Part shown: piece after piece, positions 1-64,000 of the stretch
Layout: every line of letters begins with the position of its first letter
How positions within the stretch are numbered: the stretch's first letter is position 1
NCBI GenBank assembly: GCA_944372505.1
Contig: CALVZK010000001.1
Location: 213,687-277,686, forward strand
DNA: 64,000 nucleotides
Reading direction: 5' to 3'
From: an uncultured Clostridia bacterium
GTDB taxonomy: Bacteria; Bacillota; Clostridia; Christensenellales; UBA1242
Position numbers and translations under genes: made by a program
The notes under the pieces: model-generated
What the model was told of the DNA's origin: nothing
The model's input: only the letters and a program-made list of their open reading frames with translations
Database searches by the model: none

Positions 1-346
1 CTATATTTAAAGAAAAATCTTTAGGCTCTTCATCAACTTCAAGTTCCCCTAAAATAAATTTTTTGCTAGGTCTTTTAAGTTGTCCAGGTAATGTGCTCAA
101 TTTTCTTACATTAAATAACACCTTACCATCTTCATATAATTTTGAAAGAACAATTCCAGAATCAGATAACATATTGTTAGGCACATCATATATAATTTCT
201 TTAACCTTAGTTTTTCCTTGATTTTCAAATCTATAAAATTTAAGATTTTCATCAAGTTTTCTTAAGATATTTTTAAATTCTCCAAACCCTATGACTACAT
301 AATGATATCTCTTTATTTTTTCTTGCTCTAATTTTGAACTTTTCAA
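1..346 (-). CDS. hypothetical protein, N-terminal part only (possible CYTH-like domain)
   Basis: Minus-strand open frame running off the window start. TTG at 346 lies just downstream of a GGAGG SD (rc of 353-357). The translation ...IIYDVPNNMLSDSGIVLSKLYEDGKVLFNVRKL weakly resembles the yfDtP..L...g..LR pattern of CYTH domains. Confidence 0.45.
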   Translation of the reverse strand, partial: MKSSKLEQEKIKRYHYVVIGFGEFKNILRKLDENLKFYRFENQGKTKVKEIIYDVPNNMLSDSGIVLSKLYEDGKVLFNVRKLSTLPGQLKRPSKKFILGELEVDEEPKDFSLNI

Positions 347-442
347 AATCCCCTCCTCGTTTTAATTATTTTACATTTTTTAAAAAGAAAAATCAAATGT
401 TTAATATCTTTTTTATAGAGAATAATAAAATTGGAGGATTTT

Positions 443-1036
443 ATGGAATTTAATGAAAGTAATACAAAACAAAATATCGCAAGGCTTTTTGCAACTTTTT
501 GTCAAGATAGCGCTAGATATAATTTTATTTCTTTCAACGCAGAAAAAGAAGGTTTTTTTTACCTATCTAAATTACTTCTATCTCTTTCATCTCAAAAAAT
601 GGCACACGCGAAACTAGTTTATAAAATCATGCTTGAAAATTCTAAAAAGAAAAAAGATAAGGTTAATATAGAATCGGGTTATCCTTTCGAAAATCTTGTT
701 TTAAGTGCAACTTTAGAAGATTGTTATCAGATTGAAAACTATGAAAGTGACAATCTTCTTCCACATTTTCAAAAAATAGCACAAGACGAAGGATTTAAAG
801 AAATTTCCGACAAAATAAAAAAATTATCTATTGTAGGAAATGTTAATGCGAATATGTTAAAAAATTTAAGCGTTGCTTTTGACAATCATTCTTTATATAA
901 AAATAGCAAAAAAATTCACATGAAATGTTCAAATTGTGGCTATAAAGAAACAATAAAAGAAGGTTGGGATAAATGTCCTTTATGTGGCTTTAGTAAAGGA
1001 TATATTGAATTTGATTATTTTGATGAAAAATTGTAA
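443..1036 (+). CDS. rubrerythrin-like protein with degenerate di-iron site and C-terminal CxxC...CxxC rubredoxin-like motif
   Basis: GGAGG at 433-437, ATG at 443. Ferritin-like helices (ARYNF, AEKEGF, ENYE, AQDEGF) and C-terminal CSNCGY..CPLCG. No ExxH motif is present anywhere in the protein. Confidence 0.6.
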   Translation: MEFNESNTKQNIARLFATFCQDSARYNFISFNAEKEGFFYLSKLLLSLSSQKMAHAKLVYKIMLENSKKKKDKVNIESGYPFENLVLSATLEDCYQIENYESDNLLPHFQKIAQDEGFKEISDKIKKLSIVGNVNANMLKNLSVAFDNHSLYKNSKKIHMKCSNCGYKETIKEGWDKCPLCGFSKGYIEFDYFDEKL

Positions 1037-1046
1037 AGTTCATAAA

Positions 1047-1078
1047 TAAAAAAAGGCTAATCATTAGCCTTTTTTTTA
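1047..1078. terminator. bidirectional rho-independent terminator
   Basis: AGGCTAA-tca-TTAGCCT hairpin flanked by an A-run and a T-run, between two convergent genes. Confidence 0.8.
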
Positions 1079-1351
1079 TTTATTTAAACCATCTTTAAAA
1101 CTGCAACCAAACTTGAAACTAGGAACACTACATGCAGGAATTTTAACCTTCTCTTTTGTCATAGGATTAATTCCTTGTCTTGCTGCTCTCTTTTTTACTT
1201 CAAAAGTTCCAAATCCAGCAATTTGAATTTTTTCTCCTTTCTTTAATGTATCAGCAATTGTTGCTGCCATTGCATCAAAAGCTATTCCAGCATCTTTTTG
1301 TGTAAATTGAGCTTTTTCAGCAAATGCTTTGATAAATTGTTGTTTGTTCAT
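1076..1351 (-). CDS. hup: DNA-binding protein HU
   Basis: 91 aa. MNKQQFI...GFGTFEVKKRAARQGINPMTKEKVKIPA is the classic HU/IHF fold signature. Confidence 0.9.
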   Translation of the reverse strand: MNKQQFIKAFAEKAQFTQKDAGIAFDAMAATIADTLKKGEKIQIAGFGTFEVKKRAARQGINPMTKEKVKIPACSVPSFKFGCSFKDGLNK

Positions 1352-1430
1352 TTACCATATCTCCTTTTATTAGTTTTTGACTAATGTCTACTGTTAATAT
1401 AGCATATTTTTGCCAATTTTCAAAATAATT

Positions 1431-2333
1431 TTAATCAATTACCGAAAAATATCTAACTATTTCATTCCAAATGATTTTAATATATTCTTTTAAATTATTA
1501 AGCCAACCCAAAGGATTTGATTTTAAACTATAACCATCATGAACTATTGAAATAACTCGTCCGACTACTTTATCTATATCTTCTGTTCCTTCAAATCTTG
1601 CATCAGTACTACCAATTCTATTATCTCCTAAATAAAATACTTGATCAGGTTCGTCATCTGTTTTGTCAGAGCCTACAACAAAAAACTTTATAGAATAAAT
1701 TTCTCCATTATAAGGAACACTTTCTATGACTATATTTTCGTTCTCTAATAAAAATTGTTCATAAAAAGCACTTTCATATGCAATAGTTGTTATTCCAATT
1801 TCTGAATCACTTTCATCTATGACAGATCTTTCTTTATTCCATTCATCATATCCATCTTTATAAACTCCGTAGACATATCCACTTAAATAATCTTCATTTA
1901 AAATTTCAACTTTGGCATTAGCAGTATTTTTTATTCTTATAACTCTATACTCCCAGTTAATCTTTCCATCTCTTTCTATAGGAAGTTTGGCTATTGTTAT
2001 TTTATCCCCTTCAAGCCCTAAAACACGTTTTATAATTGTAGTATTATCTTCACCACTAGACTTGTCAATTATTATTATTTCACCATAATCAATATCTTTT
2101 GTAAGTCTCACATAAACTGCATCTTGATAGGCTCCATCTGCAAAAATAGGATCAGGATTCAATGTAGGTTGCATTGAAGTGCCTCTTATTGTCACATAAA
2201 TATAAGAATTTTGAAATGCAATATTCCCTACAAAAACGATTAAATAAAATATTATCATTATATAAATAAAAATGAAAAAAATTTTTTCTGCAAGTTTTTC
2301 TTCTTTTATGTCCTGATAATATTTGTATATCAT
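1431..2333 (-). CDS. lepB: signal peptidase I (S26 family), long form
   Basis: N-terminal TM segment. RGTSMQPTL (Ser box), KRVLGLEGD (Lys box) and YLGDNRIGSTDAR (box E). Confidence 0.8.
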   Translation of the reverse strand: MIYKYYQDIKEEKLAEKIFFIFIYIMIIFYLIVFVGNIAFQNSYIYVTIRGTSMQPTLNPDPIFADGAYQDAVYVRLTKDIDYGEIIIIDKSSGEDNTTIIKRVLGLEGDKITIAKLPIERDGKINWEYRVIRIKNTANAKVEILNEDYLSGYVYGVYKDGYDEWNKERSVIDESDSEIGITTIAYESAFYEQFLLENENIVIESVPYNGEIYSIKFFVVGSDKTDDEPDQVFYLGDNRIGSTDARFEGTEDIDKVVGRVISIVHDGYSLKSNPLGWLNNLKEYIKIIWNEIVRYFSVID

Positions 2334-2344
2334 TTTATCTCCTC

Positions 2345-2878
2345 TTAATTTCTTTTTGAAAATTCACAGCCACAATAATTTTGCCTATATAAATTATATT
2401 TTTTAGAAAACTCTATACTTTTCTTGTAACCATCTTGTTTTTTATAATTTCCCTCTAAAAAATGTATGCCCTCAATATCTTCTACTTCTTTACCAATTTC
2501 ATTTATTACTAACGAATTTTTATGTGGACTTACAGTAAGAGTTGTACCAAAACAATCGTAATTTAATTCTTTTGCTTTTTTAGCAGTTTTTTCTAGACGC
2601 AATCTAAAACATACACTACACCTTTTTCCGCCCTCTTTTTCACTTTCTAACCCTTTAATTTTGCAATAATAATCTTGTTCTAAATGATCTTCTTCAATAA
2701 TATTTATACCAACAATTTTACAAAATCTTTTTTGTTCTGAAAGCCTGTGATAATATTCTTCATCTGTATCAATGTTAGGATTATAATAATAAATCGTAAT
2801 ATCATAATCTTTTCTCAAAACATCTATAACTTGTGTACTACAGGGACCACAGCAACTATGCAATAACAATTTTTTCAT
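2345..2878 (-). CDS. queH: epoxyqueuosine reductase QueH (DUF208)
   Basis: LLLHSCCGPCS N-terminus, internal CSVC and C-terminal CGCEF, as in the QueH family. Confidence 0.8.
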   Translation of the reverse strand: MKKLLLHSCCGPCSTQVIDVLRKDYDITIYYYNPNIDTDEEYYHRLSEQKRFCKIVGINIIEEDHLEQDYYCKIKGLESEKEGGKRCSVCFRLRLEKTAKKAKELNYDCFGTTLTVSPHKNSLVINEIGKEVEDIEGIHFLEGNYKKQDGYKKSIEFSKKYNLYRQNYCGCEFSKRN

Positions 2879-3345
2879 TATTCTATTGTCCTTAATATTT
2901 TAATTAAATCATTAAATAATACATTTTCTTTAGCAAGTTGCTTTATGTCACTATTAAATTTATTTAAAGTAATAATAAAACAACCTAAACAATTACCACA
3001 ATTAATAAAAACTTGTATTACATAAATCAATTTATCCCTATATCCCTTTATTACAAACATCGGAAAAATATATTCATTGAGTTTTAAATTTATTATCTTC
3101 TCTAACTCAAATTTGTCTGTGATAGTTTTATAATTTTCTACTAGTGTTTGATAATATTCAAAAAAATCATCTGGATCTCTATGAATTTCAAATAAACTTA
3201 TTACTTTTCCGTCTTTTGATAAGTAATTTTCTTTGTTAATAAATCCCTGTCCATTCATTAAGGAATATTTATCTTCAGTTACCGAATAAGTCTCTGGTAA
3301 ATCAAAAGACATGTCATTTAAAGTATCGATTACTCTTTTCATCAT
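2878..3345 (-). CDS. hypothetical protein
   Basis: ORF with AAGGAG SD; the start is ATG 3345 or 3342. Its stop overlaps the queH start (TAATG), suggesting translational coupling. No recognisable motif. Confidence 0.6.
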   Translation of the reverse strand: MMKRVIDTLNDMSFDLPETYSVTEDKYSLMNGQGFINKENYLSKDGKVISLFEIHRDPDDFFEYYQTLVENYKTITDKFELEKIINLKLNEYIFPMFVIKGYRDKLIYVIQVFINCGNCLGCFIITLNKFNSDIKQLAKENVLFNDLIKILRTIE

Positions 3346-3471
3346 TTTCTCCTTCTGAAAGGATAACACTCCTATAAAAAAAAGTCAACTTAAATGACTT
3401 TTTAAGTTAACATCATTTTGTTTTTAATGTGTTTTTATACTTTAAATATTTTATTAATTAGCAAAAAATAA

Positions 3472-3807
3472 TTAAAAAGCATTTATTGCATACATCATCA
3501 TGTCATTAACATTATTATTAGTTAAATAATAAACTAAAATTTTTCCTTCTCTTCTATATGAAACTAAATTTTGGTCTTTCAATTGTTTTAGTTGATGAGA
3601 TATTGTTGTTTGATTTATTCCTAAAATTGTAGACAAATCATTAACACACATGTTCATCATAGATAAACAAGTTAAAATTTTAATTCTTGTTGAATCAGAG
3701 AAATTTTGGAAATAATCTGCAAGTTTAGATATATCCTTTTCCCCGGGCATACTAGATAATATATCTCTTTTACTTCTCTCTGTTAATAATAAAAATTTTT
3801 GTTCCAT
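3472..3807 (-). CDS. ArsR/SmtB family transcriptional regulator
   Basis: DSTRIKIL...CVNDLSTILGINQTTISHQLKQLKDQNLV is a typical ArsR wHTH. Confidence 0.85.
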   Translation of the reverse strand: MEQKFLLLTERSKRDILSSMPGEKDISKLADYFQNFSDSTRIKILTCLSMMNMCVNDLSTILGINQTTISHQLKQLKDQNLVSYRREGKILVYYLTNNNVNDMMMYAINAF

Positions 3808-3952
3808 AAATTCTCCTTTAACATTTTAAAATTTTACATCATAAATAGTTATGTATCTGCAATAATATTTTGTCATATACTGAAGAAAAAAACAAAGTAA
3901 AATTTTTGTTTATTTTGTCAAAATATAAATGATTTTGTTTAAAGGAGGACAT

Positions 3953-4147
3953 ATGAGCAACAATACATTTTATATTTTATTTATTCTGCTTCTTTCAGTA
4001 ATCACTAACGCAACCGATACCAACTTAAATACAAATACCAATTTTTTGCTCCTACTATTACTTGCATTAAATGGTCAAAATTACAACTGGGGTTGTGGTT
4101 GTGGACAAAATACATGCCCGGGACAAAGCAATAATACATTCTTTTAA
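3953..4147 (+). CDS. small hydrophobic Cys/Gly/Asn-rich peptide (64 aa), possibly YjcZ-like sporulation peptide
   Basis: AAAGGAGGA SD then ATG 3953. Two Leu-rich hydrophobic stretches and WGCGCGQNTCPG. A clean terminator follows directly. Confidence 0.55.
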   Translation: MSNNTFYILFILLLSVITNATDTNLNTNTNFLLLLLLALNGQNYNWGCGCGQNTCPGQSNNTFF

Positions 4148-4155
4148 TATAAAAA

Positions 4156-4179
4156 CCTTGCCTATGCAAGGATTTTTTA
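4156..4179 (+). terminator. rho-independent terminator
   Basis: CCTTGC-ctat-GCAAGG followed by T6. Confidence 0.8.
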
Positions 4180-4374
4180 TTGATAAAATATATTTTAAAA
4201 ATTTCCATGGAAATTTTATTATTTTGTTTAAAATTGAATAATTACGCAAATATTAAATAAAATTAAAAAAAATAAAAAAAAATTGTAAAATCATTTTGTT
4301 ATTATTTTTTTTTATGTTATATTAAGTTTGTAATAAAAAAGCAAAACGCTTTTAAAAACAAAAGGAGGGATAAA

Positions 4375-4758
4375 ATGGCATCTTTATTGAATGTAGTTTG
4401 GAGTTGGAGCGAATATTTTAAAGATTACGGCTCTGAAGGAACAAGAGAAGTATTGAATGAGGTTTTCAGTATTATATCTATTGTACTTTGGGTGGTTCTT
4501 GGTATAGTTGGTGCGATTGGTGCTATTTACGCAATTTATCTAGGTGTACAACTTGCCAGAGCCGATGAACAAGGAAAAAGAGATGATGCAAAGAAACACT
4601 TAATTACAGTTATTATCGCTGTTGGTGTTACACTTGCTTTAATTTTAGTATTTAACACATTCTTACCAGCACTATTATCAGCATTTAACGTTAAAGACAG
4701 TGCTGGAGAATTTGAAGACCCAACTTTAATAACACCCATAGTTTCTCTCCTTAAATAA
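4375..4758 (+). CDS. two-TM hairpin membrane protein, paralog A (VirB2/TrbC-pilin-like topology)
   Basis: AAGGAGGG SD. TM-(LARADEQGKRDDAKKH)-TM layout. Clear paralogy with the 4934..5251 product. Confidence 0.7.
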   Translation: MASLLNVVWSWSEYFKDYGSEGTREVLNEVFSIISIVLWVVLGIVGAIGAIYAIYLGVQLARADEQGKRDDAKKHLITVIIAVGVTLALILVFNTFLPALLSAFNVKDSAGEFEDPTLITPIVSLLK

Positions 4759-4778
4759 GGCGTAAAAAAATAAATAAA

Positions 4779-4802
4779 AAGCACAAAATGTGCTTTTTTT
4801 AT
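4779..4802 (+). terminator. rho-independent terminator
   Basis: AAGCACA-aaa-TGTGCTT followed by T7. Confidence 0.8.
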
Positions 4803-4933
4803 TTGTTAAATAAAACATTATTAAATATTAAATTAATATTTCTTATTTTGTTAAGCTGGTATTTTATTTAATATTGTAAAAATTCTTGCATTATTTTGGC
4901 AATTGTGTTAAACTACATAAGTAGGAGAAAAAT

Positions 4934-5251
4934 ATGCAGTTTTTTATTTCTTTATTAAATGGTTATCAATTTACTGGCCAATTTGCATGGCTTCAAGATG
5001 TTTATAAAACACTACCCCCTATTCTTTATACTATATTAGCAGTTGTTGGTGGGGCTGGAAGTGTTTATGCAATTGTTCTCGGTGTTAATCTTGCAAAAAG
5101 CGAAAATGATGAAAAACGAAAAACTGCAGTAGCAAGACTTAGAAACACTTTAATAGGCGTTGGAATATTACTTATTTTAGTTTTGTTTATTAACTTAGCG
5201 CTTCCACCTATTTTACATGCAGCCTTTCCAAATGAAATTATTAAAACATAA
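4934..5251 (+). CDS. two-TM hairpin membrane protein, paralog B
   Basis: TAGGAG SD. SVYAIVLGVNLAKSENDEKRKTAVARLRNTLIGVGILLILVLFIN aligns with paralog A AIYAIYLGVQLARADEQGKRDDAKKHLITVIIAVGVTLALILVFN. Confidence 0.7.
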   Translation: MQFFISLLNGYQFTGQFAWLQDVYKTLPPILYTILAVVGGAGSVYAIVLGVNLAKSENDEKRKTAVARLRNTLIGVGILLILVLFINLALPPILHAAFPNEIIKT

Positions 5252-5318
5252 TTTCTATTAAACATTAAATTAACAAAAAATTAAAATAAAACATATAAAC
5301 TTGTGTAAGGAGATAAAA

Positions 5319-5750
5319 ATGCACAAGTTTTTTTGTACATACAATCATTTAACAGAAAAATATGAACTTTCTTTAAACAAAAATTATATTAACATAAATA
5401 ACAAGTCTAAAATTTTAGCAGAAAATAATTTATTGCCTAAAATTAAAAATCTTTTACAACAAATATATAGTGATTTGGTAGTTTTAAAAGAAAAGAACAA
5501 AGAAACAGAAATATTAGAAAAACTAGACAAATGTGAACTTATGCTTTCTAATTTATACTATTCTTTTTTTTCCTCGCCGTTAGAATTAATAGAAATAGAT
5601 TTTAACAATACTAATAATGACAAAGAAATATTAAACTCTTTAACAAAAAATATTGATGAAATAATAAGTATTATTAATATACCTGAATATAACCGATTAT
5701 GTTTACTTATTAAAAATAATATAGATCAAATTTATAAATCAATTAATTAA
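5319..5750 (+). CDS. hypothetical protein
   Basis: AAGGAG SD then ATG 5319. Asn/Lys/Ile-rich and probably helical. No recognised motif. Confidence 0.55.
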   Translation: MHKFFCTYNHLTEKYELSLNKNYININNKSKILAENNLLPKIKNLLQQIYSDLVVLKEKNKETEILEKLDKCELMLSNLYYSFFSSPLELIEIDFNNTNNDKEILNSLTKNIDEIISIINIPEYNRLCLLIKNNIDQIYKSIN

Positions 5751-5788
5751 AAACATTTTGTTTCCATTAAACATATATTGTAGTGTAA

Positions 5789-7123
<1,335 letters not shown>

Positions 7124-7140
7124 GAAACAATTTCTAAAAA

Positions 7141-7170
7141 AGAAAGAAGTTAAACTTCTTTCTTTTGTTT
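7141..7170. terminator. rho-independent terminator (bidirectional)
   Basis: AGAAAGAAGT-taa-ACTTCTTTCT followed by a T-run, with an A-run upstream. Confidence 0.8.
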
Positions 7171-7188
7171 TAATCAAACATAAATAAT

Positions 7189-7728
7189 TTATTTTTTACC
7201 ATTGACAAAATTTAAGTCATATCTTTCTATGGAATCTTTTATTATTTTTATTGCTTTTTCTCTGCCTCCCAATTTTTCAACATGCACTACTTTGTTTTCC
7301 AATTGTTTGTAAACTGTTAAAAAATGTTTTAATTCCTCAAATAAATGTTTAGGTAAATCTGCAATATCTTTAAAATCATTATATTGTGGATCTCCAAAAG
7401 GAATTGCTATAATTTTTTCATCATATTCGTTCCTATCAGTCATCATAACTACACCTATTGGATAACATCTAACTAAACTTAGCCTTGCAAGAGGTTGACT
7501 GCATAAAACAAATACATCTAATGGATCATTATCTTCACTATAAGTCAAAGGAATAAAACCATAATTCATTGGATATAAAGTACTAGTATATAATACTCTA
7601 TCTAAAATTAAAAAACCTGTTTCTTTATCGAGTTCATACTTTGTTTTATCCCCTTGTTGTATTTCTATACATGCAATAAAATCTTCTGGATTAATTCTTT
7701 CTTTTGAAATTTCTTTCCAAATATTCAT
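7189..7728 (-). CDS. ppa: inorganic pyrophosphatase, family I
   Basis: GGAGG SD then ATG 7728. YPMNYGFIP and EDNDPLDVFVL signature. Confidence 0.9.
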   Translation of the reverse strand: MNIWKEISKERINPEDFIACIEIQQGDKTKYELDKETGFLILDRVLYTSTLYPMNYGFIPLTYSEDNDPLDVFVLCSQPLARLSLVRCYPIGVVMMTDRNEYDEKIIAIPFGDPQYNDFKDIADLPKHLFEELKHFLTVYKQLENKVVHVEKLGGREKAIKIIKDSIERYDLNFVNGKK

Positions 7729-7809
7729 TTTTTCCTCCAATTACATTTTAAAATAATTTTATCCTTAAAGCAAATAATTTTTTTAAAAAAAGATGAAATA
7801 AATCATCTT

Positions 7810-8748
7810 TTAGTCATATAAAAAGTTAATTTTTACGTTATCTAAGGCTTTTATTTTTTTCATGTATAACTTCAAAAACTTTTCTCTTCTTACAGCTACT
7901 ACTAACTTTACATTACCTTTTTTATTCATATTAACAAATGTTTTACCTGGTGTCTCAATTGTATCAACTTCTACATCAGTTCTGATAGTTTTAAATAGAT
8001 TTTTATGCGTTAAATACATATATGCACAAGTATCATTTGTAGCAATTCTTTTATCAGGATACCCTTTCTCCCAATATTTATCATACATTAAAAATAAAAA
8101 TTTCCCTATATCATTTGTATCTTTTATTTTATAAACAAAATCTTCGGTTAAATAAGCCTTTCTTCTTCCCATATCACTTGGAACCATTACTAAAGGAATT
8201 TTACTATCCAAAACAATCTTAAAAGCTTCTGGATCTGATGAAATATTAAAAGAAATATGATCAGGGAATCCTGGCACACCAAAAGGAGATCCTCCCATAA
8301 AAATTATTTTTGGAATCTTTTTTACAACATCTGGATGCTTTTGAATCAAAGTAGCAATATTTGTATGTGGTCCAAAAATGAATGGAATTATATCCCCATT
8401 TCCTTCACTTATTACTTTATACATAGCTTCGACTGCATTTTCCTTTAAGGCTGTATGTTCAGTTTTCTCTGCAGGAATCCAACCTCCCAACCCTTCTTTT
8501 GAATGAACATCTTCTGCCGTAGGACTATTTCGGTGCAAAGCTTTATTTGCTCCTTTAGCAACAGGATAATCGACATTTAACAAATCCAATAAATGTAGAA
8601 TGTTTCGAGTGCTTGTTTCAACTTCAACATTGCCTCGAACAGTAGTTATTAATTTAACATCTAATTTTTTATCAGTTAACGCAAATATAAGGCAGGCGGT
8701 ATCATCAACCCCAGGATCAGTATCTATAATAACTTTGTATTTTTTCAT
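7810..8748 (-). CDS. nucleoside hydrolase (IUNH family)
   Basis: N-terminal IIDTDPGVDD aspartate cluster typical of inosine-uridine preferring nucleoside hydrolases. Start taken at ATG 8748 (MKKYKVI). Confidence 0.8.
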   Translation of the reverse strand: MKKYKVIIDTDPGVDDTACLIFALTDKKLDVKLITTVRGNVEVETSTRNILHLLDLLNVDYPVAKGANKALHRNSPTAEDVHSKEGLGGWIPAEKTEHTALKENAVEAMYKVISEGNGDIIPFIFGPHTNIATLIQKHPDVVKKIPKIIFMGGSPFGVPGFPDHISFNISSDPEAFKIVLDSKIPLVMVPSDMGRRKAYLTEDFVYKIKDTNDIGKFLFLMYDKYWEKGYPDKRIATNDTCAYMYLTHKNLFKTIRTDVEVDTIETPGKTFVNMNKKGNVKLVVAVRREKFLKLYMKKIKALDNVKINFLYD

Positions 8749-8899
8749 GGTGATTCCTTTTAATCTAGTAAATAGAGTTTTCAAAAATATATAAAAATTT
8801 AATAAAATACTTAAAAATAATGTCGAAAGTTATAAAAAACTTACAGATAATAATATTATACGCAAAAAAAAAGAAATTGCAAATGTTTTATAATTTTTC

Positions 8900-8928
8900 T
8901 TGTTTTTTAAAAAACAAATTGCTAAAAT
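8900..8928 (+). promoter_or_regulatory. putative sigma-A promoter of tRNA-Ser
   Basis: TTGTTT-17 nt-TAAAAT, ending about 9 nt before the mature tRNA 5' end. Confidence 0.4.
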
Positions 8929-8937
8929 ATTAGTCAT

Positions 8938-9028
8938 GGAGATGTACCGAAGTGGTCGTAACGGGACGCACTCGAAATGCGTTTGTCAGGTAACTGGCAC
9001 GTGGGTTCGAATCCCACCGTCTCCGCCA
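8938..9028 (+). tRNA. tRNA-Ser (anticodon CGA), CCA encoded
   Basis: Hand-folded cloverleaf. Acceptor GGAGATG/CGTCTCC, anticodon stem ACGCA/TGCGT with loop CTCGAAA, long variable arm, T-arm GTGGG-TTCGAAT-CCCAC. Confidence 0.9.
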
Positions 9029-9158
9029 AGTTGAAAGTTTAGTTTGTCTGACGCGAAAATAAGCGATTTTGACCCTAAAATGACACTTTTTTCGGCGTTT
9101 TAAGAGATTTTTAAGCAAAAAGATGTGTTTGAAATCAAAAACACCTCGAAATCACATT

Positions 9159-9175
9159 GGGACAAATGATGATTT
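9159..9175 (+). repeat. direct repeat copy 1 (GGGACAAATGATGATTT)
   Basis: Identical 17-mer at 11512-11528. Both copies are followed by ATGATTTTGAG. Confidence 0.85.
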
Positions 9176-9255
9176 TGAGCGAAACTCGAAAGTTCATTTT
9201 ACAGCAGTTAGGGGTAATATATCGAATAAAATATATAAAAACAAAGGAGAATTTT

Positions 9256-10035
9256 ATGCTTTACATTCACGAGAGAAATCTTCAAACAAAAATAAGAACA
9301 AACTACAAAAACAAAGCTGCAGAAATTCAATACTTATACGATACAGTATACTTGCCGATGCGTGCAGAAATTTCTTCTCTTACTTTTTCAGGAGAAAATC
9401 CTGATGCTTTTGTAAGAGCAGCCGAAATTTTTAATGTTTATTATGATTTCTTAAATTCTTTTTCGGAGGCGCACAGTATATCCTCACAGTCGAAATTTGC
9501 ATCTACATTTCTAGAAGAAATCAGTGCCTATCTCTTCAAAGATTTGCCCGATATCACTTCGAACACACTTGGTGTATTCAATAAAGGTATTTATGCAGGA
9601 TTGAAAATCGATGGAAGTCGTCACATTGAAATTATCAAAAAGGATGTCGATTTTTGTATCGGTAAAAAGGTTACTATCACAATAGATAATCAACAGCCAA
9701 CAACATTGATACTTCCTGTTGTGGCTGTTGAAGTCAAAACCTATTTGGATGCTACGATGTTTGGAGAAGTTAAATCATCGAGCAAATCAATAAAAAGTGC
9801 CTCTCCAAATTCTCGTACATATGTGCTTATGGGGCACAAGAATTTAGCAGACGAGCATATTATTGCTGCAAGGCAAGATTCTGTGCTAAATGAAATATTC
9901 GTATTAAGAGCCAACGAACATTCGCCTATGGATGCAACTACAATATTTGATTATTGGAAAGAAATAAGCACTGCAATTTCCGAACTTGCAAACGATGATG
10001 GGATTCATGTTCCTGGTAGATTGTTAAATCCGTGA
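9256..10035 (+). CDS. putative type II restriction endonuclease (PD-(D/E)xK)
   Basis: AAAGGAG SD then ATG 9256. Candidate catalytic KKDVDF...VAVEVKTYLD. Convergent with the C5-methyltransferase and overlapping it by 12 bp at the 3' ends. Confidence 0.6.
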   Translation: MLYIHERNLQTKIRTNYKNKAAEIQYLYDTVYLPMRAEISSLTFSGENPDAFVRAAEIFNVYYDFLNSFSEAHSISSQSKFASTFLEEISAYLFKDLPDITSNTLGVFNKGIYAGLKIDGSRHIEIIKKDVDFCIGKKVTITIDNQQPTTLILPVVAVEVKTYLDATMFGEVKSSSKSIKSASPNSRTYVLMGHKNLADEHIIAARQDSVLNEIFVLRANEHSPMDATTIFDYWKEISTAISELANDDGIHVPGRLLNP

Positions 10036-11358
10036 TAAATATTGAATGAGTTTTTCTGCTATTGCTTTTGCTAAAAGAGGCGGAACAGCGTTTCCTATTT
10101 GTTGATATTGTGACAGATTTTTCTCCCAAGACATAGTTGTTCTTTTCCCAAGAAAAACATAGTCATCGGGGAACGATTGCAACCTTGCCCCTTCTCTTGC
10201 CGTATAATTGCGGTTTAGATAGGGATGAACGAAATTACTTTGGAAACTTGCAGGAATAGTGGGGGATGGCTTGTCGGGGAAAGGTCTCATATTGTTTTGC
10301 GAATAAACTTTTCCGCTGATTTTTGTTGCGTCTCCACGTTGCCTTTGTTGATATTCTTCGGCTACATCAGCTACGGATTCGCCAAAACCTATATGACTAA
10401 ATCGTTCTACCAATCTAGGCGTATGACGCATCGTTACATGATTGTGTAAAACAGAGCAGTTGCCTCTTGCCCATATTTGGTATTCGGTTGTAGGTTCTGT
10501 GTCGTAAGAGGATTCTTCGTTTCCCTCACCTGCTTGTATTTGGGGTAAATCCATTATAGCATCACGGATTGTAATTTGCTCATTTCCAAACAAAAAGCCA
10601 CGCGGTTCTAATGCTTCTTTGTCGTAAACAATATCTTTTCTTAAACCGATAAAGAACACACGAATTCTCGATTGAGGAACGCCAAACTCTGCGGCATTTA
10701 ATTGGAATATTTCCACATTATACCCTGCATTGTCGTATTCCTTGATGATAACATTTTTTACAAGTTCTCCGCTTTTTGTTGTCATGGATAAGATTCCAGA
10801 TACATTTTCCATTACAAAGAATTTAGGCTTATAATGTCTAACAAAACGCACAAAGTCCATAAACAAACTATTGCGAGGATCGTTTTTATCTCGGTTTCCG
10901 CTTAAAGAAAAGCCTTGGCAAGGAGGACCGCCTATAATTCCGTCTATGATGGTAGATGGAGCAAGAAGATTATTGAAATCAAATATTTGGGTTATGTCTT
11001 GCGTTACAACCTTTGTATGAGAATGATTATAAGCATATGTTTCGGCTGCCCAAGTATCTCTTTCTACCGCAAGGGGGATATTGAATCCCGCCATTTCAAA
11101 TCCGAGGCTCAAGCCACCGCATCCTGCGAATAAATCGATTACATTCATAGTATTTATTCCAGATGTAAATTCTAGTATATCGTTCGGAGTACAGGAGAGA
11201 AAGTTGCATATTTTTTCTATACTTTCCATTGATATGTACTCGTTTCGCTTCAAGCGAGTTAAAATATTAGCGGAAACACCGGCGCCCTTAATTAGTTCAT
11301 TTTGAGATATTTTTTTATCAATTAACAAGTGAAATAGTTTGTCGTAACAAATAGCCAT
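10024..11358 (-). CDS. DNA (cytosine-5)-methyltransferase with N-terminal XRE-type HTH domain
   Basis: Motifs DLFAGCGG (I), GGPPCQGFS (IV), ENV (VI), QSRIRVF (VIII) and GNAVPP (X). The first ~65 aa form an HTH (ISQNELIKGAGVSANILTRLKRNE). Confidence 0.92.
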   Translation of the reverse strand: MAICYDKLFHLLIDKKISQNELIKGAGVSANILTRLKRNEYISMESIEKICNFLSCTPNDILEFTSGINTMNVIDLFAGCGGLSLGFEMAGFNIPLAVERDTWAAETYAYNHSHTKVVTQDITQIFDFNNLLAPSTIIDGIIGGPPCQGFSLSGNRDKNDPRNSLFMDFVRFVRHYKPKFFVMENVSGILSMTTKSGELVKNVIIKEYDNAGYNVEIFQLNAAEFGVPQSRIRVFFIGLRKDIVYDKEALEPRGFLFGNEQITIRDAIMDLPQIQAGEGNEESSYDTEPTTEYQIWARGNCSVLHNHVTMRHTPRLVERFSHIGFGESVADVAEEYQQRQRGDATKISGKVYSQNNMRPFPDKPSPTIPASFQSNFVHPYLNRNYTAREGARLQSFPDDYVFLGKRTTMSWEKNLSQYQQIGNAVPPLLAKAIAEKLIQYLSRI

Positions 11359-11371
11359 TTTTAACCTCCTC

Positions 11372-11405
11372 TCACGATATAATATATTTTATCACGAAAT
11401 CGTGA
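11372..11405. promoter_or_regulatory. candidate operator: palindrome TCACGAAATCGTGA plus TCACGA half-site just upstream of the methyltransferase start
   Basis: A perfect 6+6 inverted repeat at 11392-11405 and an extra half-site at 11372-11377, within 50 nt of the SD and start codon at 11358. Confidence 0.5.
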
Positions 11406-11511
11406 AAATATCAACTGTTTTGGCAAAGAACATTAAAATATTTTTTGAGATTTGATATGTTCCCTTTCACAAGAATAAATTAAGCGAAATCATCAAAATT
11501 TTTGGGATTTA

Positions 11512-11528
11512 GGGACAAATGATGATTT
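11512..11528 (+). repeat. direct repeat copy 2 (GGGACAAATGATGATTT)
   Basis: Identical to 9159-9175. Confidence 0.85.
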
Positions 11529-11873
11529 CCACCTATGATTTTGAGACTTTTTGGAGTTACAACCTCCATTTTTTTGACCATTTTGAGACCTTTTGGAGTC
11601 TTGACCCAAATGAAACTGATAAGAAAACTTTATCAGTTTTTTATGTTGTTTATTGTATTTAATTCTGTTAAACAAGAATAATTTTACGCTATTTCTCAAA
11701 AAATCAACATTCTAATATTATCTTTTAATAAAAATAATATATTATTCTGAGCAATGTTTTATAAATCATAAAATCAAAAAAGCAACTTTTGGTTGACATA
11801 TTGTCAAGTAACATTGCTTGTTTTCTAATTCAAAATTTAATATACTAAAAGAGTAAATCAAAGGAGGTTTATT

Positions 11874-12876
11874 TTGTTAGGAGATAAAATTAATTATTTA
11901 AGAAAACAACAAAATTTATCGCAAGAAGAACTTGCATTTAAATTAGATGTCTCACGTCAATCTGTCTCTAAGTGGGAAAGCGGTCAATGCACACCTGATA
12001 TTGAAAAATTAAATTTATTAAGTGAAATTTTTGATGTATCTATAGATTATCTTATTAAAGATAATGAAAAAGACGTTCCCTCAACAATAAATGAAAAAAC
12101 ATCTATAACAAAAATGACTATGAATGAAGTTAAAAATTACCTAAACTATAGAGTGCATGCTTCATGGTGGATAGCGGTTGCACAAGTTTGCTTATACTTT
12201 CACCTATATTACTATCAATCTTAAAAGCTACATCTATAAATTTCAATACATCTTTTAATAATATGTATGCGAACTTAATAGGTGTAATAAATTTATTTAT
12301 CATTTTAGTTATTTCTATTAGTGTTTATGTATATTTTGGGCCAAGGAGTTCACAATATAAGTTTTTAGAATATAAAGAAAAGATTAACCTTGAAAAAGGC
12401 GTATTTGAATTTGTTAAAGATAAACAACAAAAATTCAAAAATATTTATTTATTATGTAACATATTTGCTACCGTTTTATTATTGATTTCTCTATTACCAT
12501 TAATAATATCTGTCTTTTTTCAATTAAAATATCTATATTTTATAATGGCTGCTTTAAGTCTATTTTTTATAAGCATTGCTGTTGGTATATATATTGTTGT
12601 TGGAATCCAAGAAATTAGTATGGAAAAAATACTGCAAGAGAAAAGATATACAAAAAAAATAAATTTATAAATGAAATAAATAGCTATATCACGATAGTTT
12701 TCTGGAGTTTAATAACAGGTATATATTTAGCTTGGAGTTTTATCGGTAACGCTTGGGATATATCTTGGATAGTTTATGTTGTTGGGGCATTTATATATTA
12801 TTCTAAAGTTATATGTATAACTTATTTTATAAGTAAAAACTTCAAAAATAGTAATAAAAAAGATAAAAACAAATAA
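11874..12876 (+). pseudogene. XRE-family HTH protein with C-terminal multi-TM domain, split by two frameshifts
   Basis: The HTH domain (QEELAFKLDVSRQSVSKWESG) is in frame 1 to 12224. The TM domain continues in a second frame (12164-12670) and then a third frame to TAA 12876. The second shift sits at an A8 run (12652-12659). Confidence 0.6.
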
Positions 12877-13233
12877 TTGATTTTAAAATATACTAAAAAT
12901 AAATATCAGTAACCTTTTAACCAAACAATAAAATATATATAAAGTTTTTTTCATCTGAATATTTATTTATGAAAGTAAAAATTTTTATTAAATTTAAGAG
13001 AATAGTTATTCTATTTTATAATAAAATGATAATATAAAATTTGCAAATTTAATAGAAGATACTGAAATTATATTAATCTTAATAAGTTAAAAAAAGTGTT
13101 TTATGGATAAACACTCATTATACAATAAACATATTCATAGAATTAATGTCTATTCAAACAAGCAATTTGAGAAAAAAATATTAAAGAATAAGTGGATTTA
13201 ATATCTATGAATTTATAATTTCTTCTTCTTGTA

Positions 13234-13249
13234 TTTTTTTTCCCCCCCC
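13234..13249 (+). repeat. T8C8 homopolymer pair
   Basis: tttttttt cccccccc read directly from the sequence. A C8 run is conspicuous in such AT-rich DNA. Confidence 0.9.
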
Positions 13250-13450
13250 TATATAGACACTCCATTTTTAGAAAGCTCTTCTTGCTCACTTATTTTATTT
13301 AATTTTGATAAAACAAAAATTAATTTAAACTAAAAATTAATATATTTTACAATAACTATAATTAATAAAAATATCTATTTTTATTTTAGTTATTTTTTAA
13401 TAAGTAAAATCTTGTTATACAATATATTCTACTATTATTTTATTTTTTTT

Positions 13451-13516
13451 ATTTATTTTTTTATTTATTTTTTTATTTATTTTTTTATTTATTTTTTTTA
13501 TTTATTTATTTTTTTG
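13451..13516 (+). repeat. about 5 tandem copies of a 12-bp unit ATTTATTTTTTT
   Basis: Read directly. Abuts and overlaps the last codons of the minus-strand glycosyltransferase. Confidence 0.85.
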
Positions 13517-14575
13517 ATTAAAAAAAATTTCATTATAAATTACTCTTGCATCGTTTGGTTTATATCCTTTAGATATTTCATGATAACATTTTGATTTTAC
13601 CAAATCTCCAATTCTATAATAACTTACGCAAAGTTGTAACGCTGGCAAAAATTCATAACAGTCTAAATTAACAAATCCACCACCATTTATATCTGGTTTT
13701 GTATTTAATGCAAGATTATACCAATATATTGCAGTCTTATAATTTTTTAAATTAAAAAAAATATTTCCAATTTCATACAATATTTCACCTCTAGGTGCTG
13801 AATATACAAATGAGCCAAAAAGTGAGGTCAATGCCTTATCTGTATCTTTTTTAATTTGATAACATTTACTTAAATTTAAACAAGCTTCTATTTTATTTTC
13901 AATCCACCCATCTTTTGATGTTAAAAATACTGCAAATTCATGGATGGCATCGTCTATAAGGTTATTATAATAAAGTTCTCTTGCATAGTAAAATTGTTGT
14001 CTTGGAGTAAATGTTACTCCTTCACTAATCATATGCTTATATATATTTAAGTTTCGATCTGTATGAACTTTATTTTTTTTGTTATGATAAATTTTTATTT
14101 TCTCGTTAAACTCAACTATCCCATAAGGAGTAATTACTTCATGAACAGGATCATGCCACCTTAATTGAGGTATATTTTTTAATATTCTCTCACGATTAAA
14201 CATAAATGTAGGATTAAAATTGCTATCAAAACCTGTTACATATGGACACATAAGAGTGTCCACATCGTTTTCTTTTTTCTTCCATTCTTTAATTGCTTTT
14301 ATTCCATCTTTTAAAACAATGTCATCAGCATCTAACCAAATAATATAACTCTTCGTTGCTTTTTCAAATGCAAAATTTCTTGCTTTTGAAAAATCAAAAT
14401 CCCACACATAATCATATATGTTTTTTGTATATTTTTTAACTATTTCTTTAGTTCTATCACTGGAACCCGTGTCAACAATTACTATTTCATCAGCAAATTG
14501 TTTACCGCATTTTAAAACATCCTCCAAACATTTTTCTTCATTCTTAACAATCATGCATAAAGATAATTCTTTCAT
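13502..14575 (-). CDS. family 2 glycosyltransferase fused to TPR repeats
   Basis: N-terminus LCMIVKNEE...IVIVDTGSSDRT...WLDADD (GT2 DxD). The C-terminal half has TPR-like A/Y/W periodicity (YYARELYYNN, AIYWYNLAL). Confidence 0.8.
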   Translation of the reverse strand: MKELSLCMIVKNEEKCLEDVLKCGKQFADEIVIVDTGSSDRTKEIVKKYTKNIYDYVWDFDFSKARNFAFEKATKSYIIWLDADDIVLKDGIKAIKEWKKKENDVDTLMCPYVTGFDSNFNPTFMFNRERILKNIPQLRWHDPVHEVITPYGIVEFNEKIKIYHNKKNKVHTDRNLNIYKHMISEGVTFTPRQQFYYARELYYNNLIDDAIHEFAVFLTSKDGWIENKIEACLNLSKCYQIKKDTDKALTSLFGSFVYSAPRGEILYEIGNIFFNLKNYKTAIYWYNLALNTKPDINGGGFVNLDCYEFLPALQLCVSYYRIGDLVKSKCYHEISKGYKPNDARVIYNEIFFNQKNK

Positions 14576-14815
14576 AAAATCTCCTTTAAATTTATATGAA
14601 ATAAATTAATAAAATGATAAAAATTTAGAATTTTTTATCATATTTTATGCTGATTGCTAATATGATATTATTTTAATATTTATATTTAGTGTTATTTTTT
14701 CTTATTTTGTATATATTAAATATAATATATTTATGAATATATTTCGTCAAAATATTTTGTTTTTTTTAAAGGCTATGTTAAAATCATAATTGTAATAACA
14801 TTAAAGAGGTGTTTT

Positions 14816-17800
14816 ATGATAAGAGTTAAAAAAATATTTTATTCTTTAATATTTAGTTTTGCACTTTTGAGTAGTATTTGTTTAGGTGCTTTTTTAAAGT
14901 CTAACCCAAACAACACTCTCAATTATTCTTCAGCACAAACCCCTACATATGGATTTATTTCAAATGCCTTACCAACTGAAGGATACTTTAATATTTCTTC
15001 CACTGAAGATGTAGGTTATGTTGGAAATGAAGCATTTCTTTTTAATCCAAATAGTAACCTCACGTTAAATATAGCACAAAATACTATTGCAAATGGCGAA
15101 GAGAAAAATTTCGCTTATATACCTTCAGGACAACCTCAAGAAGGAGAAACCGCTCAAGAATATTATTATTTTAATTTTCAAAACTCTCTATCTTTATTTT
15201 ACAATTTAACTAATGAACAAATTGCTTCAGGACAATCTGGAACAAATATACTTACAGATACACCTATCACTAATTTTGCAAAAGAAAACGAAAACCCTTT
15301 TACTGTAGAAGGTATAAACATAACACCAGAACAATTTAATTTAATTTTTGCTCTTAATACAGCACTAGAAGAATGTCAAATTTCTAACGAAAAAATTACT
15401 CTTAATAAAGAAGGTATTTATACCCTTCAAATTCCTTTGACTTATTACTATACAAATAATGGCGGAATTACTTTTAACTCTAAAAGTGTTACAATAAATT
15501 ATACTTTTATGATTTTTAACTCTACTACATATTTCAATAACACCACAGGATTACAAAATATATTAATTGATGACAACATGCAAGAAAGCACTATCTCTAC
15601 AAGCGAAACTTTTTCTAGATACTATTTTTATAACTATTCTCATTACGCTTCTGTAAAAGAGTTGCCTAAAATTTCGTATAATCCTAACCTTTATCGAATT
15701 TCAATTTCGTATACAGATATAGAAAAAAACACTACATTTTCAACTGTTGTTTATGAAAATAATGTTTTAACTCAATATGATGTAAATGGAAATGTTATTG
15801 ATGAAGAAAATTATTTCATATATCCAGTATTAGACACAAATGGAAATATTAGCATATATTTTAATGACCTTGGAAACTATGATATTAGTTTTGAATATCT
15901 TTATATTTCTTCATCAAATGAAACTAGCACTATTTATAAATTGCCATTTGAAAACTTACTAGGAGATGTTAACATACAAAATAAAAATCAAAGATTATAT
16001 ATTTATGGATATCAATTGGCTTATAGTGACTATTCATCTTTAGATCCATTAACAAATCAGCCAGAAGGTGTAGAATTAAAAACTCTTTCAATTGACCAAA
16101 ATGGTGGGAAATATGAAAATAATGCCGATATAACTAGTGAAGTTAATGAGTGTATGGGAGAAAATGGTCTACATGGCAACATGTCCTCTCCTTCACAACC
16201 AAATCCTTATGAAAACTTACAAACTTTTGCATTAAATTACATTAATAGCAAAAACATAATACCTGTTTCAACCAACCAAACACCTATTAAATTTTTAAAT
16301 AATGTAAATGCAGTTTCAACATATAGTAAAATTTATAATGTTTCAGTAAACGATGACGGAAAATATACGTTAGATGAGGGAACCGATTTCCAAGGTTTTA
16401 ATCAAAACACGGCTGGCACTTATCTTTACATTATTCAATATACTTATGATAACTATATGTCAACAAGTGGAACTTTACAACAAAGTTATTATCACTATCA
16501 AATTTTCTTTTTTGAAGTAACTAATATTACCCCTACAATCACAGTGCTTGACGAAAGTTTTAATGAAATATACAATAATGGCTATACAAACCAAAGCGTA
16601 TATGTACTTAATGATGCGGAAAACAATATTTACGACGCAAAAATTACAATCACTTTATCTGCTTATGATTATTCTAATAAAAAACATTTCTTTGAAAATG
16701 TTAATGTAAATGATTTGAATAAATATGGTATGAGTTATGGCATTTTTAATAATCCAGATAATGATGAAATTAATGGAAAATATGGTTTTAAAATTGATAA
16801 CACAAGTCAATATGCAAATGCTAAATTCACAGTTAAAATCAGCACTCTAAGTAGTAGTTCTCCAGGTATAAAAGAATTTACAATTGATACCAATGAAATA
16901 ACAGGTATAACTACTAGAAATGTTCAAAGTTCAACAGGGACACAATATATCATATCTTCTAACTTTTCTCAATATAATACAAATCAATCATTTATTTATT
17001 CTTGGAATGAAAAAGCAAGTGGGGCCACCACCTATGGTTATATCAAAAGAATTGATCTTGAAAGTATAAATTATTACTCATCACAAACATCAGTTAGTTC
17101 TTTAACAAATCTTTTGAATTACTGGATAAGACAGCAAATATTCCCTGTTTCTTACAAATTAAATATTGCAAATTCTTCTAATTGGAGAGATTATCAAAAC
17201 TCTTTTAATTATAGCAATGTTATAGACGCAACTTATGTTTTATCTACAAGTGGTTTATACATACTAGAAATTTACGATAAAGCAGGAAATTCCGCATTCT
17301 ATTTAACTCTATTAGATGATAGTCAGCCTGTTTTTGTTCAAATTTCTTCTGGTATGACAACTTCATATCAAATATTAACTAATAGCCAAACTATATCTAT
17401 TCCAGAAGATGGTACTAATATCTCAATAAACTGGGGAAATAAAAAGGCTATATACCTTGACAATAAATCAAATTATACTGAAATTAAACCTTACTCTGCC
17501 ACACTAAATTTATCACAAGCAAAAGAAAATTTGCAAGAGTGTCTTAAAAATTTCTTTGAAGCAAGCCAAAATCCTGATATATTAAATGTTTCTGGAGCAA
17601 TAAGTGTTCCAACCGTTTCTGGAGAAGATGTTATTGAAACTGGAATCTCTTCCTATAATGGTGATTATCTTTTAATTGATATAAAAGAAAAAGCATATGT
17701 AAAAGATACTATGTCAAGCACATTGTCTGCTTATATTGGTAATAGCTATGACATTGATTTTATTGATGATAATGGAAAAGCAATAGAAGGCACTTACATA

Positions 17801-20800
17801 ATTTCTTTAATCGACAATTCTAACACTAAGATTATTGGCAATGATTCTATTGATTATACAAATAATCCTTCTTCATTTATAACATTCAATGTTACTAGTG
17901 ATGCTGCAAGATTATCTGTTTATTACGAAAAAGACAACCAAAAAACTCAATTAATTTTTGCTAATTATAGTTTAACTGGGAAATTATATGAAAAAGATAA
18001 TTCTTATACACATAATCCAGATGAACTAGAAAATGCTAATTTAACAGATTTAACATATAAATTTTCATATTATACACCTACTAATACTGATAATTTAATT
18101 AAAATTTCATATGTTCCTTTTGCAGAAAATGGCTCAATTTTGGATTCTTTAACTTTAAAATATTATCCTTATGAAAAACAAAATGAGGAAAATGGCGATA
18201 GAAATGAATTTTATTACACAATCTCATCTTCTCCTACTAAAACGATTAATATCTATTCATACAATAAAAGTACAGTTTATGATACTGGAGAGGAACTTAT
18301 TTTTGAACTTGCTTTAGGATCTACTGATTATCCTTTGGCTGGAAGATATGTCTTAACTAGACAATATACAACTGAAAATCAAAATGGAGAAACTGACACA
18401 AATTCTTATAGTAGCTATGATTATTTTAGAAGAACAATAACTTTTGATGTAGATGACTTTAATCTAATTTCCCCTACTGAAACAATTACTTCAAACAACT
18501 ATAGCTCTTTAGAAAGTTTAGTTGGCGGGGATATCTTCGTAAATATGTATAGTGATAGTACTGATACTTCAATCCAAGTAACATTCCCTACTTACACTAA
18601 TGGCTTAAATACTGGCTCATTCTATACTAAAAATAATTTTACAAGTGAAAAAGAAACTGTAAACTATTCTGTATCTGGCGACAAACTACCTATATCATTA
18701 TATATTCCTAGCGTTAAATATACTAAATATAATAAAGTTACTAAAGATGAAAATAGCATCAATTTTGAAAACATAAAAAATGAAGTTTTATCTTACTATG
18801 GAAATGCAAAAGTAGAGCGAGGAACTGATAACCTTTGGTATGTAATTGTTGAAGGTGTTACAGATGGCAATGCTTTCACTACAGAACAAGATGCATACAA
18901 CTATTTATATAATTCCCTTACTATTGAAGAGTATAATATAAAAGCGAACATAGTTGCAAATGTAAACGGAACTAAATATTATACAACTAATGGAACAAGT
19001 GTAAATGGATTCTTACAATTCTTCGAAGCTGATGAAAAGTATAATATTATCAATAACACCCCTATTGAATATTTCTACGAAGAAGGAAATTATGAAATAA
19101 CTATAAGTCAAGCTTCTAATTTAGGCAATTTAAGTTCATTCTACTCTATTTATAAATTTGGATTCGAAATTATTTCTCAAAAACCTGACTTTGATATTAT
19201 TGGAAGCGATGGCTATCTTCTTCAAGAAGTTGGTTCAACTAATACCTATTACACCAACTCTGATATGCTTACTATACAATGGGAAATTCCTACTAGCATA
19301 TATAAAGCAAAAATAGATGAAAGTGCTATTACTATAACTTCTACTGAAGGAACTATTTTACCTAGTGAAATAGATACAAGTTCTTCTACAATTCATTCAT
19401 TTACTATTGATACGAGCACCTTAACTCATAGCACTCGTCCTAACCCTGCTTTAACAATAACAATGCAATACGAGGGATTTAATAGCAAGTATTATCAAAA
19501 AGTTACCAAAACTATATATTTTGATATTTCTGCTCCTACTGCTAATTTAGTTAATCTTATGGCATTAACTGAAAACGCAACTTCTGGAACTTTCACTCAA
19601 AATTTCCAACAATTATCTATGAGAAGATATTTTGATAATAATCATCAGGAAATTTCAATTTCTTCCTTAAATGACATATCAAATATGAGTTACTCATATT
19701 CTATGAATACTGGATATTTCAAATATTACAGTTATAATGTAAATGAAGATTTCTTCTATAAAACATTAATGGAAACTATTAATAATTCTTATCTTAACAA
19801 TTATAATACCCAATACATCTATTATAGAGAAATTGCTTCTTTAGATTCTTATAATCAAGTTGATAAGGATTCGTTCTCTACAAATTCTTATACACTTTTA
19901 ATCAATTCTTCCGATCTAGGTTTAAGACGAGGATATTATGAAATAGTTGAACGTGATTATGCTGGCAATATGTGTGTATATTTAGTTTATTTAATAGATT
20001 CTAAATCTCAAGAAACTAATCAAGATAAATATAACATTGCCTTAAATTATAAAAATTCTTCACATGAAAATAATTTTGAAATTACTAATGATGAAATTGT
20101 CGACGGATTTAATATTTACTCAAATTCTGGATTTACTATTAACTCATACAATTACAAATCAGACCCTTGGGGCATGCTTTATGTTAAGTTGGCAGGTCAA
20201 AGCGTTATAAGATATCTTCAATCCCCTTGGCTTGAAAATGGTTATATTTACAAAATGACTATTAGTTCTAGTGGTTTCACTCTTGATTCTGTTCCATTGT
20301 CATCAATATTTGAAAATGTAAACTCTTCAAATAACAAACATACATTAACTTTATCGGATAGAACTACAGGTTACGCTAATACAATTTATCTTTCTATAAT
20401 GGACGCCTCAATTAATACCCAAAAAATTGAAGATCCTAATAAAACTTCTGTAATTCTTAATATATCCGTTCCTTCTTTGAGTGAGTATAATAGTACTACT
20501 ACAAGTTACGTTTTCCCTGAAAAAATTAACATCTATAGATTTGACAATATTGAAGGTGTTGCAAGTTGGAATTTGATTTATATTGCCAATCAAAATCCTT
20601 ACGGAACTTGGACCCCTGATTCTTCTACACCTTCAGATTCAATTTCTTTTAATACCATAAATTCTGACCATACTCTTCAAATCATTATAAATATGGGCAA
20701 TTACTCAACTTCTAAAATTAAATTCGAAATTACAGATAATTTTGATAACAATACAACAATAATTCAATTAGCAAATGAAATAGCTTATGATCAGATAAGT

Positions 20801-23119
20801 GGCAATGGTGAAATTTATCAAATAACTGAATATGATGGATCTATCACTTACATATCTAATGAAACCTTAAAGTTCTCATTTAACAAACTTCTTTATAATA
20901 TTTCTATATTTAATCAAAACAATCAAGATATTACTCAAAATATGATTGTTGTTGACAATCCTGCTACAAATATTTCTTACTATCTATTTGAACCAACAAC
21001 AGATAATATATGGAATGATTATTATAAAATTGTAATTTCTGATAGCGAAACTATGCTAGAAATTGATACCCTACACCTAAGATTATATTATGTTCTACCA
21101 TTTATTACTGATCTTTATAACGAAGTCTCAAATGGAGGAATACTTTTTAGCGACAACCGTTCACAACCATTAACAGATTTTGGAGATAGCGGTGTAAAAA
21201 CAGTTTATTTTGAAGGAAAACCTTATACTAACAATGTTAAATCTTTGACCACTTATTCACAAGTTATATCTTTAAGATTTAGAGATGGACAAAGTTATGC
21301 TAATGAAGGACTATTCTCTTATCAAGATGGTTTTAGTTACAGTGTCTACTTGTCTAAAGACAATGGTCAAAATTGGACGAATATTAATAGTTCTACTTCC
21401 GCTACAACAGCCTATACACTTAATGGTACTGGAACATATTTGTTACTTATAAAATATGACAGTGATGAAATATTTACAGATTTATGTCAAATTTACCAAA
21501 TTAATATTTTAGATAGCAAGGCTTCTTATTATTATATATCTGTTGATGGTTTAGAAGTAAAAAGAAACGATATTAAATTCACTGACCAAAATGGCAAAGA
21601 ATATGAAGTTAATTATATCGTTAGCGTAAACTATGCAGATAAAAATAATAGATTAGCGATCGTCCCTAACGAAGAACTCAATGTAGTTTGCAATCTTGTA
21701 TCAACACAAACAACTGGAACAGAAGTCTATGTCGAAATTTATCATTATGAATGTTCTCAAGCTAGAGGAGACTTTACTATTATTTATATCGAAGAAAACA
21801 ACAATTTTGTAAGCCAATTTACTTACGAAACTGCTAGCGGAACAGATGAAAACATTAAATCAAGTTCTTCTGTTGTTGTAGTTGCTAACAGCGAAACTGA
21901 AAGCAATTTTAATAAATTAAAACTTGAATTTACATCATATTATGGAATTAAAGAAAATTCTATAAATATAAAAGTTCTTAAATTGTTCAATGGAACATAT
22001 GTCGAAATATTCCCAACTAAATATACATCTGGAGATCTTTCTTATATTTATCTCGAAAAAGCAGGTTCTTATAGAGTTAGCCTATATGATTCTTGCACCC
22101 CTGCTAATGTTCAATTATTTAAAAATGGTGAGTATCTTGATATAATTTTCCTAAACTATACACCTTTTATTGTTACCTATTATACAGGAACTGGTGAACA
22201 ACAAGTAGAACATAAAACAGAGTTTGTTCAAAATGCTGTTTATAATGGTAATGTTGTTCTAGGTCTGACCAACCTATCAACTTATTATCAACTTGCCGGC
22301 TACCCTGTCATTTCAGTCAAACTGAATGGACAAAATTATAAAAATTATGAATCCAAAAATAATGTCTATACCTTCTCACAACCTGGCTACTATTCTATTA
22401 CATTTACGGCTACAAGTACAACAGGTGTTCCTATTAGACAACAAGAATTTAACTTTACAATTATAAATCAAAATGAATCAAGATTTGCCTATGAATTCCC
22501 TCAATTTGAAAATTATTATATTGAAAAAATTACTAAAGATGGAATTGATATCACTCAATCTCTAATCGAAATTTCAAATTTAAAAACTATTTCAATAAAT
22601 GGTAATAAATACCTAGCAGAACTTATAGTAAATTATCTTGATCAAAAAACTGGTGCTGGCAGATATGAAGTTACAATAAATACTAATGATAAATCTTATA
22701 TTAATACTACAGACGAGAAATTTACATTTAGTTTCTGGATTAACAAAGCTACTCCTCCTATTAACATCTCGGTTGCAGAAGGTCAAAGTACAACTGACAA
22801 TATAACAATCTCGTTTAATGTTCAAAACTTATACAATGCAATTGGTGACTGTTACTTTAAAATTGATAATACTAGACTTGATATAACAAGTGAAACAATC
22901 CCTACTTTAGGTAATAATTTAGTTTATACAATAGACCAAACAGGTACGTATTATGTACAAATTTATTCTATGAGTGGACATTTACTCTTCTCTTATAAAG
23001 TAACAAAAGAAGAACCTTTAAATGCTTTTGCAATCATTGCCATTGTATTGGGAGTTGTTGCCGCTGGCGCAATCATTGGAATCACAATTGCAATTAGAAA
23101 AAAACAAAAAATTAAATAA
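14816..23119 (+). CDS. giant (2767 aa) surface protein with N-terminal signal peptide and C-terminal TM anchor
   Basis: A single uninterrupted ORF. The N-terminus KKIFYSLIFSFALLSSICLGAF is signal-like. The C-terminus AFAIIAIVLGVVAAGAIIGITIAIRKKQKIK is a TM anchor with a positive tail. The body is Asn/Thr/Ser/Tyr-rich and beta-like. Confidence 0.8.
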   Translation: MIRVKKIFYSLIFSFALLSSICLGAFLKSNPNNTLNYSSAQTPTYGFISNALPTEGYFNISSTEDVGYVGNEAFLFNPNSNLTLNIAQNTIANGEEKNFAYIPSGQPQEGETAQEYYYFNFQNSLSLFYNLTNEQIASGQSGTNILTDTPITNFAKENENPFTVEGINITPEQFNLIFALNTALEECQISNEKITLNKEGIYTLQIPLTYYYTNNGGITFNSKSVTINYTFMIFNSTTYFNNTTGLQNILIDDNMQESTISTSETFSRYYFYNYSHYASVKELPKISYNPNLYRISISYTDIEKNTTFSTVVYENNVLTQYDVNGNVIDEENYFIYPVLDTNGNISIYFNDLGNYDISFEYLYISSSNETSTIYKLPFENLLGDVNIQNKNQRLYIYGYQLAYSDYSSLDPLTNQPEGVELKTLSIDQNGGKYENNADITSEVNECMGENGLHGNMSSPSQPNPYENLQTFALNYINSKNIIPVSTNQTPIKFLNNVNAVSTYSKIYNVSVNDDGKYTLDEGTDFQGFNQNTAGTYLYIIQYTYDNYMSTSGTLQQSYYHYQIFFFEVTNITPTITVLDESFNEIYNNGYTNQSVYVLNDAENNIYDAKITITLSAYDYSNKKHFFENVNVNDLNKYGMSYGIFNNPDNDEINGKYGFKIDNTSQYANAKFTVKISTLSSSSPGIKEFTIDTNEITGITTRNVQSSTGTQYIISSNFSQYNTNQSFIYSWNEKASGATTYGYIKRIDLESINYYSSQTSVSSLTNLLNYWIRQQIFPVSYKLNIANSSNWRDYQNSFNYSNVIDATYVLSTSGLYILEIYDKAGNSAFYLTLLDDSQPVFVQISSGMTTSYQILTNSQTISIPEDGTNISINWGNKKAIYLDNKSNYTEIKPYSATLNLSQAKENLQECLKNFFEASQNPDILNVSGAISVPTVSGEDVIETGISSYNGDYLLIDIKEKAYVKDTMSSTLSAYIGNSYDIDFIDDNGKAIEGTYIISLIDNSNTKIIGNDSIDYTNNPSSFITFNVTSDAARLSVYYEKDNQKTQLIFANYSLTGKLYEKDNSYTHNPDELENANLTDLTYKFSYYTPTNTDNLIKISYVPFAENGSILDSLTLKYYPYEKQNEENGDRNEFYYTISSSPTKTINIYSYNKSTVYDTGEELIFELALGSTDYPLAGRYVLTRQYTTENQNGETDTNSYSSYDYFRRTITFDVDDFNLISPTETITSNNYSSLESLVGGDIFVNMYSDSTDTSIQVTFPTYTNGLNTGSFYTKNNFTSEKETVNYSVSGDKLPISLYIPSVKYTKYNKVTKDENSINFENIKNEVLSYYGNAKVERGTDNLWYVIVEGVTDGNAFTTEQDAYNYLYNSLTIEEYNIKANIVANVNGTKYYTTNGTSVNGFLQFFEADEKYNIINNTPIEYFYEEGNYEITISQASNLGNLSSFYSIYKFGFEIISQKPDFDIIGSDGYLLQEVGSTNTYYTNSDMLTIQWEIPTSIYKAKIDESAITITSTEGTILPSEIDTSSSTIHSFTIDTSTLTHSTRPNPALTITMQYEGFNSKYYQKVTKTIYFDISAPTANLVNLMALTENATSGTFTQNFQQLSMRRYFDNNHQEISISSLNDISNMSYSYSMNTGYFKYYSYNVNEDFFYKTLMETINNSYLNNYNTQYIYYREIASLDSYNQVDKDSFSTNSYTLLINSSDLGLRRGYYEIVERDYAGNMCVYLVYLIDSKSQETNQDKYNIALNYKNSSHENNFEITNDEIVDGFNIYSNSGFTINSYNYKSDPWGMLYVKLAGQSVIRYLQSPWLENGYIYKMTISSSGFTLDSVPLSSIFENVNSSNNKHTLTLSDRTTGYANTIYLSIMDASINTQKIEDPNKTSVILNISVPSLSEYNSTTTSYVFPEKINIYRFDNIEGVASWNLIYIANQNPYGTWTPDSSTPSDSISFNTINSDHTLQIIINMGNYSTSKIKFEITDNFDNNTTIIQLANEIAYDQISGNGEIYQITEYDGSITYISNETLKFSFNKLLYNISIFNQNNQDITQNMIVVDNPATNISYYLFEPTTDNIWNDYYKIVISDSETMLEIDTLHLRLYYVLPFITDLYNEVSNGGILFSDNRSQPLTDFGDSGVKTVYFEGKPYTNNVKSLTTYSQVISLRFRDGQSYANEGLFSYQDGFSYSVYLSKDNGQNWTNINSSTSATTAYTLNGTGTYLLLIKYDSDEIFTDLCQIYQINILDSKASYYYISVDGLEVKRNDIKFTDQNGKEYEVNYIVSVNYADKNNRLAIVPNEELNVVCNLVSTQTTGTEVYVEIYHYECSQARGDFTIIYIEENNNFVSQFTYETASGTDENIKSSSSVVVVANSETESNFNKLKLEFTSYYGIKENSINIKVLKLFNGTYVEIFPTKYTSGDLSYIYLEKAGSYRVSLYDSCTPANVQLFKNGEYLDIIFLNYTPFIVTYYTGTGEQQVEHKTEFVQNAVYNGNVVLGLTNLSTYYQLAGYPVISVKLNGQNYKNYESKNNVYTFSQPGYYSITFTATSTTGVPIRQQEFNFTIINQNESRFAYEFPQFENYYIEKITKDGIDITQSLIEISNLKTISINGNKYLAELIVNYLDQKTGAGRYEVTINTNDKSYINTTDEKFTFSFWINKATPPINISVAEGQSTTDNITISFNVQNLYNAIGDCYFKIDNTRLDITSETIPTLGNNLVYTIDQTGTYYVQIYSMSGHLLFSYKVTKEEPLNAFAIIAIVLGVVAAGAIIGITIAIRKKQKIK

Positions 23120-23124
23120 AAAAA

Positions 23125-23153
23125 AGATACCTGAAATAGGTATCTTTTTTTTT
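23125..23153 (+). terminator. rho-independent terminator
   Basis: AGATACCT-gaaat-AGGTATCT followed by T9. Confidence 0.85.
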
Positions 23154-23241
23154 ATTTTTATGAAAACAAACTATCTTGAATATATTGATTAAATAGGATA
23201 ATAAAAAAGCATATGGTTTATTTGCATATGCTTTTATTTAA

Positions 23242-23922
23242 TTATAATGTAACATTAATTTTGATTCCTGGCCCCATTGTAGATGCAATTGCCACATTTT
23301 TAAAATACTGACCTTTTGCAGCTGCTGGTTTTGCTTTAATTAATGCTTCAATTACAGTGTTAAAATTGTCTACAAGTTTTTCTTTACCAAAACTTACTTT
23401 TCCTATTACAACATGAACATTGTTTGTCTTATCTAATCGGTATTCAACTTTACCTGCTTTAGCATCATTTATTGCTTTTACGACATCCATTGTAACTGTA
23501 CCACTTTTTGGATTAGGCATAAGTCCTTTAGGCCCGAGTACTCTCGCAACTCTTCCAACAAGCCCCATCATATCAGGTGTTGTAATACAAACATCAAAAT
23601 CTAACCAACCACCTTGTATTTTTGAAATAATATCTTCAGCTCCGACATAATCAGCTCCTGCTTTTGCAGCATCATCTGCTTTGTCGCCTTTAGCTATTAC
23701 TAAAACTTTTAACTCCTTACCTGTTCCATGTGGAAGTATACATGTTCCTCTTACTTGTTGATCTGCATTTTTCCCATCAACTCCAAGTCTTACATGAAGT
23801 TCAACTGTTTCGTCAAACTTTGCTTTTGGAAGTGACAATAATGCGTCAATTCCACTTGCTATGTCAAATGATTTTTGCTTAACAAGTTTGGATGCTTCTG
23901 CGTGTCTTCTACTTTCTTTCAT
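23242..23922 (-). CDS. rplA: 50S ribosomal protein L1
   Basis: Typical L1 sequence ([39 protein letters not shown]). Confidence 0.95.
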
Positions 23923-23933
23923 ATCTTCCTCCC

Positions 23934-24362
23934 TTATTCTACAACAGTTACGCCCATACTTCTTGCGGCGCCTTCAATCATAGACATAGCGGATTCTATA
24001 CTTGTACAATTTAAGTCTGGCATTTTTGTTTCTGCAATTTGTCTAATTTGTTCTTTTGTTATAGTTCCGACTTTTGTTTTGTTTGGTACTGCTGACCCCT
24101 TTTCGATTCCAATAGCTTTCATAATTAATATTGCTGCTGGTGGAGTCTTAAGTACAAATGAAAAACTTCTATCTGCATAGATAGTTACAACAACAGGAAT
24201 TACTAATCCTGCTTGAGAAGCTGTCTTCTCATTAAATTCTTTTGTAAAGCCTGCGATGTTTATCCCATGTGGACCTAGTGATGAACCAACTGGAGGTCCT
24301 GGAGTGGCTTTACCTGCTGGTAGTTGTAATTTTACAACTGCCGAAATTTTTTTCTCTGCCAT
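23934..24362 (-). CDS. rplK: 50S ribosomal protein L11
   Basis: [26 protein letters not shown]...; start set at ATG 24362 after a GGAGGAG SD. Confidence 0.95.
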
Positions 24363-24484
24363 TTTTCTCCTCCTTTTGTGGTTTTTGAATGGTAGCAGTT
24401 CCATTCTCCCACGATTTTTTATCAAAGTTTGACTTTGATTGTATATTCAGCACTTTTCAGTGCGGTATACCCATTTTATATATT

Positions 24485-25159
24485 TTAAGAATTAATTTTT
24501 CTTACTTGTGATATTTCTACATCTACTGTAGTCTCTCTTCCAAACATTTCTACTACAACTGAAACAATCCCTGTTTCGCTATTAACTTGATTAACTGTCC
24601 CAACCATTCCATTTAATGGACCATTTATGATCTCTATCTTATCTCCATTTTCAAGATCAATCTCAACTTTGATATTCTCAAGTCTTAATTTTCTTACTTC
24701 TTCTTCAGTTAATGCAAGAGGTCGTCCTTTTGGTCCTACAAAGCCGGTTATTCCTCTAGTTCGAGTCACATTATGCCATAAGTCGTCAGCGTATTTCATC
24801 TTTACCAAAATATAGCAAGGCATTGCTTTTCTTTGTACTAATTTTTTCTTACCATTTTTCTCTTCTACAACATCTTCCATTGGAATAATAATATCAAATA
24901 TTCTATCCTGTAAATTGAATTTTTCTACTACAGTTTCTAGATTTTCTTTCGCTACATTTTCATAACCGGAGAATGTATGCAAAACATACCATTTTTCAGG
25001 CAAACTATCAACAAATTCTTTATAGGTTTTTTCGTCTTCAGAAAGTTCTTTTTCGATTTCTTCAGCCTTTTCTTCTTGTTCTTTAATTATTTCTGCATTG
25101 TCACTTACTTTTATTGATTGAACTTCTTCAACTTCTACAAAATCTTTTTTTTCTTCCAT
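24485..25159 (-). CDS. nusG: transcription termination/antitermination factor NusG with acidic N-terminal extension
   Basis: KWYVLHTFSGYENVAKENLE NGN domain and C-terminal KOW (GDKIEIINGPLNGMVGTV). About 50 extra acidic residues at the N-terminus. Confidence 0.9.
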   Translation of the reverse strand: MEEKKDFVEVEEVQSIKVSDNAEIIKEQEEKAEEIEKELSEDEKTYKEFVDSLPEKWYVLHTFSGYENVAKENLETVVEKFNLQDRIFDIIIPMEDVVEEKNGKKKLVQRKAMPCYILVKMKYADDLWHNVTRTRGITGFVGPKGRPLALTEEEVRKLRLENIKVEIDLENGDKIEIINGPLNGMVGTVNQVNSETGIVSVVVEMFGRETTVDVEISQVRKINS

Positions 25160-25169
25160 AATTCCCTCT

Positions 25170-25595
25170 TTACTTTTTCAACAACCCTACCAAATAATAC
25201 ATTCCAGTGTCTATGCCAAAAATAACAATAGCAAAAATTAATACAACTACAAGTACCACTCCTGTTTTTTTGCAGACATCTCCAAAAGTAGGCCATGTTA
25301 CTTTCTTTAATTCTGAAAAAGTTTCTTTGGTTTTTCTCTTAAATTTACCTTTCTCTTTTTTGTCCTTTTTTTGTTTCTTGTTTTCTTTAGTAACCTTTTC
25401 ATTTGATACTTGCTTTGTTACAACTTCTTTTGAAGATTTGCTTTCTTCTTTTATATTAACAACATCTTCGTTTTTATTTGCAGTTGCTTCTTGAGTATTA
25501 ACTTGTTCCTCATTTAAATTTGCATTAGAAACAATAGGTGTATTCTTTACACCTGTTGTCTTTTTTGCCTTTTTTGATTTCTTGCTTTTTGACAT
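25170..25595 (-). CDS. secE: preprotein translocase SecE with long Lys-rich N-terminal extension
   Basis: C-terminus ELKKVTWPT...TM helix is SecE-like. Position between rpmG and nusG. Confidence 0.8.
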   Translation of the reverse strand: MSKSKKSKKAKKTTGVKNTPIVSNANLNEEQVNTQEATANKNEDVVNIKEESKSSKEVVTKQVSNEKVTKENKKQKKDKKEKGKFKRKTKETFSELKKVTWPTFGDVCKKTGVVLVVVLIFAIVIFGIDTGMYYLVGLLKK

Positions 25596-25610
25596 AAATC
25601 CCCCAAAAGA

Positions 25611-25772
25611 TTATTTTGTTTCTTTGTGAACAGTTCTCTTTCCACAACGAGGACAGAATTTTGTTATTTCTATTCTTTCTGGATTTGCCGTTGTGTTTTT
25701 GCTTGTTGAATAGTTTCTTTCTTGACATTCTGTACAAGCTAATGTAATTGTTTTACGTTTTGGTGCAGCCAT
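25611..25772 (-). CDS. rpmG: 50S ribosomal protein L33
   Basis: Not in the ORF track (53 aa). Hand translation [53 protein letters not shown], with AGGAGAAAG SD. Confidence 0.9.
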
Positions 25773-25917
25773 TTTCTTTCTCCTAACAAAAAACTAACAC
25801 CCCTTCACGAAGTGTTAGCATTATATTATCATATTGAAGATTTATTGTCAACAATTATTAATGAATTTTTGTTATTATTTTTATTATTAATTAAATATGA
25901 CAACTTATGACATTTTA

Positions 25918-26196
25918 TTATTTTAAATCTTTTTCTGTAATTGTCGCGTCTATTAACATTAGATATTCATCTTTGTTTATAGTCTTATTTACTGTTTCAT
26001 AATCTGTTGGCAAATTAAATTCAAAATCATATTTTTCTACGCAAATAAAATATGCTTTTAAACATTCTTTTGCATAAAGATATGCTTCCTCTACCACATC
26101 TCCATCGGTTGAAATATCAAGGTCTGGGAAAAATACTTTTATGTTTTCTTCTTCTTTGTCTTTTATAAAGATAGCGGGATAGATAAATGTCTTCAT
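25918..26196 (-). CDS. HicB-like (UPF0150) antitoxin-fold protein, no adjacent HicA
   Basis: YPAIFIKD....KVFFPDLDISTDGDVVEEAYLYAKECL matches the HicB N-terminal pattern. Confidence 0.6.
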   Translation of the reverse strand: MKTFIYPAIFIKDKEEENIKVFFPDLDISTDGDVVEEAYLYAKECLKAYFICVEKYDFEFNLPTDYETVNKTINKDEYLMLIDATITEKDLK

Positions 26197-26317
26197 GTAA
26201 ATTGCTCCTAAATGTATTCTACCATAAAAAAAGTGTTTTACAAAATAATTTAAACACTTTTTTAATTTTAGAATTGAATTTTATGAAATCGTTCCATATA
26301 CATATTTATTATATGCT

Positions 26318-29047
26318 CTAATTGTGATCATTATCCCAACAACAATTTTTATATTTTTTTCCACTTCCACATGGACAAGGATCATTTCTTCCTGCTTTTG
26401 GTTTGTTATTATAAACAGTTTTTTGTACTTGCAATTTTTTCTTTTTTTCAGCCTCTTTTGCTTTCTCTTCTGGAGTTAACTCTTTTCCAGTAAACACAAT
26501 TTTTACTGGCTTCGGTGCTGATTCTTGTGGCCTTTGTCTTATTTCCGCATTTAATAATACCTTACAAGTGCTTTCTTTGATTTTATCTATCATATTATCA
26601 AACATTTCAAAGCCTTCTTTCTTGTATGCTAAAACAGGATCTTGTTGTCCAAACTGCCTAGATAAAATTTCGTCCTTCATTATCTGCATATCCTCTATTT
26701 GGCTCATCCAATTGACATCTACCATACGCAATAATACATTTCTTTCAAGATCTTCAAAGTCTATACCATATGATTTTACTTCTTCTTCCCTTTCTTTATA
26801 ACGTTTAAGTACTAAATCTTCTACTTTCTCAAGAATATCTTGACTGTCACATCCTTCTATAAAGTCATCATTAATAATATTGCTATCTTTTGGAATTAAT
26901 CCATTTTCTAATTCTTTTTTCAATGCTTCTATATCCCATTCATAATATGGACGATCATCATCAATTACTTTGTTTAATGATTTAGATATAACCTCTGGAA
27001 ACATCCTTAAAATTTGCTCATGGATTGGTTCACCATCTAGTACTTTATTCCTTTCAGCATATATTATTTCTCTCTGCTTATTCATAACATCATCAAATCT
27101 CAAAACTGTCTTTCTTATACCAAAGTTTTGTAGTTCAATTCTTCTTTGTGATGCTTCTACTTGTTTTGCTATTGCTTTCATTTGAATTGGTGTAGAATCA
27201 TCTATTTTGAAAAATGCTAGTATGCTTCGTAGTTTATCTGTGGCAAATCTTTTAAATAAATCATCATCTAAAGAAAGATAAAAAATACTTGAACCTGGAT
27301 CACCTTGTCTACCAGATCTTCCACGCAACTGATTATCTATTCGTCTTGATTCGTGCCTTTCTGTTCCTATAATGTGAAGCCCACCAATAGATTTTACTTC
27401 TTCTTTTTCTTTGTCTGTTTCTTCTTTATGTTTTTGATATAATTTTTGATATTCTTCTCTTGCTTTATTTAATTGTTCATCTTCAATATAGTTAAAAGCT
27501 GTAGCATAAGATATTTCTTCCTCACTAAAACCTTTATCTCTCATTTCTTTTGTAGCCATAAATTCTGGATTACCACCAAGTAAAATGTCTGTACCTCTAC
27601 CAGCCATATTAGTTGCAATTGTAACAGTTCCTTTTCTACCAGCTTGAGCAACTATTTCACTTTCTTTTTCATTATTTTTAGCATTTAAAACTTGATGTTT
27701 AACTCCTGCTTTCTTTAATTCCCTTGACAAAAGTTCTGATTTGTCAATGTTGATTGTTCCAACTAAAACTGGTTGTCCTTTTTCTTGACAATCTTTTATT
27801 TCTTCTATTATCGCTTTGATTTTACCACTTTCAGTTATATACATTATATCTGGATAATCTATTCTTTGTTTAGGCAAATTTGAAGGTATAGTTACAACGT
27901 CCAAATTATAAATTGTCCTAAATTCTCCCTCTTCTGTTTTTGCTGTACCAGTCATACCCGAAAGTTTTGTATAAAGCCTGAAAAAATTCTGGAAAGTAAT
28001 TGTTGCAAAAGTTTGATTTTCGTCCTTTATATCTACTCCCTCTTTCGCCTCTATAGCTTGATGTAGACCCGAACTAAATCTTCTCCCCGGAGAAAGTCTT
28101 CCTGTAAATTCATCGACAATTATTACTTCTCCGTCTTTAACAATATAATTTTCATCTATATGCATGATAAAATTAGCACGAAGTGCGTTATTAATATAAT
28201 GATTTATTTCTATGTTATTAATGTCTGATAAGTTATCAACATTATAAAATCTTTCAGCTTTTGTTATACCACTTTCTGTTAAATTAATTTGTTTTGTTTT
28301 TATGTCTATATCTACATCATCTTCCTTTAGAGTTTTCGCAAACTTTTGAGCTACATTATACCCATCTGTAGATTTTCCACCCCTTCCACTAATTATCAAA
28401 GGAGTTCTAGCCTCATCGATTAAAATACTATCAACTTCATCGACAATTGCAAAGTTCAGGCCTCTTTGAACTCGTTCATTACTCGTCCTCGCCATGTTGT
28501 CTCTTAAATAGTCGAACCCCAACTCATTGTTAGTAGTATACGTTATATCCGCTAAATATGCTATTTTCTTTTCTTGATCTTTTTGACCATTCAGAGAAAC
28601 GCCAACAGTTAAACCTAAAAATTTATAAACTTTTCCCATCCACTGAGCATCTCTTTTAGCAAGATATTCATTGACCGTTACTATGTGTACTCCCTTACCT
28701 GTAATTGCATTTAAATAAGCAGGAAGCGTTGCAACTAATGTTTTTCCTTCTCCAGTAGCCATCTCTGCAATTCTACCTTGATGAAGAGCAATTCCTCCTA
28801 AAATTTGCACATAAAAATGTCTCATATTTAAAACACGACTTGATGCTTCTCTTACAACAGCAAAAGCTTCAGGTAAAAGATCATTTAAACTTTCCCCAAC
28901 TTTATATCTTTGTTTAAATTCTTCAGTACAAGCCCTTAATTGTTCATTAGAATAATTTTTATATTTTTCTTCTAACGCATCTACTTTATCTGCTATTTTT
29001 TTTAACTTTTTTATTTGTGCCTTATTTTCATTTCCAAATAGTCCCAT
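26318..29047 (-). CDS. secA: preprotein translocase ATPase SecA
   Basis: 909 aa. MATGEGKTLVATLP Walker A, DEVDSILIDEARTPLIIS, C-terminal zinc motif CPCGSGKKYKNCC. Confidence 0.97.
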   Translation of the reverse strand: MGLFGNENKAQIKKLKKIADKVDALEEKYKNYSNEQLRACTEEFKQRYKVGESLNDLLPEAFAVVREASSRVLNMRHFYVQILGGIALHQGRIAEMATGEGKTLVATLPAYLNAITGKGVHIVTVNEYLAKRDAQWMGKVYKFLGLTVGVSLNGQKDQEKKIAYLADITYTTNNELGFDYLRDNMARTSNERVQRGLNFAIVDEVDSILIDEARTPLIISGRGGKSTDGYNVAQKFAKTLKEDDVDIDIKTKQINLTESGITKAERFYNVDNLSDINNIEINHYINNALRANFIMHIDENYIVKDGEVIIVDEFTGRLSPGRRFSSGLHQAIEAKEGVDIKDENQTFATITFQNFFRLYTKLSGMTGTAKTEEGEFRTIYNLDVVTIPSNLPKQRIDYPDIMYITESGKIKAIIEEIKDCQEKGQPVLVGTINIDKSELLSRELKKAGVKHQVLNAKNNEKESEIVAQAGRKGTVTIATNMAGRGTDILLGGNPEFMATKEMRDKGFSEEEISYATAFNYIEDEQLNKAREEYQKLYQKHKEETDKEKEEVKSIGGLHIIGTERHESRRIDNQLRGRSGRQGDPGSSIFYLSLDDDLFKRFATDKLRSILAFFKIDDSTPIQMKAIAKQVEASQRRIELQNFGIRKTVLRFDDVMNKQREIIYAERNKVLDGEPIHEQILRMFPEVISKSLNKVIDDDRPYYEWDIEALKKELENGLIPKDSNIINDDFIEGCDSQDILEKVEDLVLKRYKEREEEVKSYGIDFEDLERNVLLRMVDVNWMSQIEDMQIMKDEILSRQFGQQDPVLAYKKEGFEMFDNMIDKIKESTCKVLLNAEIRQRPQESAPKPVKIVFTGKELTPEEKAKEAEKKKKLQVQKTVYNNKPKAGRNDPCPCGSGKKYKNCCWDNDHN

Positions 29048-29312
29048 CTTTTCTCCTTAAAAAAGTTCTAATAGAAATTTTAAACTAAAAGTTTTTATTT
29101 AGATATTACAAAAATTCCAAGACAAAATTATTTACCAAAACTTTTGTTAGATATAATTTTAACATAATTTTAATAAATGTCAAAGTTTTTACTATTCATA
29201 AATAATTTTATTTTTTTTCTTTTGTCGTATTTTAATTTTTTTTATATATTAATATTGACTTTTTGCTAAAATATAGTATAATTAACCTAAAGAAAAATAA
29301 AGGAGAAAAAAA

Positions 29313-31550
29313 ATGGGTTCAAACAAAAAAATTTTTCAATCATTAAAAGATAAAATTTATGAATTTAAAGGTCTTCTTAAAAATAAGAGCATTTACCGTA
29401 AACATGATTTTACAAAAGCAAGTACTATAAAAGAAGATAAAATTATTGATGGTCAAAGAAATGTAGATATGAAAAGAAATCTTGCAGAAAATAACTACTT
29501 AACATTCTTTGATGAGTATTGTAAGACTAAATCTATTAGTGATATTATTGATATGATTACTGGAAAAAATATTTTTAAATTCTTTTCCAATAATGGAGAA
29601 ATAAATGATGTAAAAAGAGCTATTGATTCAAAAAATCGTAAGAGCAGACAAAGCTCCGCTACTCCTTCTAAATTAACAATAGATGATTTAATTGATAATT
29701 TAGGCTCCAAATGCTTCTTGGCTATAGACGAAGAAAGTTTAAATCCAAAAACTCAACAAGCTTATCAGTTATTAGCAAGTGAAACACAAGCAATTTATAG
29801 AATTTTATCCTTTATAAACTCAAATATACAAGGTATTTACAATAAATGTGATCCAAACGCCCCAGAAGATTCTCCTAATAGTTTAAAGAAATTTCAAGAT
29901 CTTCTGAAAATTGTTAAATCATATGCTAAAAATTATTCTTCTTATCATGATTTTTATCTTACCGATATTAATGAATATTTGTTGGCAAACAAAGAGCCTG
30001 ATTCATATAATAAAGAAGACATTCTTTCTCGTGCTTATGAAATTTCTCAAATTAGATGCAATAACTTAGTTAATGAAAATATTAATAGCGATATTGCTTT
30101 AGTTAGAACTAGTCAAGAAATTTTAAAACAAGCAAAAGAAAGTACTGAAAATTTTGTAAGTCTAGTAAGAGATTCTCAAAAACTAAAAAAAGAAAACGTT
30201 AAATTGAATGAATCCCTAAAAGAAGTTGTTTCATGTATAAGTAATAATGAACATATATTACAAACACTACAAGATGTTTACGCAAAACAAGATAAATCTT
30301 GCGAAAAAAATATACAAAATCCTTGGATAGGAACTGGAGCAGATTCAGATGTCTATAAAAAAGGATATCAAAGACAATATCAATTTAAAAATGCTTTAGA
30401 AGAAATTGCTAAAGATTATGTGTACTTTGCTGTAACAAATTCTACTGACTCCAATACTCCTTCTAAATTGACAAATGTTGACGGAACAAGCACTTTTACA
30501 GAAAATGATTGTAAACTTTTTCATGAAAATGGCTCACCTATTGACCCTACTGAAGGCATAAATGGCTTAATTAGCATAATTAAATCTTATCAAAATGATG
30601 ATGAAGTTCAAGATAAACAAAACATTTTAAAAGTTTATTCTTTTGAAAATAAGGAAGGGAAGGTTATAGATAAACTTTTTACTGAAACTCAAATGAAAGT
30701 TATTAGTGAAATTTATAAAAAACTTAAAGATTACTATAATTCTAATGGCTCACTTAAAGAATTTGCTTATAAATCTGCTACTCACTCAATCCCTGAAAAA
30801 ACATTAGACAATTTACAAGCAAGTTTTGAAGAAGATTTCAAAAATAATACTAATTTAGAAAATTTAAATTTAGAACAAATTGAACTATTACATGATTTTA
30901 TTAGAGAAAATGAACCTGTTAAAGGTTTGTTTACAAAAGATGAGATTGTTAAATATGAAATAGATTCAAGATTAATTTATCATATGTACACTGATGCAGC
31001 TTCCCAAGAGTTATTAACGTTTATGAACTTAAAAGTTTTAGAAAATAGTATCGTTTTTGCAAATCATATACAAAATGATAATCGCAATTTAGAACAAAAT
31101 CTTAACATTCAAATTCAAGCTAATAATATTACAGCTGAAAATGTTTTAATAGAAGCTGTTACTATAAGGGAAAATCTTTCTGATTTAGTAGTAAATGAAA
31201 CAGCATTTTCTCAAGATGTTGCTAAATCACAACAAGATACAAAAAATCTTATTTCAAGTATAACAGAAGAAATGTCATCTGTTTCCGATTACGCTTCTTT
31301 GGAAACAGAAAGTGATTTCACTATGGAATCCAGTAATCAAATTACAACCCAAGAAACACAGAATAACGAAAGACTATCAGCACTCAATTCAGATGCAAAA
31401 ACTCTAGCAGAAAATTCAAATAAATCTTCTATAGTTGATCTTTATAAAAAATATCTTTCTCAAAAGCAAAAAGATTCTTTTGCAACATATATTAAAACAT
31501 TAGATCAAGAAACACTTGATTATTTAGATGCTCAAATAAATATGTATTAA
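29313..31550 (+). CDS. large hypothetical protein (745 aa), no signal peptide or TM
   Basis: AAAGGAGAAA SD. Uninterrupted ORF with a strong terminator after the stop. No recognised motif. Confidence 0.7.
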   Translation: MGSNKKIFQSLKDKIYEFKGLLKNKSIYRKHDFTKASTIKEDKIIDGQRNVDMKRNLAENNYLTFFDEYCKTKSISDIIDMITGKNIFKFFSNNGEINDVKRAIDSKNRKSRQSSATPSKLTIDDLIDNLGSKCFLAIDEESLNPKTQQAYQLLASETQAIYRILSFINSNIQGIYNKCDPNAPEDSPNSLKKFQDLLKIVKSYAKNYSSYHDFYLTDINEYLLANKEPDSYNKEDILSRAYEISQIRCNNLVNENINSDIALVRTSQEILKQAKESTENFVSLVRDSQKLKKENVKLNESLKEVVSCISNNEHILQTLQDVYAKQDKSCEKNIQNPWIGTGADSDVYKKGYQRQYQFKNALEEIAKDYVYFAVTNSTDSNTPSKLTNVDGTSTFTENDCKLFHENGSPIDPTEGINGLISIIKSYQNDDEVQDKQNILKVYSFENKEGKVIDKLFTETQMKVISEIYKKLKDYYNSNGSLKEFAYKSATHSIPEKTLDNLQASFEEDFKNNTNLENLNLEQIELLHDFIRENEPVKGLFTKDEIVKYEIDSRLIYHMYTDAASQELLTFMNLKVLENSIVFANHIQNDNRNLEQNLNIQIQANNITAENVLIEAVTIRENLSDLVVNETAFSQDVAKSQQDTKNLISSITEEMSSVSDYASLETESDFTMESSNQITTQETQNNERLSALNSDAKTLAENSNKSSIVDLYKKYLSQKQKDSFATYIKTLDQETLDYLDAQINMY

Positions 31551-31553
31551 AAA

Positions 31554-31579
31554 ACATAGGCGATGCCTATGTTTTTTTT
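31554..31579 (+). terminator. rho-independent terminator
   Basis: ACATAGGC-gat-GCCTATGT followed by T8. Confidence 0.85.
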
Positions 31580-31689
31580 CTGCTTGCTTGACAATAAATT
31601 TTGTTAGTGTTAATATAGTTGTATAAATTAATTTAATAGTTTAAACTAAAAAATTATTTTGTTAAAAAATATTAAAATTGAGGTGCATT

Positions 31690-34600
31690 ATGAATTATCC
31701 TTTTACCATTTCAAATAAAGTAGAAATTTTTGAAAATGGAGAAAAAAATTCTATAAAACAATCTATTACTATGCTGGACAATTCAGATGAGAAAAGCAAT
31801 ATTTTATTTGACTTTAAGGAAACTAAAACTAAAGATGGAACTTCATCTTCTAAATCAATTGCTCAAATAATTAATAAAGATGGTAAGACTCATTTAAAAC
31901 TCTCTCTAGCTGATAAATTGGAAAGTTTACCAGAAAATTTATCTGAAATATTATCAAATGAAGAAGGACTTGAAATTAATTGTCCCCCTCCTGCCATACG
32001 TTTAGAAAATAAAGGTTCTGAACTTGTTGTTTCTGTTTCTTCAAAAGATAAAAAACCTTATACCATTACTATTAGCACGTCGTCTATAAAAATACAAACA
32101 CAAGATGAAAGTGGAAAAAATCAAGATTTTAACATAAATCTTGATCCTAAAGAAAGCCATATTGATATTGACATACAAAGAAAAGTAGTTGAAGATTTGA
32201 TTGTTGGAGAGAATCCTCTTTACCATGATTATAAAATTCAAGGTAATACTACAAAAAATTCTATCCCTCAATCTTTATTATATCTCTATCTTCATGGTAT
32301 GGAAGATAATTCTAGTTTAGATTTAGGAAAATATAATATTACTAAATGTAGCTTCAATGATAAAGATGATCCTTTCTTTTTTATAAGAAGAGAAAACGAC
32401 ACTCTTTTATATACAAACGGAACTTTAAGAAAATGCGACAGATTCTTCTTTCAACATGATGTCGACAAGACAAGAACCCCTGCCCTTGTTATTGAAGGAG
32501 GAATAGGAAAAAATAGACCTTACTACAAAATTCCTATAAGTGATGATGAAAAATTTAATACCGCATTTGAATTAATGTTTCAAAAAGCACAACTAGATTA
32601 TGAAGATAAAAGAATTCAAAAAATTAATCCTCAAAATGGACCTCAAAAAATTTCAAATAGTACGATAATTGATCTTGTTGGCGAAAATATTTATTCTTTT
32701 AATGAAGATTTAAGGGAATATTCTATTCACAACTTCACATATAGACCAAAAACTTACACTACAGGTCTCAAAACTGAATTATCTTCTTCCGATGAATTAA
32801 TACCTGAAACAGAAACTCCTGAAGATGAAAAACCTGAAACAGAAACTCCTGAAGATGAAAAACCTGAAGATAATGACGATTCTGAAGGCGAAGCAGGAGT
32901 TATTGCACACAATGAAAATCCTCCAGATAATACAAACGATTTTGTTCCAGCTGAAATAATAGATGATAATCAAAACAACGATAACAACGACAATAATCAA
33001 CAAGATCCAAATAAAAAAACTCCTAAAAAATCTGCTAAAGAAAAAAATAGTTCCCCTATTCCACACAAAGAAATTGATAAAGAAAATGTTAAAAATGTTG
33101 CCGAATCAGTTTCATCTTCTATCATGGGTGTAGGAATTTGGTTGGGAATTTGTTGCATGATCCCAGGGGTCAATGTCATAGCTGCTATAATAGCTCTTGC
33201 ATTAGTTGTTTCTGGAGCTTTATTAAACACTTATGCAGATAAAATAGCAGATTTTAAGTTTAGATCAGCAGAAAAAAAAGTAAAAGAATACGAAGATGAA
33301 GCTAAGGACAATGCTAATTTTAAAGAAAATTTTATAGAAAATGAACATGAATTAGAAAAATTACATCAAATTTCAAATGAAAAAATCTCAAATCTTGAAA
33401 ATATGATGTCCCCTCCTGAAAACGGAGGTAACTTCGTGGCAAATACTTTTGCTCAAAATTATAATCAAAATGGTATAGGCTTTATCCACAAAGAAGATCA
33501 GCCTGAAAATTATGGCATAAAATCTTTAACTTCTATGGATTCTCTAAGTTTTAGACAATCTATTGTTGAAGATCTTAGTGCTATTAGAAATGAAACTAAT
33601 TCCGACGTTAGAAATGATTTGATTTCGAATTTTACACAAACTTATTTTACTTCTTTAGAACCTAAACAGTCTCAAAAACTTGCTGAAATGTTTTTACCAG
33701 AACATGACGAAGAACTTTCTCAATTTATAAAGGCTTTAAGTGAAACTAACAAAGCCCAGCAAGAAGAAGGTAAATTGTACGATTCACAAAAGAAAGAAAT
33801 CGAAAAATCTAATGAAAAACGTTTAAAATATCTTTTCTCTCATTCAGACCTTTCTAGAGAAGAAAGAGAACATTTCATAGATAGATATGGTTTTTCAATT
33901 TTAAAAAGTTATACAATTAACGATAATATCTCCACAGAAAAAATTGAGGCTTTAATAGACTCCTTACCTGCTGAACAAAGAGAATTTGCAGCCGCTAAAT
34001 TTTATGAAATTGCAAATGCTTCTAGGGAAAAAGTCAAAGATATTGCTACAATTGCTAAAGAAGAACATGAAAAAACTATCAAATTAGATAATTTAATACA
34101 TTTTAAAGAATCTATGCTTAAAACTTCAGATGAAAATTATTTTGCTTTCTTTTCACAATGTAAAGAAAATACCGCTGATTTTTTATTAAAATATACACAC
34201 TTAGCTTATTCTAAATCTACAGATAAATTAAAAAATAAGTTTTCGTTTTATAACAAAGACAAAACAACTCTTCTTCCTCCTAGAACAAATCCCCTTGAAG
34301 TTGTAGTTTTCCAAAAAATGAAAACTTTTATAGAAAAATCTACTGAAAGAAGTGAACTAACCGAAGAACTTATTAGTTCTCAACAACTTAAAAATGAATT
34401 TATTAAAAAATACTATGCTGAAGATATCGCAAAATTATATTTAGAAAACAAAACTAGTGACTTCTACACAGACGGAATTGCTCCTAACCCGGCAACATTT
34501 ACTTTTGCCTCAAAAGCATATTCTCAAGAAGAAATTGCAACTAAATTTGCTAAACAAGATTTAATAGACTTTATTTCCAAAAATTTCAATTTTGATAAAG

Positions 34601-36942
34601 AAAATAAAGATAAAATAATGAGAAAACTTTCAAAATCCTCTCTTACAGAACTTGTTTCAATGATAGAGTTAAATGAGGATGAAGTCGAAAATAGAAAATC
34701 TCTCACGATTACCATAGGTGACAAAAAAACTAAAGTTGAAAGATTCCCTTCAAAAGATGTCTCAAAAGAACATATTGACGCTTTTGATAGAGCAGAAAAT
34801 GCTTTCGCTTTTGGAAGCTGTTGTAAAGATTACGATAGTGTATATAATGAAAATATTGCTAGAGTTTTTGCTGATCTTTCAACATTAAATGGTACTGCTA
34901 ATCCAATAATAAAAGTAGAAGAATCAGGCAAAGGAAAAATTTCTTTTAACTATGAAATAACTAATGAAATTGGAGAAAAAAATAATGTTGCAATTCCCCT
35001 ATCATCATATATTTTAAAATATCCACAACTGAAAACTTTTCCTTTAGAAACACAAAAAAATATTATTGTCACTATGCTTTCCGCTGAATACAAATTATCG
35101 ACATTTAAACGTAAATCTATTGAAGAAAAAGATCCATTGAAAATTAGCCCGCTTCGAGAAGAGGAAAATCGTATTATAAATACTTATCAAATGGCATTAA
35201 CATTAAGTAAATCTATATTAAATGGTCAATATAGAGATGCAGTGTATCAGACAACTTTCGAACTTGGATTAGATGGCGCTTTAAGCGATGTTTCATATAA
35301 AGATGTCAAACTTGCAGCCAAAAACACAAATCAAGCATTAAATGGATTTATACATGTAGGACAAACGTTTGACTTGTTTGGTGAAGAAAATGCTAGAAAC
35401 CTACTTGAAATTTTTAACAATTTACATGAAGCTTCCCCGGAACGAGATGCCTCTGCTCTTGTTAGAGATTCTCTAGAAAAAATTATTGGGAAATATGAAC
35501 TTCCAAATGGCGAAAAATATTTAGATATCTTCAACCGACATTTCACAGATGCAACTTTTACAAAATCTGATAATAAAGATTTTGAAAAATTTATAGAAGC
35601 ACAAAGAAATACTATTGATAAACAAACACAGTTAATTTTAGATTATTACATTTCTTCTTTAGGAAAACAATTTGTTAAAAGAGAAATGAGACATCAAAGA
35701 AATGGTATTATTGACAAAACAGTCCCAACTTATGATAATTATCTAGAATTATTTTCTGAATTCGGACTTGACAAATCTGAAATAGCAAAAGTTTTAGCAG
35801 AAGCAGATGATTTTGAAAAAGGAATTGAAGAACTTATAAAAAGAGCTGGAATTTCAGATAAAGAACTTGAAAAGTTTAAAATTAAAAAAGATAAAATTAA
35901 AATTGGTCAATTTGATAAATCTACAAAAGAATTATATGGACTTTATAGAAAACAATATGATATCGATAAGGCATATTCTGAATATGACACCATTATGGAC
36001 ACACTGCTTAATGGCTCACCAGATAAAGATACTCTTGTTTCTTTGGTAGAAAGACTAGGTAATATAGATTCTAAACTTTTAAAAACATTAGGCATCAATT
36101 TAAAAGATGTGACTAAATTAATACCTAACGAAAATTTAACTAAAGAAGATTTAGAAAAACTTTCTGCCCTACATGAAAAAAATCATAAACTTTATATTAG
36201 AGGATCAACAAAATTAAAACAAGATATCATAAAAAATAACGAAATTGCACATGGCGAAACTAATTTAGATAAAAAATCTATAGAAGCTGATACAGAATAT
36301 CGTACATTCAAAGCTAGATCTTCAAAATTTAAACATGATTTTGGTATAATTTGTGATTTTATTTCTAAAAATCCTAAAAATAGCGAAATTAACAAAATTT
36401 TAGAAGCTTTCGTAAATGGAGATAATGAATTCTTTGAATTGAGAGACAAAATTGGTTTAAAGGATTTAGACGACATTAGTATTGCAGTTTTTGAAGCAGC
36501 AGGAATTGATTTAAAAAAGATATCTTCTTTAGCTAAAATAAAAAACAAATCAAAATTAATTAAAAAATTACAAATTTTAAACGATAAAATGCAAAGAAAA
36601 TTAGAACAAGAAGAAAAACGTAAGGAAAAAGAAGCTAAAGAAATTAAAACAAAAGCTAAAAAGGAAAAAGATGATAAAGCTAAAACAAATATTGGAATCA
36701 AAAATCATTCTTCTTTTGGAAATGCTTTATTAAAATTAGGTAAACTTTTCCAAAGAAAAGCAATCAAAGAAAGCGAAATACGTATTGAAAGAGAAGAGGC
36801 AAGAAAAGAAATTGATAGAGCTAAAATCCGAGAAAAAGAACATAGTGAAGAACATACTGAAGAACATGCTGAAGAACACGACGAGACTCACACTGAAGAA
36901 CCAAAAGAAGATGCTGAAGACGGCACAGAAGCTGGAAGTTAA
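31690..36942 (+). CDS. giant hypothetical protein (1750 aa) with central hydrophobic hairpin and K/E-rich helical C-terminal two-thirds
   Basis: GAGGTG SD then ATG 31690. Acidic PETETPEDEK repeats, a hydrophobic stretch GVGIWLGICCMIPGVNVIAAIIALALVVSGALL, and a C-terminal (EEHx)n His/Glu tail. Confidence 0.75.
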   Translation: MNYPFTISNKVEIFENGEKNSIKQSITMLDNSDEKSNILFDFKETKTKDGTSSSKSIAQIINKDGKTHLKLSLADKLESLPENLSEILSNEEGLEINCPPPAIRLENKGSELVVSVSSKDKKPYTITISTSSIKIQTQDESGKNQDFNINLDPKESHIDIDIQRKVVEDLIVGENPLYHDYKIQGNTTKNSIPQSLLYLYLHGMEDNSSLDLGKYNITKCSFNDKDDPFFFIRRENDTLLYTNGTLRKCDRFFFQHDVDKTRTPALVIEGGIGKNRPYYKIPISDDEKFNTAFELMFQKAQLDYEDKRIQKINPQNGPQKISNSTIIDLVGENIYSFNEDLREYSIHNFTYRPKTYTTGLKTELSSSDELIPETETPEDEKPETETPEDEKPEDNDDSEGEAGVIAHNENPPDNTNDFVPAEIIDDNQNNDNNDNNQQDPNKKTPKKSAKEKNSSPIPHKEIDKENVKNVAESVSSSIMGVGIWLGICCMIPGVNVIAAIIALALVVSGALLNTYADKIADFKFRSAEKKVKEYEDEAKDNANFKENFIENEHELEKLHQISNEKISNLENMMSPPENGGNFVANTFAQNYNQNGIGFIHKEDQPENYGIKSLTSMDSLSFRQSIVEDLSAIRNETNSDVRNDLISNFTQTYFTSLEPKQSQKLAEMFLPEHDEELSQFIKALSETNKAQQEEGKLYDSQKKEIEKSNEKRLKYLFSHSDLSREEREHFIDRYGFSILKSYTINDNISTEKIEALIDSLPAEQREFAAAKFYEIANASREKVKDIATIAKEEHEKTIKLDNLIHFKESMLKTSDENYFAFFSQCKENTADFLLKYTHLAYSKSTDKLKNKFSFYNKDKTTLLPPRTNPLEVVVFQKMKTFIEKSTERSELTEELISSQQLKNEFIKKYYAEDIAKLYLENKTSDFYTDGIAPNPATFTFASKAYSQEEIATKFAKQDLIDFISKNFNFDKENKDKIMRKLSKSSLTELVSMIELNEDEVENRKSLTITIGDKKTKVERFPSKDVSKEHIDAFDRAENAFAFGSCCKDYDSVYNENIARVFADLSTLNGTANPIIKVEESGKGKISFNYEITNEIGEKNNVAIPLSSYILKYPQLKTFPLETQKNIIVTMLSAEYKLSTFKRKSIEEKDPLKISPLREEENRIINTYQMALTLSKSILNGQYRDAVYQTTFELGLDGALSDVSYKDVKLAAKNTNQALNGFIHVGQTFDLFGEENARNLLEIFNNLHEASPERDASALVRDSLEKIIGKYELPNGEKYLDIFNRHFTDATFTKSDNKDFEKFIEAQRNTIDKQTQLILDYYISSLGKQFVKREMRHQRNGIIDKTVPTYDNYLELFSEFGLDKSEIAKVLAEADDFEKGIEELIKRAGISDKELEKFKIKKDKIKIGQFDKSTKELYGLYRKQYDIDKAYSEYDTIMDTLLNGSPDKDTLVSLVERLGNIDSKLLKTLGINLKDVTKLIPNENLTKEDLEKLSALHEKNHKLYIRGSTKLKQDIIKNNEIAHGETNLDKKSIEADTEYRTFKARSSKFKHDFGIICDFISKNPKNSEINKILEAFVNGDNEFFELRDKIGLKDLDDISIAVFEAAGIDLKKISSLAKIKNKSKLIKKLQILNDKMQRKLEQEEKRKEKEAKEIKTKAKKEKDDKAKTNIGIKNHSSFGNALLKLGKLFQRKAIKESEIRIEREEARKEIDRAKIREKEHSEEHTEEHAEEHDETHTEEPKEDAEDGTEAGS
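32803..32862 (+). repeat. perfect 2 x 30-bp tandem repeat (encodes PETETPEDEK twice)
   Basis: cctgaaacagaaactcctgaagatgaaaaa occurs twice in tandem, followed by a partial third copy. Confidence 0.9.
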
Positions 36943-37050
36943 ATTTATTATTTAAATTGCCGATTAGTATAACAACGTTGGCATTAAATAAATATAAAAT
37001 TTTTTAGCGCGCATACCAAATAGCGCGCTTCTTATTAAAAGGATAAACAT

Positions 37051-38145
37051 ATGAAAATTGGAGTTGTTGGGTTACCTAATGTTGGTAAAAGCACTTTATT
37101 CAACGCTATAACTAATGCTGGTGCAGAAAGCGCTAACTACCCTTTTTGTACTATAGAACCAAATATTGGCATTGTTGATGTTCCAGATGAACGTCTCTTA
37201 ACTTTAGCTAAACTTTATAACACTCAAAAAATCACTCCCGCTAGTATAGAATTTGTTGATATTGCCGGATTAGTCGCTGGAGCAAGCAAAGGCGAAGGAC
37301 TTGGTAATAAATTCTTAAGTCACATAAGAGAAGTAGATGCAATTATTCATGTTGTTCGATGTTTTAACAATGAAAAAATTATTCATGTTAACGGTAGCAT
37401 AGACCCGCTTAGAGATATAGATGTCATTAATCTTGAACTTGCACTTGCTGATCTTGAACAAGTTGATAAACTTTATGAAAAAAATTCTAAATTAGTTAAA
37501 ACCGGTGATAAGTCTTTGATTACTACAGTTAATTTACTGGCTAAAATTAAAAATGCTCTGGAAAATAATTTACCTGCTCGAAGTGTTTCTCCTCTTGATG
37601 AAGACGAGATTAAAATATTAAAAAATCTACAACTTTTAACTGCTAAACCTGTAATTTATGTTGCTAACATAAGTGAAAGTGATATTGGAAAAGATGAAAA
37701 CAATTATGTTAAACAAGTAAAAGAATTCGCAAATAAAGAAAATGCTAAAGTTATAGTACTATGTGCTAAAATCGAAGAAGAACTTGCAAGTTTAGATAAA
37801 GAAGAACAAGAAATATTTAAAAAAGAACTTGGAATAAACGAAAGTGGACTTGAACAGTTAGTTTCTATTAGCTATGATATTTTAGGTCTAATGTCTTTCC
37901 TTACAGCTGGAGAAAAAGAAGTTCGCGCTTGGACTATTAAAAAAGGCACAAAAGCCCCTGCAGCTGCCGGAAAAATCCATACTGATTTTGAAAAAGGATT
38001 TATAAAAGCTGAAATTGTTTCTTACAACGATTTAATTGAAGCAGGTTCATTTTTAAAAGCTAAAGAAAAAGGAAAAGTTCGGATAGAAGGAAAAGACTAT
38101 GTAATACAAGATGGAGATGTAGTATTATTTAGATTTAATGTGTAA
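37051..38145 (+). CDS. ychF: ribosome-binding ATPase YchF
   Basis: MKIGVVGLPNVGKSTLFNAIT, with a TGS-like C-terminus. Confidence 0.95.
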   Translation: MKIGVVGLPNVGKSTLFNAITNAGAESANYPFCTIEPNIGIVDVPDERLLTLAKLYNTQKITPASIEFVDIAGLVAGASKGEGLGNKFLSHIREVDAIIHVVRCFNNEKIIHVNGSIDPLRDIDVINLELALADLEQVDKLYEKNSKLVKTGDKSLITTVNLLAKIKNALENNLPARSVSPLDEDEIKILKNLQLLTAKPVIYVANISESDIGKDENNYVKQVKEFANKENAKVIVLCAKIEEELASLDKEEQEIFKKELGINESGLEQLVSISYDILGLMSFLTAGEKEVRAWTIKKGTKAPAAAGKIHTDFEKGFIKAEIVSYNDLIEAGSFLKAKEKGKVRIEGKDYVIQDGDVVLFRFNV

Positions 38146-38179
38146 AATTATCTTATAAAAAATAAACAATGGGTTAATT

Positions 38180-38575
38180 ATGTTAGTAGACGAAAACAAA
38201 CAACTTTTAAATAATCTTTTAAAAACAAATCTTTTACCTCTTGCTTTTATTGGTGATGCTGTTCATACCATTTGTGCAAGAGAATTTTGTTTGGAAAAAT
38301 TTAACGATAAAATGAATAATTATCACCTCAAGGCATCTTTTTATTGTAAAGCATCTTCACAAGCTAAAACTTTAAATAAAATATACACTCTTTTAAATGA
38401 TGAAGAAAAAGAAATTGTCAGAAGAGGAAGAAATGCTAAGCCTAAACATCAAGCTAAAAATGCCACAACAGAAGATTATTCTTTTGCAACTGCATTTGAA
38501 GTTTTAATTGGTTATTTATATTTAAATGGAAATCAGCAAAGATTTAATGAAATAATCAAATTATCATTTAATTAA
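38180..38575 (+). CDS. mrnC: mini-ribonuclease III
   Basis: LAFIGDAVHT motif and ~130 aa size. Conserved mrnC-rlmB-sigH context. Confidence 0.8.
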   Translation: MLVDENKQLLNNLLKTNLLPLAFIGDAVHTICAREFCLEKFNDKMNNYHLKASFYCKASSQAKTLNKIYTLLNDEEKEIVRRGRNAKPKHQAKNATTEDYSFATAFEVLIGYLYLNGNQQRFNEIIKLSFN

Positions 38576-38588
38576 AAAAGGAATTTAT

Positions 38589-39323
38589 ATGTTAATCGAA
38601 GGAAAAAACGCTGTAATGCAGGCTTTACTATCTAACATTACAATTAATCGACTTTTGGTCGATAAATCTATTATGGGCAGAAAAGATAATATTTTATCTT
38701 TGGCTTTTGATAAAAAAATCAAAATTGAATATCTCCCTAAAAATATTTTGGATAAAAAATCAAAAACAAAAAAACATCAAGGTTTTATTGCAGAAAGTAT
38801 TGATTTTAAATATTGTGATATTGAAGATATTTTACAAAATGCTAAAACAAAAAAAGAAAAACCCTTTATCGTTTTGTTAGATGGAATTGAAGACCCTCAT
38901 AACTTTGGAGCAATCATTAGAACTTGTGAATGTGCTGGAGTCCATGGTATCGTTATTACTAAAAATCGTTCTGCAGTTGTTAATGAAACCGTTTTTAAAA
39001 CTAGTGCTGGAGCTGTTTCAAATATGTTAATTTCTAAAGTAGTTAATCTTAAAGATACCATAAATTTTTTGAAAGAACAAAATATTCTAATATTTGCAAC
39101 CGATGCTAAAGGCGATAGTATATATACCAAAAATCTGAATGTCCCTATCGCATTGATAATAGGTTCAGAAGGTTTTGGTATCAAACCTACCCTTTTAAAA
39201 TATTGCGATGGAATTATCTCTTTACCATTAAAAGGAAAAGTAAATTCTCTTAACGCCTCTGTTGCATGTGGAATCTCTACATTTGAAATTTTACGACAAC
39301 GTTTGGAGGCAATAAATGAATGA
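38589..39323 (+). CDS. rlmB: 23S rRNA 2'-O-ribose methyltransferase, SpoU/TrmH family (RlmB/YacO-like)
   Basis: DGIEDPHNFGAIIRT, LIIGSEGFG and SLNASVACG SPOUT motifs. Confidence 0.85.
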   Translation: MLIEGKNAVMQALLSNITINRLLVDKSIMGRKDNILSLAFDKKIKIEYLPKNILDKKSKTKKHQGFIAESIDFKYCDIEDILQNAKTKKEKPFIVLLDGIEDPHNFGAIIRTCECAGVHGIVITKNRSAVVNETVFKTSAGAVSNMLISKVVNLKDTINFLKEQNILIFATDAKGDSIYTKNLNVPIALIIGSEGFGIKPTLLKYCDGIISLPLKGKVNSLNASVACGISTFEILRQRLEAINE

Positions 39324-39903
39324 TGAAAATTTAGTAATAAAGGCTCAATCTGGAGACGAATTTAGTGTTAATTTTCTTCTTAAAAAATACAAGTCATTAG
39401 TAAATAAAATTGCAAGAAGCTATTTTTTAACTGATGGTGATATAGAAGACATTTTACAAGAAGGCATGATTGGTCTTTACAAAGCGATAATGCATTTTGA
39501 TGTTGATAAAAACGCTTCGTTCAAAACTTTTGCAACTACATGCATTAAACATCAACTTCAAAGCGCAATTAAAGTAGCAAGCTCTGAAAAAAACAAAATT
39601 CTATCTTCTGCTATATCTTTTAACGACACATCTCAAGATGATGATGATAATGAATTTGAACTTTTAATACCATCTTCACTACCTACACCTGACGATAAAA
39701 TACTTGAAAAAGAAAGGTTACAAGAGATAAGAAAAAAAATTAAAGAAGTTTTAAGTAACTTAGAAATTAAAGTTCTTTCTTTGTATTTAAAAGGTTATAA
39801 TTATAACGAAATTTCAAAAATTTCAAATATTAACAAAAAAAGTATTGATAATGCTTTGACTAGAATAAAAAATAAGTTATCATTTCTTAAGAATAACTTT
39901 TAA
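39316..39903 (+). CDS. sigH: RNA polymerase sigma factor SigH
   Basis: KIARSYFLTDGDIEDILQEGMIGLYKAIMHFD and LEIKVLSLYLKGYNYNEISKISNINKKSIDNALTRIKNKL closely parallel B. subtilis SigH. Confidence 0.85.
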   Translation: MNDENLVIKAQSGDEFSVNFLLKKYKSLVNKIARSYFLTDGDIEDILQEGMIGLYKAIMHFDVDKNASFKTFATTCIKHQLQSAIKVASSEKNKILSSAISFNDTSQDDDDNEFELLIPSSLPTPDDKILEKERLQEIRKKIKEVLSNLEIKVLSLYLKGYNYNEISKISNINKKSIDNALTRIKNKLSFLKNNF

Positions 39904-39915
39904 CTGGAGTTAAGT

Positions 39916-41607
39916 ATGAAAATTAATAATATAGATTTAGATTCTATTGTTCCTGAAAATGATTTGGAAAAAGAAATAATTAATGATTTAAAAAATGGTG
40001 TAAATAAAGAGGTTATTACTCGCTGTCCTCCTGAACCAAGTGGTTATTGGCATATTGCACATGTTAAAGCATGGACAATCGATTTTGAAACTGCTATAAA
40101 ATTTGGCGGAAAAACTTATTTACGTATGGACGATACAAATCCTCTAAAAGAAGAAGGAGAATTTGCCGATAGTTATCTTGAAGATCTTGCTTGGCTTGGT
40201 TACAAACCCGATAAATTAATTTACGCAAGTGAAGCTTACTTTGATGATATATATAAAATTGCAGAACAAATGATTTTAGATGGTAAAGCATATGTTTGCG
40301 AACTTACTGCAGACGAAGTTTCTAAAACTAGAGGCACTTTAACTGAACCAGGAATTGAAAGTCCATATAGAAATCGTTCTATAGAGGAAAATTTGAAACT
40401 TTTCAGAGATATGCGTGATGGAAAATTTGAAGATGGTAAAGCCACTTTGAGAGCTAAAATAGACATGGCTCACCCAAATATGAATATGCGTGATCCTGTT
40501 ATGTATAGAGTTCTTCGAGCTAGCCACTATAGACTCGGCAATAAATGGTGTATCTATCCTATGTACGACTTTGCACACCCATTAGAAGATGCTTTAGAAG
40601 GTGTAACTTATAGTCTTTGCTCTATGGAATTTCATGAACACAGACCATTATATGAATGGTTTATTGAAAATGGTTGGAAAAAACCCTACCCTCCAAAACA
40701 AAGAGAATTTTCAAGATTAACTATTGAAAATGTTTTAATTGGAAAACGATATTTAAAACAATTTGTTAATGATGGTATTGTAAAAGGTTGGGATGACCCT
40801 CGCTTCCCTACTCTTGTTGGAGTCAGAAGAAGAGGTTATACGGCTAAAGCTTTAAAAGATTTCGTTAAATCAGTGGGCTGGGGCAATGTCCTTGAAGTTA
40901 CCGTCCCTTACAGCGCTCTTGAATATTATGTTAGAGCCGATCTAAATAATATCGCCACCCGTGCAATGGTTGTTTTTGACCCTCTAAAAGTTTTAATCAC
41001 AAATTATGAAGGCAATGAAGAAGAATTTGAAATAGAGAATAATCCAAATGATGAAAATGCTGGCAAACATACTTCTAAATTTGGTAAAATTATTTATATT
41101 GAGAAAGAAGACTTTTCTTTAAATCCTCCGCCAAAATATAATCGTCTTGTAGAAGGTGGTGTCGTAAGATTAAAGGGTGCTTATATTATAAAATGTAATA
41201 AGGTTATTTTAAATTCAAATGGAGAAATTGATCACCTTGAATGTGAATATTTACCAAACTCTAAAAGTGGTAATGATACTAGTGGAATTAAATGTAAAGG
41301 AACAATACATTTTGTCAGTGATGATAATTTCTTTAAAATTACAGTTCGAGAATTCAAAAATCTTATAAAAAGAGAGATTAGCAATCCTGCCAAAGCACTT
41401 GCTGATGGAGCAAAAGTAGAAGATATCCTTGAACCTAACTCCTTAATTGAAAAAACTGTTTTTGCTGAAAAATTCTTGAAAAATGCAAAAGTAGAAGACA
41501 AATTTCAATTTATTAGAAAAGGTTATTATTGCATGGACAAAGATAGCACTAGTGAAAATTATATATTTAATAGTACAATTTCACTTAAAGATAGTTTTAA
41601 TAAATAA
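39916..41607 (+). CDS. glnS: glutaminyl-tRNA synthetase
   Basis: Class I HIGH region CPPEPSGYWHIAHVKA, then LRMDDTNP. The ~560 aa size and anticodon-binding beta-barrel region fit GlnRS rather than GluRS. Confidence 0.85.
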   Translation: MKINNIDLDSIVPENDLEKEIINDLKNGVNKEVITRCPPEPSGYWHIAHVKAWTIDFETAIKFGGKTYLRMDDTNPLKEEGEFADSYLEDLAWLGYKPDKLIYASEAYFDDIYKIAEQMILDGKAYVCELTADEVSKTRGTLTEPGIESPYRNRSIEENLKLFRDMRDGKFEDGKATLRAKIDMAHPNMNMRDPVMYRVLRASHYRLGNKWCIYPMYDFAHPLEDALEGVTYSLCSMEFHEHRPLYEWFIENGWKKPYPPKQREFSRLTIENVLIGKRYLKQFVNDGIVKGWDDPRFPTLVGVRRRGYTAKALKDFVKSVGWGNVLEVTVPYSALEYYVRADLNNIATRAMVVFDPLKVLITNYEGNEEEFEIENNPNDENAGKHTSKFGKIIYIEKEDFSLNPPPKYNRLVEGGVVRLKGAYIIKCNKVILNSNGEIDHLECEYLPNSKSGNDTSGIKCKGTIHFVSDDNFFKITVREFKNLIKREISNPAKALADGAKVEDILEPNSLIEKTVFAEKFLKNAKVEDKFQFIRKGYYCMDKDSTSENYIFNSTISLKDSFNK

Positions 41608-41608
41608 A

Positions 41609-41632
41609 ATTCCTCTTTTGAGGATTTTTTTT
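41609..41632 (+). terminator. rho-independent terminator
   Basis: TCCTC-tttt-GAGGA followed by T8. Confidence 0.75.
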
Positions 41633-41663
41633 ATTAAAAAATTTACATTATTTTAAAAAACTA

Positions 41664-41691
41664 TTGACAACTTCAAAAATATATTTATACT
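41664..41691 (+). promoter_or_regulatory. sigma-A type promoter TTGACA-16 nt-TATACT
   Basis: Consensus -35 and near-consensus -10, about 40 nt upstream of the small ORF at 41733. Confidence 0.65.
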
Positions 41692-41732
41692 AACTAAAAA
41701 GAAGCAAATTTATTAAAAGGAGGTAATTCAAA

Positions 41733-41819
41733 ATGGTTAAAAATGTTTCTTTTAAAAAATCTTCATTTTTTTATGTTTTAACATGCGAATTGGCTCCTAA
41801 ATTTTTTAAAAATATTTAG
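41733..41819 (+). CDS. 28-aa leader or secreted peptide upstream of the ABC exporter (MVKNVSFKKSSFFYVLTCELAPKFFKNI)
   Basis: Strong AAAGGAGGT SD 7 nt before the ATG. Lies between the promoter and the ABC gene. Not in the ORF track because it is short. Confidence 0.5.
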   Translation: MVKNVSFKKSSFFYVLTCELAPKFFKNI

Positions 41820-41857
41820 ATAACAAGCCTTTTCGCAAATACATCGGAGGGCTTTAT

Positions 41858-43654
41858 ATGAAAAATTATAATATTAATAATTTTAAACTTTCAACCTATT
41901 TTAAAAAATATAAATTAGGAATATTTTTATATATCATTACAAGTATTCTCGCCAGCGCTTGTAACATTTTTTTTACTTTATATTTTGCAAAGACAATAGA
42001 ATTAATTACTTTAGGAAAATACCAAGATGCCATTTTTGCTCTTATACTTATCTTAATTTGCATTATTATTCGTAGATTCTCCTGGTATTCCTCTTCTTTA
42101 ATTTATCAAAAATATGCAAATAAAATTATGGCAGACCTTAATCTAGATCTTGCTAAACAAGCATTTAAATTAAATTCTAAAACATACAACGATCATGACA
42201 CTGGTACTTTCGTTCAAAGAATTGTTAATGACCCCGAAAGAGTTGTTACTAATTTGGCAGAAATCGTAGATATTATTTTTGAGATGACTACTGCATTAAT
42301 TATGCTTGTTTATATAACCACTCTAAATTATTTAATTGGAATTATTATTGTTGCAACTATTTTAATCGGATTTTTAATTGAAATTCAAAGAGTTAAAAAA
42401 AGAAGAAAAAATAAATGGGTTACTCGCCGAAAAAATGATGTAATCCATTCATTAACTACTGAAATTGTGAGAAGTGAAAAAGATATTAAATCTTTAGGTC
42501 TGGAAGAAAAGTTAAGTGAAGTTTCTAAAAAAGCTTATAATGATTATAAAAAATCGAGTTATCACACTGAAGTTGTTGATATCAACTTTTACTCAATAAA
42601 AAATCTTATAATAGATGTCGTCAATGTTCTAATTCTAATTCTTGGTGTTTATATGATCGATAAAGCTCTTATCACTCTTGCTGCCTTTATGATTATTTAT
42701 TCTAATAGACGAAATATTTATGACTTTGTTTGGTATTTTGGAAGACTTGCTAATATTTGGGCAGATATTAAGGTTAGCAGTCAAAGAATGTTTGCCATAT
42801 TTGATAATAACGAATTCGTTTGTGAAAATTTTGGTAACAAATATATCGATACCATTAATGGAAAAATAGAATTCCAAAAAGTAAGTTATACTTTCCGCGA
42901 ATATGAATATAAAGAAAACAAAAATTTTAAAAAAGAAAACAAACCTCAATATGAAAAAATTTTAATCTCTGAAAATCAAATTTTTGATAATCTTTCTTTT
43001 AAAATAGAACCTAACACAACTGTAGCATTTGTAGGAAGAAGTGGTAGTGGCAAATCGACCATTCTTAATTTAATGAGCAAAATGTACGAGGTCGAAAGAG
43101 GTCAGGTATTAATTGATAATATAAATATTAACGATTTTAATAAACAGTCTCTTCGTAATGCCATTTCTTTAGTTAATCAATTCCCTTACATATTTGATAT
43201 GTCAATAAAAGATAACTTACTTTTAGCCAAAAAAGATGCAACTGATGAGGAGATTTATGACGCTATTAATAAAGCTTCTCTTAAAGATTTTATTGATACT
43301 TTGCCAAAAGGTATATATACTAGAGTGGGCGAGAGTGGAATTAAATTGTCTGGCGGACAAAAACAAAGACTTGCTATTGCAAGAGCTTTATTAAGAAATT
43401 CCCCTATTATAATTTTTGATGAAAGTACAAGTTCTCTTGACAATTTTGCTCAAGAAGAAATTAAACATAGCATTGACGCTTTAAAAGGCAAAAGCACTAT
43501 TGTTATTGTTGCTCATAGATTGTCTACTATTAAAAATGTTGATAAAATTTTCTTTTTAGAAAATGGCAAAATTGAAGATATTGGAACTTTTGATGAATTA
43601 TTTGAAAATAATATAAAATTTAAAAATATGTTCTATGCTGAAAACATTAAATAA
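41858..43654 (+). CDS. ABC exporter, fused permease/ATPase (MsbA/type I exporter-like half transporter)
   Basis: Six-TM N-terminal domain. Walker A GRSGSGKST, signature LSGGQKQR, Walker B IIIFDEST. Confidence 0.9.
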   Translation: MKNYNINNFKLSTYFKKYKLGIFLYIITSILASACNIFFTLYFAKTIELITLGKYQDAIFALILILICIIIRRFSWYSSSLIYQKYANKIMADLNLDLAKQAFKLNSKTYNDHDTGTFVQRIVNDPERVVTNLAEIVDIIFEMTTALIMLVYITTLNYLIGIIIVATILIGFLIEIQRVKKRRKNKWVTRRKNDVIHSLTTEIVRSEKDIKSLGLEEKLSEVSKKAYNDYKKSSYHTEVVDINFYSIKNLIIDVVNVLILILGVYMIDKALITLAAFMIIYSNRRNIYDFVWYFGRLANIWADIKVSSQRMFAIFDNNEFVCENFGNKYIDTINGKIEFQKVSYTFREYEYKENKNFKKENKPQYEKILISENQIFDNLSFKIEPNTTVAFVGRSGSGKSTILNLMSKMYEVERGQVLIDNININDFNKQSLRNAISLVNQFPYIFDMSIKDNLLLAKKDATDEEIYDAINKASLKDFIDTLPKGIYTRVGESGIKLSGGQKQRLAIARALLRNSPIIIFDESTSSLDNFAQEEIKHSIDALKGKSTIVIVAHRLSTIKNVDKIFFLENGKIEDIGTFDELFENNIKFKNMFYAENIK

Positions 43655-43662
43655 ACAAAAAA

Positions 43663-43687
43663 AACGACCTTTTGAGGTCGTTTTTTG
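43663..43687. terminator. bidirectional rho-independent terminator
   Basis: CGACCT-tttg-AGGTCG flanked by A8 and T6. Confidence 0.8.
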
Positions 43688-43702
43688 TCGAAACAATTAA
43701 AA

Positions 43703-44338
43703 TTATTTACTTTCTTCCTTGTCGTTTTCTTTTATGTCAATAATCTTTGGATAATTTGTGTTGTCAATTTCGTAATATTCATCACTTATTAATTTTAAAT
43801 CGTTTTTTAATTTGTTACTTCTATAATACCTTTCAATAATTTTATTTTGAGGAACATTATGTCCACCTTCATTTACTCTTTTTTTAACTCTTTCTATATT
43901 AATATTAGGATCATTCGGAGTAATAAATATTGAGAAAATTTTAAATCCTTTTTCTTTAAATTCATTTATAATTTCTAATTTGCTTGGATGAGATAAAACT
44001 GTTTCATAAATTATTGAATAGTTTTCATTCATATAAGATTTAACTTTTTCTATTGTAAAGTACATTGCCCTATAATTTCGTTCTTTTTCATCTTTTATGT
44101 CGTTAAAAATTGTTTTGGCATAAATGTCAGCATTAATATATTTTGCATCAATGCATTCTTGTTTATAACAATTTGCAATAAATGTGCTTTTGCCACTACC
44201 ATTAGGTCCAGCAACTATATATAAAATTTTGTTAAAATCCTTATTCTCTGATTTCTCAAAATCGTTGATTAAAATTTTCAAAGTTTCATCGCTTTTAATA
44301 ATTTCAAAATTTTCAATTACTTTTTCAATATTTAACAT
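43703..44338 (-). CDS. zeta-toxin-like / COG4185 P-loop kinase family protein
   Basis: Walker A VAGPNGSGKSTF, ~210 aa. Overall layout (ETVLSHPSK, RVKKRVNEGGHNVP) resembles zeta/AAA_33 kinases. Confidence 0.6.
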   Translation of the reverse strand: MLNIEKVIENFEIIKSDETLKILINDFEKSENKDFNKILYIVAGPNGSGKSTFIANCYKQECIDAKYINADIYAKTIFNDIKDEKERNYRAMYFTIEKVKSYMNENYSIIYETVLSHPSKLEIINEFKEKGFKIFSIFITPNDPNINIERVKKRVNEGGHNVPQNKIIERYYRSNKLKNDLKLISDEYYEIDNTNYPKIIDIKENDKEESK

Positions 44339-44442
44339 AACTTCATCCTTTTCATTATTTTAATTTTTTATAATAAATATTTCAATCTTTTTCTTTTATT
44401 TATTTTAAACTAATATAAAAAAGAAGTGCTTCTACACTTCTT

Positions 44443-46239
44443 TTATAATGGTTGCCCTATTTGATTGTCGGTAGTAAAAATACTACCGCAATCTAAATTA
44501 GGCTGTTTTCCCATAACATTTATTTCAATATTTGCTCTGAATTTGGCATTTGGCTTTTGACAAAGTTTTCTATACTCATATAGATTAGTTGCTGACTCTG
44601 TTGTTTCAAGTTCCCAATCTCCAAAAGTTAATTCTCCACTAAACAAATGAGTTTTTAGTATGTCAAGGTCAAGAGTGGCACAGCAAATAGTTGGAATAAG
44701 ATTGATATATATTTCCGCCTTATCTTTGTAAATTAAAATTTGATTTACAAAGTTATTGATAAGTCTTCTCTTGGCGAAAAAATCATTTCCATCCAAAGTT
44801 TCTCGTGCTTTTCTATATACCTTTTCAACTTCACTTATCGTGGCAGGTATATAGTTATTTCCTTTCATTTCCTCTTGTAGTCTATGCTTTATTGTTTCTT
44901 TTTCGTTTTCAAGTTTTTTCAATCTTTCAAGCATTGAATCGGAAGAATTGCCACAGCCAATAACATCAAGTAAGTTTGAAATATTCTCATCAATTTGTTT
45001 AAGTTTTGATTGTAAAACATCAATCATTGCATTATCGAGTGATTGAGATTTTACATAGTTGTTGTATTCATTAAAAATTTGTGGTATAAATTTTTCATTA
45101 AATACAACTTTTTTAAGTTTTTCTATTACTGCTCTTTCCAAAGGTTCTTTTTGAACTGAATTATTATGGCAATATTCTTTTTGAGTTTGTCCATTCTTAT
45201 AACTGCTTTGATTTACGCACTTGTAATAGGTATACATCTTTCCGTGTCTTTTACAGCGCATACCGTTATATTGTGCTCCACATTCTCCGCACTTTATCTT
45301 GCCTGTGAGCAAATATTCTTCTTCACTATTGCAAGGTTGACGATGTTTCCTACTTTCTAAAAGTTTTTGAACTTTTTGAAATATTTCCTTTGAGATAATA
45401 GCAGGAAATTCGTTTTTTACCCTTATTGTGTCATAGACTGGTTTATCTCGTGTGCCTTTGTTATAATGGAAATCATATTCACCAGTGTATCGTTCGTTTC
45501 TTAAAATGTTGTCAATTGCAGTGCCAGTAAATTGTTTCCCTAGGCTCTTTTTGGTAACTTTCCTAAAACCTTTCTTTGTTAGTTCTTCAATAATCTCTGC
45601 TCGTGTGTGTCCGTCAATAGTCATTTGATACATCATTTTGACGGCTTCCGCTTGCTCTGGTTGTATTTCAACTGTATGTACTTTGTGTCCGTTTTTTGTA
45701 TGCAGTATGTTTCCTGATTCGTCTTTTTCTTCTTTAAGGTAATAGCCATAAGGTGCCATACCCCCATTTCGTTTGCCTTTTTCTGCATTTACAATCATTC
45801 CTTTTGTTGCTTCAAAAGATAAATTGTCAAGGAATTGTTCTGCCATCGCCGCATAAATCATCTTGACAAATTTATTATTCATTTCGGGTTGTGCAACATA
45901 TACGATTTCTACACCCATAGATGTAAAATCTTTTTCGTATTGTAAGAACTGCAAAATGTTTCTAGAAAATCTATCCATTTTATGAACTAAGACTTTCCCA
46001 ACATTGCTCTCTTTTAATTCTCGTATCATTCTTTGAAATTCTGCTCGGTTGTCATCTTTTGCACTTTGTGCCTTATCTTCGTAGAATTCAAGTATTGTTA
46101 TTTCATTTTGGTCTGCATAAAACTTAATTGCTCGTTCTTGTGCGTCAATACTTTCTTCTCTTTGTCTATCACTGCTAAATCTGGTGTATGCAACCGCATA
46201 ATTTGGATTGCGTTCAATTTTGTTTTTATTTGTTTTCAT
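44443..46239 (-). CDS. large serine recombinase
   Basis: N-terminal resolvase domain AVAYTRFSSDRQ (catalytic Ser). Recombinase domain plus Cys-rich zinc ribbon (CGECGAQY...YYKC) and a coiled-coil C-terminus. Confidence 0.9.
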   Translation of the reverse strand: MKTNKNKIERNPNYAVAYTRFSSDRQREESIDAQERAIKFYADQNEITILEFYEDKAQSAKDDNRAEFQRMIRELKESNVGKVLVHKMDRFSRNILQFLQYEKDFTSMGVEIVYVAQPEMNNKFVKMIYAAMAEQFLDNLSFEATKGMIVNAEKGKRNGGMAPYGYYLKEEKDESGNILHTKNGHKVHTVEIQPEQAEAVKMMYQMTIDGHTRAEIIEELTKKGFRKVTKKSLGKQFTGTAIDNILRNERYTGEYDFHYNKGTRDKPVYDTIRVKNEFPAIISKEIFQKVQKLLESRKHRQPCNSEEEYLLTGKIKCGECGAQYNGMRCKRHGKMYTYYKCVNQSSYKNGQTQKEYCHNNSVQKEPLERAVIEKLKKVVFNEKFIPQIFNEYNNYVKSQSLDNAMIDVLQSKLKQIDENISNLLDVIGCGNSSDSMLERLKKLENEKETIKHRLQEEMKGNNYIPATISEVEKVYRKARETLDGNDFFAKRRLINNFVNQILIYKDKAEIYINLIPTICCATLDLDILKTHLFSGELTFGDWELETTESATNLYEYRKLCQKPNAKFRANIEINVMGKQPNLDCGSIFTTDNQIGQPL

Positions 46240-46366
46240 TTTTCATTTCTCCTTTTAATCTTTTCAATTCTTCTTGTAGAAAGCGGTAAAAAACTCTACC
46301 GATTTCAATGTTCTTTTGTTGGTTCTCAATAATTACTGGAATAATTTCAAGATTACATTTACTCAT
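46226..46366 (-). CDS. 46-aa protein translationally coupled to the recombinase (possible Xis/RDF-like or regulator)
   Basis: AAAGGAGGT SD then ATG 46366. Its stop overlaps the recombinase start region. Translation MSKCNLEIIPVIIENQQKNIEIGRVFYRFLQEELKRLKGEMKNENK. Confidence 0.5.
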   Translation of the reverse strand: MSKCNLEIIPVIIENQQKNIEIGRVFYRFLQEELKRLKGEMKNENK

Positions 46367-46403
46367 TTTTACCTCCTTTTAAGTTTTGCGGAGAAACAAA
46401 AAA

Positions 46404-46444
46404 GGACACCGCAAAACTGATTTTTGTCAGTTTAAACGGTGCCC
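46404..46444 (-). terminator. terminator-like hairpin with alternative pairing in the 5' leader of the recombinase operon
   Basis: On the minus strand: GGGCACCG..AAACTGA-caaaaa-TCAGTTT..CGGTGTCC then T6. TTTTGCGG/CCGCAAAA (46384-46416) offers a competing structure. It sits immediately upstream of the SD. Confidence 0.45.
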
Positions 46445-46726
46445 TCACAATAAACTGTGTCATAAGGCGGTTGCAGACAATCATTATAAACGAAAGTCTG
46501 TACCAAATGTGTTTCCACAATCGTTCTGCTAGAAGCATATCATTTTCTTTATCATTTGTCAATACTTTTTCTAAAAAAATTTTGAAATATCTTTTGTTTC
46601 CCACAATAAAGTATAGAATAGGCATTGAGCAATGTAAAGAGTTTTGACCTAAACTTTTCAAAATATGTGTGGTTTCCCGCACACTATAATATATTAAATA
46701 GTGGGGTTGTGGTCTTAAAATTATGC

Positions 46727-46945
46727 CTATTTTTCTTCGTTTGTAGGATTGTTTTCTTTCTTTGCTTTTTTGCTTTTCTTAAAGTGCATAACTAACATTA
46801 CGATTGACAAAACAAGTGATAGTATAACGAAAATTTCAAATACTATCATTCCCGCTTCTGTGATAGTTTTAAAATTAGCAAGTAAAATGCCAACAATAAC
46901 TAGTAAAATTGTTTGAGCAAGATTAAGCCATTTTATCCATTTCAT
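46727..46945 (-). CDS. small two-TM membrane protein
   Basis: AAAGGAGAAAAAA SD then ATG 46945. Two hydrophobic helices and a Lys-rich tail. Confidence 0.55.
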   Translation of the reverse strand: MKWIKWLNLAQTILLVIVGILLANFKTITEAGMIVFEIFVILSLVLSIVMLVMHFKKSKKAKKENNPTNEEK

Positions 46946-47139
46946 AATTTTTTCTCCTTTTAATAAATTTTGATTATTATAAAAAAGCATTTTTGTGTTG
47001 TAAAGCCTTACGAACTAAATTTTTTTTGTTTTTTCAAATCTTTGCTTGGCAGTGTCTTTTTCTTTTTATGGTATGTTTTATTGAGTTGATACAAATTGAA
47101 TGGACAACGATAAAGCAACGAGGGCAAGCGATAAATTGC

Positions 47140-47796
47140 TTAATATTTGTTTCCGTTTAACCTTTCCCAACGGTCATAAAGGTTGTTGTCTTGGCTATCA
47201 AATTTGAAAACTCCAAAACCGCTTCCAAGTTGTCTTGCTTGTTCTTCGCTGTGCCCAATTCTTTGTAATAGCAAAATTCCAAGAGGTGTTAAAAAGTATT
47301 CTTTGTTCTCAAACATTACTGTTCTTTCTCCGCATACTGTTGCTTTGTATTTTGGGTCAAGCGTGAATTCTATACTATCTCCATTTTTTATGCCCATACT
47401 ATAAAAAGTTTTTCGTGGAGCTTTCTTTCCGTGTTGTTTTTCCGTTGTTATTTCAGTAGCTATTTTTTCATTGTAAATAATTTCAGCATCATCAATAAGA
47501 CTTGCAATATCTTTCATAATTGAAACCGCATCTTCTGGCTCAATATTAAAAAATTCTCTTTTGGGGTTGATGCGTTTGTCTGGTGCAAGTTTACCAATAA
47601 GTCTATGTATCATATGTTCTGCTTGTTTATATTTGGCAGTTTTTAGTACTGCATACATTTCAAAGGGCAAGGGAATTCCTGTTGCTTGTGAAAGTTCCCA
47701 AATTCTTCTATCTAAATTGTCTGTTTGCCCAATCTTTACCCAATTTTCTTTGAAACAAGGGTTAGTTAAAATATAAACAAAACCTTTCTTATCCAT
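47140..47796 (-). CDS. GIY-YIG / T5orf172 domain protein with C-terminal DUF4357-like region
   Basis: KGFVYILTNPCFKENWVKIGQTDNLDRRIWELS is the T5orf172-type GIY-YIG motif. Start set at ATG 47796. Confidence 0.7.
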   Translation of the reverse strand: MDKKGFVYILTNPCFKENWVKIGQTDNLDRRIWELSQATGIPLPFEMYAVLKTAKYKQAEHMIHRLIGKLAPDKRINPKREFFNIEPEDAVSIMKDIASLIDDAEIIYNEKIATEITTEKQHGKKAPRKTFYSMGIKNGDSIEFTLDPKYKATVCGERTVMFENKEYFLTPLGILLLQRIGHSEEQARQLGSGFGVFKFDSQDNNLYDRWERLNGNKY

Positions 47797-48098
47797 AAAA
47801 TAAAAGTGCCTCCCAAACGGAAGGCACAGTCTATCCAAGAACAAACCTTCCAATTGTTGCGACACAATTGAACCCAAAGGGTGTGGAAGAATTTGTATGA
47901 ATAGCAAAAAAATCTTTCACTCTTTGGGTATAAATTATTCAATTGTGTCGCAACTTTATGATAGCACAAAATTACAAAATTTACAAGCATTTCGTAAAAC
48001 TTATAAAATCTATATAACATCAATAGTTGCATAGACTTATTGATACTAGGTTAAAATGCTATTTTCTGTATGTAGTTTGTGATTAAAAACTGATAAAA

Positions 48099-48142
48099 CT
48101 ATATGCCCACAACATATAGACGCCATATAGATAACATATAGA
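48099..48142. repeat. iteron-like array: CATATAGA x3 with exact 11-bp phasing plus one inverted copy
   Basis: CATATAGA at 48113, 48124 and 48135. CTATATG (reverse complement core) at 48099-48105. Confidence 0.8.
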
Positions 48143-48285
48143 AAAAGCCACCCAAAACCTGCGGGGTGGCTGACTTTTACTTTTCTTTAACTAATTACTT
48201 TTACAACTTTTCAACTTCTTTTCTTCGGCTTTCGTCAAGCAATCGTACCCTTTAGTATTAAAGTATACGGGATTCATTTCGGCAA

Positions 48286-48948
48286 CTATATGATTTCTTC
48301 TAAATTTTCTAAATTTTTTTGAAAACTTTTTATTTCTTTTGGTGCAACTTTGATAGCACCACATTTTCTTTGATGTTTATATTCCCTAAATGCTTGTTCT
48401 TCTTGATATTGCGTTTCAAAATCTTTGCGATTTGTGTAGTCTAAGAAATCTTCGTAAAGTTGTAAATCTTTGTCTTGTTCTTCGCCTTTGATTTTTTCTG
48501 CTTGGTGTAAAAGATATTCAAGACCATTTTTATTGATTGAGTAAAATCTCTTTCTTCTATCTTTATTTCCGTAATAACAAGAGTTTTCATAATCAATCAA
48601 ATTCATTTCTTTAAGAATTTTTATGCTTGTATCAAGTGCGTCTCTGCCTATACAATGTTTTTGCCAAATGTTTGAAGAAACCGCAAAACCATTTTCATTG
48701 TGATAGACTTTTCCATTGATAAAGTTATATTGACAAAGAATGGTAAATACCTTTGACATATTCCTTGCCGTTTGCTTATTCTTATCGTTTGCTTTCTTAC
48801 TTTGCAAATGTCTAAAAAAGAGTTCTCCAAAAATGATTGGCTCTCGAATAACTCCACCTACCTTTGCCATTTGAAAGAATAGTGCATTGATGTTTTCGTA
48901 TTCTTTATGTTTTTCTTGTTGCTTCCAAATATATTGTTTTTTATTCAT
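48286..48948 (-). CDS. hypothetical protein of the element (possible winged-helix/Rep-like DNA-binding protein)
   Basis: ORF with start at ATG 48948. Central region DALDTSIKILKEMNLIDYE..RRKRFYSINKNGLEYL looks like a wHTH. A terminator hairpin GCCACCC/GGGTGGC lies downstream. Confidence 0.5.
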   Translation of the reverse strand: MNKKQYIWKQQEKHKEYENINALFFQMAKVGGVIREPIIFGELFFRHLQSKKANDKNKQTARNMSKVFTILCQYNFINGKVYHNENGFAVSSNIWQKHCIGRDALDTSIKILKEMNLIDYENSCYYGNKDRRKRFYSINKNGLEYLLHQAEKIKGEEQDKDLQLYEDFLDYTNRKDFETQYQEEQAFREYKHQRKCGAIKVAPKEIKSFQKNLENLEEII

Positions 48949-49156
48949 ATTGCACCGCCTTTTCAAGAGAGCAGTGTTTTACGAATTTTAAGTTGCAAAG
49001 TTTGTTTTTATCAATTTCAAATAGTAAAACAAAAATACCCCAAAGTCTTTGTTGTCTTGATAGTGCAACATTTGCTTTTGGGGTATTTGGTTTGTATTTA
49101 CCCCCAACAATTCTTGCAAAACAACTTGCTTTTCTTGTTATGGGGGAAATTAAGTT

Positions 49157-49233
49157 TGGTTGCGGGAGTTGGATTTGAACCAACGACCTTCGGGTTATGA
49201 GCCCGACGAGCTTCCGAGCTGCTCTATCCCGCG
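49157..49233 (-). tRNA. initiator-type tRNA-Met (anticodon CAT), CCA encoded
   Basis: Hand fold shows a C1:A72 mismatch, three G:C pairs closing the anticodon stem (TCGGG-CTCATAA-CCCGA) and T-arm GTTGG-TTCAAAT-CCAAC. Confidence 0.88.
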
Positions 49234-49374
49234 ATAAGTTTACTTTAATAGTATATTCTCTTAACTAACTTTTGTCAATACTTTTCATAAAATTTTTTTT
49301 CTAACTTTATATATGTTATTCTAAAAATATATTATTATTCTATATTAAAAAAATCACTTGAAAAGTGACTTTCT

Positions 49375-50040
49375 TTAGTAAAAATAAATTGACACAATAA
49401 AACAAATTATTGTTAACATTTCAAATAAATCTATTAATATTTGCTTACTTTTGCTTTCTTTTAGAAACTCTTGAACAATTTCGCTACTTAAAATTATTAC
49501 ACTTGCTACCATTATAATTATAGCGCTTGCTAAATGATTTGAAGTAAATAGACCGCTTATAGCAAAACCAATCAAAATTCCCACAAATGTGTATTTGAAC
49601 AAACTTAATAAACTTTTTGTAAGACTTTCTCCCCTCTTAATAGCCCAAACTAAAAGACCCAATGCTATTCCTAATAATAATCCGCCGCCTGCAGCAAAAT
49701 AATTAAATGTAGATAATGATAGAGTGGAAACAGCAAATGACGCAATTACTAATATATCTATTATTCCTTTATAAATTAATCTAGTTTTTTCTTTTTCTAT
49801 TCTATTTGAAAATTCCAACATTCTAATTAAATTTAAAACAATTGCTATTGTCACAAATAACGATAAGGCATTAATTGTTACTTTTAAGTTAGTTGTTACT
49901 AGTGCAAATACTACATAAGAAAGCATTGTTAATGCTCTTACTACTACTCCCTTCCAATCCTCTTTATTGTCAAACAAGCAATTGAGTATTCCCATTAATA
50001 AACTTACTAAACCTAAACTTATAAATGCTATCAATATCAT
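49375..50040 (-). CDS. polytopic membrane protein (YhhN-like?)
   Basis: About 7 hydrophobic helices. Family assignment is tentative. Confidence 0.6.
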   Translation of the reverse strand: MILIAFISLGLVSLLMGILNCLFDNKEDWKGVVVRALTMLSYVVFALVTTNLKVTINALSLFVTIAIVLNLIRMLEFSNRIEKEKTRLIYKGIIDILVIASFAVSTLSLSTFNYFAAGGGLLLGIALGLLVWAIKRGESLTKSLLSLFKYTFVGILIGFAISGLFTSNHLASAIIIMVASVIILSSEIVQEFLKESKSKQILIDLFEMLTIICFIVSIYFY

Positions 50041-50116
50041 AATATTATTTTAACCCAATTTTTTAATAAAACAAAACAATTTAAATATTTTTTTATTATT
50101 TGTCAAAAATAATTCT

Positions 50117-50698
50117 ATGAACTGGAAAATATCTATTTATCATTTTATAAAAGATGTAATGCTTTATATTAGTGCTTTTGTCCCTATGTATTTTTTGATT
50201 TTAATCAAGTTATTTATTGAACTATCTTCAAATAACTTAAAATTTAATGCTTTATTTATTATTTATCTTGCATCTTTATTGTTATTTATTGTACTTGGTA
50301 TATTGGGTTTAATCATAAACACTATTTTTTCAAATGATATAACAAAACAAATATTAATCTTAAATAAAAAGAATATTACAGATAAACATTTTTTAGGATA
50401 CTTTTCTTTATTTGTACTTTTTGCACTGCAACTCAACTTATCTTTAGTAAGTAGCTATATTTTGTTCCTTTTTATTCTATTTTTTATTGGTATTGTATAT
50501 TTAAATAATTCCTTATTTTATATCAACCCCTTATTAAATATATTAGGATATAATTTTTATGATATAATATATTGCGAAGAAAATAATGATAAAAAAATTG
50601 AAGCAAAATTCTTTTACAAAGGTGAACTAAAAGAGAATTGTTATTATCAAGTAATTTTTAAAAATCAACACTTCTCTTTTATTAAAAAAAATAACTAA
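50117..50698 (+). CDS. polytopic membrane protein, hypothetical
   Basis: Four to five hydrophobic helices. No recognised motif. Confidence 0.55.
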   Translation: MNWKISIYHFIKDVMLYISAFVPMYFLILIKLFIELSSNNLKFNALFIIYLASLLLFIVLGILGLIINTIFSNDITKQILILNKKNITDKHFLGYFSLFVLFALQLNLSLVSSYILFLFILFFIGIVYLNNSLFYINPLLNILGYNFYDIIYCEENNDKKIEAKFFYKGELKENCYYQVIFKNQHFSFIKKNN

Positions 50699-50750
50699 AA
50701 AAATCTTTTTTTATATTTACAAATATGTATAATATATATAGAAGAAATTC

Positions 50751-51383
50751 ATGACAAATAAATATTTTTTTGATTATAATTTTTATAATATTGAATCAAA
50801 TAAGTCTTTTGATAAAAAAAATTTAACTTTAATTAATAATTTTAAATCATTTCAACAAACACAAGATAACACATGTGCTCCTGCCTGTGTAAAAATGATT
50901 TTAGATTATATAACAGACTATAAATTAAACTTTGATGAAATGAAGTTGGCAAAAGATTTGCATACAAGACCATTTCCTTATGGTACTAAACTTAAAAATA
51001 TATATAATTTTTTTAAAAAAAACGAAAATAAATATCATTATAAGACAATCGCTAGTATAGATTTAGTAAATCAAAAAAAACATTGTTTTAACTGTTTTGA
51101 AGATTTTAAAGAATTCGTTATTACTAACTTAAAATCCAATTCCCCTATATTAGTAGAAAATATTGATTATGGTGGTCATTATAAAATCATAATTGGATAT
51201 GATCAATCTGACGAAAATGTAGAAAACGATGTTTTAATTTTTGCAGATCCCTACTCAAATAATGAAAATGGTTATAACTACTTTTATGCAGATAGATTTT
51301 TTTACATGTGGTTTGATGACCACTGTATAGAAAAAAAATATAGAAAACAACCTTTTATTTTAATAAAAAAGCAGATTAGTTAA
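50751..51383 (+). CDS. C39-like papain-fold cysteine peptidase domain protein
   Basis: QQTQDNTCAPACVKMIL (Gln/Cys), GGHYKIIIGYD (His) and IFADP (Asp) match the C39-like catalytic layout. No signal peptide. Confidence 0.6.
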   Translation: MTNKYFFDYNFYNIESNKSFDKKNLTLINNFKSFQQTQDNTCAPACVKMILDYITDYKLNFDEMKLAKDLHTRPFPYGTKLKNIYNFFKKNENKYHYKTIASIDLVNQKKHCFNCFEDFKEFVITNLKSNSPILVENIDYGGHYKIIIGYDQSDENVENDVLIFADPYSNNENGYNYFYADRFFYMWFDDHCIEKKYRKQPFILIKKQIS

Positions 51384-52018
51384 TCTGCTTTTTCTTCTTC
51401 ACTACTTTCTTTCTCTTTTTCTTTTATTTCAACCTGTTCGATCTCATGTTCTAATATTTGTTCCTTCTTAAATAACCCTTTAAATTTATTTGAAATTTTA
51501 TTTATCAACTTGTCATTAAAAACAATAAACTTATCCCAAAAAAATTCAGTTATAAAATTTAAAACCATCATTATAAATGTCACAAGTGTACCATTCCAAC
51601 CTATCTGTTCAAGAGCATTTCCTCCAAATGTTGAAACTGGTATAAACATAGCATAATAAATTATTACTATCGTCATCGCAAGCGGAACATTTGAAGCAGC
51701 CTTAAAGGTAAATTTTCTATTAAATGTAAAATTCCAAATTACTGATAAAGTTATACTTATTAAATATGCTGGCCACCATGCTAAACATTTTGTCCAAGTA
51801 TAAAATAATTCAAAAGATAATAATTGAATCACTCCTGCAGATATCGAAAATGCTAAAAATTTAAGGAATTGAAAAAATTGTTGTTTTTTAGTTAATAAAA
51901 TTTCTTCGTTCCCCTTTTTATCATTTGAATTCTTTTTTTCTTTTTCAACCATATTATTATTTTGAATTAGATTGTCTTTTTCTTGTATTTTTTCACCTTT
52001 AAATTCTTTTTTTGCCAT
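51380..52018 (-). CDS. GtrA-family membrane protein with K/E-rich N-terminal extension
   Basis: FLKFLAFSISAGVIQLLSFELFY and four TM helices typical of GtrA. Confidence 0.7.
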   Translation of the reverse strand: MAKKEFKGEKIQEKDNLIQNNNMVEKEKKNSNDKKGNEEILLTKKQQFFQFLKFLAFSISAGVIQLLSFELFYTWTKCLAWWPAYLISITLSVIWNFTFNRKFTFKAASNVPLAMTIVIIYYAMFIPVSTFGGNALEQIGWNGTLVTFIMMVLNFITEFFWDKFIVFNDKLINKISNKFKGLFKKEQILEHEIEQVEIKEKEKESSEEEKAD

Positions 52019-52247
52019 TTATATACCTCGCTAAGATTATGATATTATATCATACATGCTGTAATTTGTAAATAAAACGCTCTATTTTCCGCAATTTAAG
52101 TTTTCACGACCAATTTATCAATTCAAAAAAATAACTAATCTAGGTCTTGTTTTTTTATAAATCACTTGCATTTTTTCTTTCTTATATATATAATATATAT
52201 ATAATATATAATATATATAATAGAGGTTTTATTTAGCAGGAGTTTAT

Positions 52248-54191
52248 ATGGAAAATCAAGAATTAGAAATTGGTAAAAGTGTCAAATACGACGAAAGTGA
52301 TATTCAAGTGTTGGAAGGACTTGAACCCGTTAGAAAACGTCCTGGAATGTATATTGGTTCTACTGATGAGCACGGCTTGCATCATCTTGTTACAGAAGTT
52401 GTCGACAACTCAATTGATGAAGCACTTGCGGGATATTGTACTAAAATTGAAGTTGTAATAAACTTTGATGGTTCTTGTTCTGTTATTGATAATGGTAGAG
52501 GTATTCCTACCGGAATTATTCCTAAAGAAGGAAAAAGCGCTGTAGAAGTGGTTTTAACAAAACTTCATGCCGGTGGCAAATTTGGAGGTGAAGGATACAA
52601 AATTTCTGGCGGACTTCATGGTGTCGGTGTTTCCTGTGTTAACGCTTTGTCAAAATATATGCGTGCTGATGTTTATCAAAATAATCAACATTATAAAATA
52701 GAATTTTCTAGGGGTATAGCTATTACTCCTCTTGAAATCATAGGCTCTACTGACAAGAGAGGGACTACAATCACCTTCTTACCAGATGAAGAAATTTTTG
52801 AAACTTGCAATTTTAATTTTGATACAATGAAAAATCGCTTTAGAGAAATTGCCTTTTTAAATAAAGGTCTTGTTATTTCTCTTGAAGATAAAAGAGAGGG
52901 ACAAGAAAGAAAAGAAGTATTTGAGTTCAAAGGTGGAATTATTGAATTTGTAGATTATTTGAATAAAAATAGAGAAACACTATTGTCTGCTCCAGTTTAC
53001 TTTAATAAATTTAATAAAGATTCTAAAGGTGATGTCGAAAATGAGGTTGAAGTTTGTCTTCAATTCAATGAAGGTTATAGCGAAATAATTAATGCTTATG
53101 CTAATAACATTAACACAGAAGAAGGTGGAACTCATTTAGATGGTTTCAAATCTGGTCTAACTAAAGTTATAAATGATTATGCAATAAAAAATAAAATTAT
53201 AAAAGATAATGAAAAACTTTCTGGAGAAGATTGCCGTGAAGGAATAACTGCTGTTATTTCTGTAAAATTAAAAAATCCTCAGTTTGAAGGTCAAACAAAA
53301 ACTAAACTTGGCAATAGTGAAATGAGAAACATCGTTTATAAAGCAATGGTAGATGAATTTGGTGACTATTTAGATCAACATCCTAATGAAGCACGTAACT
53401 TGATAATGAAAAGTATTACAGCTCAACGTGCTAGAGATGCTGCTAGAAATGCTAGAGAGTTAACTAGACGAAAAAGTGTATTAGAAAACACTACCCTTCC
53501 AGGCAAACTTGCTGATTGTAGTGAAAAAGATCGTAGATTTTGCGAAATTTACATTGTAGAAGGCGATTCTGCCGGCGGTACAGCTAAAACAGGTAGAGAT
53601 AGACGTTTTCAAGCTATTTTGCCTTTAAGGGGCAAAATTTTAAATGTAGAGAAGGCTCGACTTAATAAAATTTTAGAAAACAATGAAATTAAATCAATGA
53701 TAACTGCCTTTGGCTGTGGTATTGGAAGCGAATTTAACGAAGATAAACTTAGATATGATAAAATCATTTGTATGACTGATGCCGATGTTGACGGAGCTCA
53801 TATTAGAATTTTATTGCTTACTTTCTTCTTTAGATATATGAGACCTTTAATAGAACATGGACATGTTTATGCTGCCAAACCACCTTTATATAAAGTTACA
53901 AAAAATAAGGACGAATACTATTTCTATTCTGACCAAGAACTTGAAGATTGGTATCAAGCTAATGGTAGAAAAGGATGTAATCAACAAAGATATAAAGGTC
54001 TTGGAGAAATGGATGCTGATCAACTTTGGGAAACTACTATGGATCCCGAACACAGAATTTTAATTCAGTTAACTATGGAAGATGCTATTGAAGCAGAAAA
54101 ATATTTTAATGATCTCATGGGAGAAGATAGCGAATTAAGACGTAAATTTATTGAAGATAATGCAACACTTGTAACTGATCTTGACATATAA
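52248..54191 (+). CDS. gyrB: DNA gyrase subunit B
   Basis: LEGLEPVRKRPGMYIG, GHKL ATPase, Toprim EIYIVEGDSAGG and PLRGKILNVEKA. Confidence 0.97.
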   Translation: MENQELEIGKSVKYDESDIQVLEGLEPVRKRPGMYIGSTDEHGLHHLVTEVVDNSIDEALAGYCTKIEVVINFDGSCSVIDNGRGIPTGIIPKEGKSAVEVVLTKLHAGGKFGGEGYKISGGLHGVGVSCVNALSKYMRADVYQNNQHYKIEFSRGIAITPLEIIGSTDKRGTTITFLPDEEIFETCNFNFDTMKNRFREIAFLNKGLVISLEDKREGQERKEVFEFKGGIIEFVDYLNKNRETLLSAPVYFNKFNKDSKGDVENEVEVCLQFNEGYSEIINAYANNINTEEGGTHLDGFKSGLTKVINDYAIKNKIIKDNEKLSGEDCREGITAVISVKLKNPQFEGQTKTKLGNSEMRNIVYKAMVDEFGDYLDQHPNEARNLIMKSITAQRARDAARNARELTRRKSVLENTTLPGKLADCSEKDRRFCEIYIVEGDSAGGTAKTGRDRRFQAILPLRGKILNVEKARLNKILENNEIKSMITAFGCGIGSEFNEDKLRYDKIICMTDADVDGAHIRILLLTFFFRYMRPLIEHGHVYAAKPPLYKVTKNKDEYYFYSDQELEDWYQANGRKGCNQQRYKGLGEMDADQLWETTMDPEHRILIQLTMEDAIEAEKYFNDLMGEDSELRRKFIEDNATLVTDLDI

Positions 54192-54220
54192 AAATTTAAT
54201 TTAAAGGATTAATATTAAGT

Positions 54221-54559
54221 ATGTTAAATAAAAAATTTTATAATGAAACATATGATAAATTTTTAAAAACTTATGGACAAGAAAGTGAAATGCGACTTTG
54301 CATAGAAGAAATGAGTGAACTTACTAAAGAACTTTGTAAATACATTCGTTATTCAAAAAATTCAAAAAGTGATGAAAACGATAAAAATCTTTCTTTAATT
54401 AAAAACAACATTATTGAAGAAACTGCTGATGTATTAATTTGTGCTGAACAAATAAAAAGAATTTTCGGAGAAAAACAAGTTGCTGCAATGATGGATTATA
54501 AAATTCAACGAGGAAGAAAAATAGTAGATGAGGATATAAAAAACGCAAATGGGAGATAA
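54221..54559 (+). CDS. MazG-like all-alpha NTP pyrophosphohydrolase domain protein
   Basis: [12 protein letters not shown] and [15 protein letters not shown] give the paired EExxE / EExxD metal-binding helices. Confidence 0.6.
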
Positions 54560-54561
54560 AT

Positions 54562-57060
54562 ATGGATAAACATGAAAGCAAAAAATCTTTAGAAGAAATA
54601 TTTAAAGATACAAAGATTGAAAAAGTAGATACTGTAGACAACCTTAAGAAATCATTTATTTCTTATGCTATGGCTGTTAATGTTTCTCGTGCAATTCCTG
54701 ACGTAAGAGATGGATTAAAACCAGTTCATAGACGTATTCTCTATGCTATGGGCGAAATGAATAATTTTTATGACAAACCAACTAAAAAATGTGCTAGAAT
54801 TGTCGGTGATGTTATGGGTAAATATCACCCACATGGAGATAGTTCTGTATATGATGCCATGGTTAGATTAGCACAAGATTTTTCTATTCGATATCCTCTC
54901 GTTGACGGGCAAGGAAATTTTGGCTCTGTAGATGGAGATCCTCCTGCTGCAATGCGTTATACTGAGGCAAGGCTTTCTAAAATTGCAGGTCTAATGCTAG
55001 AAGACATTGACAAAGAAACTGTCGACTTTTATCCAAACTTTGATAATACTTTAGAGCAACCTAATGTATTACCTTCAAAAATTCCCAATCTTTTAATTAA
55101 TGGTGCTGATGGTATCGCTGTTGGTATGGCAACAAATATTCCTCCTCATAATCTCACAGAGGTTCTAAATGCCCTGCAGGCATTAATTGATAATCCTGAA
55201 ATAGATATTGATGAACTGATAAAATATATCCCTGCTCCTGATTACCCTACTGGAGGGATTATTATGGGACGAGCTGCTGTTAAACATGCTTATAAAACTG
55301 GAAAAGGCGGTATTGTCGTTCGAGGTAAAGCCGAAATAGAAGAAACTAGCAGTGGTAAAAGTAGAATTATCATAACTGAATTACCTTACCAAGTTAATAA
55401 AGCACAATTAATTGTGCAAATTGCTGACCTTGTTAAAAATAAAAAGTTAGAAGGAATAAGCGATATCAAAGAAGAATCAGATAGACGTGGGATGAGAATT
55501 GTTATTGATATAAAAAAAGATTTTAATGCTCAAGTAGTTCTTAATTCCTTATATAAACAGACACAACTTCAAAAAGGTAGCGGAATTATTTTTCTGGCTC
55601 TTGTTGATGGACAGCCTAGAATTTTAAATTTGAAAGAGATGCTTTATTACTATCTTGAACACCAAAAAGAAGTTTTAACTCGTAAAACTCAATTTGATCT
55701 TAATAAAGCACTAGAACGTGAACATATTGTTCGTGGATTAGTTATCGCTCTTGCAAATATTGACGAAGTAATTAAAATTATTAAATCTTCAGAAGACAAA
55801 CAAGATGCAAGTATTAAACTTACTCAAAACTTTGAACTCGATGAAATACAAGCAAATGCCATACTCGAAATGAAATTATCTAGACTCACCTCTTTGGAAG
55901 TAGAAAAGTTAAATGATGAATTGAGAGAACTAGAAATCACTATAAATGATTTGAAGGACATTCTCGCTAGACCAGAAAGAGTTCTTCAAATTTTAAGAGA
56001 TAACTTTGAAGATATTAAAAATCAATATGGAGACGAGCGAAAAACTGAAATCAGTCTTGATGCAGGCGGAATTGATATTGCTGACCTTATTGAAAAAGAA
56101 GATGTTGTTGTTTCTATGACAAATCAAGGATTTATCAAACGCATGTCTATTAGCGAATATAAATCACAAAATAGAGGTGGCGTAGGAATAACTGCTCATA
56201 AAACAAAAGAAGAAGATTTCGTAAAATATATGTTTGTTACAAATACTCATGATGATCTTTTATTCTTTACTAATAAAGGTAAAGTTTATTGTATAAAAGC
56301 ATACGAAATTCCTGAAGCTCAAAGAACGGCTAAAGGTCGAGCTGTTATAAATTTACTCATGCTCTCTGACGGTGAAAAAGTAACAACAATTATACCTAGA
56401 AAAAATAATGAAGGTAACCTTATAATGGCTACTAGAAACGGGCTAATCAAAAAAACAAAACTCGAAGAATTTAATTCTATCAGAAAAGTAGGAAAAATTG
56501 CCATACGACTTATCGAAGGAGATGAACTAATTGGTGTTGAAGTATCAAATGGTAACAACGACATTTTAATAGCTTCTCATAATGGTAAGTGCATTAGATT
56601 TAATGAAAAAGATGTAAGAAACATGGGTAGAGATAGTCAAGGCGTGAGAAGTTTAAAACTACAAAATGAAGACTTTATTGTAGATATGACTATTGTAAAA
56701 GAAGACTCTCAAATTATAACGATCAGCGAAAATGGATATGGCAAAAGGTCGAATGTTGAAGAATATAGACTTCAAGGTCGTGGAGGTATGGGAGTAAAAG
56801 CTGGTATTTTCAATAATAAAACAGGTCCACTCGCAGCTTTGAAACAATCTTTTGAAGATGAGGACATATTATTGATTGCTGACAACGGGGTTATAATTAG
56901 AACACCTGTAAACCAAATAAGCGCTCTTTCTAGAGTAAGCCAAGGTGTTAAAGTGATGAAACTTAAAACAGATAACAAAATTGTTGGAGTCGCTTTAGTC
57001 AAAAAAGAAGAAAAACCAGAAGAAACATTAAATTTAAAAGATGAAAATTCTGCACAATAG
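54562..57060 (+). CDS. gyrA: DNA gyrase subunit A
   Basis: [29 protein letters not shown] (catalytic Tyr) and C-terminal beta-pinwheel repeats. Confidence 0.97.
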
Positions 57061-57252
57061 CAAAATAATTTGACAAAAATTGATAAAAATGATATCCTTA
57101 ACAATCAAGAATGAAAACAACATTTGATGCAGAAGTTTTTACTAAATTTTTCATTTTATTTTAAAACTGTGAAGAAAATTCGACTGCATTGTTTTAATTG
57201 TAATTTGGACTTTGCAATAAAATTTACTTCACGGTTTTTTAGGGAGGGCTAT

Positions 57253-59319
57253 ATGGCACAAATGAATGAAAAAGAATATCTTAAAAAAACAATAAAAATT
57301 TTAAATGATAAAATTTCTTTAAATTCACAAAAATTAAAAAATACCAAAGAAGAATTTGAAAATAGAAAAAAAGAACTATCTCAAAATTTTTCAGATCTTT
57401 CTAGAGGTGGAGATCTATCTGACGCCTATAGCAATTTAACAGATTATCAAAAAATCGAAGAAATAATTGAAAAGGAAAATTCAAGATTAAATAATCAAAA
57501 GTCTACCCCATATTTTGCAAGAATTGACTTCTGCCCTAAAAATAAAATTAAATCACAAAAAATTTATATAGGACTTGGTAATGTTATCAAAGATAACAAA
57601 GTTTATGTTGCAGACTGGCGTGCTCCAATTTGCTCTATGTATTATGATTTTTCTTTAGGTCCTGTATCCTTCACAATAGACAAAAAACAATATAATGGTC
57701 AAATGACATTGAAAAGACAGTATAAAATAGAAAATGGTCAACTTTTATCATATTTTGATACTGATTTAACAATAAATGATGAAATATTACAAGAAATTTT
57801 ATCACATAATGTTACAACTAAAATGAAACAAATCGTTTCGTCTATACAAAAAGAACAAAATACCATTGTAAGAAATGACTTAAATGAAAACATGCTGGTT
57901 CAAGGTATTGCGGGTTCAGGAAAAACTTCTATTGCTTTGCATCGTGCAGCTTTCTTGTTGTATAAATATCGTAATCAAATAAAAAGTAGTGATATTTTAA
58001 TTATTTCACCTAATAATATTTTTTCAAGTTATATTTCTGATGTTCTTCCTCAATTAGGAGAAGATAATCTAGTAGAAACAACATTTGCTCAAATTGCTAG
58101 AACAGAATTAAAACGTCCTATTCAAACAAGAGAAGATATGCTTGATGAAATAGCAACTTCTCCTAAACAAGAAGATTTAAACGAAATTTCTTATAAATCT
58201 TCCTATGAATATCTAGATAGTCTTTTAAGATTCTTAAAAGGTCCTTTTTTGGAAACATTTTCCCCTTGCGATTTAAGTTATATAGTAAAAGAAGACAATG
58301 AAGGAAATAAAGAAACTATAGATTTTCCTGCGGAACAAACTAAAGAACTTTTTTTTAAAACTTTCAAAGGACTAGACTTATATGAAAGAATAAATAAAAT
58401 AGCATGGCAATATGCAATGGTATTTACAGAAGAAAGACATTATACAAAAAGTCAGAATGCTGGCTTAAAAGAACGATTTAAAAAAATATTATATTCTTTT
58501 TTACCTATTAAAGATGTTGAAAAAATTCATCAAATTTTTATGGCTCGTGAAAATTTAAAATCCTATAAGGGCAACACAATTAAATATATGGATAAGGGAA
58601 CATATCTTGCAATAAAATATTATTTGTATGGATTTGATCATGATTTTTCTGCCAAATATTTAATTATAGATGAAATGCAAGATTTTACACCGGTAGATAT
58701 TTATATATTTAAAAAATTATGGTCCTGCCCTTGTATTGTTGTTGGAGATGTTAATCAAAGTATCGAAAAAAATGTAACTAACGATTATTTACAAATTACT
58801 GCTGACTTTTTAGGTTGCTCTCTTGTAGAATTAAACAAAACTTATCGTTCTACAAAACAAATAGCAAAATTCGCAAATGAAATGATAGGAATAAAAGATA
58901 TAGATTATGTAAATAGAAATGGGGAAGAGCCTTGTATATATCATTCAAAAAATCAAGCAAAAACGATTGCAAATATTATTCAAACTAAATGTCCAACTTT
59001 TGAACATATTGCTATAATATGTAAATGCAACAATGAAGCAAAAAATATGTATGAAAAATTAAAGCCTTATTTAGATTGCAAAATTATTCGAGAGCCTGAA
59101 GATTATAATAATAGAATCCTTATAACCACATGTGCTACTGCTAAAGGAATAGAATTTGACGCTGTCATTATTCCAAATGCTTCATTTGATAATTATTCAA
59201 ATACTATAGACAAAAATATATTGTATGTTTCTTCAACTAGAGCATTGCATAAATTATATTTTACTACTGAAGATAAACCTTCTATTTTCATAAAAAATTT
59301 GCAAATTATTAAAGATTAA
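57253..59319 (+). CDS. helD: HelD-type UvrD-like helicase (RNA polymerase recycling factor-like)
   Basis: GGGAGGG SD then ATG 57253. N-terminal coiled coil, PYFARIDF, Walker A GIAGSGKTSIALHRAAFLLY, DEMQD, C-terminal AKGIEFDAV. Confidence 0.8.
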   Translation: MAQMNEKEYLKKTIKILNDKISLNSQKLKNTKEEFENRKKELSQNFSDLSRGGDLSDAYSNLTDYQKIEEIIEKENSRLNNQKSTPYFARIDFCPKNKIKSQKIYIGLGNVIKDNKVYVADWRAPICSMYYDFSLGPVSFTIDKKQYNGQMTLKRQYKIENGQLLSYFDTDLTINDEILQEILSHNVTTKMKQIVSSIQKEQNTIVRNDLNENMLVQGIAGSGKTSIALHRAAFLLYKYRNQIKSSDILIISPNNIFSSYISDVLPQLGEDNLVETTFAQIARTELKRPIQTREDMLDEIATSPKQEDLNEISYKSSYEYLDSLLRFLKGPFLETFSPCDLSYIVKEDNEGNKETIDFPAEQTKELFFKTFKGLDLYERINKIAWQYAMVFTEERHYTKSQNAGLKERFKKILYSFLPIKDVEKIHQIFMARENLKSYKGNTIKYMDKGTYLAIKYYLYGFDHDFSAKYLIIDEMQDFTPVDIYIFKKLWSCPCIVVGDVNQSIEKNVTNDYLQITADFLGCSLVELNKTYRSTKQIAKFANEMIGIKDIDYVNRNGEEPCIYHSKNQAKTIANIIQTKCPTFEHIAIICKCNNEAKNMYEKLKPYLDCKIIREPEDYNNRILITTCATAKGIEFDAVIIPNASFDNYSNTIDKNILYVSSTRALHKLYFTTEDKPSIFIKNLQIIKD

Positions 59320-59483
59320 TAATTATACAAATTTTAATAAAATACAACTAGAATTAGATGTAAAAAATGTGTTAATTAACTTAAACAAACAACTTAAAAA
59401 ATATTGTCAAATTTTTAAGATAATTATATAAAAAAAATTATTCGAAAAAAACATGAAAAATCGTCATTTCCTCTATATTTTAA

Positions 59484-59598
59484 TGTGGAAATGTGGATAA
59501 CTTGGGTGTATAACCCCTCTTTAGCGTCAAAAATCACCATTTTGCATAAAAATTAAATGATTTGCATAATTATTTATTTGTGGAAATGTGGATAACTT
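59484..59598. promoter_or_regulatory. DnaA-box cluster: two copies of TGTGGAAATGTGGATAACTT
   Basis: The 20-mer occurs at 59484-59503 and 59579-59598. Each holds a perfect box TGTGGATAA (rc TTATCCACA) preceded by a near-box TGTGGAAAT. A very AT-rich stretch follows. Confidence 0.65.
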
Positions 59599-59963
59599 TT
59601 AATGCAATATTTTTGCAAATTTTGTAAAAAATATTGTAAAATTGATATGATTTTTTTCAAATTTATATGTCTATTATAATGTAAATACTTTAATAATTTT
59701 TTTATAACTATTTTGTCATTTTTTTATAAATTTCTCATTCTTTTATAAAAAAACATTTGCAAATATTCTTTAGTTAATATACAATAATATTGACATAATG
59801 TTAAAAGAATTATTTGTTAAAAATTTATAATTTTTCCCCTCCCCTTTATAGTTTATCTTAACTTCAAATAAACTTACACTTACCTGAAATCGTTTTTATC
59901 GTATAAACTTTTAACTTTAAAAAGATATTCAAGTATTATATATTATTTGCATAAGGAGAATTT

Positions 59964-61277
59964 ATGATATCACCAAAACTTGTAAAACCTCGAATTTTGT
60001 CAGGTTTTATGGAATTAGCACCTTGCAAACAAATCATCTTCAATAAAATGATAGATATAATTACAAAAACTTATGAAAATGCTTGTTTTGTTCCGCTAGA
60101 TACTCCAATCTTAGAATTAAGCGAAATTCTTTTGGCTAAATCTGGAGGTGAAATAGATAAGGAAGTTTATCATTTCAATAAAGGAGATAACGACCTTTGT
60201 ATGAGGTATGACTTAACAGTTCCTCTTGCTAGGCATGTTGCCATGAATAGTGAGGCTATCTCTTTCCCGTTTAAAAGATATCAAATAGGTAAAGCCTATA
60301 GAGGAGAACGTCCTCAAAAAGGTCGTTTTAGAGAATTTGTTCAATGTGACGGAGATATTGTCGGATTAGAGGATTTACCATTAACTGCAGATGCTGAATG
60401 TATTTATATAATTAGCAAAATATTTAAAAATCTAAATTTAGATGTTTTAATCCATATATCTAATAGAAATTTATTATTTGGTTACTGTGAAGATTTAAAT
60501 ATTAAAGATACAAAAAGCGTACTTACTATTTTAGATAAAATTAATAAAATTGGTAAAGATAATGCCAAAAACGAATTGCTAAAATTAAATTTATCTGAAA
60601 CTAATTGTGAAAAACTTTTGTATATTATTTCTCTAAATGGAAACTTTCAAGATACAATAGATAAATTAACACCATTATCACAAAACCAAACTTATATATT
60701 AGGACTCAATCAAATAAAAGAACTTTATAGATATATTAAAGCTTATGAGATAAATGAAGAACAATATTGTTTGGACTTATCAATTATACGTGGACAAGAT
60801 TATTATACAGGAACAGTTTTTGAAACATTTATGAAATCTCATCCTGAATTTGGTTCTATCTGTGGAGGCGGAAGATATGATAATCTTGCTGGTTATTTCA
60901 CTGAAAAGAAAATGCCTGGTGTTGGATTAAGCATTGGGCTTACTAGACTTTTTGATTTACTTGATAAAAATAACTTACTCCCCCCTATCGCCCCAACTAA
61001 TACAAAATTACAAATTATACCTCTTGGCGATTATATAGAAGAATGTTTAAGCTTACAATCGTTCTTTTCACAAAAATTAAATTGTGAAGTTAATTATGAA
61101 AACAGATCATTTAAATCAAAAATGAAAGAAGCAGGCAAAAAACAAATTCCTTATATTTTAATAGTTGGAGAAAATGAGCATAATTCTAAAAAATATACTT
61201 TAAAAAACATGATTACAGGCGAGCAAAATTCTCTAACTAAAGAAGATTGTTTAATACAAATTAAAAATAATTTATAA
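59964..61277 (+). CDS. hisS: histidyl-tRNA synthetase
   Basis: Class II motifs: RYDLTVPLAR, YQIGKAYRGERPQKGRFREFVQCD, GGGRYDNL. Confidence 0.92.
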   Translation: MISPKLVKPRILSGFMELAPCKQIIFNKMIDIITKTYENACFVPLDTPILELSEILLAKSGGEIDKEVYHFNKGDNDLCMRYDLTVPLARHVAMNSEAISFPFKRYQIGKAYRGERPQKGRFREFVQCDGDIVGLEDLPLTADAECIYIISKIFKNLNLDVLIHISNRNLLFGYCEDLNIKDTKSVLTILDKINKIGKDNAKNELLKLNLSETNCEKLLYIISLNGNFQDTIDKLTPLSQNQTYILGLNQIKELYRYIKAYEINEEQYCLDLSIIRGQDYYTGTVFETFMKSHPEFGSICGGGRYDNLAGYFTEKKMPGVGLSIGLTRLFDLLDKNNLLPPIAPTNTKLQIIPLGDYIEECLSLQSFFSQKLNCEVNYENRSFKSKMKEAGKKQIPYILIVGENEHNSKKYTLKNMITGEQNSLTKEDCLIQIKNNL

Positions 61278-61313
61278 AAAAAGCACTCATAGTCTACACA
61301 ATTTGAAACTAGC
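61276..61313. repeat. left arm of imperfect inverted repeat bounding the FtsZ-like cassette
   Basis: AAAAAAAGCACT-14 nt-TTTGAAACTAGC. Both 12-mers recur as exact reverse complements at 63324-63360. Confidence 0.8.
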
Positions 61314-61324
61314 GGAATAATTAA

Positions 61325-61357
61325 CACTTTAATCAACTTTGGTTAAGGTGTTTTTTA
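61325..61357 (+). terminator. rho-independent terminator (likely hisS)
   Basis: CACTTTAATCAA/TTGGTTAAGGTG stem (two G.U pairs) followed by T6. Confidence 0.65.
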
Positions 61358-61485
61358 TTCTCTTAACCGCCACAAAAACAAATATTTCTGCAGTTGTCAA
61401 GGATTGTCGCAAAAGCGACATTTATTTTAACCTTGACAACAAAGAATATTCGTTTACCATAATAAAAAGAGAAGAAAAAAAATAA

Positions 61486-61532
61486 TAAAAAAGCGAAAGT
61501 GTGTTATGCTCTGTCAACACTTTCGCTTTTTG
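61486..61532. terminator. bidirectional rho-independent terminator (ends the minus-strand cassette operon)
   Basis: GCGAAAGTGT-14 nt loop-ACACTTTCGC flanked by an A-run and T5. Confidence 0.75.
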
Positions 61533-61554
61533 CTTTCATTTATTTGGTTGTAGA

Positions 61555-61612
61555 GTGTGCTTGTCTTCGGTGGAGCATTAGCTCTCACCGACTTGTATCA
61601 AGACAAGCACAC
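61555..61612 (-). other. long extended stem-loop in the 3' UTR of the FtsZ-like gene
   Basis: GTGTGCTTGTCT/AGACAAGCACAC (12 bp perfect) extended by TCGGTG/CACCGA and GAG/CTC. No U-run follows. Confidence 0.7.
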
Positions 61613-61630
61613 GTTTAAATGCCAAATCGC

Positions 61631-62362
61631 TTAATTATTGCTAAAATATTCTATAATTGGATTTAAATTATTCTTTTCGTATATAATGTTACATAAATTA
61701 TCATTTTTTAGTGTTTTTAAAATATCCTTCATTGATTTTCCTTCTATTTCCTGTGAATATATATATTTAATTACATTTGTTATGCTTAACCGCAACATTT
61801 CATCCACTTTGGCATAAACTTCAAGTATAGAAATCTTTCTAAGCTCAGGATTTTCAAATATTTTGCCTAGGGAAATCACTGCTAAACCATCAACAACCTT
61901 TTTCAATTGTTCAACGCAATCAACTGCGATTTTACACCTTCTCTTCCCTTCAAAATCAGGAGGACTTGTTGCAAATGCAATAGTAGGGATATGTAATTCT
62001 TTTGCCACCTCACAAACAACTGGTGACGCGCCAGAACCTGTTCCGCCACCAAGACCTGCCACAATAATTAGAAAAGAACAATCTTTTAACGCATCTTTTA
62101 TTTCTTCACAGTCTTCTTCTGCTGCAATTTTTCCAAATTTGGGTAAGCCACCAGAGCCCAACCCTTTGGTTGTCTTTTTACCAATTTTTACAAACCGACT
62201 TGCTTGTTCGAATTGAAAATTCCAACCAACAAACCAATCTGTGTTGATGGCCATATATTCAATATTTAGCGCTTTATTACTTCTCAAATTTTCTGTAATA
62301 TGTACTCCAGCGTCACCAACGCCTACAATTTTAATTTTAAAATTTTTATTTTGTTCTCCCAT
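61631..62362 (-). CDS. FtsZ paralog comprising only the N-terminal GTPase domain (243 aa)
   Basis: IKIVGVGDAGV, YMAINTD, GKKTTKGLGSGG and tubulin signature AGLGGGTGSGASPV align along the whole FtsZ N-domain through helix H7. The protein ends about 40 aa later, without the C-terminal subdomain or tail. Confidence 0.8.
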   Translation of the reverse strand: MGEQNKNFKIKIVGVGDAGVHITENLRSNKALNIEYMAINTDWFVGWNFQFEQASRFVKIGKKTTKGLGSGGLPKFGKIAAEEDCEEIKDALKDCSFLIIVAGLGGGTGSGASPVVCEVAKELHIPTIAFATSPPDFEGKRRCKIAVDCVEQLKKVVDGLAVISLGKIFENPELRKISILEVYAKVDEMLRLSITNVIKYIYSQEIEGKSMKDILKTLKNDNLCNIIYEKNNLNPIIEYFSNN

Positions 62363-62371
62363 TATTAATTC

Positions 62372-62941
62372 TCACAAAATATTTCTTAAAATTCTTGTTA
62401 GCTCGTCTACATACTTATTCTGATTTCCGCATGAAGGGAAGGAAGTATTAAAAGCATTAATATTTTCTGAATAACCACTCTCCAAAATCGCCGCAAAAAC
62501 TTTTTCCATGCAAGTTTTTTTTACGACAATAATATATTTTGGTGATAAAAGTTTAATTTCATTTTTCAAATCTGGTATATATTTATTTATAATTTCCCTT
62601 TTTTTACTCTTGGATTTAATAAAACCTATGGGTTCTTTGCAAACATCATACAGCCAACATTCCATTTCTTTAAATTTTGCAAGTGAAAAATCAATCCCTA
62701 CATTTTCAAAAGATTCTTTTGTATATCTGTATAGATTTGAATTCTTATCATAGAAGAAAGTTCCGCCAGATGGTCTACTTTCTCCAACAAACAAAATTTT
62801 TGTTTTGCTTGGTTTGAAATCATTTCGTTTCTTTTCAAATTTCTCTGATTCAACAATGTTTTTAAACAATAATGAGCTTTGCTCTAATTCTTTTACTCTT
62901 TTTCTTTCTATTTCTAAATCTAATAATTCAATACTTTCCAT
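62372..62941 (-). CDS. uracil-DNA-glycosylase-superfamily-fold protein (tentative) with N-terminal coiled coil
   Basis: ILFVGESRPSGGTFFY (motif A-like GExPG), WLYDVCKEP (like yiTNvvKC.P), LLSPKYIIVV and FPSCGNQ (motif B-like HPS), in the canonical order and spacing. Confidence 0.5.
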   Translation of the reverse strand: MESIELLDLEIERKRVKELEQSSLLFKNIVESEKFEKKRNDFKPSKTKILFVGESRPSGGTFFYDKNSNLYRYTKESFENVGIDFSLAKFKEMECWLYDVCKEPIGFIKSKSKKREIINKYIPDLKNEIKLLSPKYIIVVKKTCMEKVFAAILESGYSENINAFNTSFPSCGNQNKYVDELTRILRNIL

Positions 62942-62979
62942 TTATATCTCCTTTATATTTTACAAAATGCTTATAGATT

Positions 62980-63228
62980 TTAATCAGTCCTTTCAAAATT
63001 TGGATACGACTTCATATAACAACCTTTACCTTTGATAGTAACAATCTCACAACCATACTCACGAAGATAGTTTATATTGCGAGCGATTGTTTTTCTATTA
63101 CACTGTATTCCACAAAATTGACTTATTTGTTTTGCTATTTTTGTTTGATGTAACAAACATTTTTCAGAGCTTCCATATTTCAGTGCATCATAAACGTACA
63201 AAATAATAAGTTTTTTTGTTTTTGTCAT
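62980..63228 (-). CDS. stand-alone winged-HTH protein (HTH_11/YafY N-terminal-like, no WYL domain)
   Basis: LIILYVYDALKYGSSEKCLLHQTKIAKQISQFCGIQCNRKTIARNINYLREYGCEIVTIKGKGCYM. GGGAGG SD. Confidence 0.65.
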   Translation of the reverse strand: MTKTKKLIILYVYDALKYGSSEKCLLHQTKIAKQISQFCGIQCNRKTIARNINYLREYGCEIVTIKGKGCYMKSYPNFERTD

Positions 63229-63251
63229 TTTTATTTTACCTCCCTACTAAT

Positions 63252-63281
63252 ATTATAACATAAAACATGGGTCAAAATCAA
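63252..63281 (-). promoter_or_regulatory. extended -10 promoter of the cassette (TTGATT-18 nt-TGTTATAAT)
   Basis: On the minus strand: TTGATT (rc of 63276-63281), then TGnTATAAT (rc of 63252-63260), about 20 nt before the SD. Confidence 0.55.
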
Positions 63282-63293
63282 ACCATATAAAAA

Positions 63294-63323
63294 ATCTAAA
63301 CATATTTTAGTTTAGATCTTTTT
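63294..63323. terminator. insulating hairpin / bidirectional terminator at the upstream edge of the cassette
   Basis: ATCTAAAC-atatttta-GTTTAGAT flanked by A5 and cT5. Confidence 0.55.
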
Positions 63324-63360
63324 GCTAGTTTCAAAAAAGTTTACCCATAGTGCTTTTTTT
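63324..63360. repeat. right arm of imperfect inverted repeat bounding the FtsZ-like cassette
   Basis: GCTAGTTTCAAA-13 nt-AGTGCTTTTTTT, the reverse complement of the left-arm blocks. Confidence 0.8.
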
Positions 63361-63383
63361 ATTTTTTTCTTTTTTAAAAAAAT

Positions 63384-63412
63384 TTGAAATATTTATTATT
63401 TAAGTTTATACT
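63384..63412 (+). promoter_or_regulatory. putative uvrC promoter TTGAAA-17 nt-TATACT
   Basis: Good -35/-10 spacing. The -10 ends only 6 nt before the uvrC ATG, and no SD is present. Confidence 0.5.
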
Positions 63413-63418
63413 ATTTAT

Positions 63419-64000
63419 ATGAATGATAGAATTAAATCTAAATTAAAAAATCTTACAACTAAACCTGGCGTTTATGTGATGAAAGATAAAGATAATATTG
63501 TGATCTATGTTGGTAAGGCTAAAAACTTAAAAAATAGAGTTAGTCAATATTTTCATTCTTCAAATAAACCAATCAAAGTCCAAACCATGGTTGACAATAT
63601 TTATGACTTTGATTATTTTATAACTATGAGCGAGATGGATGCTCTTGCACTAGAAAATAATTTAATAAAAAAGTTTCAGCCTTTTTATAATATTTTATTA
63701 AAAGATGGCAAACAATTTCCTTATATTAAAATTAACATAAAAGAACCTTTTCCTAAAGTAGAAATAACACGAAAGGTTAAAAAAGATGGTGCAAAGTATT
63801 TTGGCCCATATTTTGCCGGACTCGATGCACGAGAAATTGTAAAAACTATCACAATGGCTTTTAAATTAAGAACTTGTAATTTAAAAATAACTGAAACTTC
63901 TATAGCAAAAAGAGAATGTCTTAATTATTCTTTGGGTCTTTGTTCAGCTCCTTGCACAAAAAAAATTGATAAAGAACACTATTTTATTGAGTTAAATAAG
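63419..64000 (+). CDS. uvrC: excinuclease ABC subunit C, N-terminal part (runs off window)
   Basis: GIY-YIG N-terminus KPGVYVMKDKDNIVIYVGKAKNLKNRVSQYF. The frame stays open to the window end. Confidence 0.9.
   Translation, partial: MNDRIKSKLKNLTTKPGVYVMKDKDNIVIYVGKAKNLKNRVSQYFHSSNKPIKVQTMVDNIYDFDYFITMSEMDALALENNLIKKFQPFYNILLKDGKQFPYIKINIKEPFPKVEITRKVKKDGAKYFGPYFAGLDAREIVKTITMAFKLRTCNLKITETSIAKRECLNYSLGLCSAPCTKKIDKEHYFIELNK

Follow-up and report, generated by a model that had tools for sequence, protein, structure and literature searches.

A non-autonomous mobile cassette of uncultured Clostridia combining a winged-HTH regulator, a UDG-fold protein and a truncated FtsZ

Defence glycosylases with a UDG fold are established (PMC11078745; 10.1101/2025.10.29.685425). 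One of them, Brig1, has 42 non-redundant homologues, and its neighbourhood contains an ADP-ribosylglycohydrolase and a transposase (PMC11078745). Here we describe a three-gene cassette located between hisS and uvrC in a 64-kb stretch of DNA from an uncultured Clostridia bacterium (the window). Its second gene encodes a protein that resembles Brig1 and Brig2 in being small, of UDG fold, recognisable mainly by structure rather than by sequence, and encoded in defence islands and on mobile elements; one homologue (L026) also lies near an ADP-ribosylglycohydrolase and a transposase, as Brig1 does. The proposed action, excision of a non-canonical base from invading DNA, would likewise be shared, the likeness being one of fold, context and proposed action. 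Brig1 and Brig2 are single genes, whereas the cassette protein is translationally coupled to an FtsZ fragment under an HTH regulator (and its homologue at L009 to an FtsK-type ATPase). Moreover, its family, with 809 clusters at 50% identity and E ≤ 1e-10, is far larger than that of Brig1.

FtsZ monomers add to the growing end of a filament via their GTP-bound top face, residues D210 and D213 of the T7 loop hold the catalytic water, and mutants of the bottom interface are toxic (PMC8936486). The third cassette protein is closely related to the true FtsZ GTPase domain (180 bits against TIGR00065) and has the top-face elements by which a monomer joins a growing filament end. It differs from FtsZ in the absence of T7 loop, C-terminal domain and C-terminal peptide and scores below the equivalog cut-off. 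By analogy with bottom-interface mutants and capping proteins, the fragment is predicted to cap filament ends and arrest division; the known FtsZ inhibitors SulA and MciZ are unrelated small proteins and not FtsZ fragments. Divergent FtsZ-superfamily paralogues, FtsZl1 and FtsZl2, occur beside conventional FtsZ and probably have no part in division themselves, in the judgement of Makarova and Koonin (2010, PMC2875224). They are long proteins with coiled-coil and alpha-helical C-terminal domains, encoded in vWA/OmpA/kinase operons predicted to be membrane-associated, and FtsZl1, like the cassette protein, is missing filament-forming elements (PMC2875224). Unlike either, the cassette protein is a bare GTPase domain of 200–250 residues, near genuine FtsZ in sequence, and its partners on the mobile cassette are DNA enzymes.

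As an element, the cassette resembles mobile insertion cassettes (MICs) and MITE-like elements: it is short, has terminal repeats and passenger genes but no transposase, and occupies many sites. Where DDE transposases move MICs and MITEs, however, the target is duplicated, and no such duplication was seen here. The missing duplication and the subterminal hairpins are shared with IS200/IS605 derivatives (PATEs), but terminal inverted repeats are absent from IS200/IS605 elements, whose insertions adjoin a fixed tetra- or pentanucleotide, whereas the cassette has 25-nt repeats and no obvious fixed flank. IS1397 and ISKpn1 insert in the loops of REP sequences and duplicate their target; the cassette also enters loops, those of unrelated terminator hairpins, but without target duplication.

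A mobile cassette in the loop of a terminator hairpin

The original prediction started from two 12-mers in mirrored order, and all four copies are exact and in the positions claimed. The outer 12-mer, AAAAAAAGCACT, lies at 61276-61287 (+) and 63349-63360 (−), and the inner one, TTTGAAACTAGC, at 61302-61313 (+) and 63324-63335 (−), separated by spacers of 14 and 13 nt whose sequences are unrelated to each other. Neither 12-mer recurs anywhere else in the window, so that neither is a common motif of intergenic DNA within these 64 kb. The region was simulated 2,000 times with a first-order Markov model: single exact 12-nt inverted pairs arose at a mean of 2.9 per simulation, and one such pair is unremarkable in AT-rich DNA of this kind; the mirrored two-block arrangement arose in 1 of the 2,000.

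The two 12-mers differ in origin. The outer block, AAAAAAAGCACT / AGTGCTTTTTTT, represents the hisS terminator hairpin, whose two arms are parted by the cassette. The left arm (61276..61287, plus strand; A-run and GCACT) overlaps the hisS stop codon (61275-61277), the right arm (63349..63360, plus strand) consists of AGTGC and a T-run, and both are target DNA outside the cassette. The inner block, in contrast, is part of the terminal inverted repeats of the cassette, which spans 2,060 bp (61289-63348) and ends in imperfect repeats of 25 nt. The left repeat, ATAGTCTACACAATTTGAAACTAGC (61289..61313, plus strand), pairs with the right repeat at 63324..63348 (minus strand; reverse complement ATGGGTAAACTTTTTTGAAACTAGC). 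Similarity to L013-L020 starts at the left repeat at every locus, and similarity to L013-L018 stops at ...CCCAT of the right repeat at every locus. The idea that inverted repeats bound the cassette thus holds for the inner block, while the outer one belongs to the split target.

Alleles without the cassette show where it inserted: in the hairpin loop of the intrinsic terminator that follows hisS, as a self-contained module between hisS and uvrC. The proposed search for empty sites in relatives yielded six cassette-free contigs with an identical HisS protein (L035, L036, L037, L039, L040 and L041), in which uvrC directly follows hisS and the hairpin is intact (AAAGCAC-TTTAT-GTGCTTTTTT; AAAGCAC-TTTAT-GTGCTTTTTTT when read at the left-arm position). 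L034 and L038 are filled, as in the window. In the contigs with enough comparable sequence (L035, L036, L037 and L039), empty and filled flanks share 99.7–99.8% identity on the hisS side and 97.7–99.1% on the uvrC side, and the rejoined flanks fold at −12.2 kcal/mol. The differences between filled and empty hisS alleles exceed a plain insertion, with sequence changes clustered at the filled junction.

Eight other species-representative Clostridia MAGs (GTDB) carry the cassette at 96.7–98.3% nucleotide identity. Similarity ends at window positions ~61274-61289 and ~63349-63401, a few bases at most from the inverted repeats, and several contigs terminate at or within the cassette. Rather than lying at one locus in all relatives, the genes occupy unrelated contexts: neither hisS nor uvrC is found near the cassette at these eight loci, and no flank is common to any of them. 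None of the six insertions with both flanks visible has a target duplication. When the targets were rebuilt, four of the six were hairpins of the A-run/stem-loop/T-run type whose loop contains or adjoins the junction, and two were not hairpins. The flanks at other insertion sites differ in sequence, yet are again inverted repeats of each other, and wherever a flanking gene is visible, the insertion lies at most about 100 nt from its stop codon, at the 3′ end. The cassette is polymorphic within the species and has recently spread among related uncultured Clostridia; its GC content does not differ from that of the surroundings.

The cassette encodes no recombinase, and our search found no transposase or related element with the same terminal repeats and no cognate autonomous element. 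It is thus a non-autonomous mobile element, presumably moved in trans by an enzyme encoded elsewhere. At L022, the neighbour of a diverged copy is an IS200-type tnpA that matches the left tip over 12 nt.

Each cassette end carries a subterminal hairpin. The left one (61323..61352, plus strand), found in the terminator scan as 13 pairs followed by the T-run TTTTTTATT, can be read as a plus-strand terminator that would block read-through from hisS, whose own terminator is split. The right one, AAAAATCTAAAC ... GTTTAGATCTTTTT (63290..63323), insulates the cassette promoter against transcription coming from outside.

Three genes under one promoter

The promoter, the upstream hairpin and the operon terminator proposed at the outset were all located, and the domain calls for the three minus-strand genes were correct. 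A promoter scan places a −35 box, TTGATT, 18 nt from an extended −10 box, TG-n-TATAAT (63281-63252, minus strand); with it overlaps an imperfect palindrome, ATGGGTCAAAATCAAACCAT, the presumed operator (together 63252..63290, minus strand). This motif is kept in L002, L022, L042, L043, L061 and L078, and the hairpin-then-promoter layout is matched in L002 and L043. The first gene (62980..63228, minus strand) encodes a winged-HTH protein of 82 residues with weak matches to HTH_11 and the BirA N-terminal domain, a presumed autorepressor. It is 74–94% identical between cassettes with different cargo. The same HTH with its promoter/operator also heads other mobile cargo in the clade, including a DUF4268 protein that matches the candidate defence family PDC-S11 and the cargo of elements with their own serine recombinase. 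The right tip of the cassette, GGGTTGACCCAT, resembles the palindromic operator.

The second gene (62372..62941, minus strand) encodes a protein of 189 residues with an N-terminal helix of 40 residues. Its score against the Pfam UDG superfamily, 23.7 bits, is just below the cut-off of 24.3. In its AlphaFold model (pLDDT 91), a UDG fold is supported: UDG-superfamily members top the Foldseek lists from the PDB and viral libraries, with SMUG1, MUG, TDG and UdgX as the leading PDB matches. The family is uncharacterised, and no solved structure matches its profile by sequence; its motifs are LFVGESRP..FFY, GCWLYDVC, YIIVVKK and FPxCG. The motif-2 histidine of classical UDGs is replaced by phenylalanine (FPSCG), so that glycosylase activity is not assured. 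Most family members stand alone, without the HTH gene, the FtsZ fragment or the cassette repeats, in defence or prophage contexts. One adjoins GmrSD, DUF4238, RhuM and an integrase (L005), one follows Cas3 and a CRISPR array of 25 repeats (L029), one carries a fused extension and has a C5 DNA methylase as its neighbour (L028), and two lie inside prophages (L012 and L030). At L009, the homologue overlaps the FtsK-type ATPase gene, which matches the SspH, mad8 and HerA defence models. Neither the UDG-like protein nor the FtsZ fragment has a close relative among 50,697 phage records, the FtsZ-like match that was examined (H2) being a full-length bacterial ftsZ; 72,556 plasmid records gave a single UDG-like match, at 25% identity.

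The FtsZ fragment (61631..62362, minus strand; 243 residues) comprises the GTPase domain and helix H7, followed by ~35 unrelated residues. Pfam detects PF00091, the Tubulin/FtsZ GTPase domain (E 9e-30), but not PF12327, and the match to TIGR00065, against a cut-off of 295 bits, covers only model positions 14-209 of 353. Identity to full-length FtsZs is 35–41%, and the AlphaFold model has a pLDDT of 84.7. We assessed the loops by alignment to the FtsZs of B. subtilis and T. maritima. T3, the GGGTGSG signature, T5, the equivalents of D46 and R143, and the aromatic residue and Asp of H7 are retained, whereas the PND motif of T6 and the NxDFAD motif of T7 are gone, the latter replaced by (E/K)(G/E)KSMK; the C-terminal peptide that is missing is the membrane tether. 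The T1 loop is altered from GGGG to GDAG, and GTP binding is hence likely rather than certain. The start codon lies 9 nt past the stop codon of the UDG-like gene and has only a weak ribosome-binding site of its own, the two genes being translationally coupled.

A long hairpin (61555..61612, minus strand), with a 13-bp outer stem and an inner stem, directly follows the stop codon of the FtsZ fragment; Rfam holds no family that matches it at gathering score or with a convincing E-value. The intrinsic terminator of the operon (61490..61529, minus strand) has a 13-bp stem, AAAGCGAAAGTGT / ACACTTTCGCTTT, seen in both sequence and fold, and is potentially bidirectional given the A-run on one side and the T-run on the other. 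Within the 352-nt non-coding tail of the cassette, which as a whole folds with z = −7.5 relative to shuffles, there is also a nested inverted repeat, GTTGTCAAGG ... CCTTGACAAC around TGTCGC/GCGACA (61392..61441), the inner stem of which was found by the terminator scan.

In the sister cassettes L078, L002 and L043, the HTH gene and the FtsZ fragment are kept and a Zn-ribbon/GIY-YIG nuclease replaces the UDG-like gene. A DNA-acting enzyme, either UDG-like or GIY-YIG, accompanies the FtsZ fragment in every case.

Possible roles of the cassette

A regulator, a DNA-glycosylase-like protein and a cut-down FtsZ form a combination not described before, as originally proposed: PADLOC, the NCBIfam equivalogs, PHROG and the literature gave no match that describes it, and none of the three proteins has a model in PADLOC 2023. 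We consider a non-autonomous mobile cassette of the conflict (defence) type the most likely explanation, with a probability of roughly 0.55, the conflict presumably being with phages or other mobile DNA. The HTH protein would act on the palindrome that covers the −35 box and so repress the promoter, and the UDG-like protein and the FtsZ fragment would form the phage- or MGE-defence-type module. The UDG-fold protein may act as a DNA-targeting effector that, in the manner of Brig1 and Brig2, removes a probably non-canonical base from the DNA of an invader. Its GTP-binding partner would be the FtsZ fragment. By capping host FtsZ filaments at their growing end, the fragment could halt division during the attack on DNA; alternatively, it could control the effector as an FtsZ-like sensor or decoy.

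A selfish maintenance or host-manipulation module is possible, if unlikely. Here, the FtsZ fragment would poison filaments as a toxin that blocks division, and would be held in check by the HTH repressor, the upstream protein or both. Kil and DicB are prophage inhibitors that briefly arrest division, and the cassette could persist in a like manner or by addiction. An intact nucleotide-binding top face without T7 and bottom face is a configuration that is reportedly toxic in bottom-interface mutants, the operon is small, tightly regulated and on a mobile element, and the FtsZ-fragment copy at L003/L004 has lost its N-terminus, as expected of a costly gene. A simple division toxin, however, would not need a constant DNA-acting partner, the UDG-like family is found mostly alone and in defence or prophage contexts, and no small antitoxin-like partner is evident in the cassette. 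Furthermore, none of the eight close copies has internal stop codons or pseudogenes and pN/pS is 0.4–0.5, which suggests that all three genes are kept functional by selection.

The conflict reading is also preferable to one in which the cargo drives the movement of the cassette itself, by a homing-endonuclease-like or novel transposition route, the HTH protein binding the ends and the UDG-like or GIY-YIG enzyme lesioning or nicking target hairpins. This we regard as improbable. The cassette clearly moves and yet has no recombinase gene, its right tip is similar to the operator, changes cluster at the filled junction, and GIY-YIG domains, classic homing nucleases, replace the UDG-like gene in sister cassettes. 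Homing, however, requires homologous flanks, and the eight insertions have none in common; the UDG-like family mostly occurs apart from the HTH, the FtsZ fragment and the repeats, the HTH also heads cargo of elements that have their own serine recombinase, and the FtsZ fragment has no obvious part in DNA transfer.

Vertical inheritance of ordinary accessory division or repair genes (for example, a sporulation-linked FtsZ regulator with a repair glycosylase) between ordinary terminators fits the outer repeat, which truly is one, and the unremarkable GC content, but it is exceedingly improbable, being already contradicted by empty alleles with flank identities of 99.7–99.8%, by the 97–98% identical cassettes at non-homologous sites in eight other species and by an FtsZ fragment far under the ftsZ equivalog cut-off. 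The sporulation-linked division regulator offered as one option by the original prediction is likewise unsupported, because the cassette is a strain-level presence/absence polymorphism.

A polymorphic cassette in the hisS terminator loop

Contigs that encode exactly the HisS protein of the window fall into two classes with respect to the interval between hisS (59964-61277) and uvrC (starting at 63419). In L034 and L038 this interval is filled as in the window; in L035, L036, L037, L039, L040 and L041 it is empty, with 82 nt between hisS and uvrC. The sequence of this spacer, ...TAATAAAGCAC-TTTAT-GTGCTTTTTT..., forms a 7-bp stem-loop followed by a T-run, which is the intrinsic terminator of hisS. 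Measured in L035, L036, L037 and L039, filled and empty alleles are 99.7-99.8% identical on the hisS side over up to 2,275 nt and 97.7-99.1% identical on the uvrC side over 640 nt; the presence of the cassette is therefore a polymorphism within one species. Some samples, ERR4096626 among them, contain both alleles.

Base-by-base comparison of the junctions places the ends of the element at ATAGTCTACACAATTTGAAACTAGC ... GCTAGTTTCAAAAGGGTTGACCCAT, corresponding to window 61289-63348 (2,060 bp). The original prediction had taken two pairs of inverted 12-mers as the bounds of the module. Both pairs are exact, the outer (AAAAAAAGCACT) at 61276-61287 (+) and 63349-63360 (-) and the inner (TTTGAAACTAGC) at 61302-61313 (+) and 63324-63335 (-), and neither has further copies in the 64-kb window. 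Exact 12-nt inverted pairs arise by chance in this AT-rich DNA, 2,000 Markov-simulated versions of the region averaging 2.9; among these, a single one reproduced the mirrored two-block arrangement. Given the junctions, the inner 12-mer indeed belongs to the boundary, being the core of a 25-nt imperfect terminal inverted repeat, but the outer one lies outside the element. Filled and empty alleles, although 99.8% identical in the flanks, show at least three differing positions within the 25-nt terminator hairpin (61276-61288 and 63349-63362 versus L037 6300-6345). The left and right arms of the filled allele are perfect reverse complements over 14 nt, a hint that the stem may have been repaired or converted during insertion.

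When one genome per species was scanned with the alignment of the UDG-like protein, the triad of HTH, UDG-like and FtsZ-fragment genes turned up in eleven MAGs, which are labelled as uncultured Clostridia, Firmicutes or Christensenella. Eight of these copies (L013-L020) are 96.7-98.3% identical to the window at the nucleotide level, and in each of them the similarity starts at window position ~61274-61289 and stops at ~63349-63401. Neither hisS nor uvrC lies near any of the eight, and no two share flanks; these flanks match neither each other nor the window, and no further empty sites were recovered with them. At least nine distinct insertion sites are represented. Empty-site alleles at near-identical flanks, together with the same cassette at unrelated sites, bear out the earlier view of a self-contained inserted module: a mobile, polymorphic operon cassette that carries its own signals occupies the loop of a terminator. 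That it is mobile and reached this locus by insertion we regard as very probable. The cassette shows no compositional anomaly, its GC content giving no sign of foreign origin, and no tRNA was found near it.

Target choice and the class of element

Flanking sequences differ at the other sites, yet the two flanks of an insertion are again mutual inverted repeats, one bearing an A-run and its partner a T-run: AAAAAATAAGGG / CCCTTATTTTTT in L017, AAAAAAAGAAAGTT / AACTTTCTTTTTTT in L018, and CAACTA / TAGTTG in L016. For the six insertions with both flanks available, the targets were rebuilt by joining these flanks. In four of the six cases the rebuilt target forms a hairpin (-5 to -12 kcal/mol, z -2.6 to -5.8) whose loop contains or adjoins the junction; the remaining two lack such a fold. 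None of the six insertions shows a direct target duplication. Wherever a flanking gene is visible, the insertion lies no more than about 100 nt from its stop codon, between convergent or tandem genes.

The promoter, hairpins and operon terminator described beforehand are all found in the sequence. The promoter (TTGATT, 18 nt, TG-n-TATAAT) lies at 63281-63252, and the cassette has a hairpin-plus-T-run of its own just inside each end, at 61323-61352 on the left and 63290-63323 on the right. With such a structure inside either end, the splitting of a host terminator need not cause read-through, which the cassette's own terminators would be expected to prevent. Landing in terminators while bringing replacements along suggests a safe-harbour strategy. 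In addition, a two-tier hairpin of 58 nt (61555-61612) directly follows the stop codon of the FtsZ-fragment gene. The non-coding tail of the cassette is 96.5-99% conserved between copies, and the whole 352-nt tail has a folding z-score of -7.5. No Rfam family reached its gathering score in the region, all E-value matches being far under the family thresholds, and the structured tail (about 340-352 nt) is therefore not a known RNA.

None of the three cassette genes resembles a recombinase, and no element with the same tips was found in the window, the compared loci, IMG/VR or the JGI metagenomes. A scan with the left tip returned 0 matches in the IMG/VR viral contigs and 14 in the JGI metagenomes; all 14 are chance matches inside coding sequences (QFETSG), and none contains the cassette. 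The cassette resembles MICs and MITEs in having terminal inverted repeats (25-nt, imperfect), no transposase and many insertion sites, but it differs from these DDE-type elements in the absence of direct target duplication (0/6), which disfavours a DDE transposase. With IS200/IS605-derived elements (PATEs) it shares the absence of duplication and the presence of subterminal hairpins; in contrast to them, it has 25-nt terminal repeats, which disfavour a classical IS200/IS605 derivative, and no fixed flanking tetranucleotide is evident. An integron cassette was rejected on the grounds of ends dissimilar to attC and of a promoter within the cassette, and targeting by an IS110-type bridge RNA because the target sequences are too diverse.

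One lead to a mobilising enzyme comes from the metK locus L022, which holds a 75%-diverged triad. Directly after the terminator of that triad lies an IS200-type element (L022 7345-8010) with a Y1_Tnp domain (Pfam E 3e-37). The loop in the 5' UTR of its tnpA, part of a stem-loop that sequesters the ribosome-binding site, carries GTAGTCTACACAA, a 12-nt match to the left tip of the cassette, and the reverse complement of GTAGTCTACACAA also occurs 3' of tnpA. The L022 transposase is a candidate mobiliser. A Y1 tnpA with the 12-nt tip match occurs only beside this diverged copy, and tblastn with the L022 TnpA found no copy in the window or the other loci compared. The cassette offers a clean natural example of terminator-loop insertion, and having filled and empty alleles at 99.7-99.8% flank identity makes the mobilising mechanism directly testable.

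The three cassette proteins

The head gene of the minus-strand operon (62980-63228) encodes an 82-aa protein with a weak HTH match, in line with the predicted wHTH. It is 74-94% identical across 34 of 35 database clusters, and its identity is still 75-83% where that of the FtsZ fragment is down to 40-58%. Its promoter is conserved alongside and has a palindrome over the -35 box (consensus CATGGGTTGATTTTnTCCCATG); the protein is probably an autorepressor. The same HTH gene and promoter also precede unrelated cargo. Together with a 278-aa protein that has no Pfam match, the HTH protein forms a unit found in at least ten contexts (L058-L067; for example L061 3331-5245). In L061 such units form a tandem array between direct repeats of ~100 bp, each a copy of a tRNA 3' end (..CCGCTCCGCCA), adjoining serine recombinase and Rep genes. 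A five-gene cassette headed by the HTH gene (L068-L075) encodes 98-aa, 153-aa, DUF1810 and DUF4268 proteins, the last of which matches the PADLOC candidate defence family PDC-S11. We infer that the HTH protein is a regulator of mobile-element cargo. The right tip of the cassette (63337-63348; GGGTTGACCCAT in most copies) resembles the operator palindrome at the -35 box (63269-63290, ATGGGT...ACCCAT), so that the HTH protein might also bind the element end.

The second gene (62372-62941) encodes a protein of 189 aa, whose match to Pfam PF03167 falls just below threshold (23.7 bits versus a cut-off of 24.3, E 5e-5); other members of the family score 17-22 bits. Its AlphaFold model (pLDDT 91) can be superposed on solved UDGs and shares their alpha/beta fold around a central parallel sheet. 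The best 25 Foldseek matches in the PDB are all SMUG1, MUG, TDG or UdgX structures (probability 1.00, TM about 0.5), and in the viral library the leading matches are UDGs or UDG domains of phage polymerases. Model and Foldseek searches thus agree with the UDG fold originally assigned to this protein; no solved structure matches the family by sequence. In classical UDGs, motif 1 (G-E/Q/I-x-P-G/Y) follows strand 1, and the C-terminal motif 2 (H/N-P-S, classically H-P-S) lines the pocket. The present family has an invariant G53-E54-S55-x-P57 followed by F62-F63-Y64, which we take to be reminiscent of motif 1 (GE.PG) and the stacking aromatic of family 4/UdgX enzymes. Motif 2 of the protein reads F168-P169-S, and the histidine is absent.

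A profile search of 1.84 billion representatives yielded 809 clusters (50% identity) of UDG-like proteins at E <= 1e-10, mostly stand-alone proteins of 160-180 aa, for which there is no dedicated Pfam or NCBIfam model. In L005 a homologue adjoins two GmrSD-family genes together with DUF4238, RhuM, MobL and an integrase, and in L029 one immediately follows Cas3 and a CRISPR array of 25 repeats. The homologue in L028 is fused to a C-terminal extension and neighbours a C5 cytosine methylase; those of L012 and L030 lie inside prophages; and in L026 a Macro-domain gene and an ADP-ribosylglycohydrolase flank the homologue, with a DDE transposase nearby. In L009 the gene overlaps that of an FtsK/HerA-type ATPase matching the SspH, mad8 and HerA defence models. 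Fusions give weak, uniformly sub-threshold hints of HARE-HTH, RHH/UPF0175 and Zn-ribbon partners. No match was found in 50,697 phage records; the one plasmid match, at 25% identity, is a hypothetical protein encoded by a Spirosoma plasmid, and its context there is uninformative.

The third gene (61631-62362) encodes 243 aa with a PF00091 Tubulin/FtsZ GTPase domain (E 9e-30). It scores 180 bits against the TIGR00065 ftsZ equivalog model (cut-off 295), matching model positions 14-209 of 353 alone, in line with the truncated FtsZ GTPase described beforehand. The family is small, comprises proteins of 200-250 aa, and is known from metagenomes and MAGs only. Compared with full-length FtsZs, its members keep T3, the GGGTGSG signature (invariant in the alignment), T5, the equivalents of D46 and R143, and the aromatic and Asp residues of H7. 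In T1, GGGG is replaced by GD(A/Y/C)G, and the T6 PND motif is lost. The T7 sequence INLDFAD has become I(E/K)(G/E)KSMK; aligned as INLDFADV versus IEGKSMKDI, both aspartates are lost in all short-family members. The C-terminal domain (no PF12327 match) and the C-terminal peptide (no DIPAFLRR-type tail) are absent, the protein stopping ~40 residues past H7, and the last elements of the AlphaFold model (pLDDT 84.7) are the long H7, two short helices and a strand. Since three defining features fail, the protein is not an FtsZ orthologue, and its different architecture excludes membership of the divergent families FtsZl1 and FtsZl2 (PMC2875224).

In FtsZ, the T7 synergy loop (NxDxxD) contributes the aspartates that hold the catalytic water in the adjacent subunit, monomers add to the growing filament end via their GTP-bound top face, and mutants of the bottom interface block division and are toxic (PMC8936486). 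By analogy with these mutants and this mode of addition, a protein offering a top face only is a plausible capper of filament ends, and this T7-less natural truncation would be a candidate end-capper for studies of FtsZ treadmilling. The gene starts 9 nt past the stop codon of the UDG-like gene and has a weak ribosome-binding site of its own; this arrangement suggests coupled translation and a 1:1 partnership of the two proteins. The two frames are in register across the 9-nt gap, yet a fusion by TGA read-through was rejected, as TGA is a used stop in the window, L023 has TAA and further stops, and the sister cassettes L042 and L043 are out of frame. In L003 (5394-5480) and L004, a frame disruption removes the N-terminus of the FtsZ fragment, including the T1 loop, a 175-aa Zn-ribbon protein takes the place of the HTH gene, and cpYpsA/YpsA-family genes adjoin; this copy looks like a decaying or remodelled one. 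The best 'phage' match of the FtsZ fragment comes from an unverified contig, where a full-length bacterial ftsZ forms part of a dcw cluster. A record labelled 'Bacteriophage sp.' (MT835527.1, 47712-53478) carries a bacterial murD-ftsW-ftsQ-ftsZ cluster and is probably a bacterial contig rather than a phage.

Partner exchange and possible function

Sister cassettes retain the HTH and FtsZ-fragment genes and have the UDG-like gene replaced. In L078 the replacement is a 261-aa Zn-ribbon and GIY-YIG nuclease (PF20815, 23.1 bits versus a cut-off of 22.4), parts of which are also present in L002, L043 and L042. The FtsZ fragment therefore has one of two kinds of DNA-lesion enzyme as its partner; the UDG-like protein is itself partnered by one of two NTPases or by none. 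Combinatorial pairing of this type is typical of conflict systems. Internal stops are absent from the eight close copies, and all three genes have a pN/pS of 0.4-0.5. PADLOC-DB 2.0.0 has no model matching the FtsZ fragment or the UDG-like protein and returned HTH noise only, and full-text literature searches turned up no defence system described as having an FtsZ-like component. The gene combination was rightly called undescribed, and the original interpretation as a whole is largely right.

We favour a defence-type function, to which we assign a probability of roughly 0.4-0.5. The HTH protein would repress the promoter, and on derepression the UDG-fold enzyme would attack DNA, most plausibly at a non-canonical base of an invader. 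In this it would act like the antiviral glycosylases Brig1 and Brig2 (PMC11078745; 10.1101/2025.10.29.685425), its nearest functional analogues as judged by fold and genomic context. The FtsZ fragment would arrest division by capping FtsZ filaments; alternatively, it could gate the effector as a GTP-dependent, FtsZ-like sensor or decoy. A selfish division-toxin or addiction module is an unlikely explanation of the cassette, and that the cargo serves the cassette's own mobility is more doubtful still. Vertically inherited housekeeping genes are contradicted by the empty sites and can be set aside.

Within the defence-type reading, the more specific proposal is tentative. It would be a two-part immune or abortive module in which a T7-less FtsZ domain, as sensor or decoy or as filament-capping executioner, is coupled one-to-one with an interchangeable UDG-fold glycosylase or Zn-ribbon/GIY-YIG nuclease. 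The module would be carried by a new kind of non-autonomous cassette that inserts without duplication into terminator loops and brings its own replacement terminators. A mobile conflict cassette with a UDG-fold effector would be of a known kind; there is a real chance that the FtsZ-fragment partner and the insertion mode are new in kind. If the proposed function is true, the cassette would provide the first instance of a mobile conflict system recruiting a fragment of a bacterial cytoskeletal protein, with DNA attack tied directly to division control outside the SOS response. It would also give a role to a large uncharacterised UDG-fold family (the 809 clusters at 50% identity) and extend the recent finding of DNA glycosylases as antiviral effectors.

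Two further regions of the window deserve mention. Giant ORFs at 14816-23119 (2,767 aa) and 31678-36942 (1,754 aa) have no Pfam match at E <= 1e-5. Between a UvrD-like helicase gene and hisS, just downstream of gyrB and gyrA, lies a 640-bp intergenic stretch of 18-21% GC (59320-59963). Of the three perfect DnaA boxes (TTATCCACA) that the 64-kb window contains, two lie here on the minus strand (59492-59500 and 59587-59595), and the stretch may be an oriC-type or DnaA-regulated region.

What the first reader, a model, noticed from the sequence alone, without database searches (positions are those of the whole stretch)
61631..62362. FtsZ paralog that keeps the nucleotide-binding domain but lacks the C-terminal (T7-side) subdomain
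The 243-aa product aligns by eye with FtsZ from the T1 loop to helix H7 and includes an intact tubulin signature GGGTGSG. The T1 glycine box reads GDAG instead of GGGG. The protein stops shortly after the position of the T7 loop, so the C-terminal subdomain and the membrane-tether tail are missing.

In FtsZ and tubulin, the T7 loop and C-terminal subdomain of one subunit complete the GTPase site of the next. A domain presenting only the nucleotide face could therefore cap FtsZ protofilaments and poison them. That mechanism would be a novel effector or regulator.
Basis: partly seen in the sequence, partly recalled or inferred. Interest (0 to 1): 0.8.

Follow-up and report, generated by a model that had tools for sequence, protein, structure and literature searches.

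The report
Half-FtsZ gene on a mobile cassette
A small mobile gene cassette in uncultured gut Clostridia carries a conserved protein that is only the GTP-binding front half of the cell-division protein FtsZ, next to a DNA-glycosylase-like gene; it most likely blocks or senses the host division machinery, but this is untested.

Summary
Window 61631..62362 (-) encodes an intact 243-aa protein that is an FtsZ N-terminal GTPase domain running through helix H7, a degenerate T7 loop and H8. It has no C-terminal subdomain, linker or tail.

It is not an artefact. No C-terminal remnant lies downstream in any frame. Same-length relatives (97% down to 41% identity, Tubulin domain only) occur in 17 species-level gut Clostridia genomes, with dN/dS about 0.35.

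The main new result is the context. The gene is the last of a three-gene operon: a small HTH protein, a UDG-fold glycosylase-like protein, then the short FtsZ. The operon sits on a sharply bounded 2,060-bp element (61289..63348) with 25-nt terminal inverted repeats. This element is 97-98% identical in eight species, each time in unrelated flanks, and it usually splits a terminator-like palindrome.

In sister cassettes a zinc-ribbon/GIY-YIG-like nuclease replaces the glycosylase, DUF1810 or nothing replaces the FtsZ, or the glycosylase pairs with a motor-only FtsK.

Best reading (about 0.4): a mobile-element protein that binds the growing end of host FtsZ filaments through its GTP face and caps them. 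Main rival (about 0.3): an NTPase partner or decoy of a DNA-targeting defence enzyme. No biochemistry was tested, and a canonical ftsZ in the hosts could not be verified.

The parts
61631..62362 (-). Short FtsZ: N-terminal GTPase domain, H7 (residues 179-206), degenerate T7/H8 and a 30-aa tail; 243 aa
62372..62941 (-). Middle gene 'c3': 189-aa UDG-superfamily-fold (MUG/SMUG1/TDG-like) protein with a 40-aa N-terminal helix. Its stop lies 9 nt before the short-ftsZ start.
   Evidence: Pfam UDG E=5e-5, just below cutoff; conserved motifs LFVGESRPxxGxFFY, CWLYDVC, FNxPFPxCGxQ; AF2 pLDDT 89.5 and Foldseek 1mug E=1e-4
62980..63228 (-). First gene: 82-aa winged-HTH protein (HTH_11/BirA-N-like). It is the most conserved component of the cassette family (dN/dS about 0.1).
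63252..63281 (-). Promoter-like site TTGATT-18-(TG)TATAAT upstream of the HTH gene; likely the operon promoter
   Evidence: consensus match only
63324..63348 (.). Terminal inverted repeat at the operon-proximal end of the element (GCTAGTTTCAAAAAAGTTTACCCAT); 12-nt core GCTAGTTTCAAA
   Evidence: I1
61289..61313 (.). Terminal inverted repeat at the distal end of the element (ATAGTCTACACAATTTGAAACTAGC)
   Evidence: I1
61555..61612 (-). Long conserved hairpin in the 3' UTR of short ftsZ, with compensatory changes between cassette types
61489..61531 (.). Bidirectional intrinsic-terminator hairpin with a conserved loop (TTGACAGAGCATAA); likely the end of the operon transcript
61314..61488 (.). Conserved non-coding block inside the element. 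It holds the inverted repeat GTTGTCAAGG/CCTTGACAAC and a conserved + strand promoter-like site (TTGACA 61433 -16- TACCAT 61460) pointing at the terminator.
61263..61287 (.). Host-side left half of a split A-tract/stem palindrome (AAAAAAGCACT). It overlaps the hisS stop codon and pairs with 63349-63373.
   Evidence: I3
63349..63373 (.). Host-side right half of the split palindrome (AGTGCTTTTTTT...)
   Evidence: I3

Best explanation
**What it is.** The gene encodes a stand-alone, GTP-binding FtsZ N-terminal domain. A small non-autonomous mobile cassette of gut Christensenellales-like Clostridia captured it and has maintained it. It is co-transcribed with an HTH regulator and a DNA-glycosylase-like enzyme (a Zn-ribbon/GIY-YIG-like nuclease in sister cassettes).

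**Proposed mechanism.**
- The protein loads GTP and docks by its nucleotide (top) face onto the T7-exposing, growing end of host FtsZ protofilaments.
- It has no GTPase-activating subdomain and no functional T7 loop, so no further subunit can add.
- The filament is capped and Z-ring assembly and division stall.

It would thus be an element-encoded division inhibitor, analogous in outcome to SulA, MciZ or prophage Kil/DicB. Its activity is plausibly coupled to the DNA-damaging or defence enzyme beside it, as a checkpoint or an abortive-infection-like arrest.

**Shown:** the domain architecture, conservation of the nucleotide-face residues, loss of the T7/GAD, purifying selection, operon structure, mobility and variable genomic context.

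**Inferred:** GTP binding, binding to host FtsZ, capping, and the link to the partner enzyme.
For: **Architecture.**
- The N-domain only is present, with intact T1-T5 motifs; FtsZ_C (PF12327) is absent.
- Residues that canonical FtsZ presents to the upper subunit and to GTP are invariant or nearly so in the short family: D42, K/R66, G67/G69/G71, GGGTGSG, P134, F137, E138, R142.
- The T7 catalytic N207 and D209 are lost.
- The position equivalent to S. aureus Q48 is Ala in 15/20 members. The SaFtsZ Q48A mutant still assembles but has about 6-fold lower GTPase activity and stabilised polymers. This would favour a long-lived cap.

**Direction of growth.** Filament structures indicate that incoming subunits add through the GTP-bound top surface to the T7-exposing growing end.

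**Evidence that the gene is functional.**
- It is closer to genuine FtsZ (about 40% identity, E=1e-36) than to TubZ, PhuZ or FtsZl.
- The ORF is intact in 17 species-level genomes, with dN/dS 0.22-0.50.
- Cassettes L002 and L019 keep HTH, a Zn-ribbon remnant and the short FtsZ but no enzyme domain. The FtsZ fragment therefore has a function of its own.

**Precedents.**
- Overexpressing a truncated FtsZ paralog (A. tumefaciens FtsZ1) blocks division.
- FtsZ interface fragments inhibit E. coli growth.
Against: - No interaction with FtsZ was tested, and multimer modelling was not available.
None lies in the window or in the fetched flanks.
- Two of the four longitudinal contact regions are poorly conserved in the family. 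H1/H2 has lost N24/N25 and Q47, has gained a family-specific Trp43 and carries a 4-aa indel. The H6-H7 loop varies in length by up to 13 residues.
- N165, invariant in FtsZ and part of the nucleotide pocket, is lost, and the T1 Gly-to-Asp change is untested for GTP binding.
- The same glycosylase-like gene pairs elsewhere with a motor-only FtsK ATPase. In other HTH cassettes DUF1810 or nothing takes the third-gene position. This fits an 'NTPase partner of the enzyme' reading at least as well.
Confidence: 0.4

Rival explanations
1. The short FtsZ is an NTPase partner, sensor or decoy of a DNA-targeting defence module. It does not act on division. It would work together with the glycosylase or nuclease encoded just upstream. 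It could be a GTP-dependent switch or scaffold, or a decoy of FtsZ that detects phage proteins targeting FtsZ and licenses the enzyme.
For: - The genes are tightly coupled: a 9-nt gap in the window and a 17-nt overlap in L002.
- The middle gene is always a DNA-enzyme type, either UDG-fold or Zn-ribbon + GIY-YIG-like. In L003/L013 there is an extra RE_endonuc and a cpYpsA/SLOG gene.
- c3 homologues sit in defence-island-like or mobile contexts with GmrSD, Macro, RhuM, DUF4238, integrase or recombinase genes.
- Two c3 homologues are followed by an overlapping motor-only FtsK gene, a parallel 'enzyme + NTPase core' pair.
- UDG-family glycosylases are established antiphage enzymes, often on mobile elements.
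- FtsZ bound by a phage protein is known to trigger an immune system (title and abstract of PMC13423816).
- The short FtsZ evolves faster than its partners (dN/dS 0.35 against 0.18 and 0.1), as conflict proteins often do.
Against: - There is no match to any PADLOC model.
- An isolated FtsZ N-domain has no known way to hydrolyse GTP or to signal without a T7 donor.
- Cassettes L002 and L019 have lost the enzyme domain but keep the short FtsZ.
- The HTH + nuclease unit exists without any FtsZ, so the enzyme does not need it.
Confidence: 0.3
2. It is a capper or poison of a phage or plasmid tubulin or FtsZ homologue (TubZ/PhuZ-type) rather than of host FtsZ. This would be an anti-mobile-element weapon.
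For: - The cassette has a defence-like context.
- There is a weak PHROG match to PhuZ, E=2.5e-5.
- Variable contact regions could reflect adaptation to diverse targets.
Against: - The sequence is far closer to cellular FtsZ (E=1e-36 to 1e-53) than to PhuZ or TubZ.
- Longitudinal interfaces of those families differ from that of FtsZ.
- No such phage target was identified.
Confidence: 0.06
3. It is a TubR/TubZ-like positioning or partition system. The HTH protein would bind element DNA (for example the inverted repeats), and the FtsZ-like GTPase would assemble on it.
For: - The gene order, a small winged-HTH protein upstream of a tubulin-superfamily GTPase, recalls tubR-tubZ.
- Conserved inverted repeats and a conserved non-coding block could be binding sites.
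Against: - The element is a 2-kb, single-copy chromosomal insertion, not a replicon.
- The protein lacks the C-terminal domain and the T7 loop needed for tubulin-type polymerisation.
- There are no iterons or tandem repeats.
- The Tubulin_2 match is insignificant, E=0.14.
- The HTH gene also heads cassettes with no FtsZ.
Confidence: 0.04
4. It is a decaying gene fragment or an assembly artefact with no function.
For: - Among the near-identical copies pN/pS is fairly high, 0.65.
- The gene is only optional within the wider HTH-cassette family.
Against: - The ORF is intact and of similar length in 17 species-level genomes and about 20 protein clusters, down to 41% identity.
- GTP-motif residues are invariant.
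- dN/dS is 0.22-0.50 at deeper divergence.
- No C-terminal remnant lies downstream.
- The AF2 fold is confident.
Confidence: 0.02

Closest known systems
Canonical bacterial FtsZ (TIGR00065; PF00091 + PF12327)
   Same: The N-terminal nucleotide-binding domain is homologous: 35-41% identity, the same T1-T5 motifs, the GGGTGSG signature, helix H7, and a fold rmsd of 2-2.5 A.
   Different: - The GTPase-activating C-terminal subdomain, C-terminal linker and conserved C-terminal peptide are all absent.
- The T7 catalytic residues are lost.
- It carries family-specific changes: T1 Gly-to-Asp, Trp43, loss of Q47 and loss of N165.
- It is not in a dcw cluster but on a mobile cassette.
Truncated FtsZ paralogs of Hyphomicrobiales (A. 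tumefaciens FtsZ1/FtsZ3; bioRxiv 10.1101/2025.09.29.679267)
   Same: Both are extra, shortened FtsZ copies encoded outside the dcw operon. FtsZ1 inhibits division when overexpressed.
   Different: Those paralogs are described as missing one or more C-terminal motifs (CTL/CTD) while keeping the GTPase domain, and they are vertically inherited host genes. Here the globular core itself is cut after H7/H8, and the gene travels on a mobile element in Clostridia.
Protein inhibitors that cap or sequester FtsZ (SulA, MciZ, prophage Kil/DicB; CbtA toxin)
   Same: The proposed outcome is the same: a block of Z-ring assembly by end-capping or sequestration. Mobile elements and stress or toxin modules often encode such inhibitors (MciZ capping and the CbtA toxin appear in papers found; the rest is from established knowledge).
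   Different: These inhibitors are unrelated in sequence and fold to FtsZ. SulA and MciZ bind the T7/bottom side, whereas this protein would use FtsZ's own top face to occupy the opposite partner surface.
TubZ/TubR type III partition systems and phage PhuZ
   Same: A tubulin-superfamily GTPase is encoded downstream of a small HTH protein on a mobile element.
   Different: TubZ and PhuZ keep both tubulin domains and polymerise. The sequence similarity here is marginal. There is no centromere-like repeat array and the element is not a replicon.
Antiphage UDG-family glycosylases (Brig1/Brig2; PMC11078745, bioRxiv 10.1101/2025.10.29.685425)
   Same: The partner gene has a UDG-superfamily fold, is AT-rich, is associated with mobile elements, and has homologues near type IV restriction-like genes.
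   Different: The described defence glycosylases act as single genes. No FtsZ-like or FtsK-like partner is mentioned there. Activity and substrate of c3 are unknown.
Mobile insertion cassettes / MITE-like non-autonomous TIR elements
   Same: The element has sharp ends with 25-nt imperfect terminal inverted repeats, passenger genes only, no transposase, and different insertion sites in different genomes.
   Different: No target-site duplication was seen. Insertion appears aimed at the loops of terminator-like palindromes. No cognate transposase was identified.

Membership tests
FtsZ (canonical, TIGR00065) | N-terminal tubulin/FtsZ GTPase domain with T1-T6 loops and the GGGTG[ST]G signature | tested here: met
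   PF00091 E=9e-30; GGGTGSG at residues 105-111; fold match to FtsZ structures. T1 has Asp in place of an invariant Gly, and the T6 residue N165 is lost.
FtsZ (canonical, TIGR00065) | C-terminal GTPase-activating subdomain (PF12327 FtsZ_C) | tested here: not met
   There is no PF12327 hit. The TIGR00065 alignment stops at profile position 209 of 353. No remnant lies downstream.
FtsZ (canonical, TIGR00065) | T7 synergy loop with catalytic N207/D209/D212 (E. coli numbering) | tested here: not met
   Aligned residues are G/K, S/T and D/E/N. N207 and D209 are lost across the family.
FtsZ (canonical, TIGR00065) | Disordered linker plus conserved C-terminal peptide that binds membrane anchors | tested here: not met
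   The protein ends at residue 243. A short C-terminal hydrophobic motif (IIEYF / FIEIF / YIDIFK) is conserved in part of the family, but it is not the D-I-P-x-F-L-R consensus.
FtsZ (canonical, TIGR00065) | Score above the curated equivalog cutoff; dcw-cluster location | tested here: not met
   The score is 180 bits against a 295-bit cutoff. The neighbours are gyrBA, a helicase gene, hisS and uvrC, and the gene lies inside a mobile cassette.
TubZ/TubR type III partition | Two-domain TubZ polymerising GTPase, TubR DNA-binding protein and a centromere repeat array on a replicon | tested here: not met
   An HTH gene lies upstream. However, Tubulin_2 gives E=0.14, the C-domain is absent, there are no tandem repeats, and the element is a chromosomal single-copy insertion.
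FtsZl1 (Makarova & Koonin 2010) | Divergent FtsZ-like N-domain, coiled coil and alpha-helical C-domain; lacks T6-H7 | tested here: not met
   The protein retains H7 and is 35-41% identical to genuine FtsZ. It has no coiled-coil or C-domain.
Truncated FtsZ paralogs (Hyphomicrobiales type) | Retains the GTPase domain; lacks only C-terminal linker or tail motifs | tested here: not met
   The second globular subdomain is missing here.
UDG superfamily (partner gene c3) | UDG alpha/beta fold with motif A (GE.PG-like) and motif B | tested here: inconclusive
   The fold match is met: Foldseek hits to MUG, SMUG1, TDG and UdgX at E=1e-4 to 1e-3, TM about 0.5. Pfam UDG scores 23.7 bits, just under the 24.3-bit cutoff. 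A motif-A-like GESRP is present, but motif B is atypical (FPxCG). Catalysis was not tested.
Known antiphage defence systems (PADLOC v2) | Match of any component to a defence-system model | tested here: not met
   There are no significant hits for the short FtsZ, c3 or c5, and only noise for the HTH protein.
Non-autonomous TIR transposable element (MIC/MITE-like) | Terminal inverted repeats, sharp boundaries, multiple unrelated insertion sites | tested here: met
   The TIRs are 25 nt with a 12-nt perfect core. Eight copies are 97-98% identical in different flanks. The same core bounds the diverged L015-17 cassette.
Non-autonomous TIR transposable element (MIC/MITE-like) | Target-site duplication and a cognate transposase acting in trans | tested here: inconclusive
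   No direct repeat flanks the copies. No transposase was found, and no empty site was recovered.
Toxin-antitoxin / addiction module | Toxin neutralised by a co-encoded partner; autoregulated operon | not testable with these tools
   Only the gene arrangement is suggestive: an HTH regulator, an upstream partner and a putative growth inhibitor.

The most novel reading that the evidence does not exclude
Stand-alone NTPase cores excised from divisome proteins (the FtsZ N-domain here, a motor-only FtsK in sister modules) serve as decoys or guards in mobile immune cassettes. Phage proteins that attack the division machinery would bind the decoy, and this would license the adjacent DNA glycosylase or nuclease. 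That would be an 'integrated decoy' immunity logic in bacteria.
Probability: 0.12. Interest if true: 0.9.

Novelty: new variant of a known kind. Interest (0 to 1): 0.7.

Why it matters
**For cytoskeleton biology.** FtsZ bottom-face mutants and artificial fragments are used in the laboratory as dominant-negative caps. A natural, conserved, horizontally mobile 'top-face-only' FtsZ would show that evolution has used the same trick. It would also supply a ready-made, genetically encoded probe of FtsZ filament polarity and treadmilling in Firmicutes.

**For mobile-element and defence biology.** The gene travels with a glycosylase-like or nuclease gene, and a sister module pairs that glycosylase with a motor-only FtsK. 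This points to an undescribed class of mobile conflict cassettes that link DNA attack to the division machinery, either as a built-in checkpoint or abortive arrest, or as decoy sensing.

**The element itself.** It is a 2-kb TIR element that appears to target terminator loops, which is an unusual mobile element in its own right.

All of this is directly testable with a handful of expression and biochemical experiments.

Tried and rejected
**Truncation by frameshift or assembly error: rejected.** All three frames downstream of the stop were translated and show only stops and hairpins. Relatives have the same length.

**Phage or plasmid origin: no support.**
- tblastn against phage and plasmid collections gave only hits below 40% identity to ordinary ftsZ.
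- IMG/VR gave two weak hits.

**Known defence systems or phage families: no support.**
- PADLOC gave no hits.
- PHROGs gave only a weak PhuZ match.

**Rfam family or tRNA in the conserved non-coding block: none.**
- Only sub-threshold chance hits were found.
- No tRNA lies nearby.

**Fusion ('Rosetta stone') partners: none.**
- The family profile was searched against 1.84 billion representative proteins.
- The long high scorers (P0186, P0188, P0190, P0191) proved to be tandem double full-length FtsZ proteins, not fusions of the short domain.
- The search did show a compact short family of about 7 clusters at 50% identity. Their scores (231-365 bits) are clearly separated from ordinary FtsZ (198 bits or less).

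**Iterons or a centromere for a TubRZ-like reading: none.**

**Target-site duplication: none seen.**

**Literature.** The paper searches found truncated FtsZ paralogs only in Alphaproteobacteria. They found nothing describing an N-domain-only FtsZ or an FtsZ-glycosylase cassette.
Full report
**1. The observation**

The window has an ATG-to-TAA ORF at 61631..62362 on the minus strand, 243 aa.
- Pfam places a Tubulin/FtsZ GTPase domain at residues 9-168, E=9.4e-30.
- The NCBIfam ftsZ equivalog model aligns only its positions 14-209 of 353. The score is 180 bits, below the 295-bit cutoff.
- Against PDB sequences the best 49 hits are all FtsZ (1w5f, E=2e-36). They cover query residues 4-200 and, in some cases, up to 225.
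- An AlphaFold2 model built on 71 sequences (pLDDT 85.7, pTM 0.87) has the S1-H1...S6-H6-H7 order of the FtsZ nucleotide-binding domain. After H7 (residues 179-206) come two short helices and a short terminal strand.
- Foldseek matches FtsZ structures over about 195 columns at 2.0-2.5 A.
- The signature GGGTGSG is intact and T1 reads GVGDAG.

The region downstream of the stop (61270-61630) is closed in all frames. It folds into two strong hairpins, the second a terminator (z = -7.2).

**2. It is a conserved family, not an accident**

- A search of 5.8 billion proteins returned about 20 clusters of 201-248 aa carrying PF00091 only, from 97% down to about 40% identity. None of them is named by any source. 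Full-length FtsZ (PF00091 + PF12327) appears only below that.
- A profile of the family searched against 1.84 billion representatives shows a compact group: about seven 50%-identity clusters scoring 231-365 bits. This is clearly separated from ordinary FtsZ at 198 bits or less.
- In one-genome-per-species GTDB contigs the family occurs in 17 genomes. All are uncultured gut Clostridia or 'Christensenella sp.' MAGs, and each ORF is intact at 201-245 aa.
- dN/dS against the window copy is 0.22-0.50, so selection is purifying. The gene still evolves faster than its neighbours, at 0.18 for the middle gene and about 0.1 for the HTH gene.

Residue comparison of 20 short and 51 full-length sequences:

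| Feature | Full-length FtsZ | Short family |
|---|---|---|
| T1-T5 glycines, N40, T41, D42, K/R66, P134, F137, E138, R142 | conserved | conserved |
| T1 position 17 | Gly 51/51 | Asp/Glu 19/19 |
| Position 43 | Ala/Ser | Trp 19/20 |
| Q47 | Gln 50/51 | Ala in 15/20 |
| N24/N25, N73 | conserved | lost |
| N165 | Asn 51/51 | lost |
| T7 N207, D209 | conserved | lost |

The H1-H2 region and the H6-H7 loop vary in length.

**3. Context: a three-gene operon on a small mobile element**

Clustering the ORFs around all family members shows a same-strand cassette:
- an 82-109-aa winged-HTH protein (window 62980..63228);
- a middle gene, which is either 'c3' (189-194 aa; window 62372..62941) or 'c5' (a zinc ribbon plus a GIY-YIG-like domain, sometimes split or reduced to the zinc ribbon alone);
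- the short FtsZ.

The genes are tightly packed. There are 9 nt between the c3 stop and the short-ftsZ start.

c3 models confidently (pLDDT 89.5). It matches MUG, SMUG1, TDG and UdgX by fold, so it is a divergent UDG-superfamily protein. It also has an extra 40-aa N-terminal helix.

DNA comparison shows a sharply bounded 2,060-bp unit at window 61289..63348.
- It is 97-98% identical in eight different species-representative genomes.
- The flanks are completely unrelated in every copy.
- The ends are imperfect 25-nt inverted repeats with a perfect 12-nt core, TTTGAAACTAGC.
- The same core bounds the diverged c5-type cassette of L015-L017, whose FtsZ-like protein is only 46-47% identical.

The element holds no transposase or integrase, and no target duplication is visible. 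In 6 of 9 copies with both flanks available, the element splits an A-tract/stem...stem/T-tract palindrome. In the window this is AAAAAAGCACT|element|AGTGCTTTTTT, directly after the hisS stop codon. This suggests insertion into terminator loops.

The window context is core chromosome: gyrB, gyrA, a UvrD-like helicase gene, hisS, the element, then uvrC.

About 340 nt of non-coding sequence lies 3' of short ftsZ. It is as conserved between cassette types as the coding sequence, and its hairpins show compensatory changes.

**4. Wider family of cassettes**

The HTH protein forms a tight family: 33 of 35 clusters are at least 74% identical to it. It also heads cassettes that have no FtsZ:
- HTH + a 278-aa c5 protein, as a two-gene unit in many contexts;
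- HTH + c5 + DUF1810.

The short FtsZ is therefore an optional third gene.

Conversely, the c3 + short FtsZ pair also occurs behind a cpYpsA (SLOG) fragment, an RE_endonuc-domain gene and a zinc-ribbon gene instead of the HTH gene (L003, L004, L013).

About 50%-identical homologues of c3 occur elsewhere in Clostridia:
- next to GmrSD, RhuM, DUF4238, Macro, integrase or recombinase genes;
- twice followed by an overlapping 273-288-aa gene that is a genuine but motor-only FtsK (E=4e-24 to FtsK structures).

UDG-family glycosylases are established antiphage enzymes that spread on mobile elements. PADLOC has no model for any component. The cassette is absent from the phage, plasmid and IMG/VR collections searched.

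**5. How it most likely works**

*Shown.* The protein presents a complete, conserved nucleotide face and lacks the activating domain and the catalytic T7 residues. It is maintained by selection. It is co-transcribed with a regulator and a DNA-enzyme-like protein on a mobile element.

*Inferred (best reading, about 0.4).* It binds GTP and docks via its top face on the T7-exposing growing end of host FtsZ filaments. It cannot accept the next subunit, so it caps the filament and arrests division.

This fits the published structural model, in which incoming monomers add by their GTP-bound top surface to the growing end. It also fits the finding that the Q48A change, mimicked naturally here, allows assembly but slows hydrolysis and stabilises contacts. 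Precedents exist for division arrest by a truncated FtsZ paralog and by FtsZ interface fragments.

Pairing with a DNA-damaging enzyme would make sense as a built-in checkpoint or an abortive arrest. Cassettes that have lost the enzyme domain still keep the short FtsZ (L002, L019), which supports an autonomous activity.

*Evidence against.*
- Two of the four longitudinal contact regions are not conserved.
- N165 is lost.
- The Gly-to-Asp change in T1 is untested.
- Host ftsZ was not verified.
- No binding test was possible.

*Main rival (about 0.3).* The FtsZ core is an NTPase partner, sensor or decoy of the glycosylase or nuclease. This is suggested by the parallel c3 + FtsK-core modules, the defence-island contexts and its fast evolution.

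*Minor rivals.* These are a poison of phage tubulins (0.06), TubRZ-like positioning (0.04; no repeats and no second domain) and a dead fragment (0.02).

**6. Comparison with what is known, and novelty**

It is not a canonical FtsZ. It fails four defining features: FtsZ_C, the T7 loop, the linker/CTP, and the equivalog cutoff and locus. It is also not TubZ, not FtsZl1, and not the Hyphomicrobiales type of truncated paralog, which keeps the GTPase core.

Functionally it would resemble SulA, MciZ or Kil-type inhibitors, but it would use FtsZ's own interface.

The searches of 8.3 million papers found no description of an N-domain-only FtsZ or of an FtsZ-glycosylase cassette.

I rate it a new variant of a known kind: the tubulin/FtsZ superfamily, and mobile-element division inhibitors or defence cassettes. 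There is a modest chance that the cassette logic is new.

**7. Verdict**

The mechanism is unproven. Interest is 0.7.

Noticed in passing
window 61289-63348: A 2,060-bp non-autonomous element with 25-nt imperfect terminal inverted repeats (core TTTGAAACTAGC) and no transposase. It is 97-98% identical in eight species-level MAGs, each time in unrelated flanks. The same core bounds the diverged 2.26-kb cassette in L015-L017.
   Followed up: partly
window 61263-61287 and 63349-63373; also the flanks in L006, L007, L009, L015, L017: The host sequence on either side of the element forms a split A-tract/stem...stem/T-tract palindrome. The element appears to insert into the loops of intrinsic-terminator-like hairpins (here directly after hisS). 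No target-site duplication was seen.
   Followed up: partly
window 61314-61630: The 3' non-coding part of the element is as conserved between cassette types as the genes. It has a long hairpin and a bidirectional terminator with compensatory stem changes and a conserved loop. A conserved + strand promoter-like site (TTGACA 61433 -16- TACCAT) could drive a roughly 70-nt RNA convergent with the short-ftsZ mRNA. There is no Rfam match.
   Followed up: partly
L066 5001-6318; L067; L068; L088 4001-5838: Homologues of the UDG-like gene (about 50% identity) are followed by an overlapping 273-288-aa gene that is a motor-only FtsK (E=4e-24 to FtsK structures). This parallels the pairing with a divisome NTPase core seen here. 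In L088 the pair lies next to a phage-type integrase and DUF4238.
   Followed up: partly
L072-L079 (HTH 3501-3746 + 278-aa gene 3802-4638); L080-L087: The same HTH gene heads cassettes without any FtsZ. One type is HTH + a Zn-ribbon/GIY-YIG-like protein, as a two-gene unit in many different contexts. The other is HTH + split c5 + DUF1810. These loci lack the TTTGAAACTAGC core.
   Followed up: partly
L003 3355-6099; L004; L013: A variant in which the c3 + short FtsZ pair follows a cpYpsA (SLOG) fragment, an RE_endonuc-domain gene and a zinc-ribbon gene instead of the HTH gene. A full YpsA-family gene lies 3.7 kb downstream (L003 9760-10323). From general knowledge, YpsA is linked to FtsZ and cell-division inhibition in B. 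subtilis.
   Followed up: no
L016 8683-8770: A miniature pair of the TIR core motifs (TTTGAAACTAGC ... AGTTTCAAA) encloses a terminator-like hairpin immediately upstream of the full element. It may be a MITE-like derivative or a footprint.
   Followed up: no
window 61631-61660 (C-terminus of the protein); alignment A1 columns 240-267: Part of the family ends in a conserved hydrophobic motif followed by basic residues (IIEYF, FIEIF, YIDIFKK, MEFFKAK). It is loosely reminiscent of the FtsZ C-terminal peptide (DIPxFLR) that binds membrane anchors. pLDDT is low there.
   Followed up: no
proteins P0186, P0188, P0190, P0191 (731-840 aa): These are single polypeptides containing two complete FtsZ units in tandem. 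They turned up as high scorers in the profile search.
   Followed up: no
window 14816-23119, 31678-36942, 29313-31550: Three very large ORFs (2767, 1754 and 745 aa) have no Pfam match at E<=1e-5.
   Followed up: no
L033, L038, L041, L048 (Thermoplasmata MAGs): These loci have ORFs of 282-295 aa whose FtsZ similarity covers only the first 185-197 residues of a full-length FtsZ. They may be other shortened FtsZ-like proteins in archaea.
   Followed up: no
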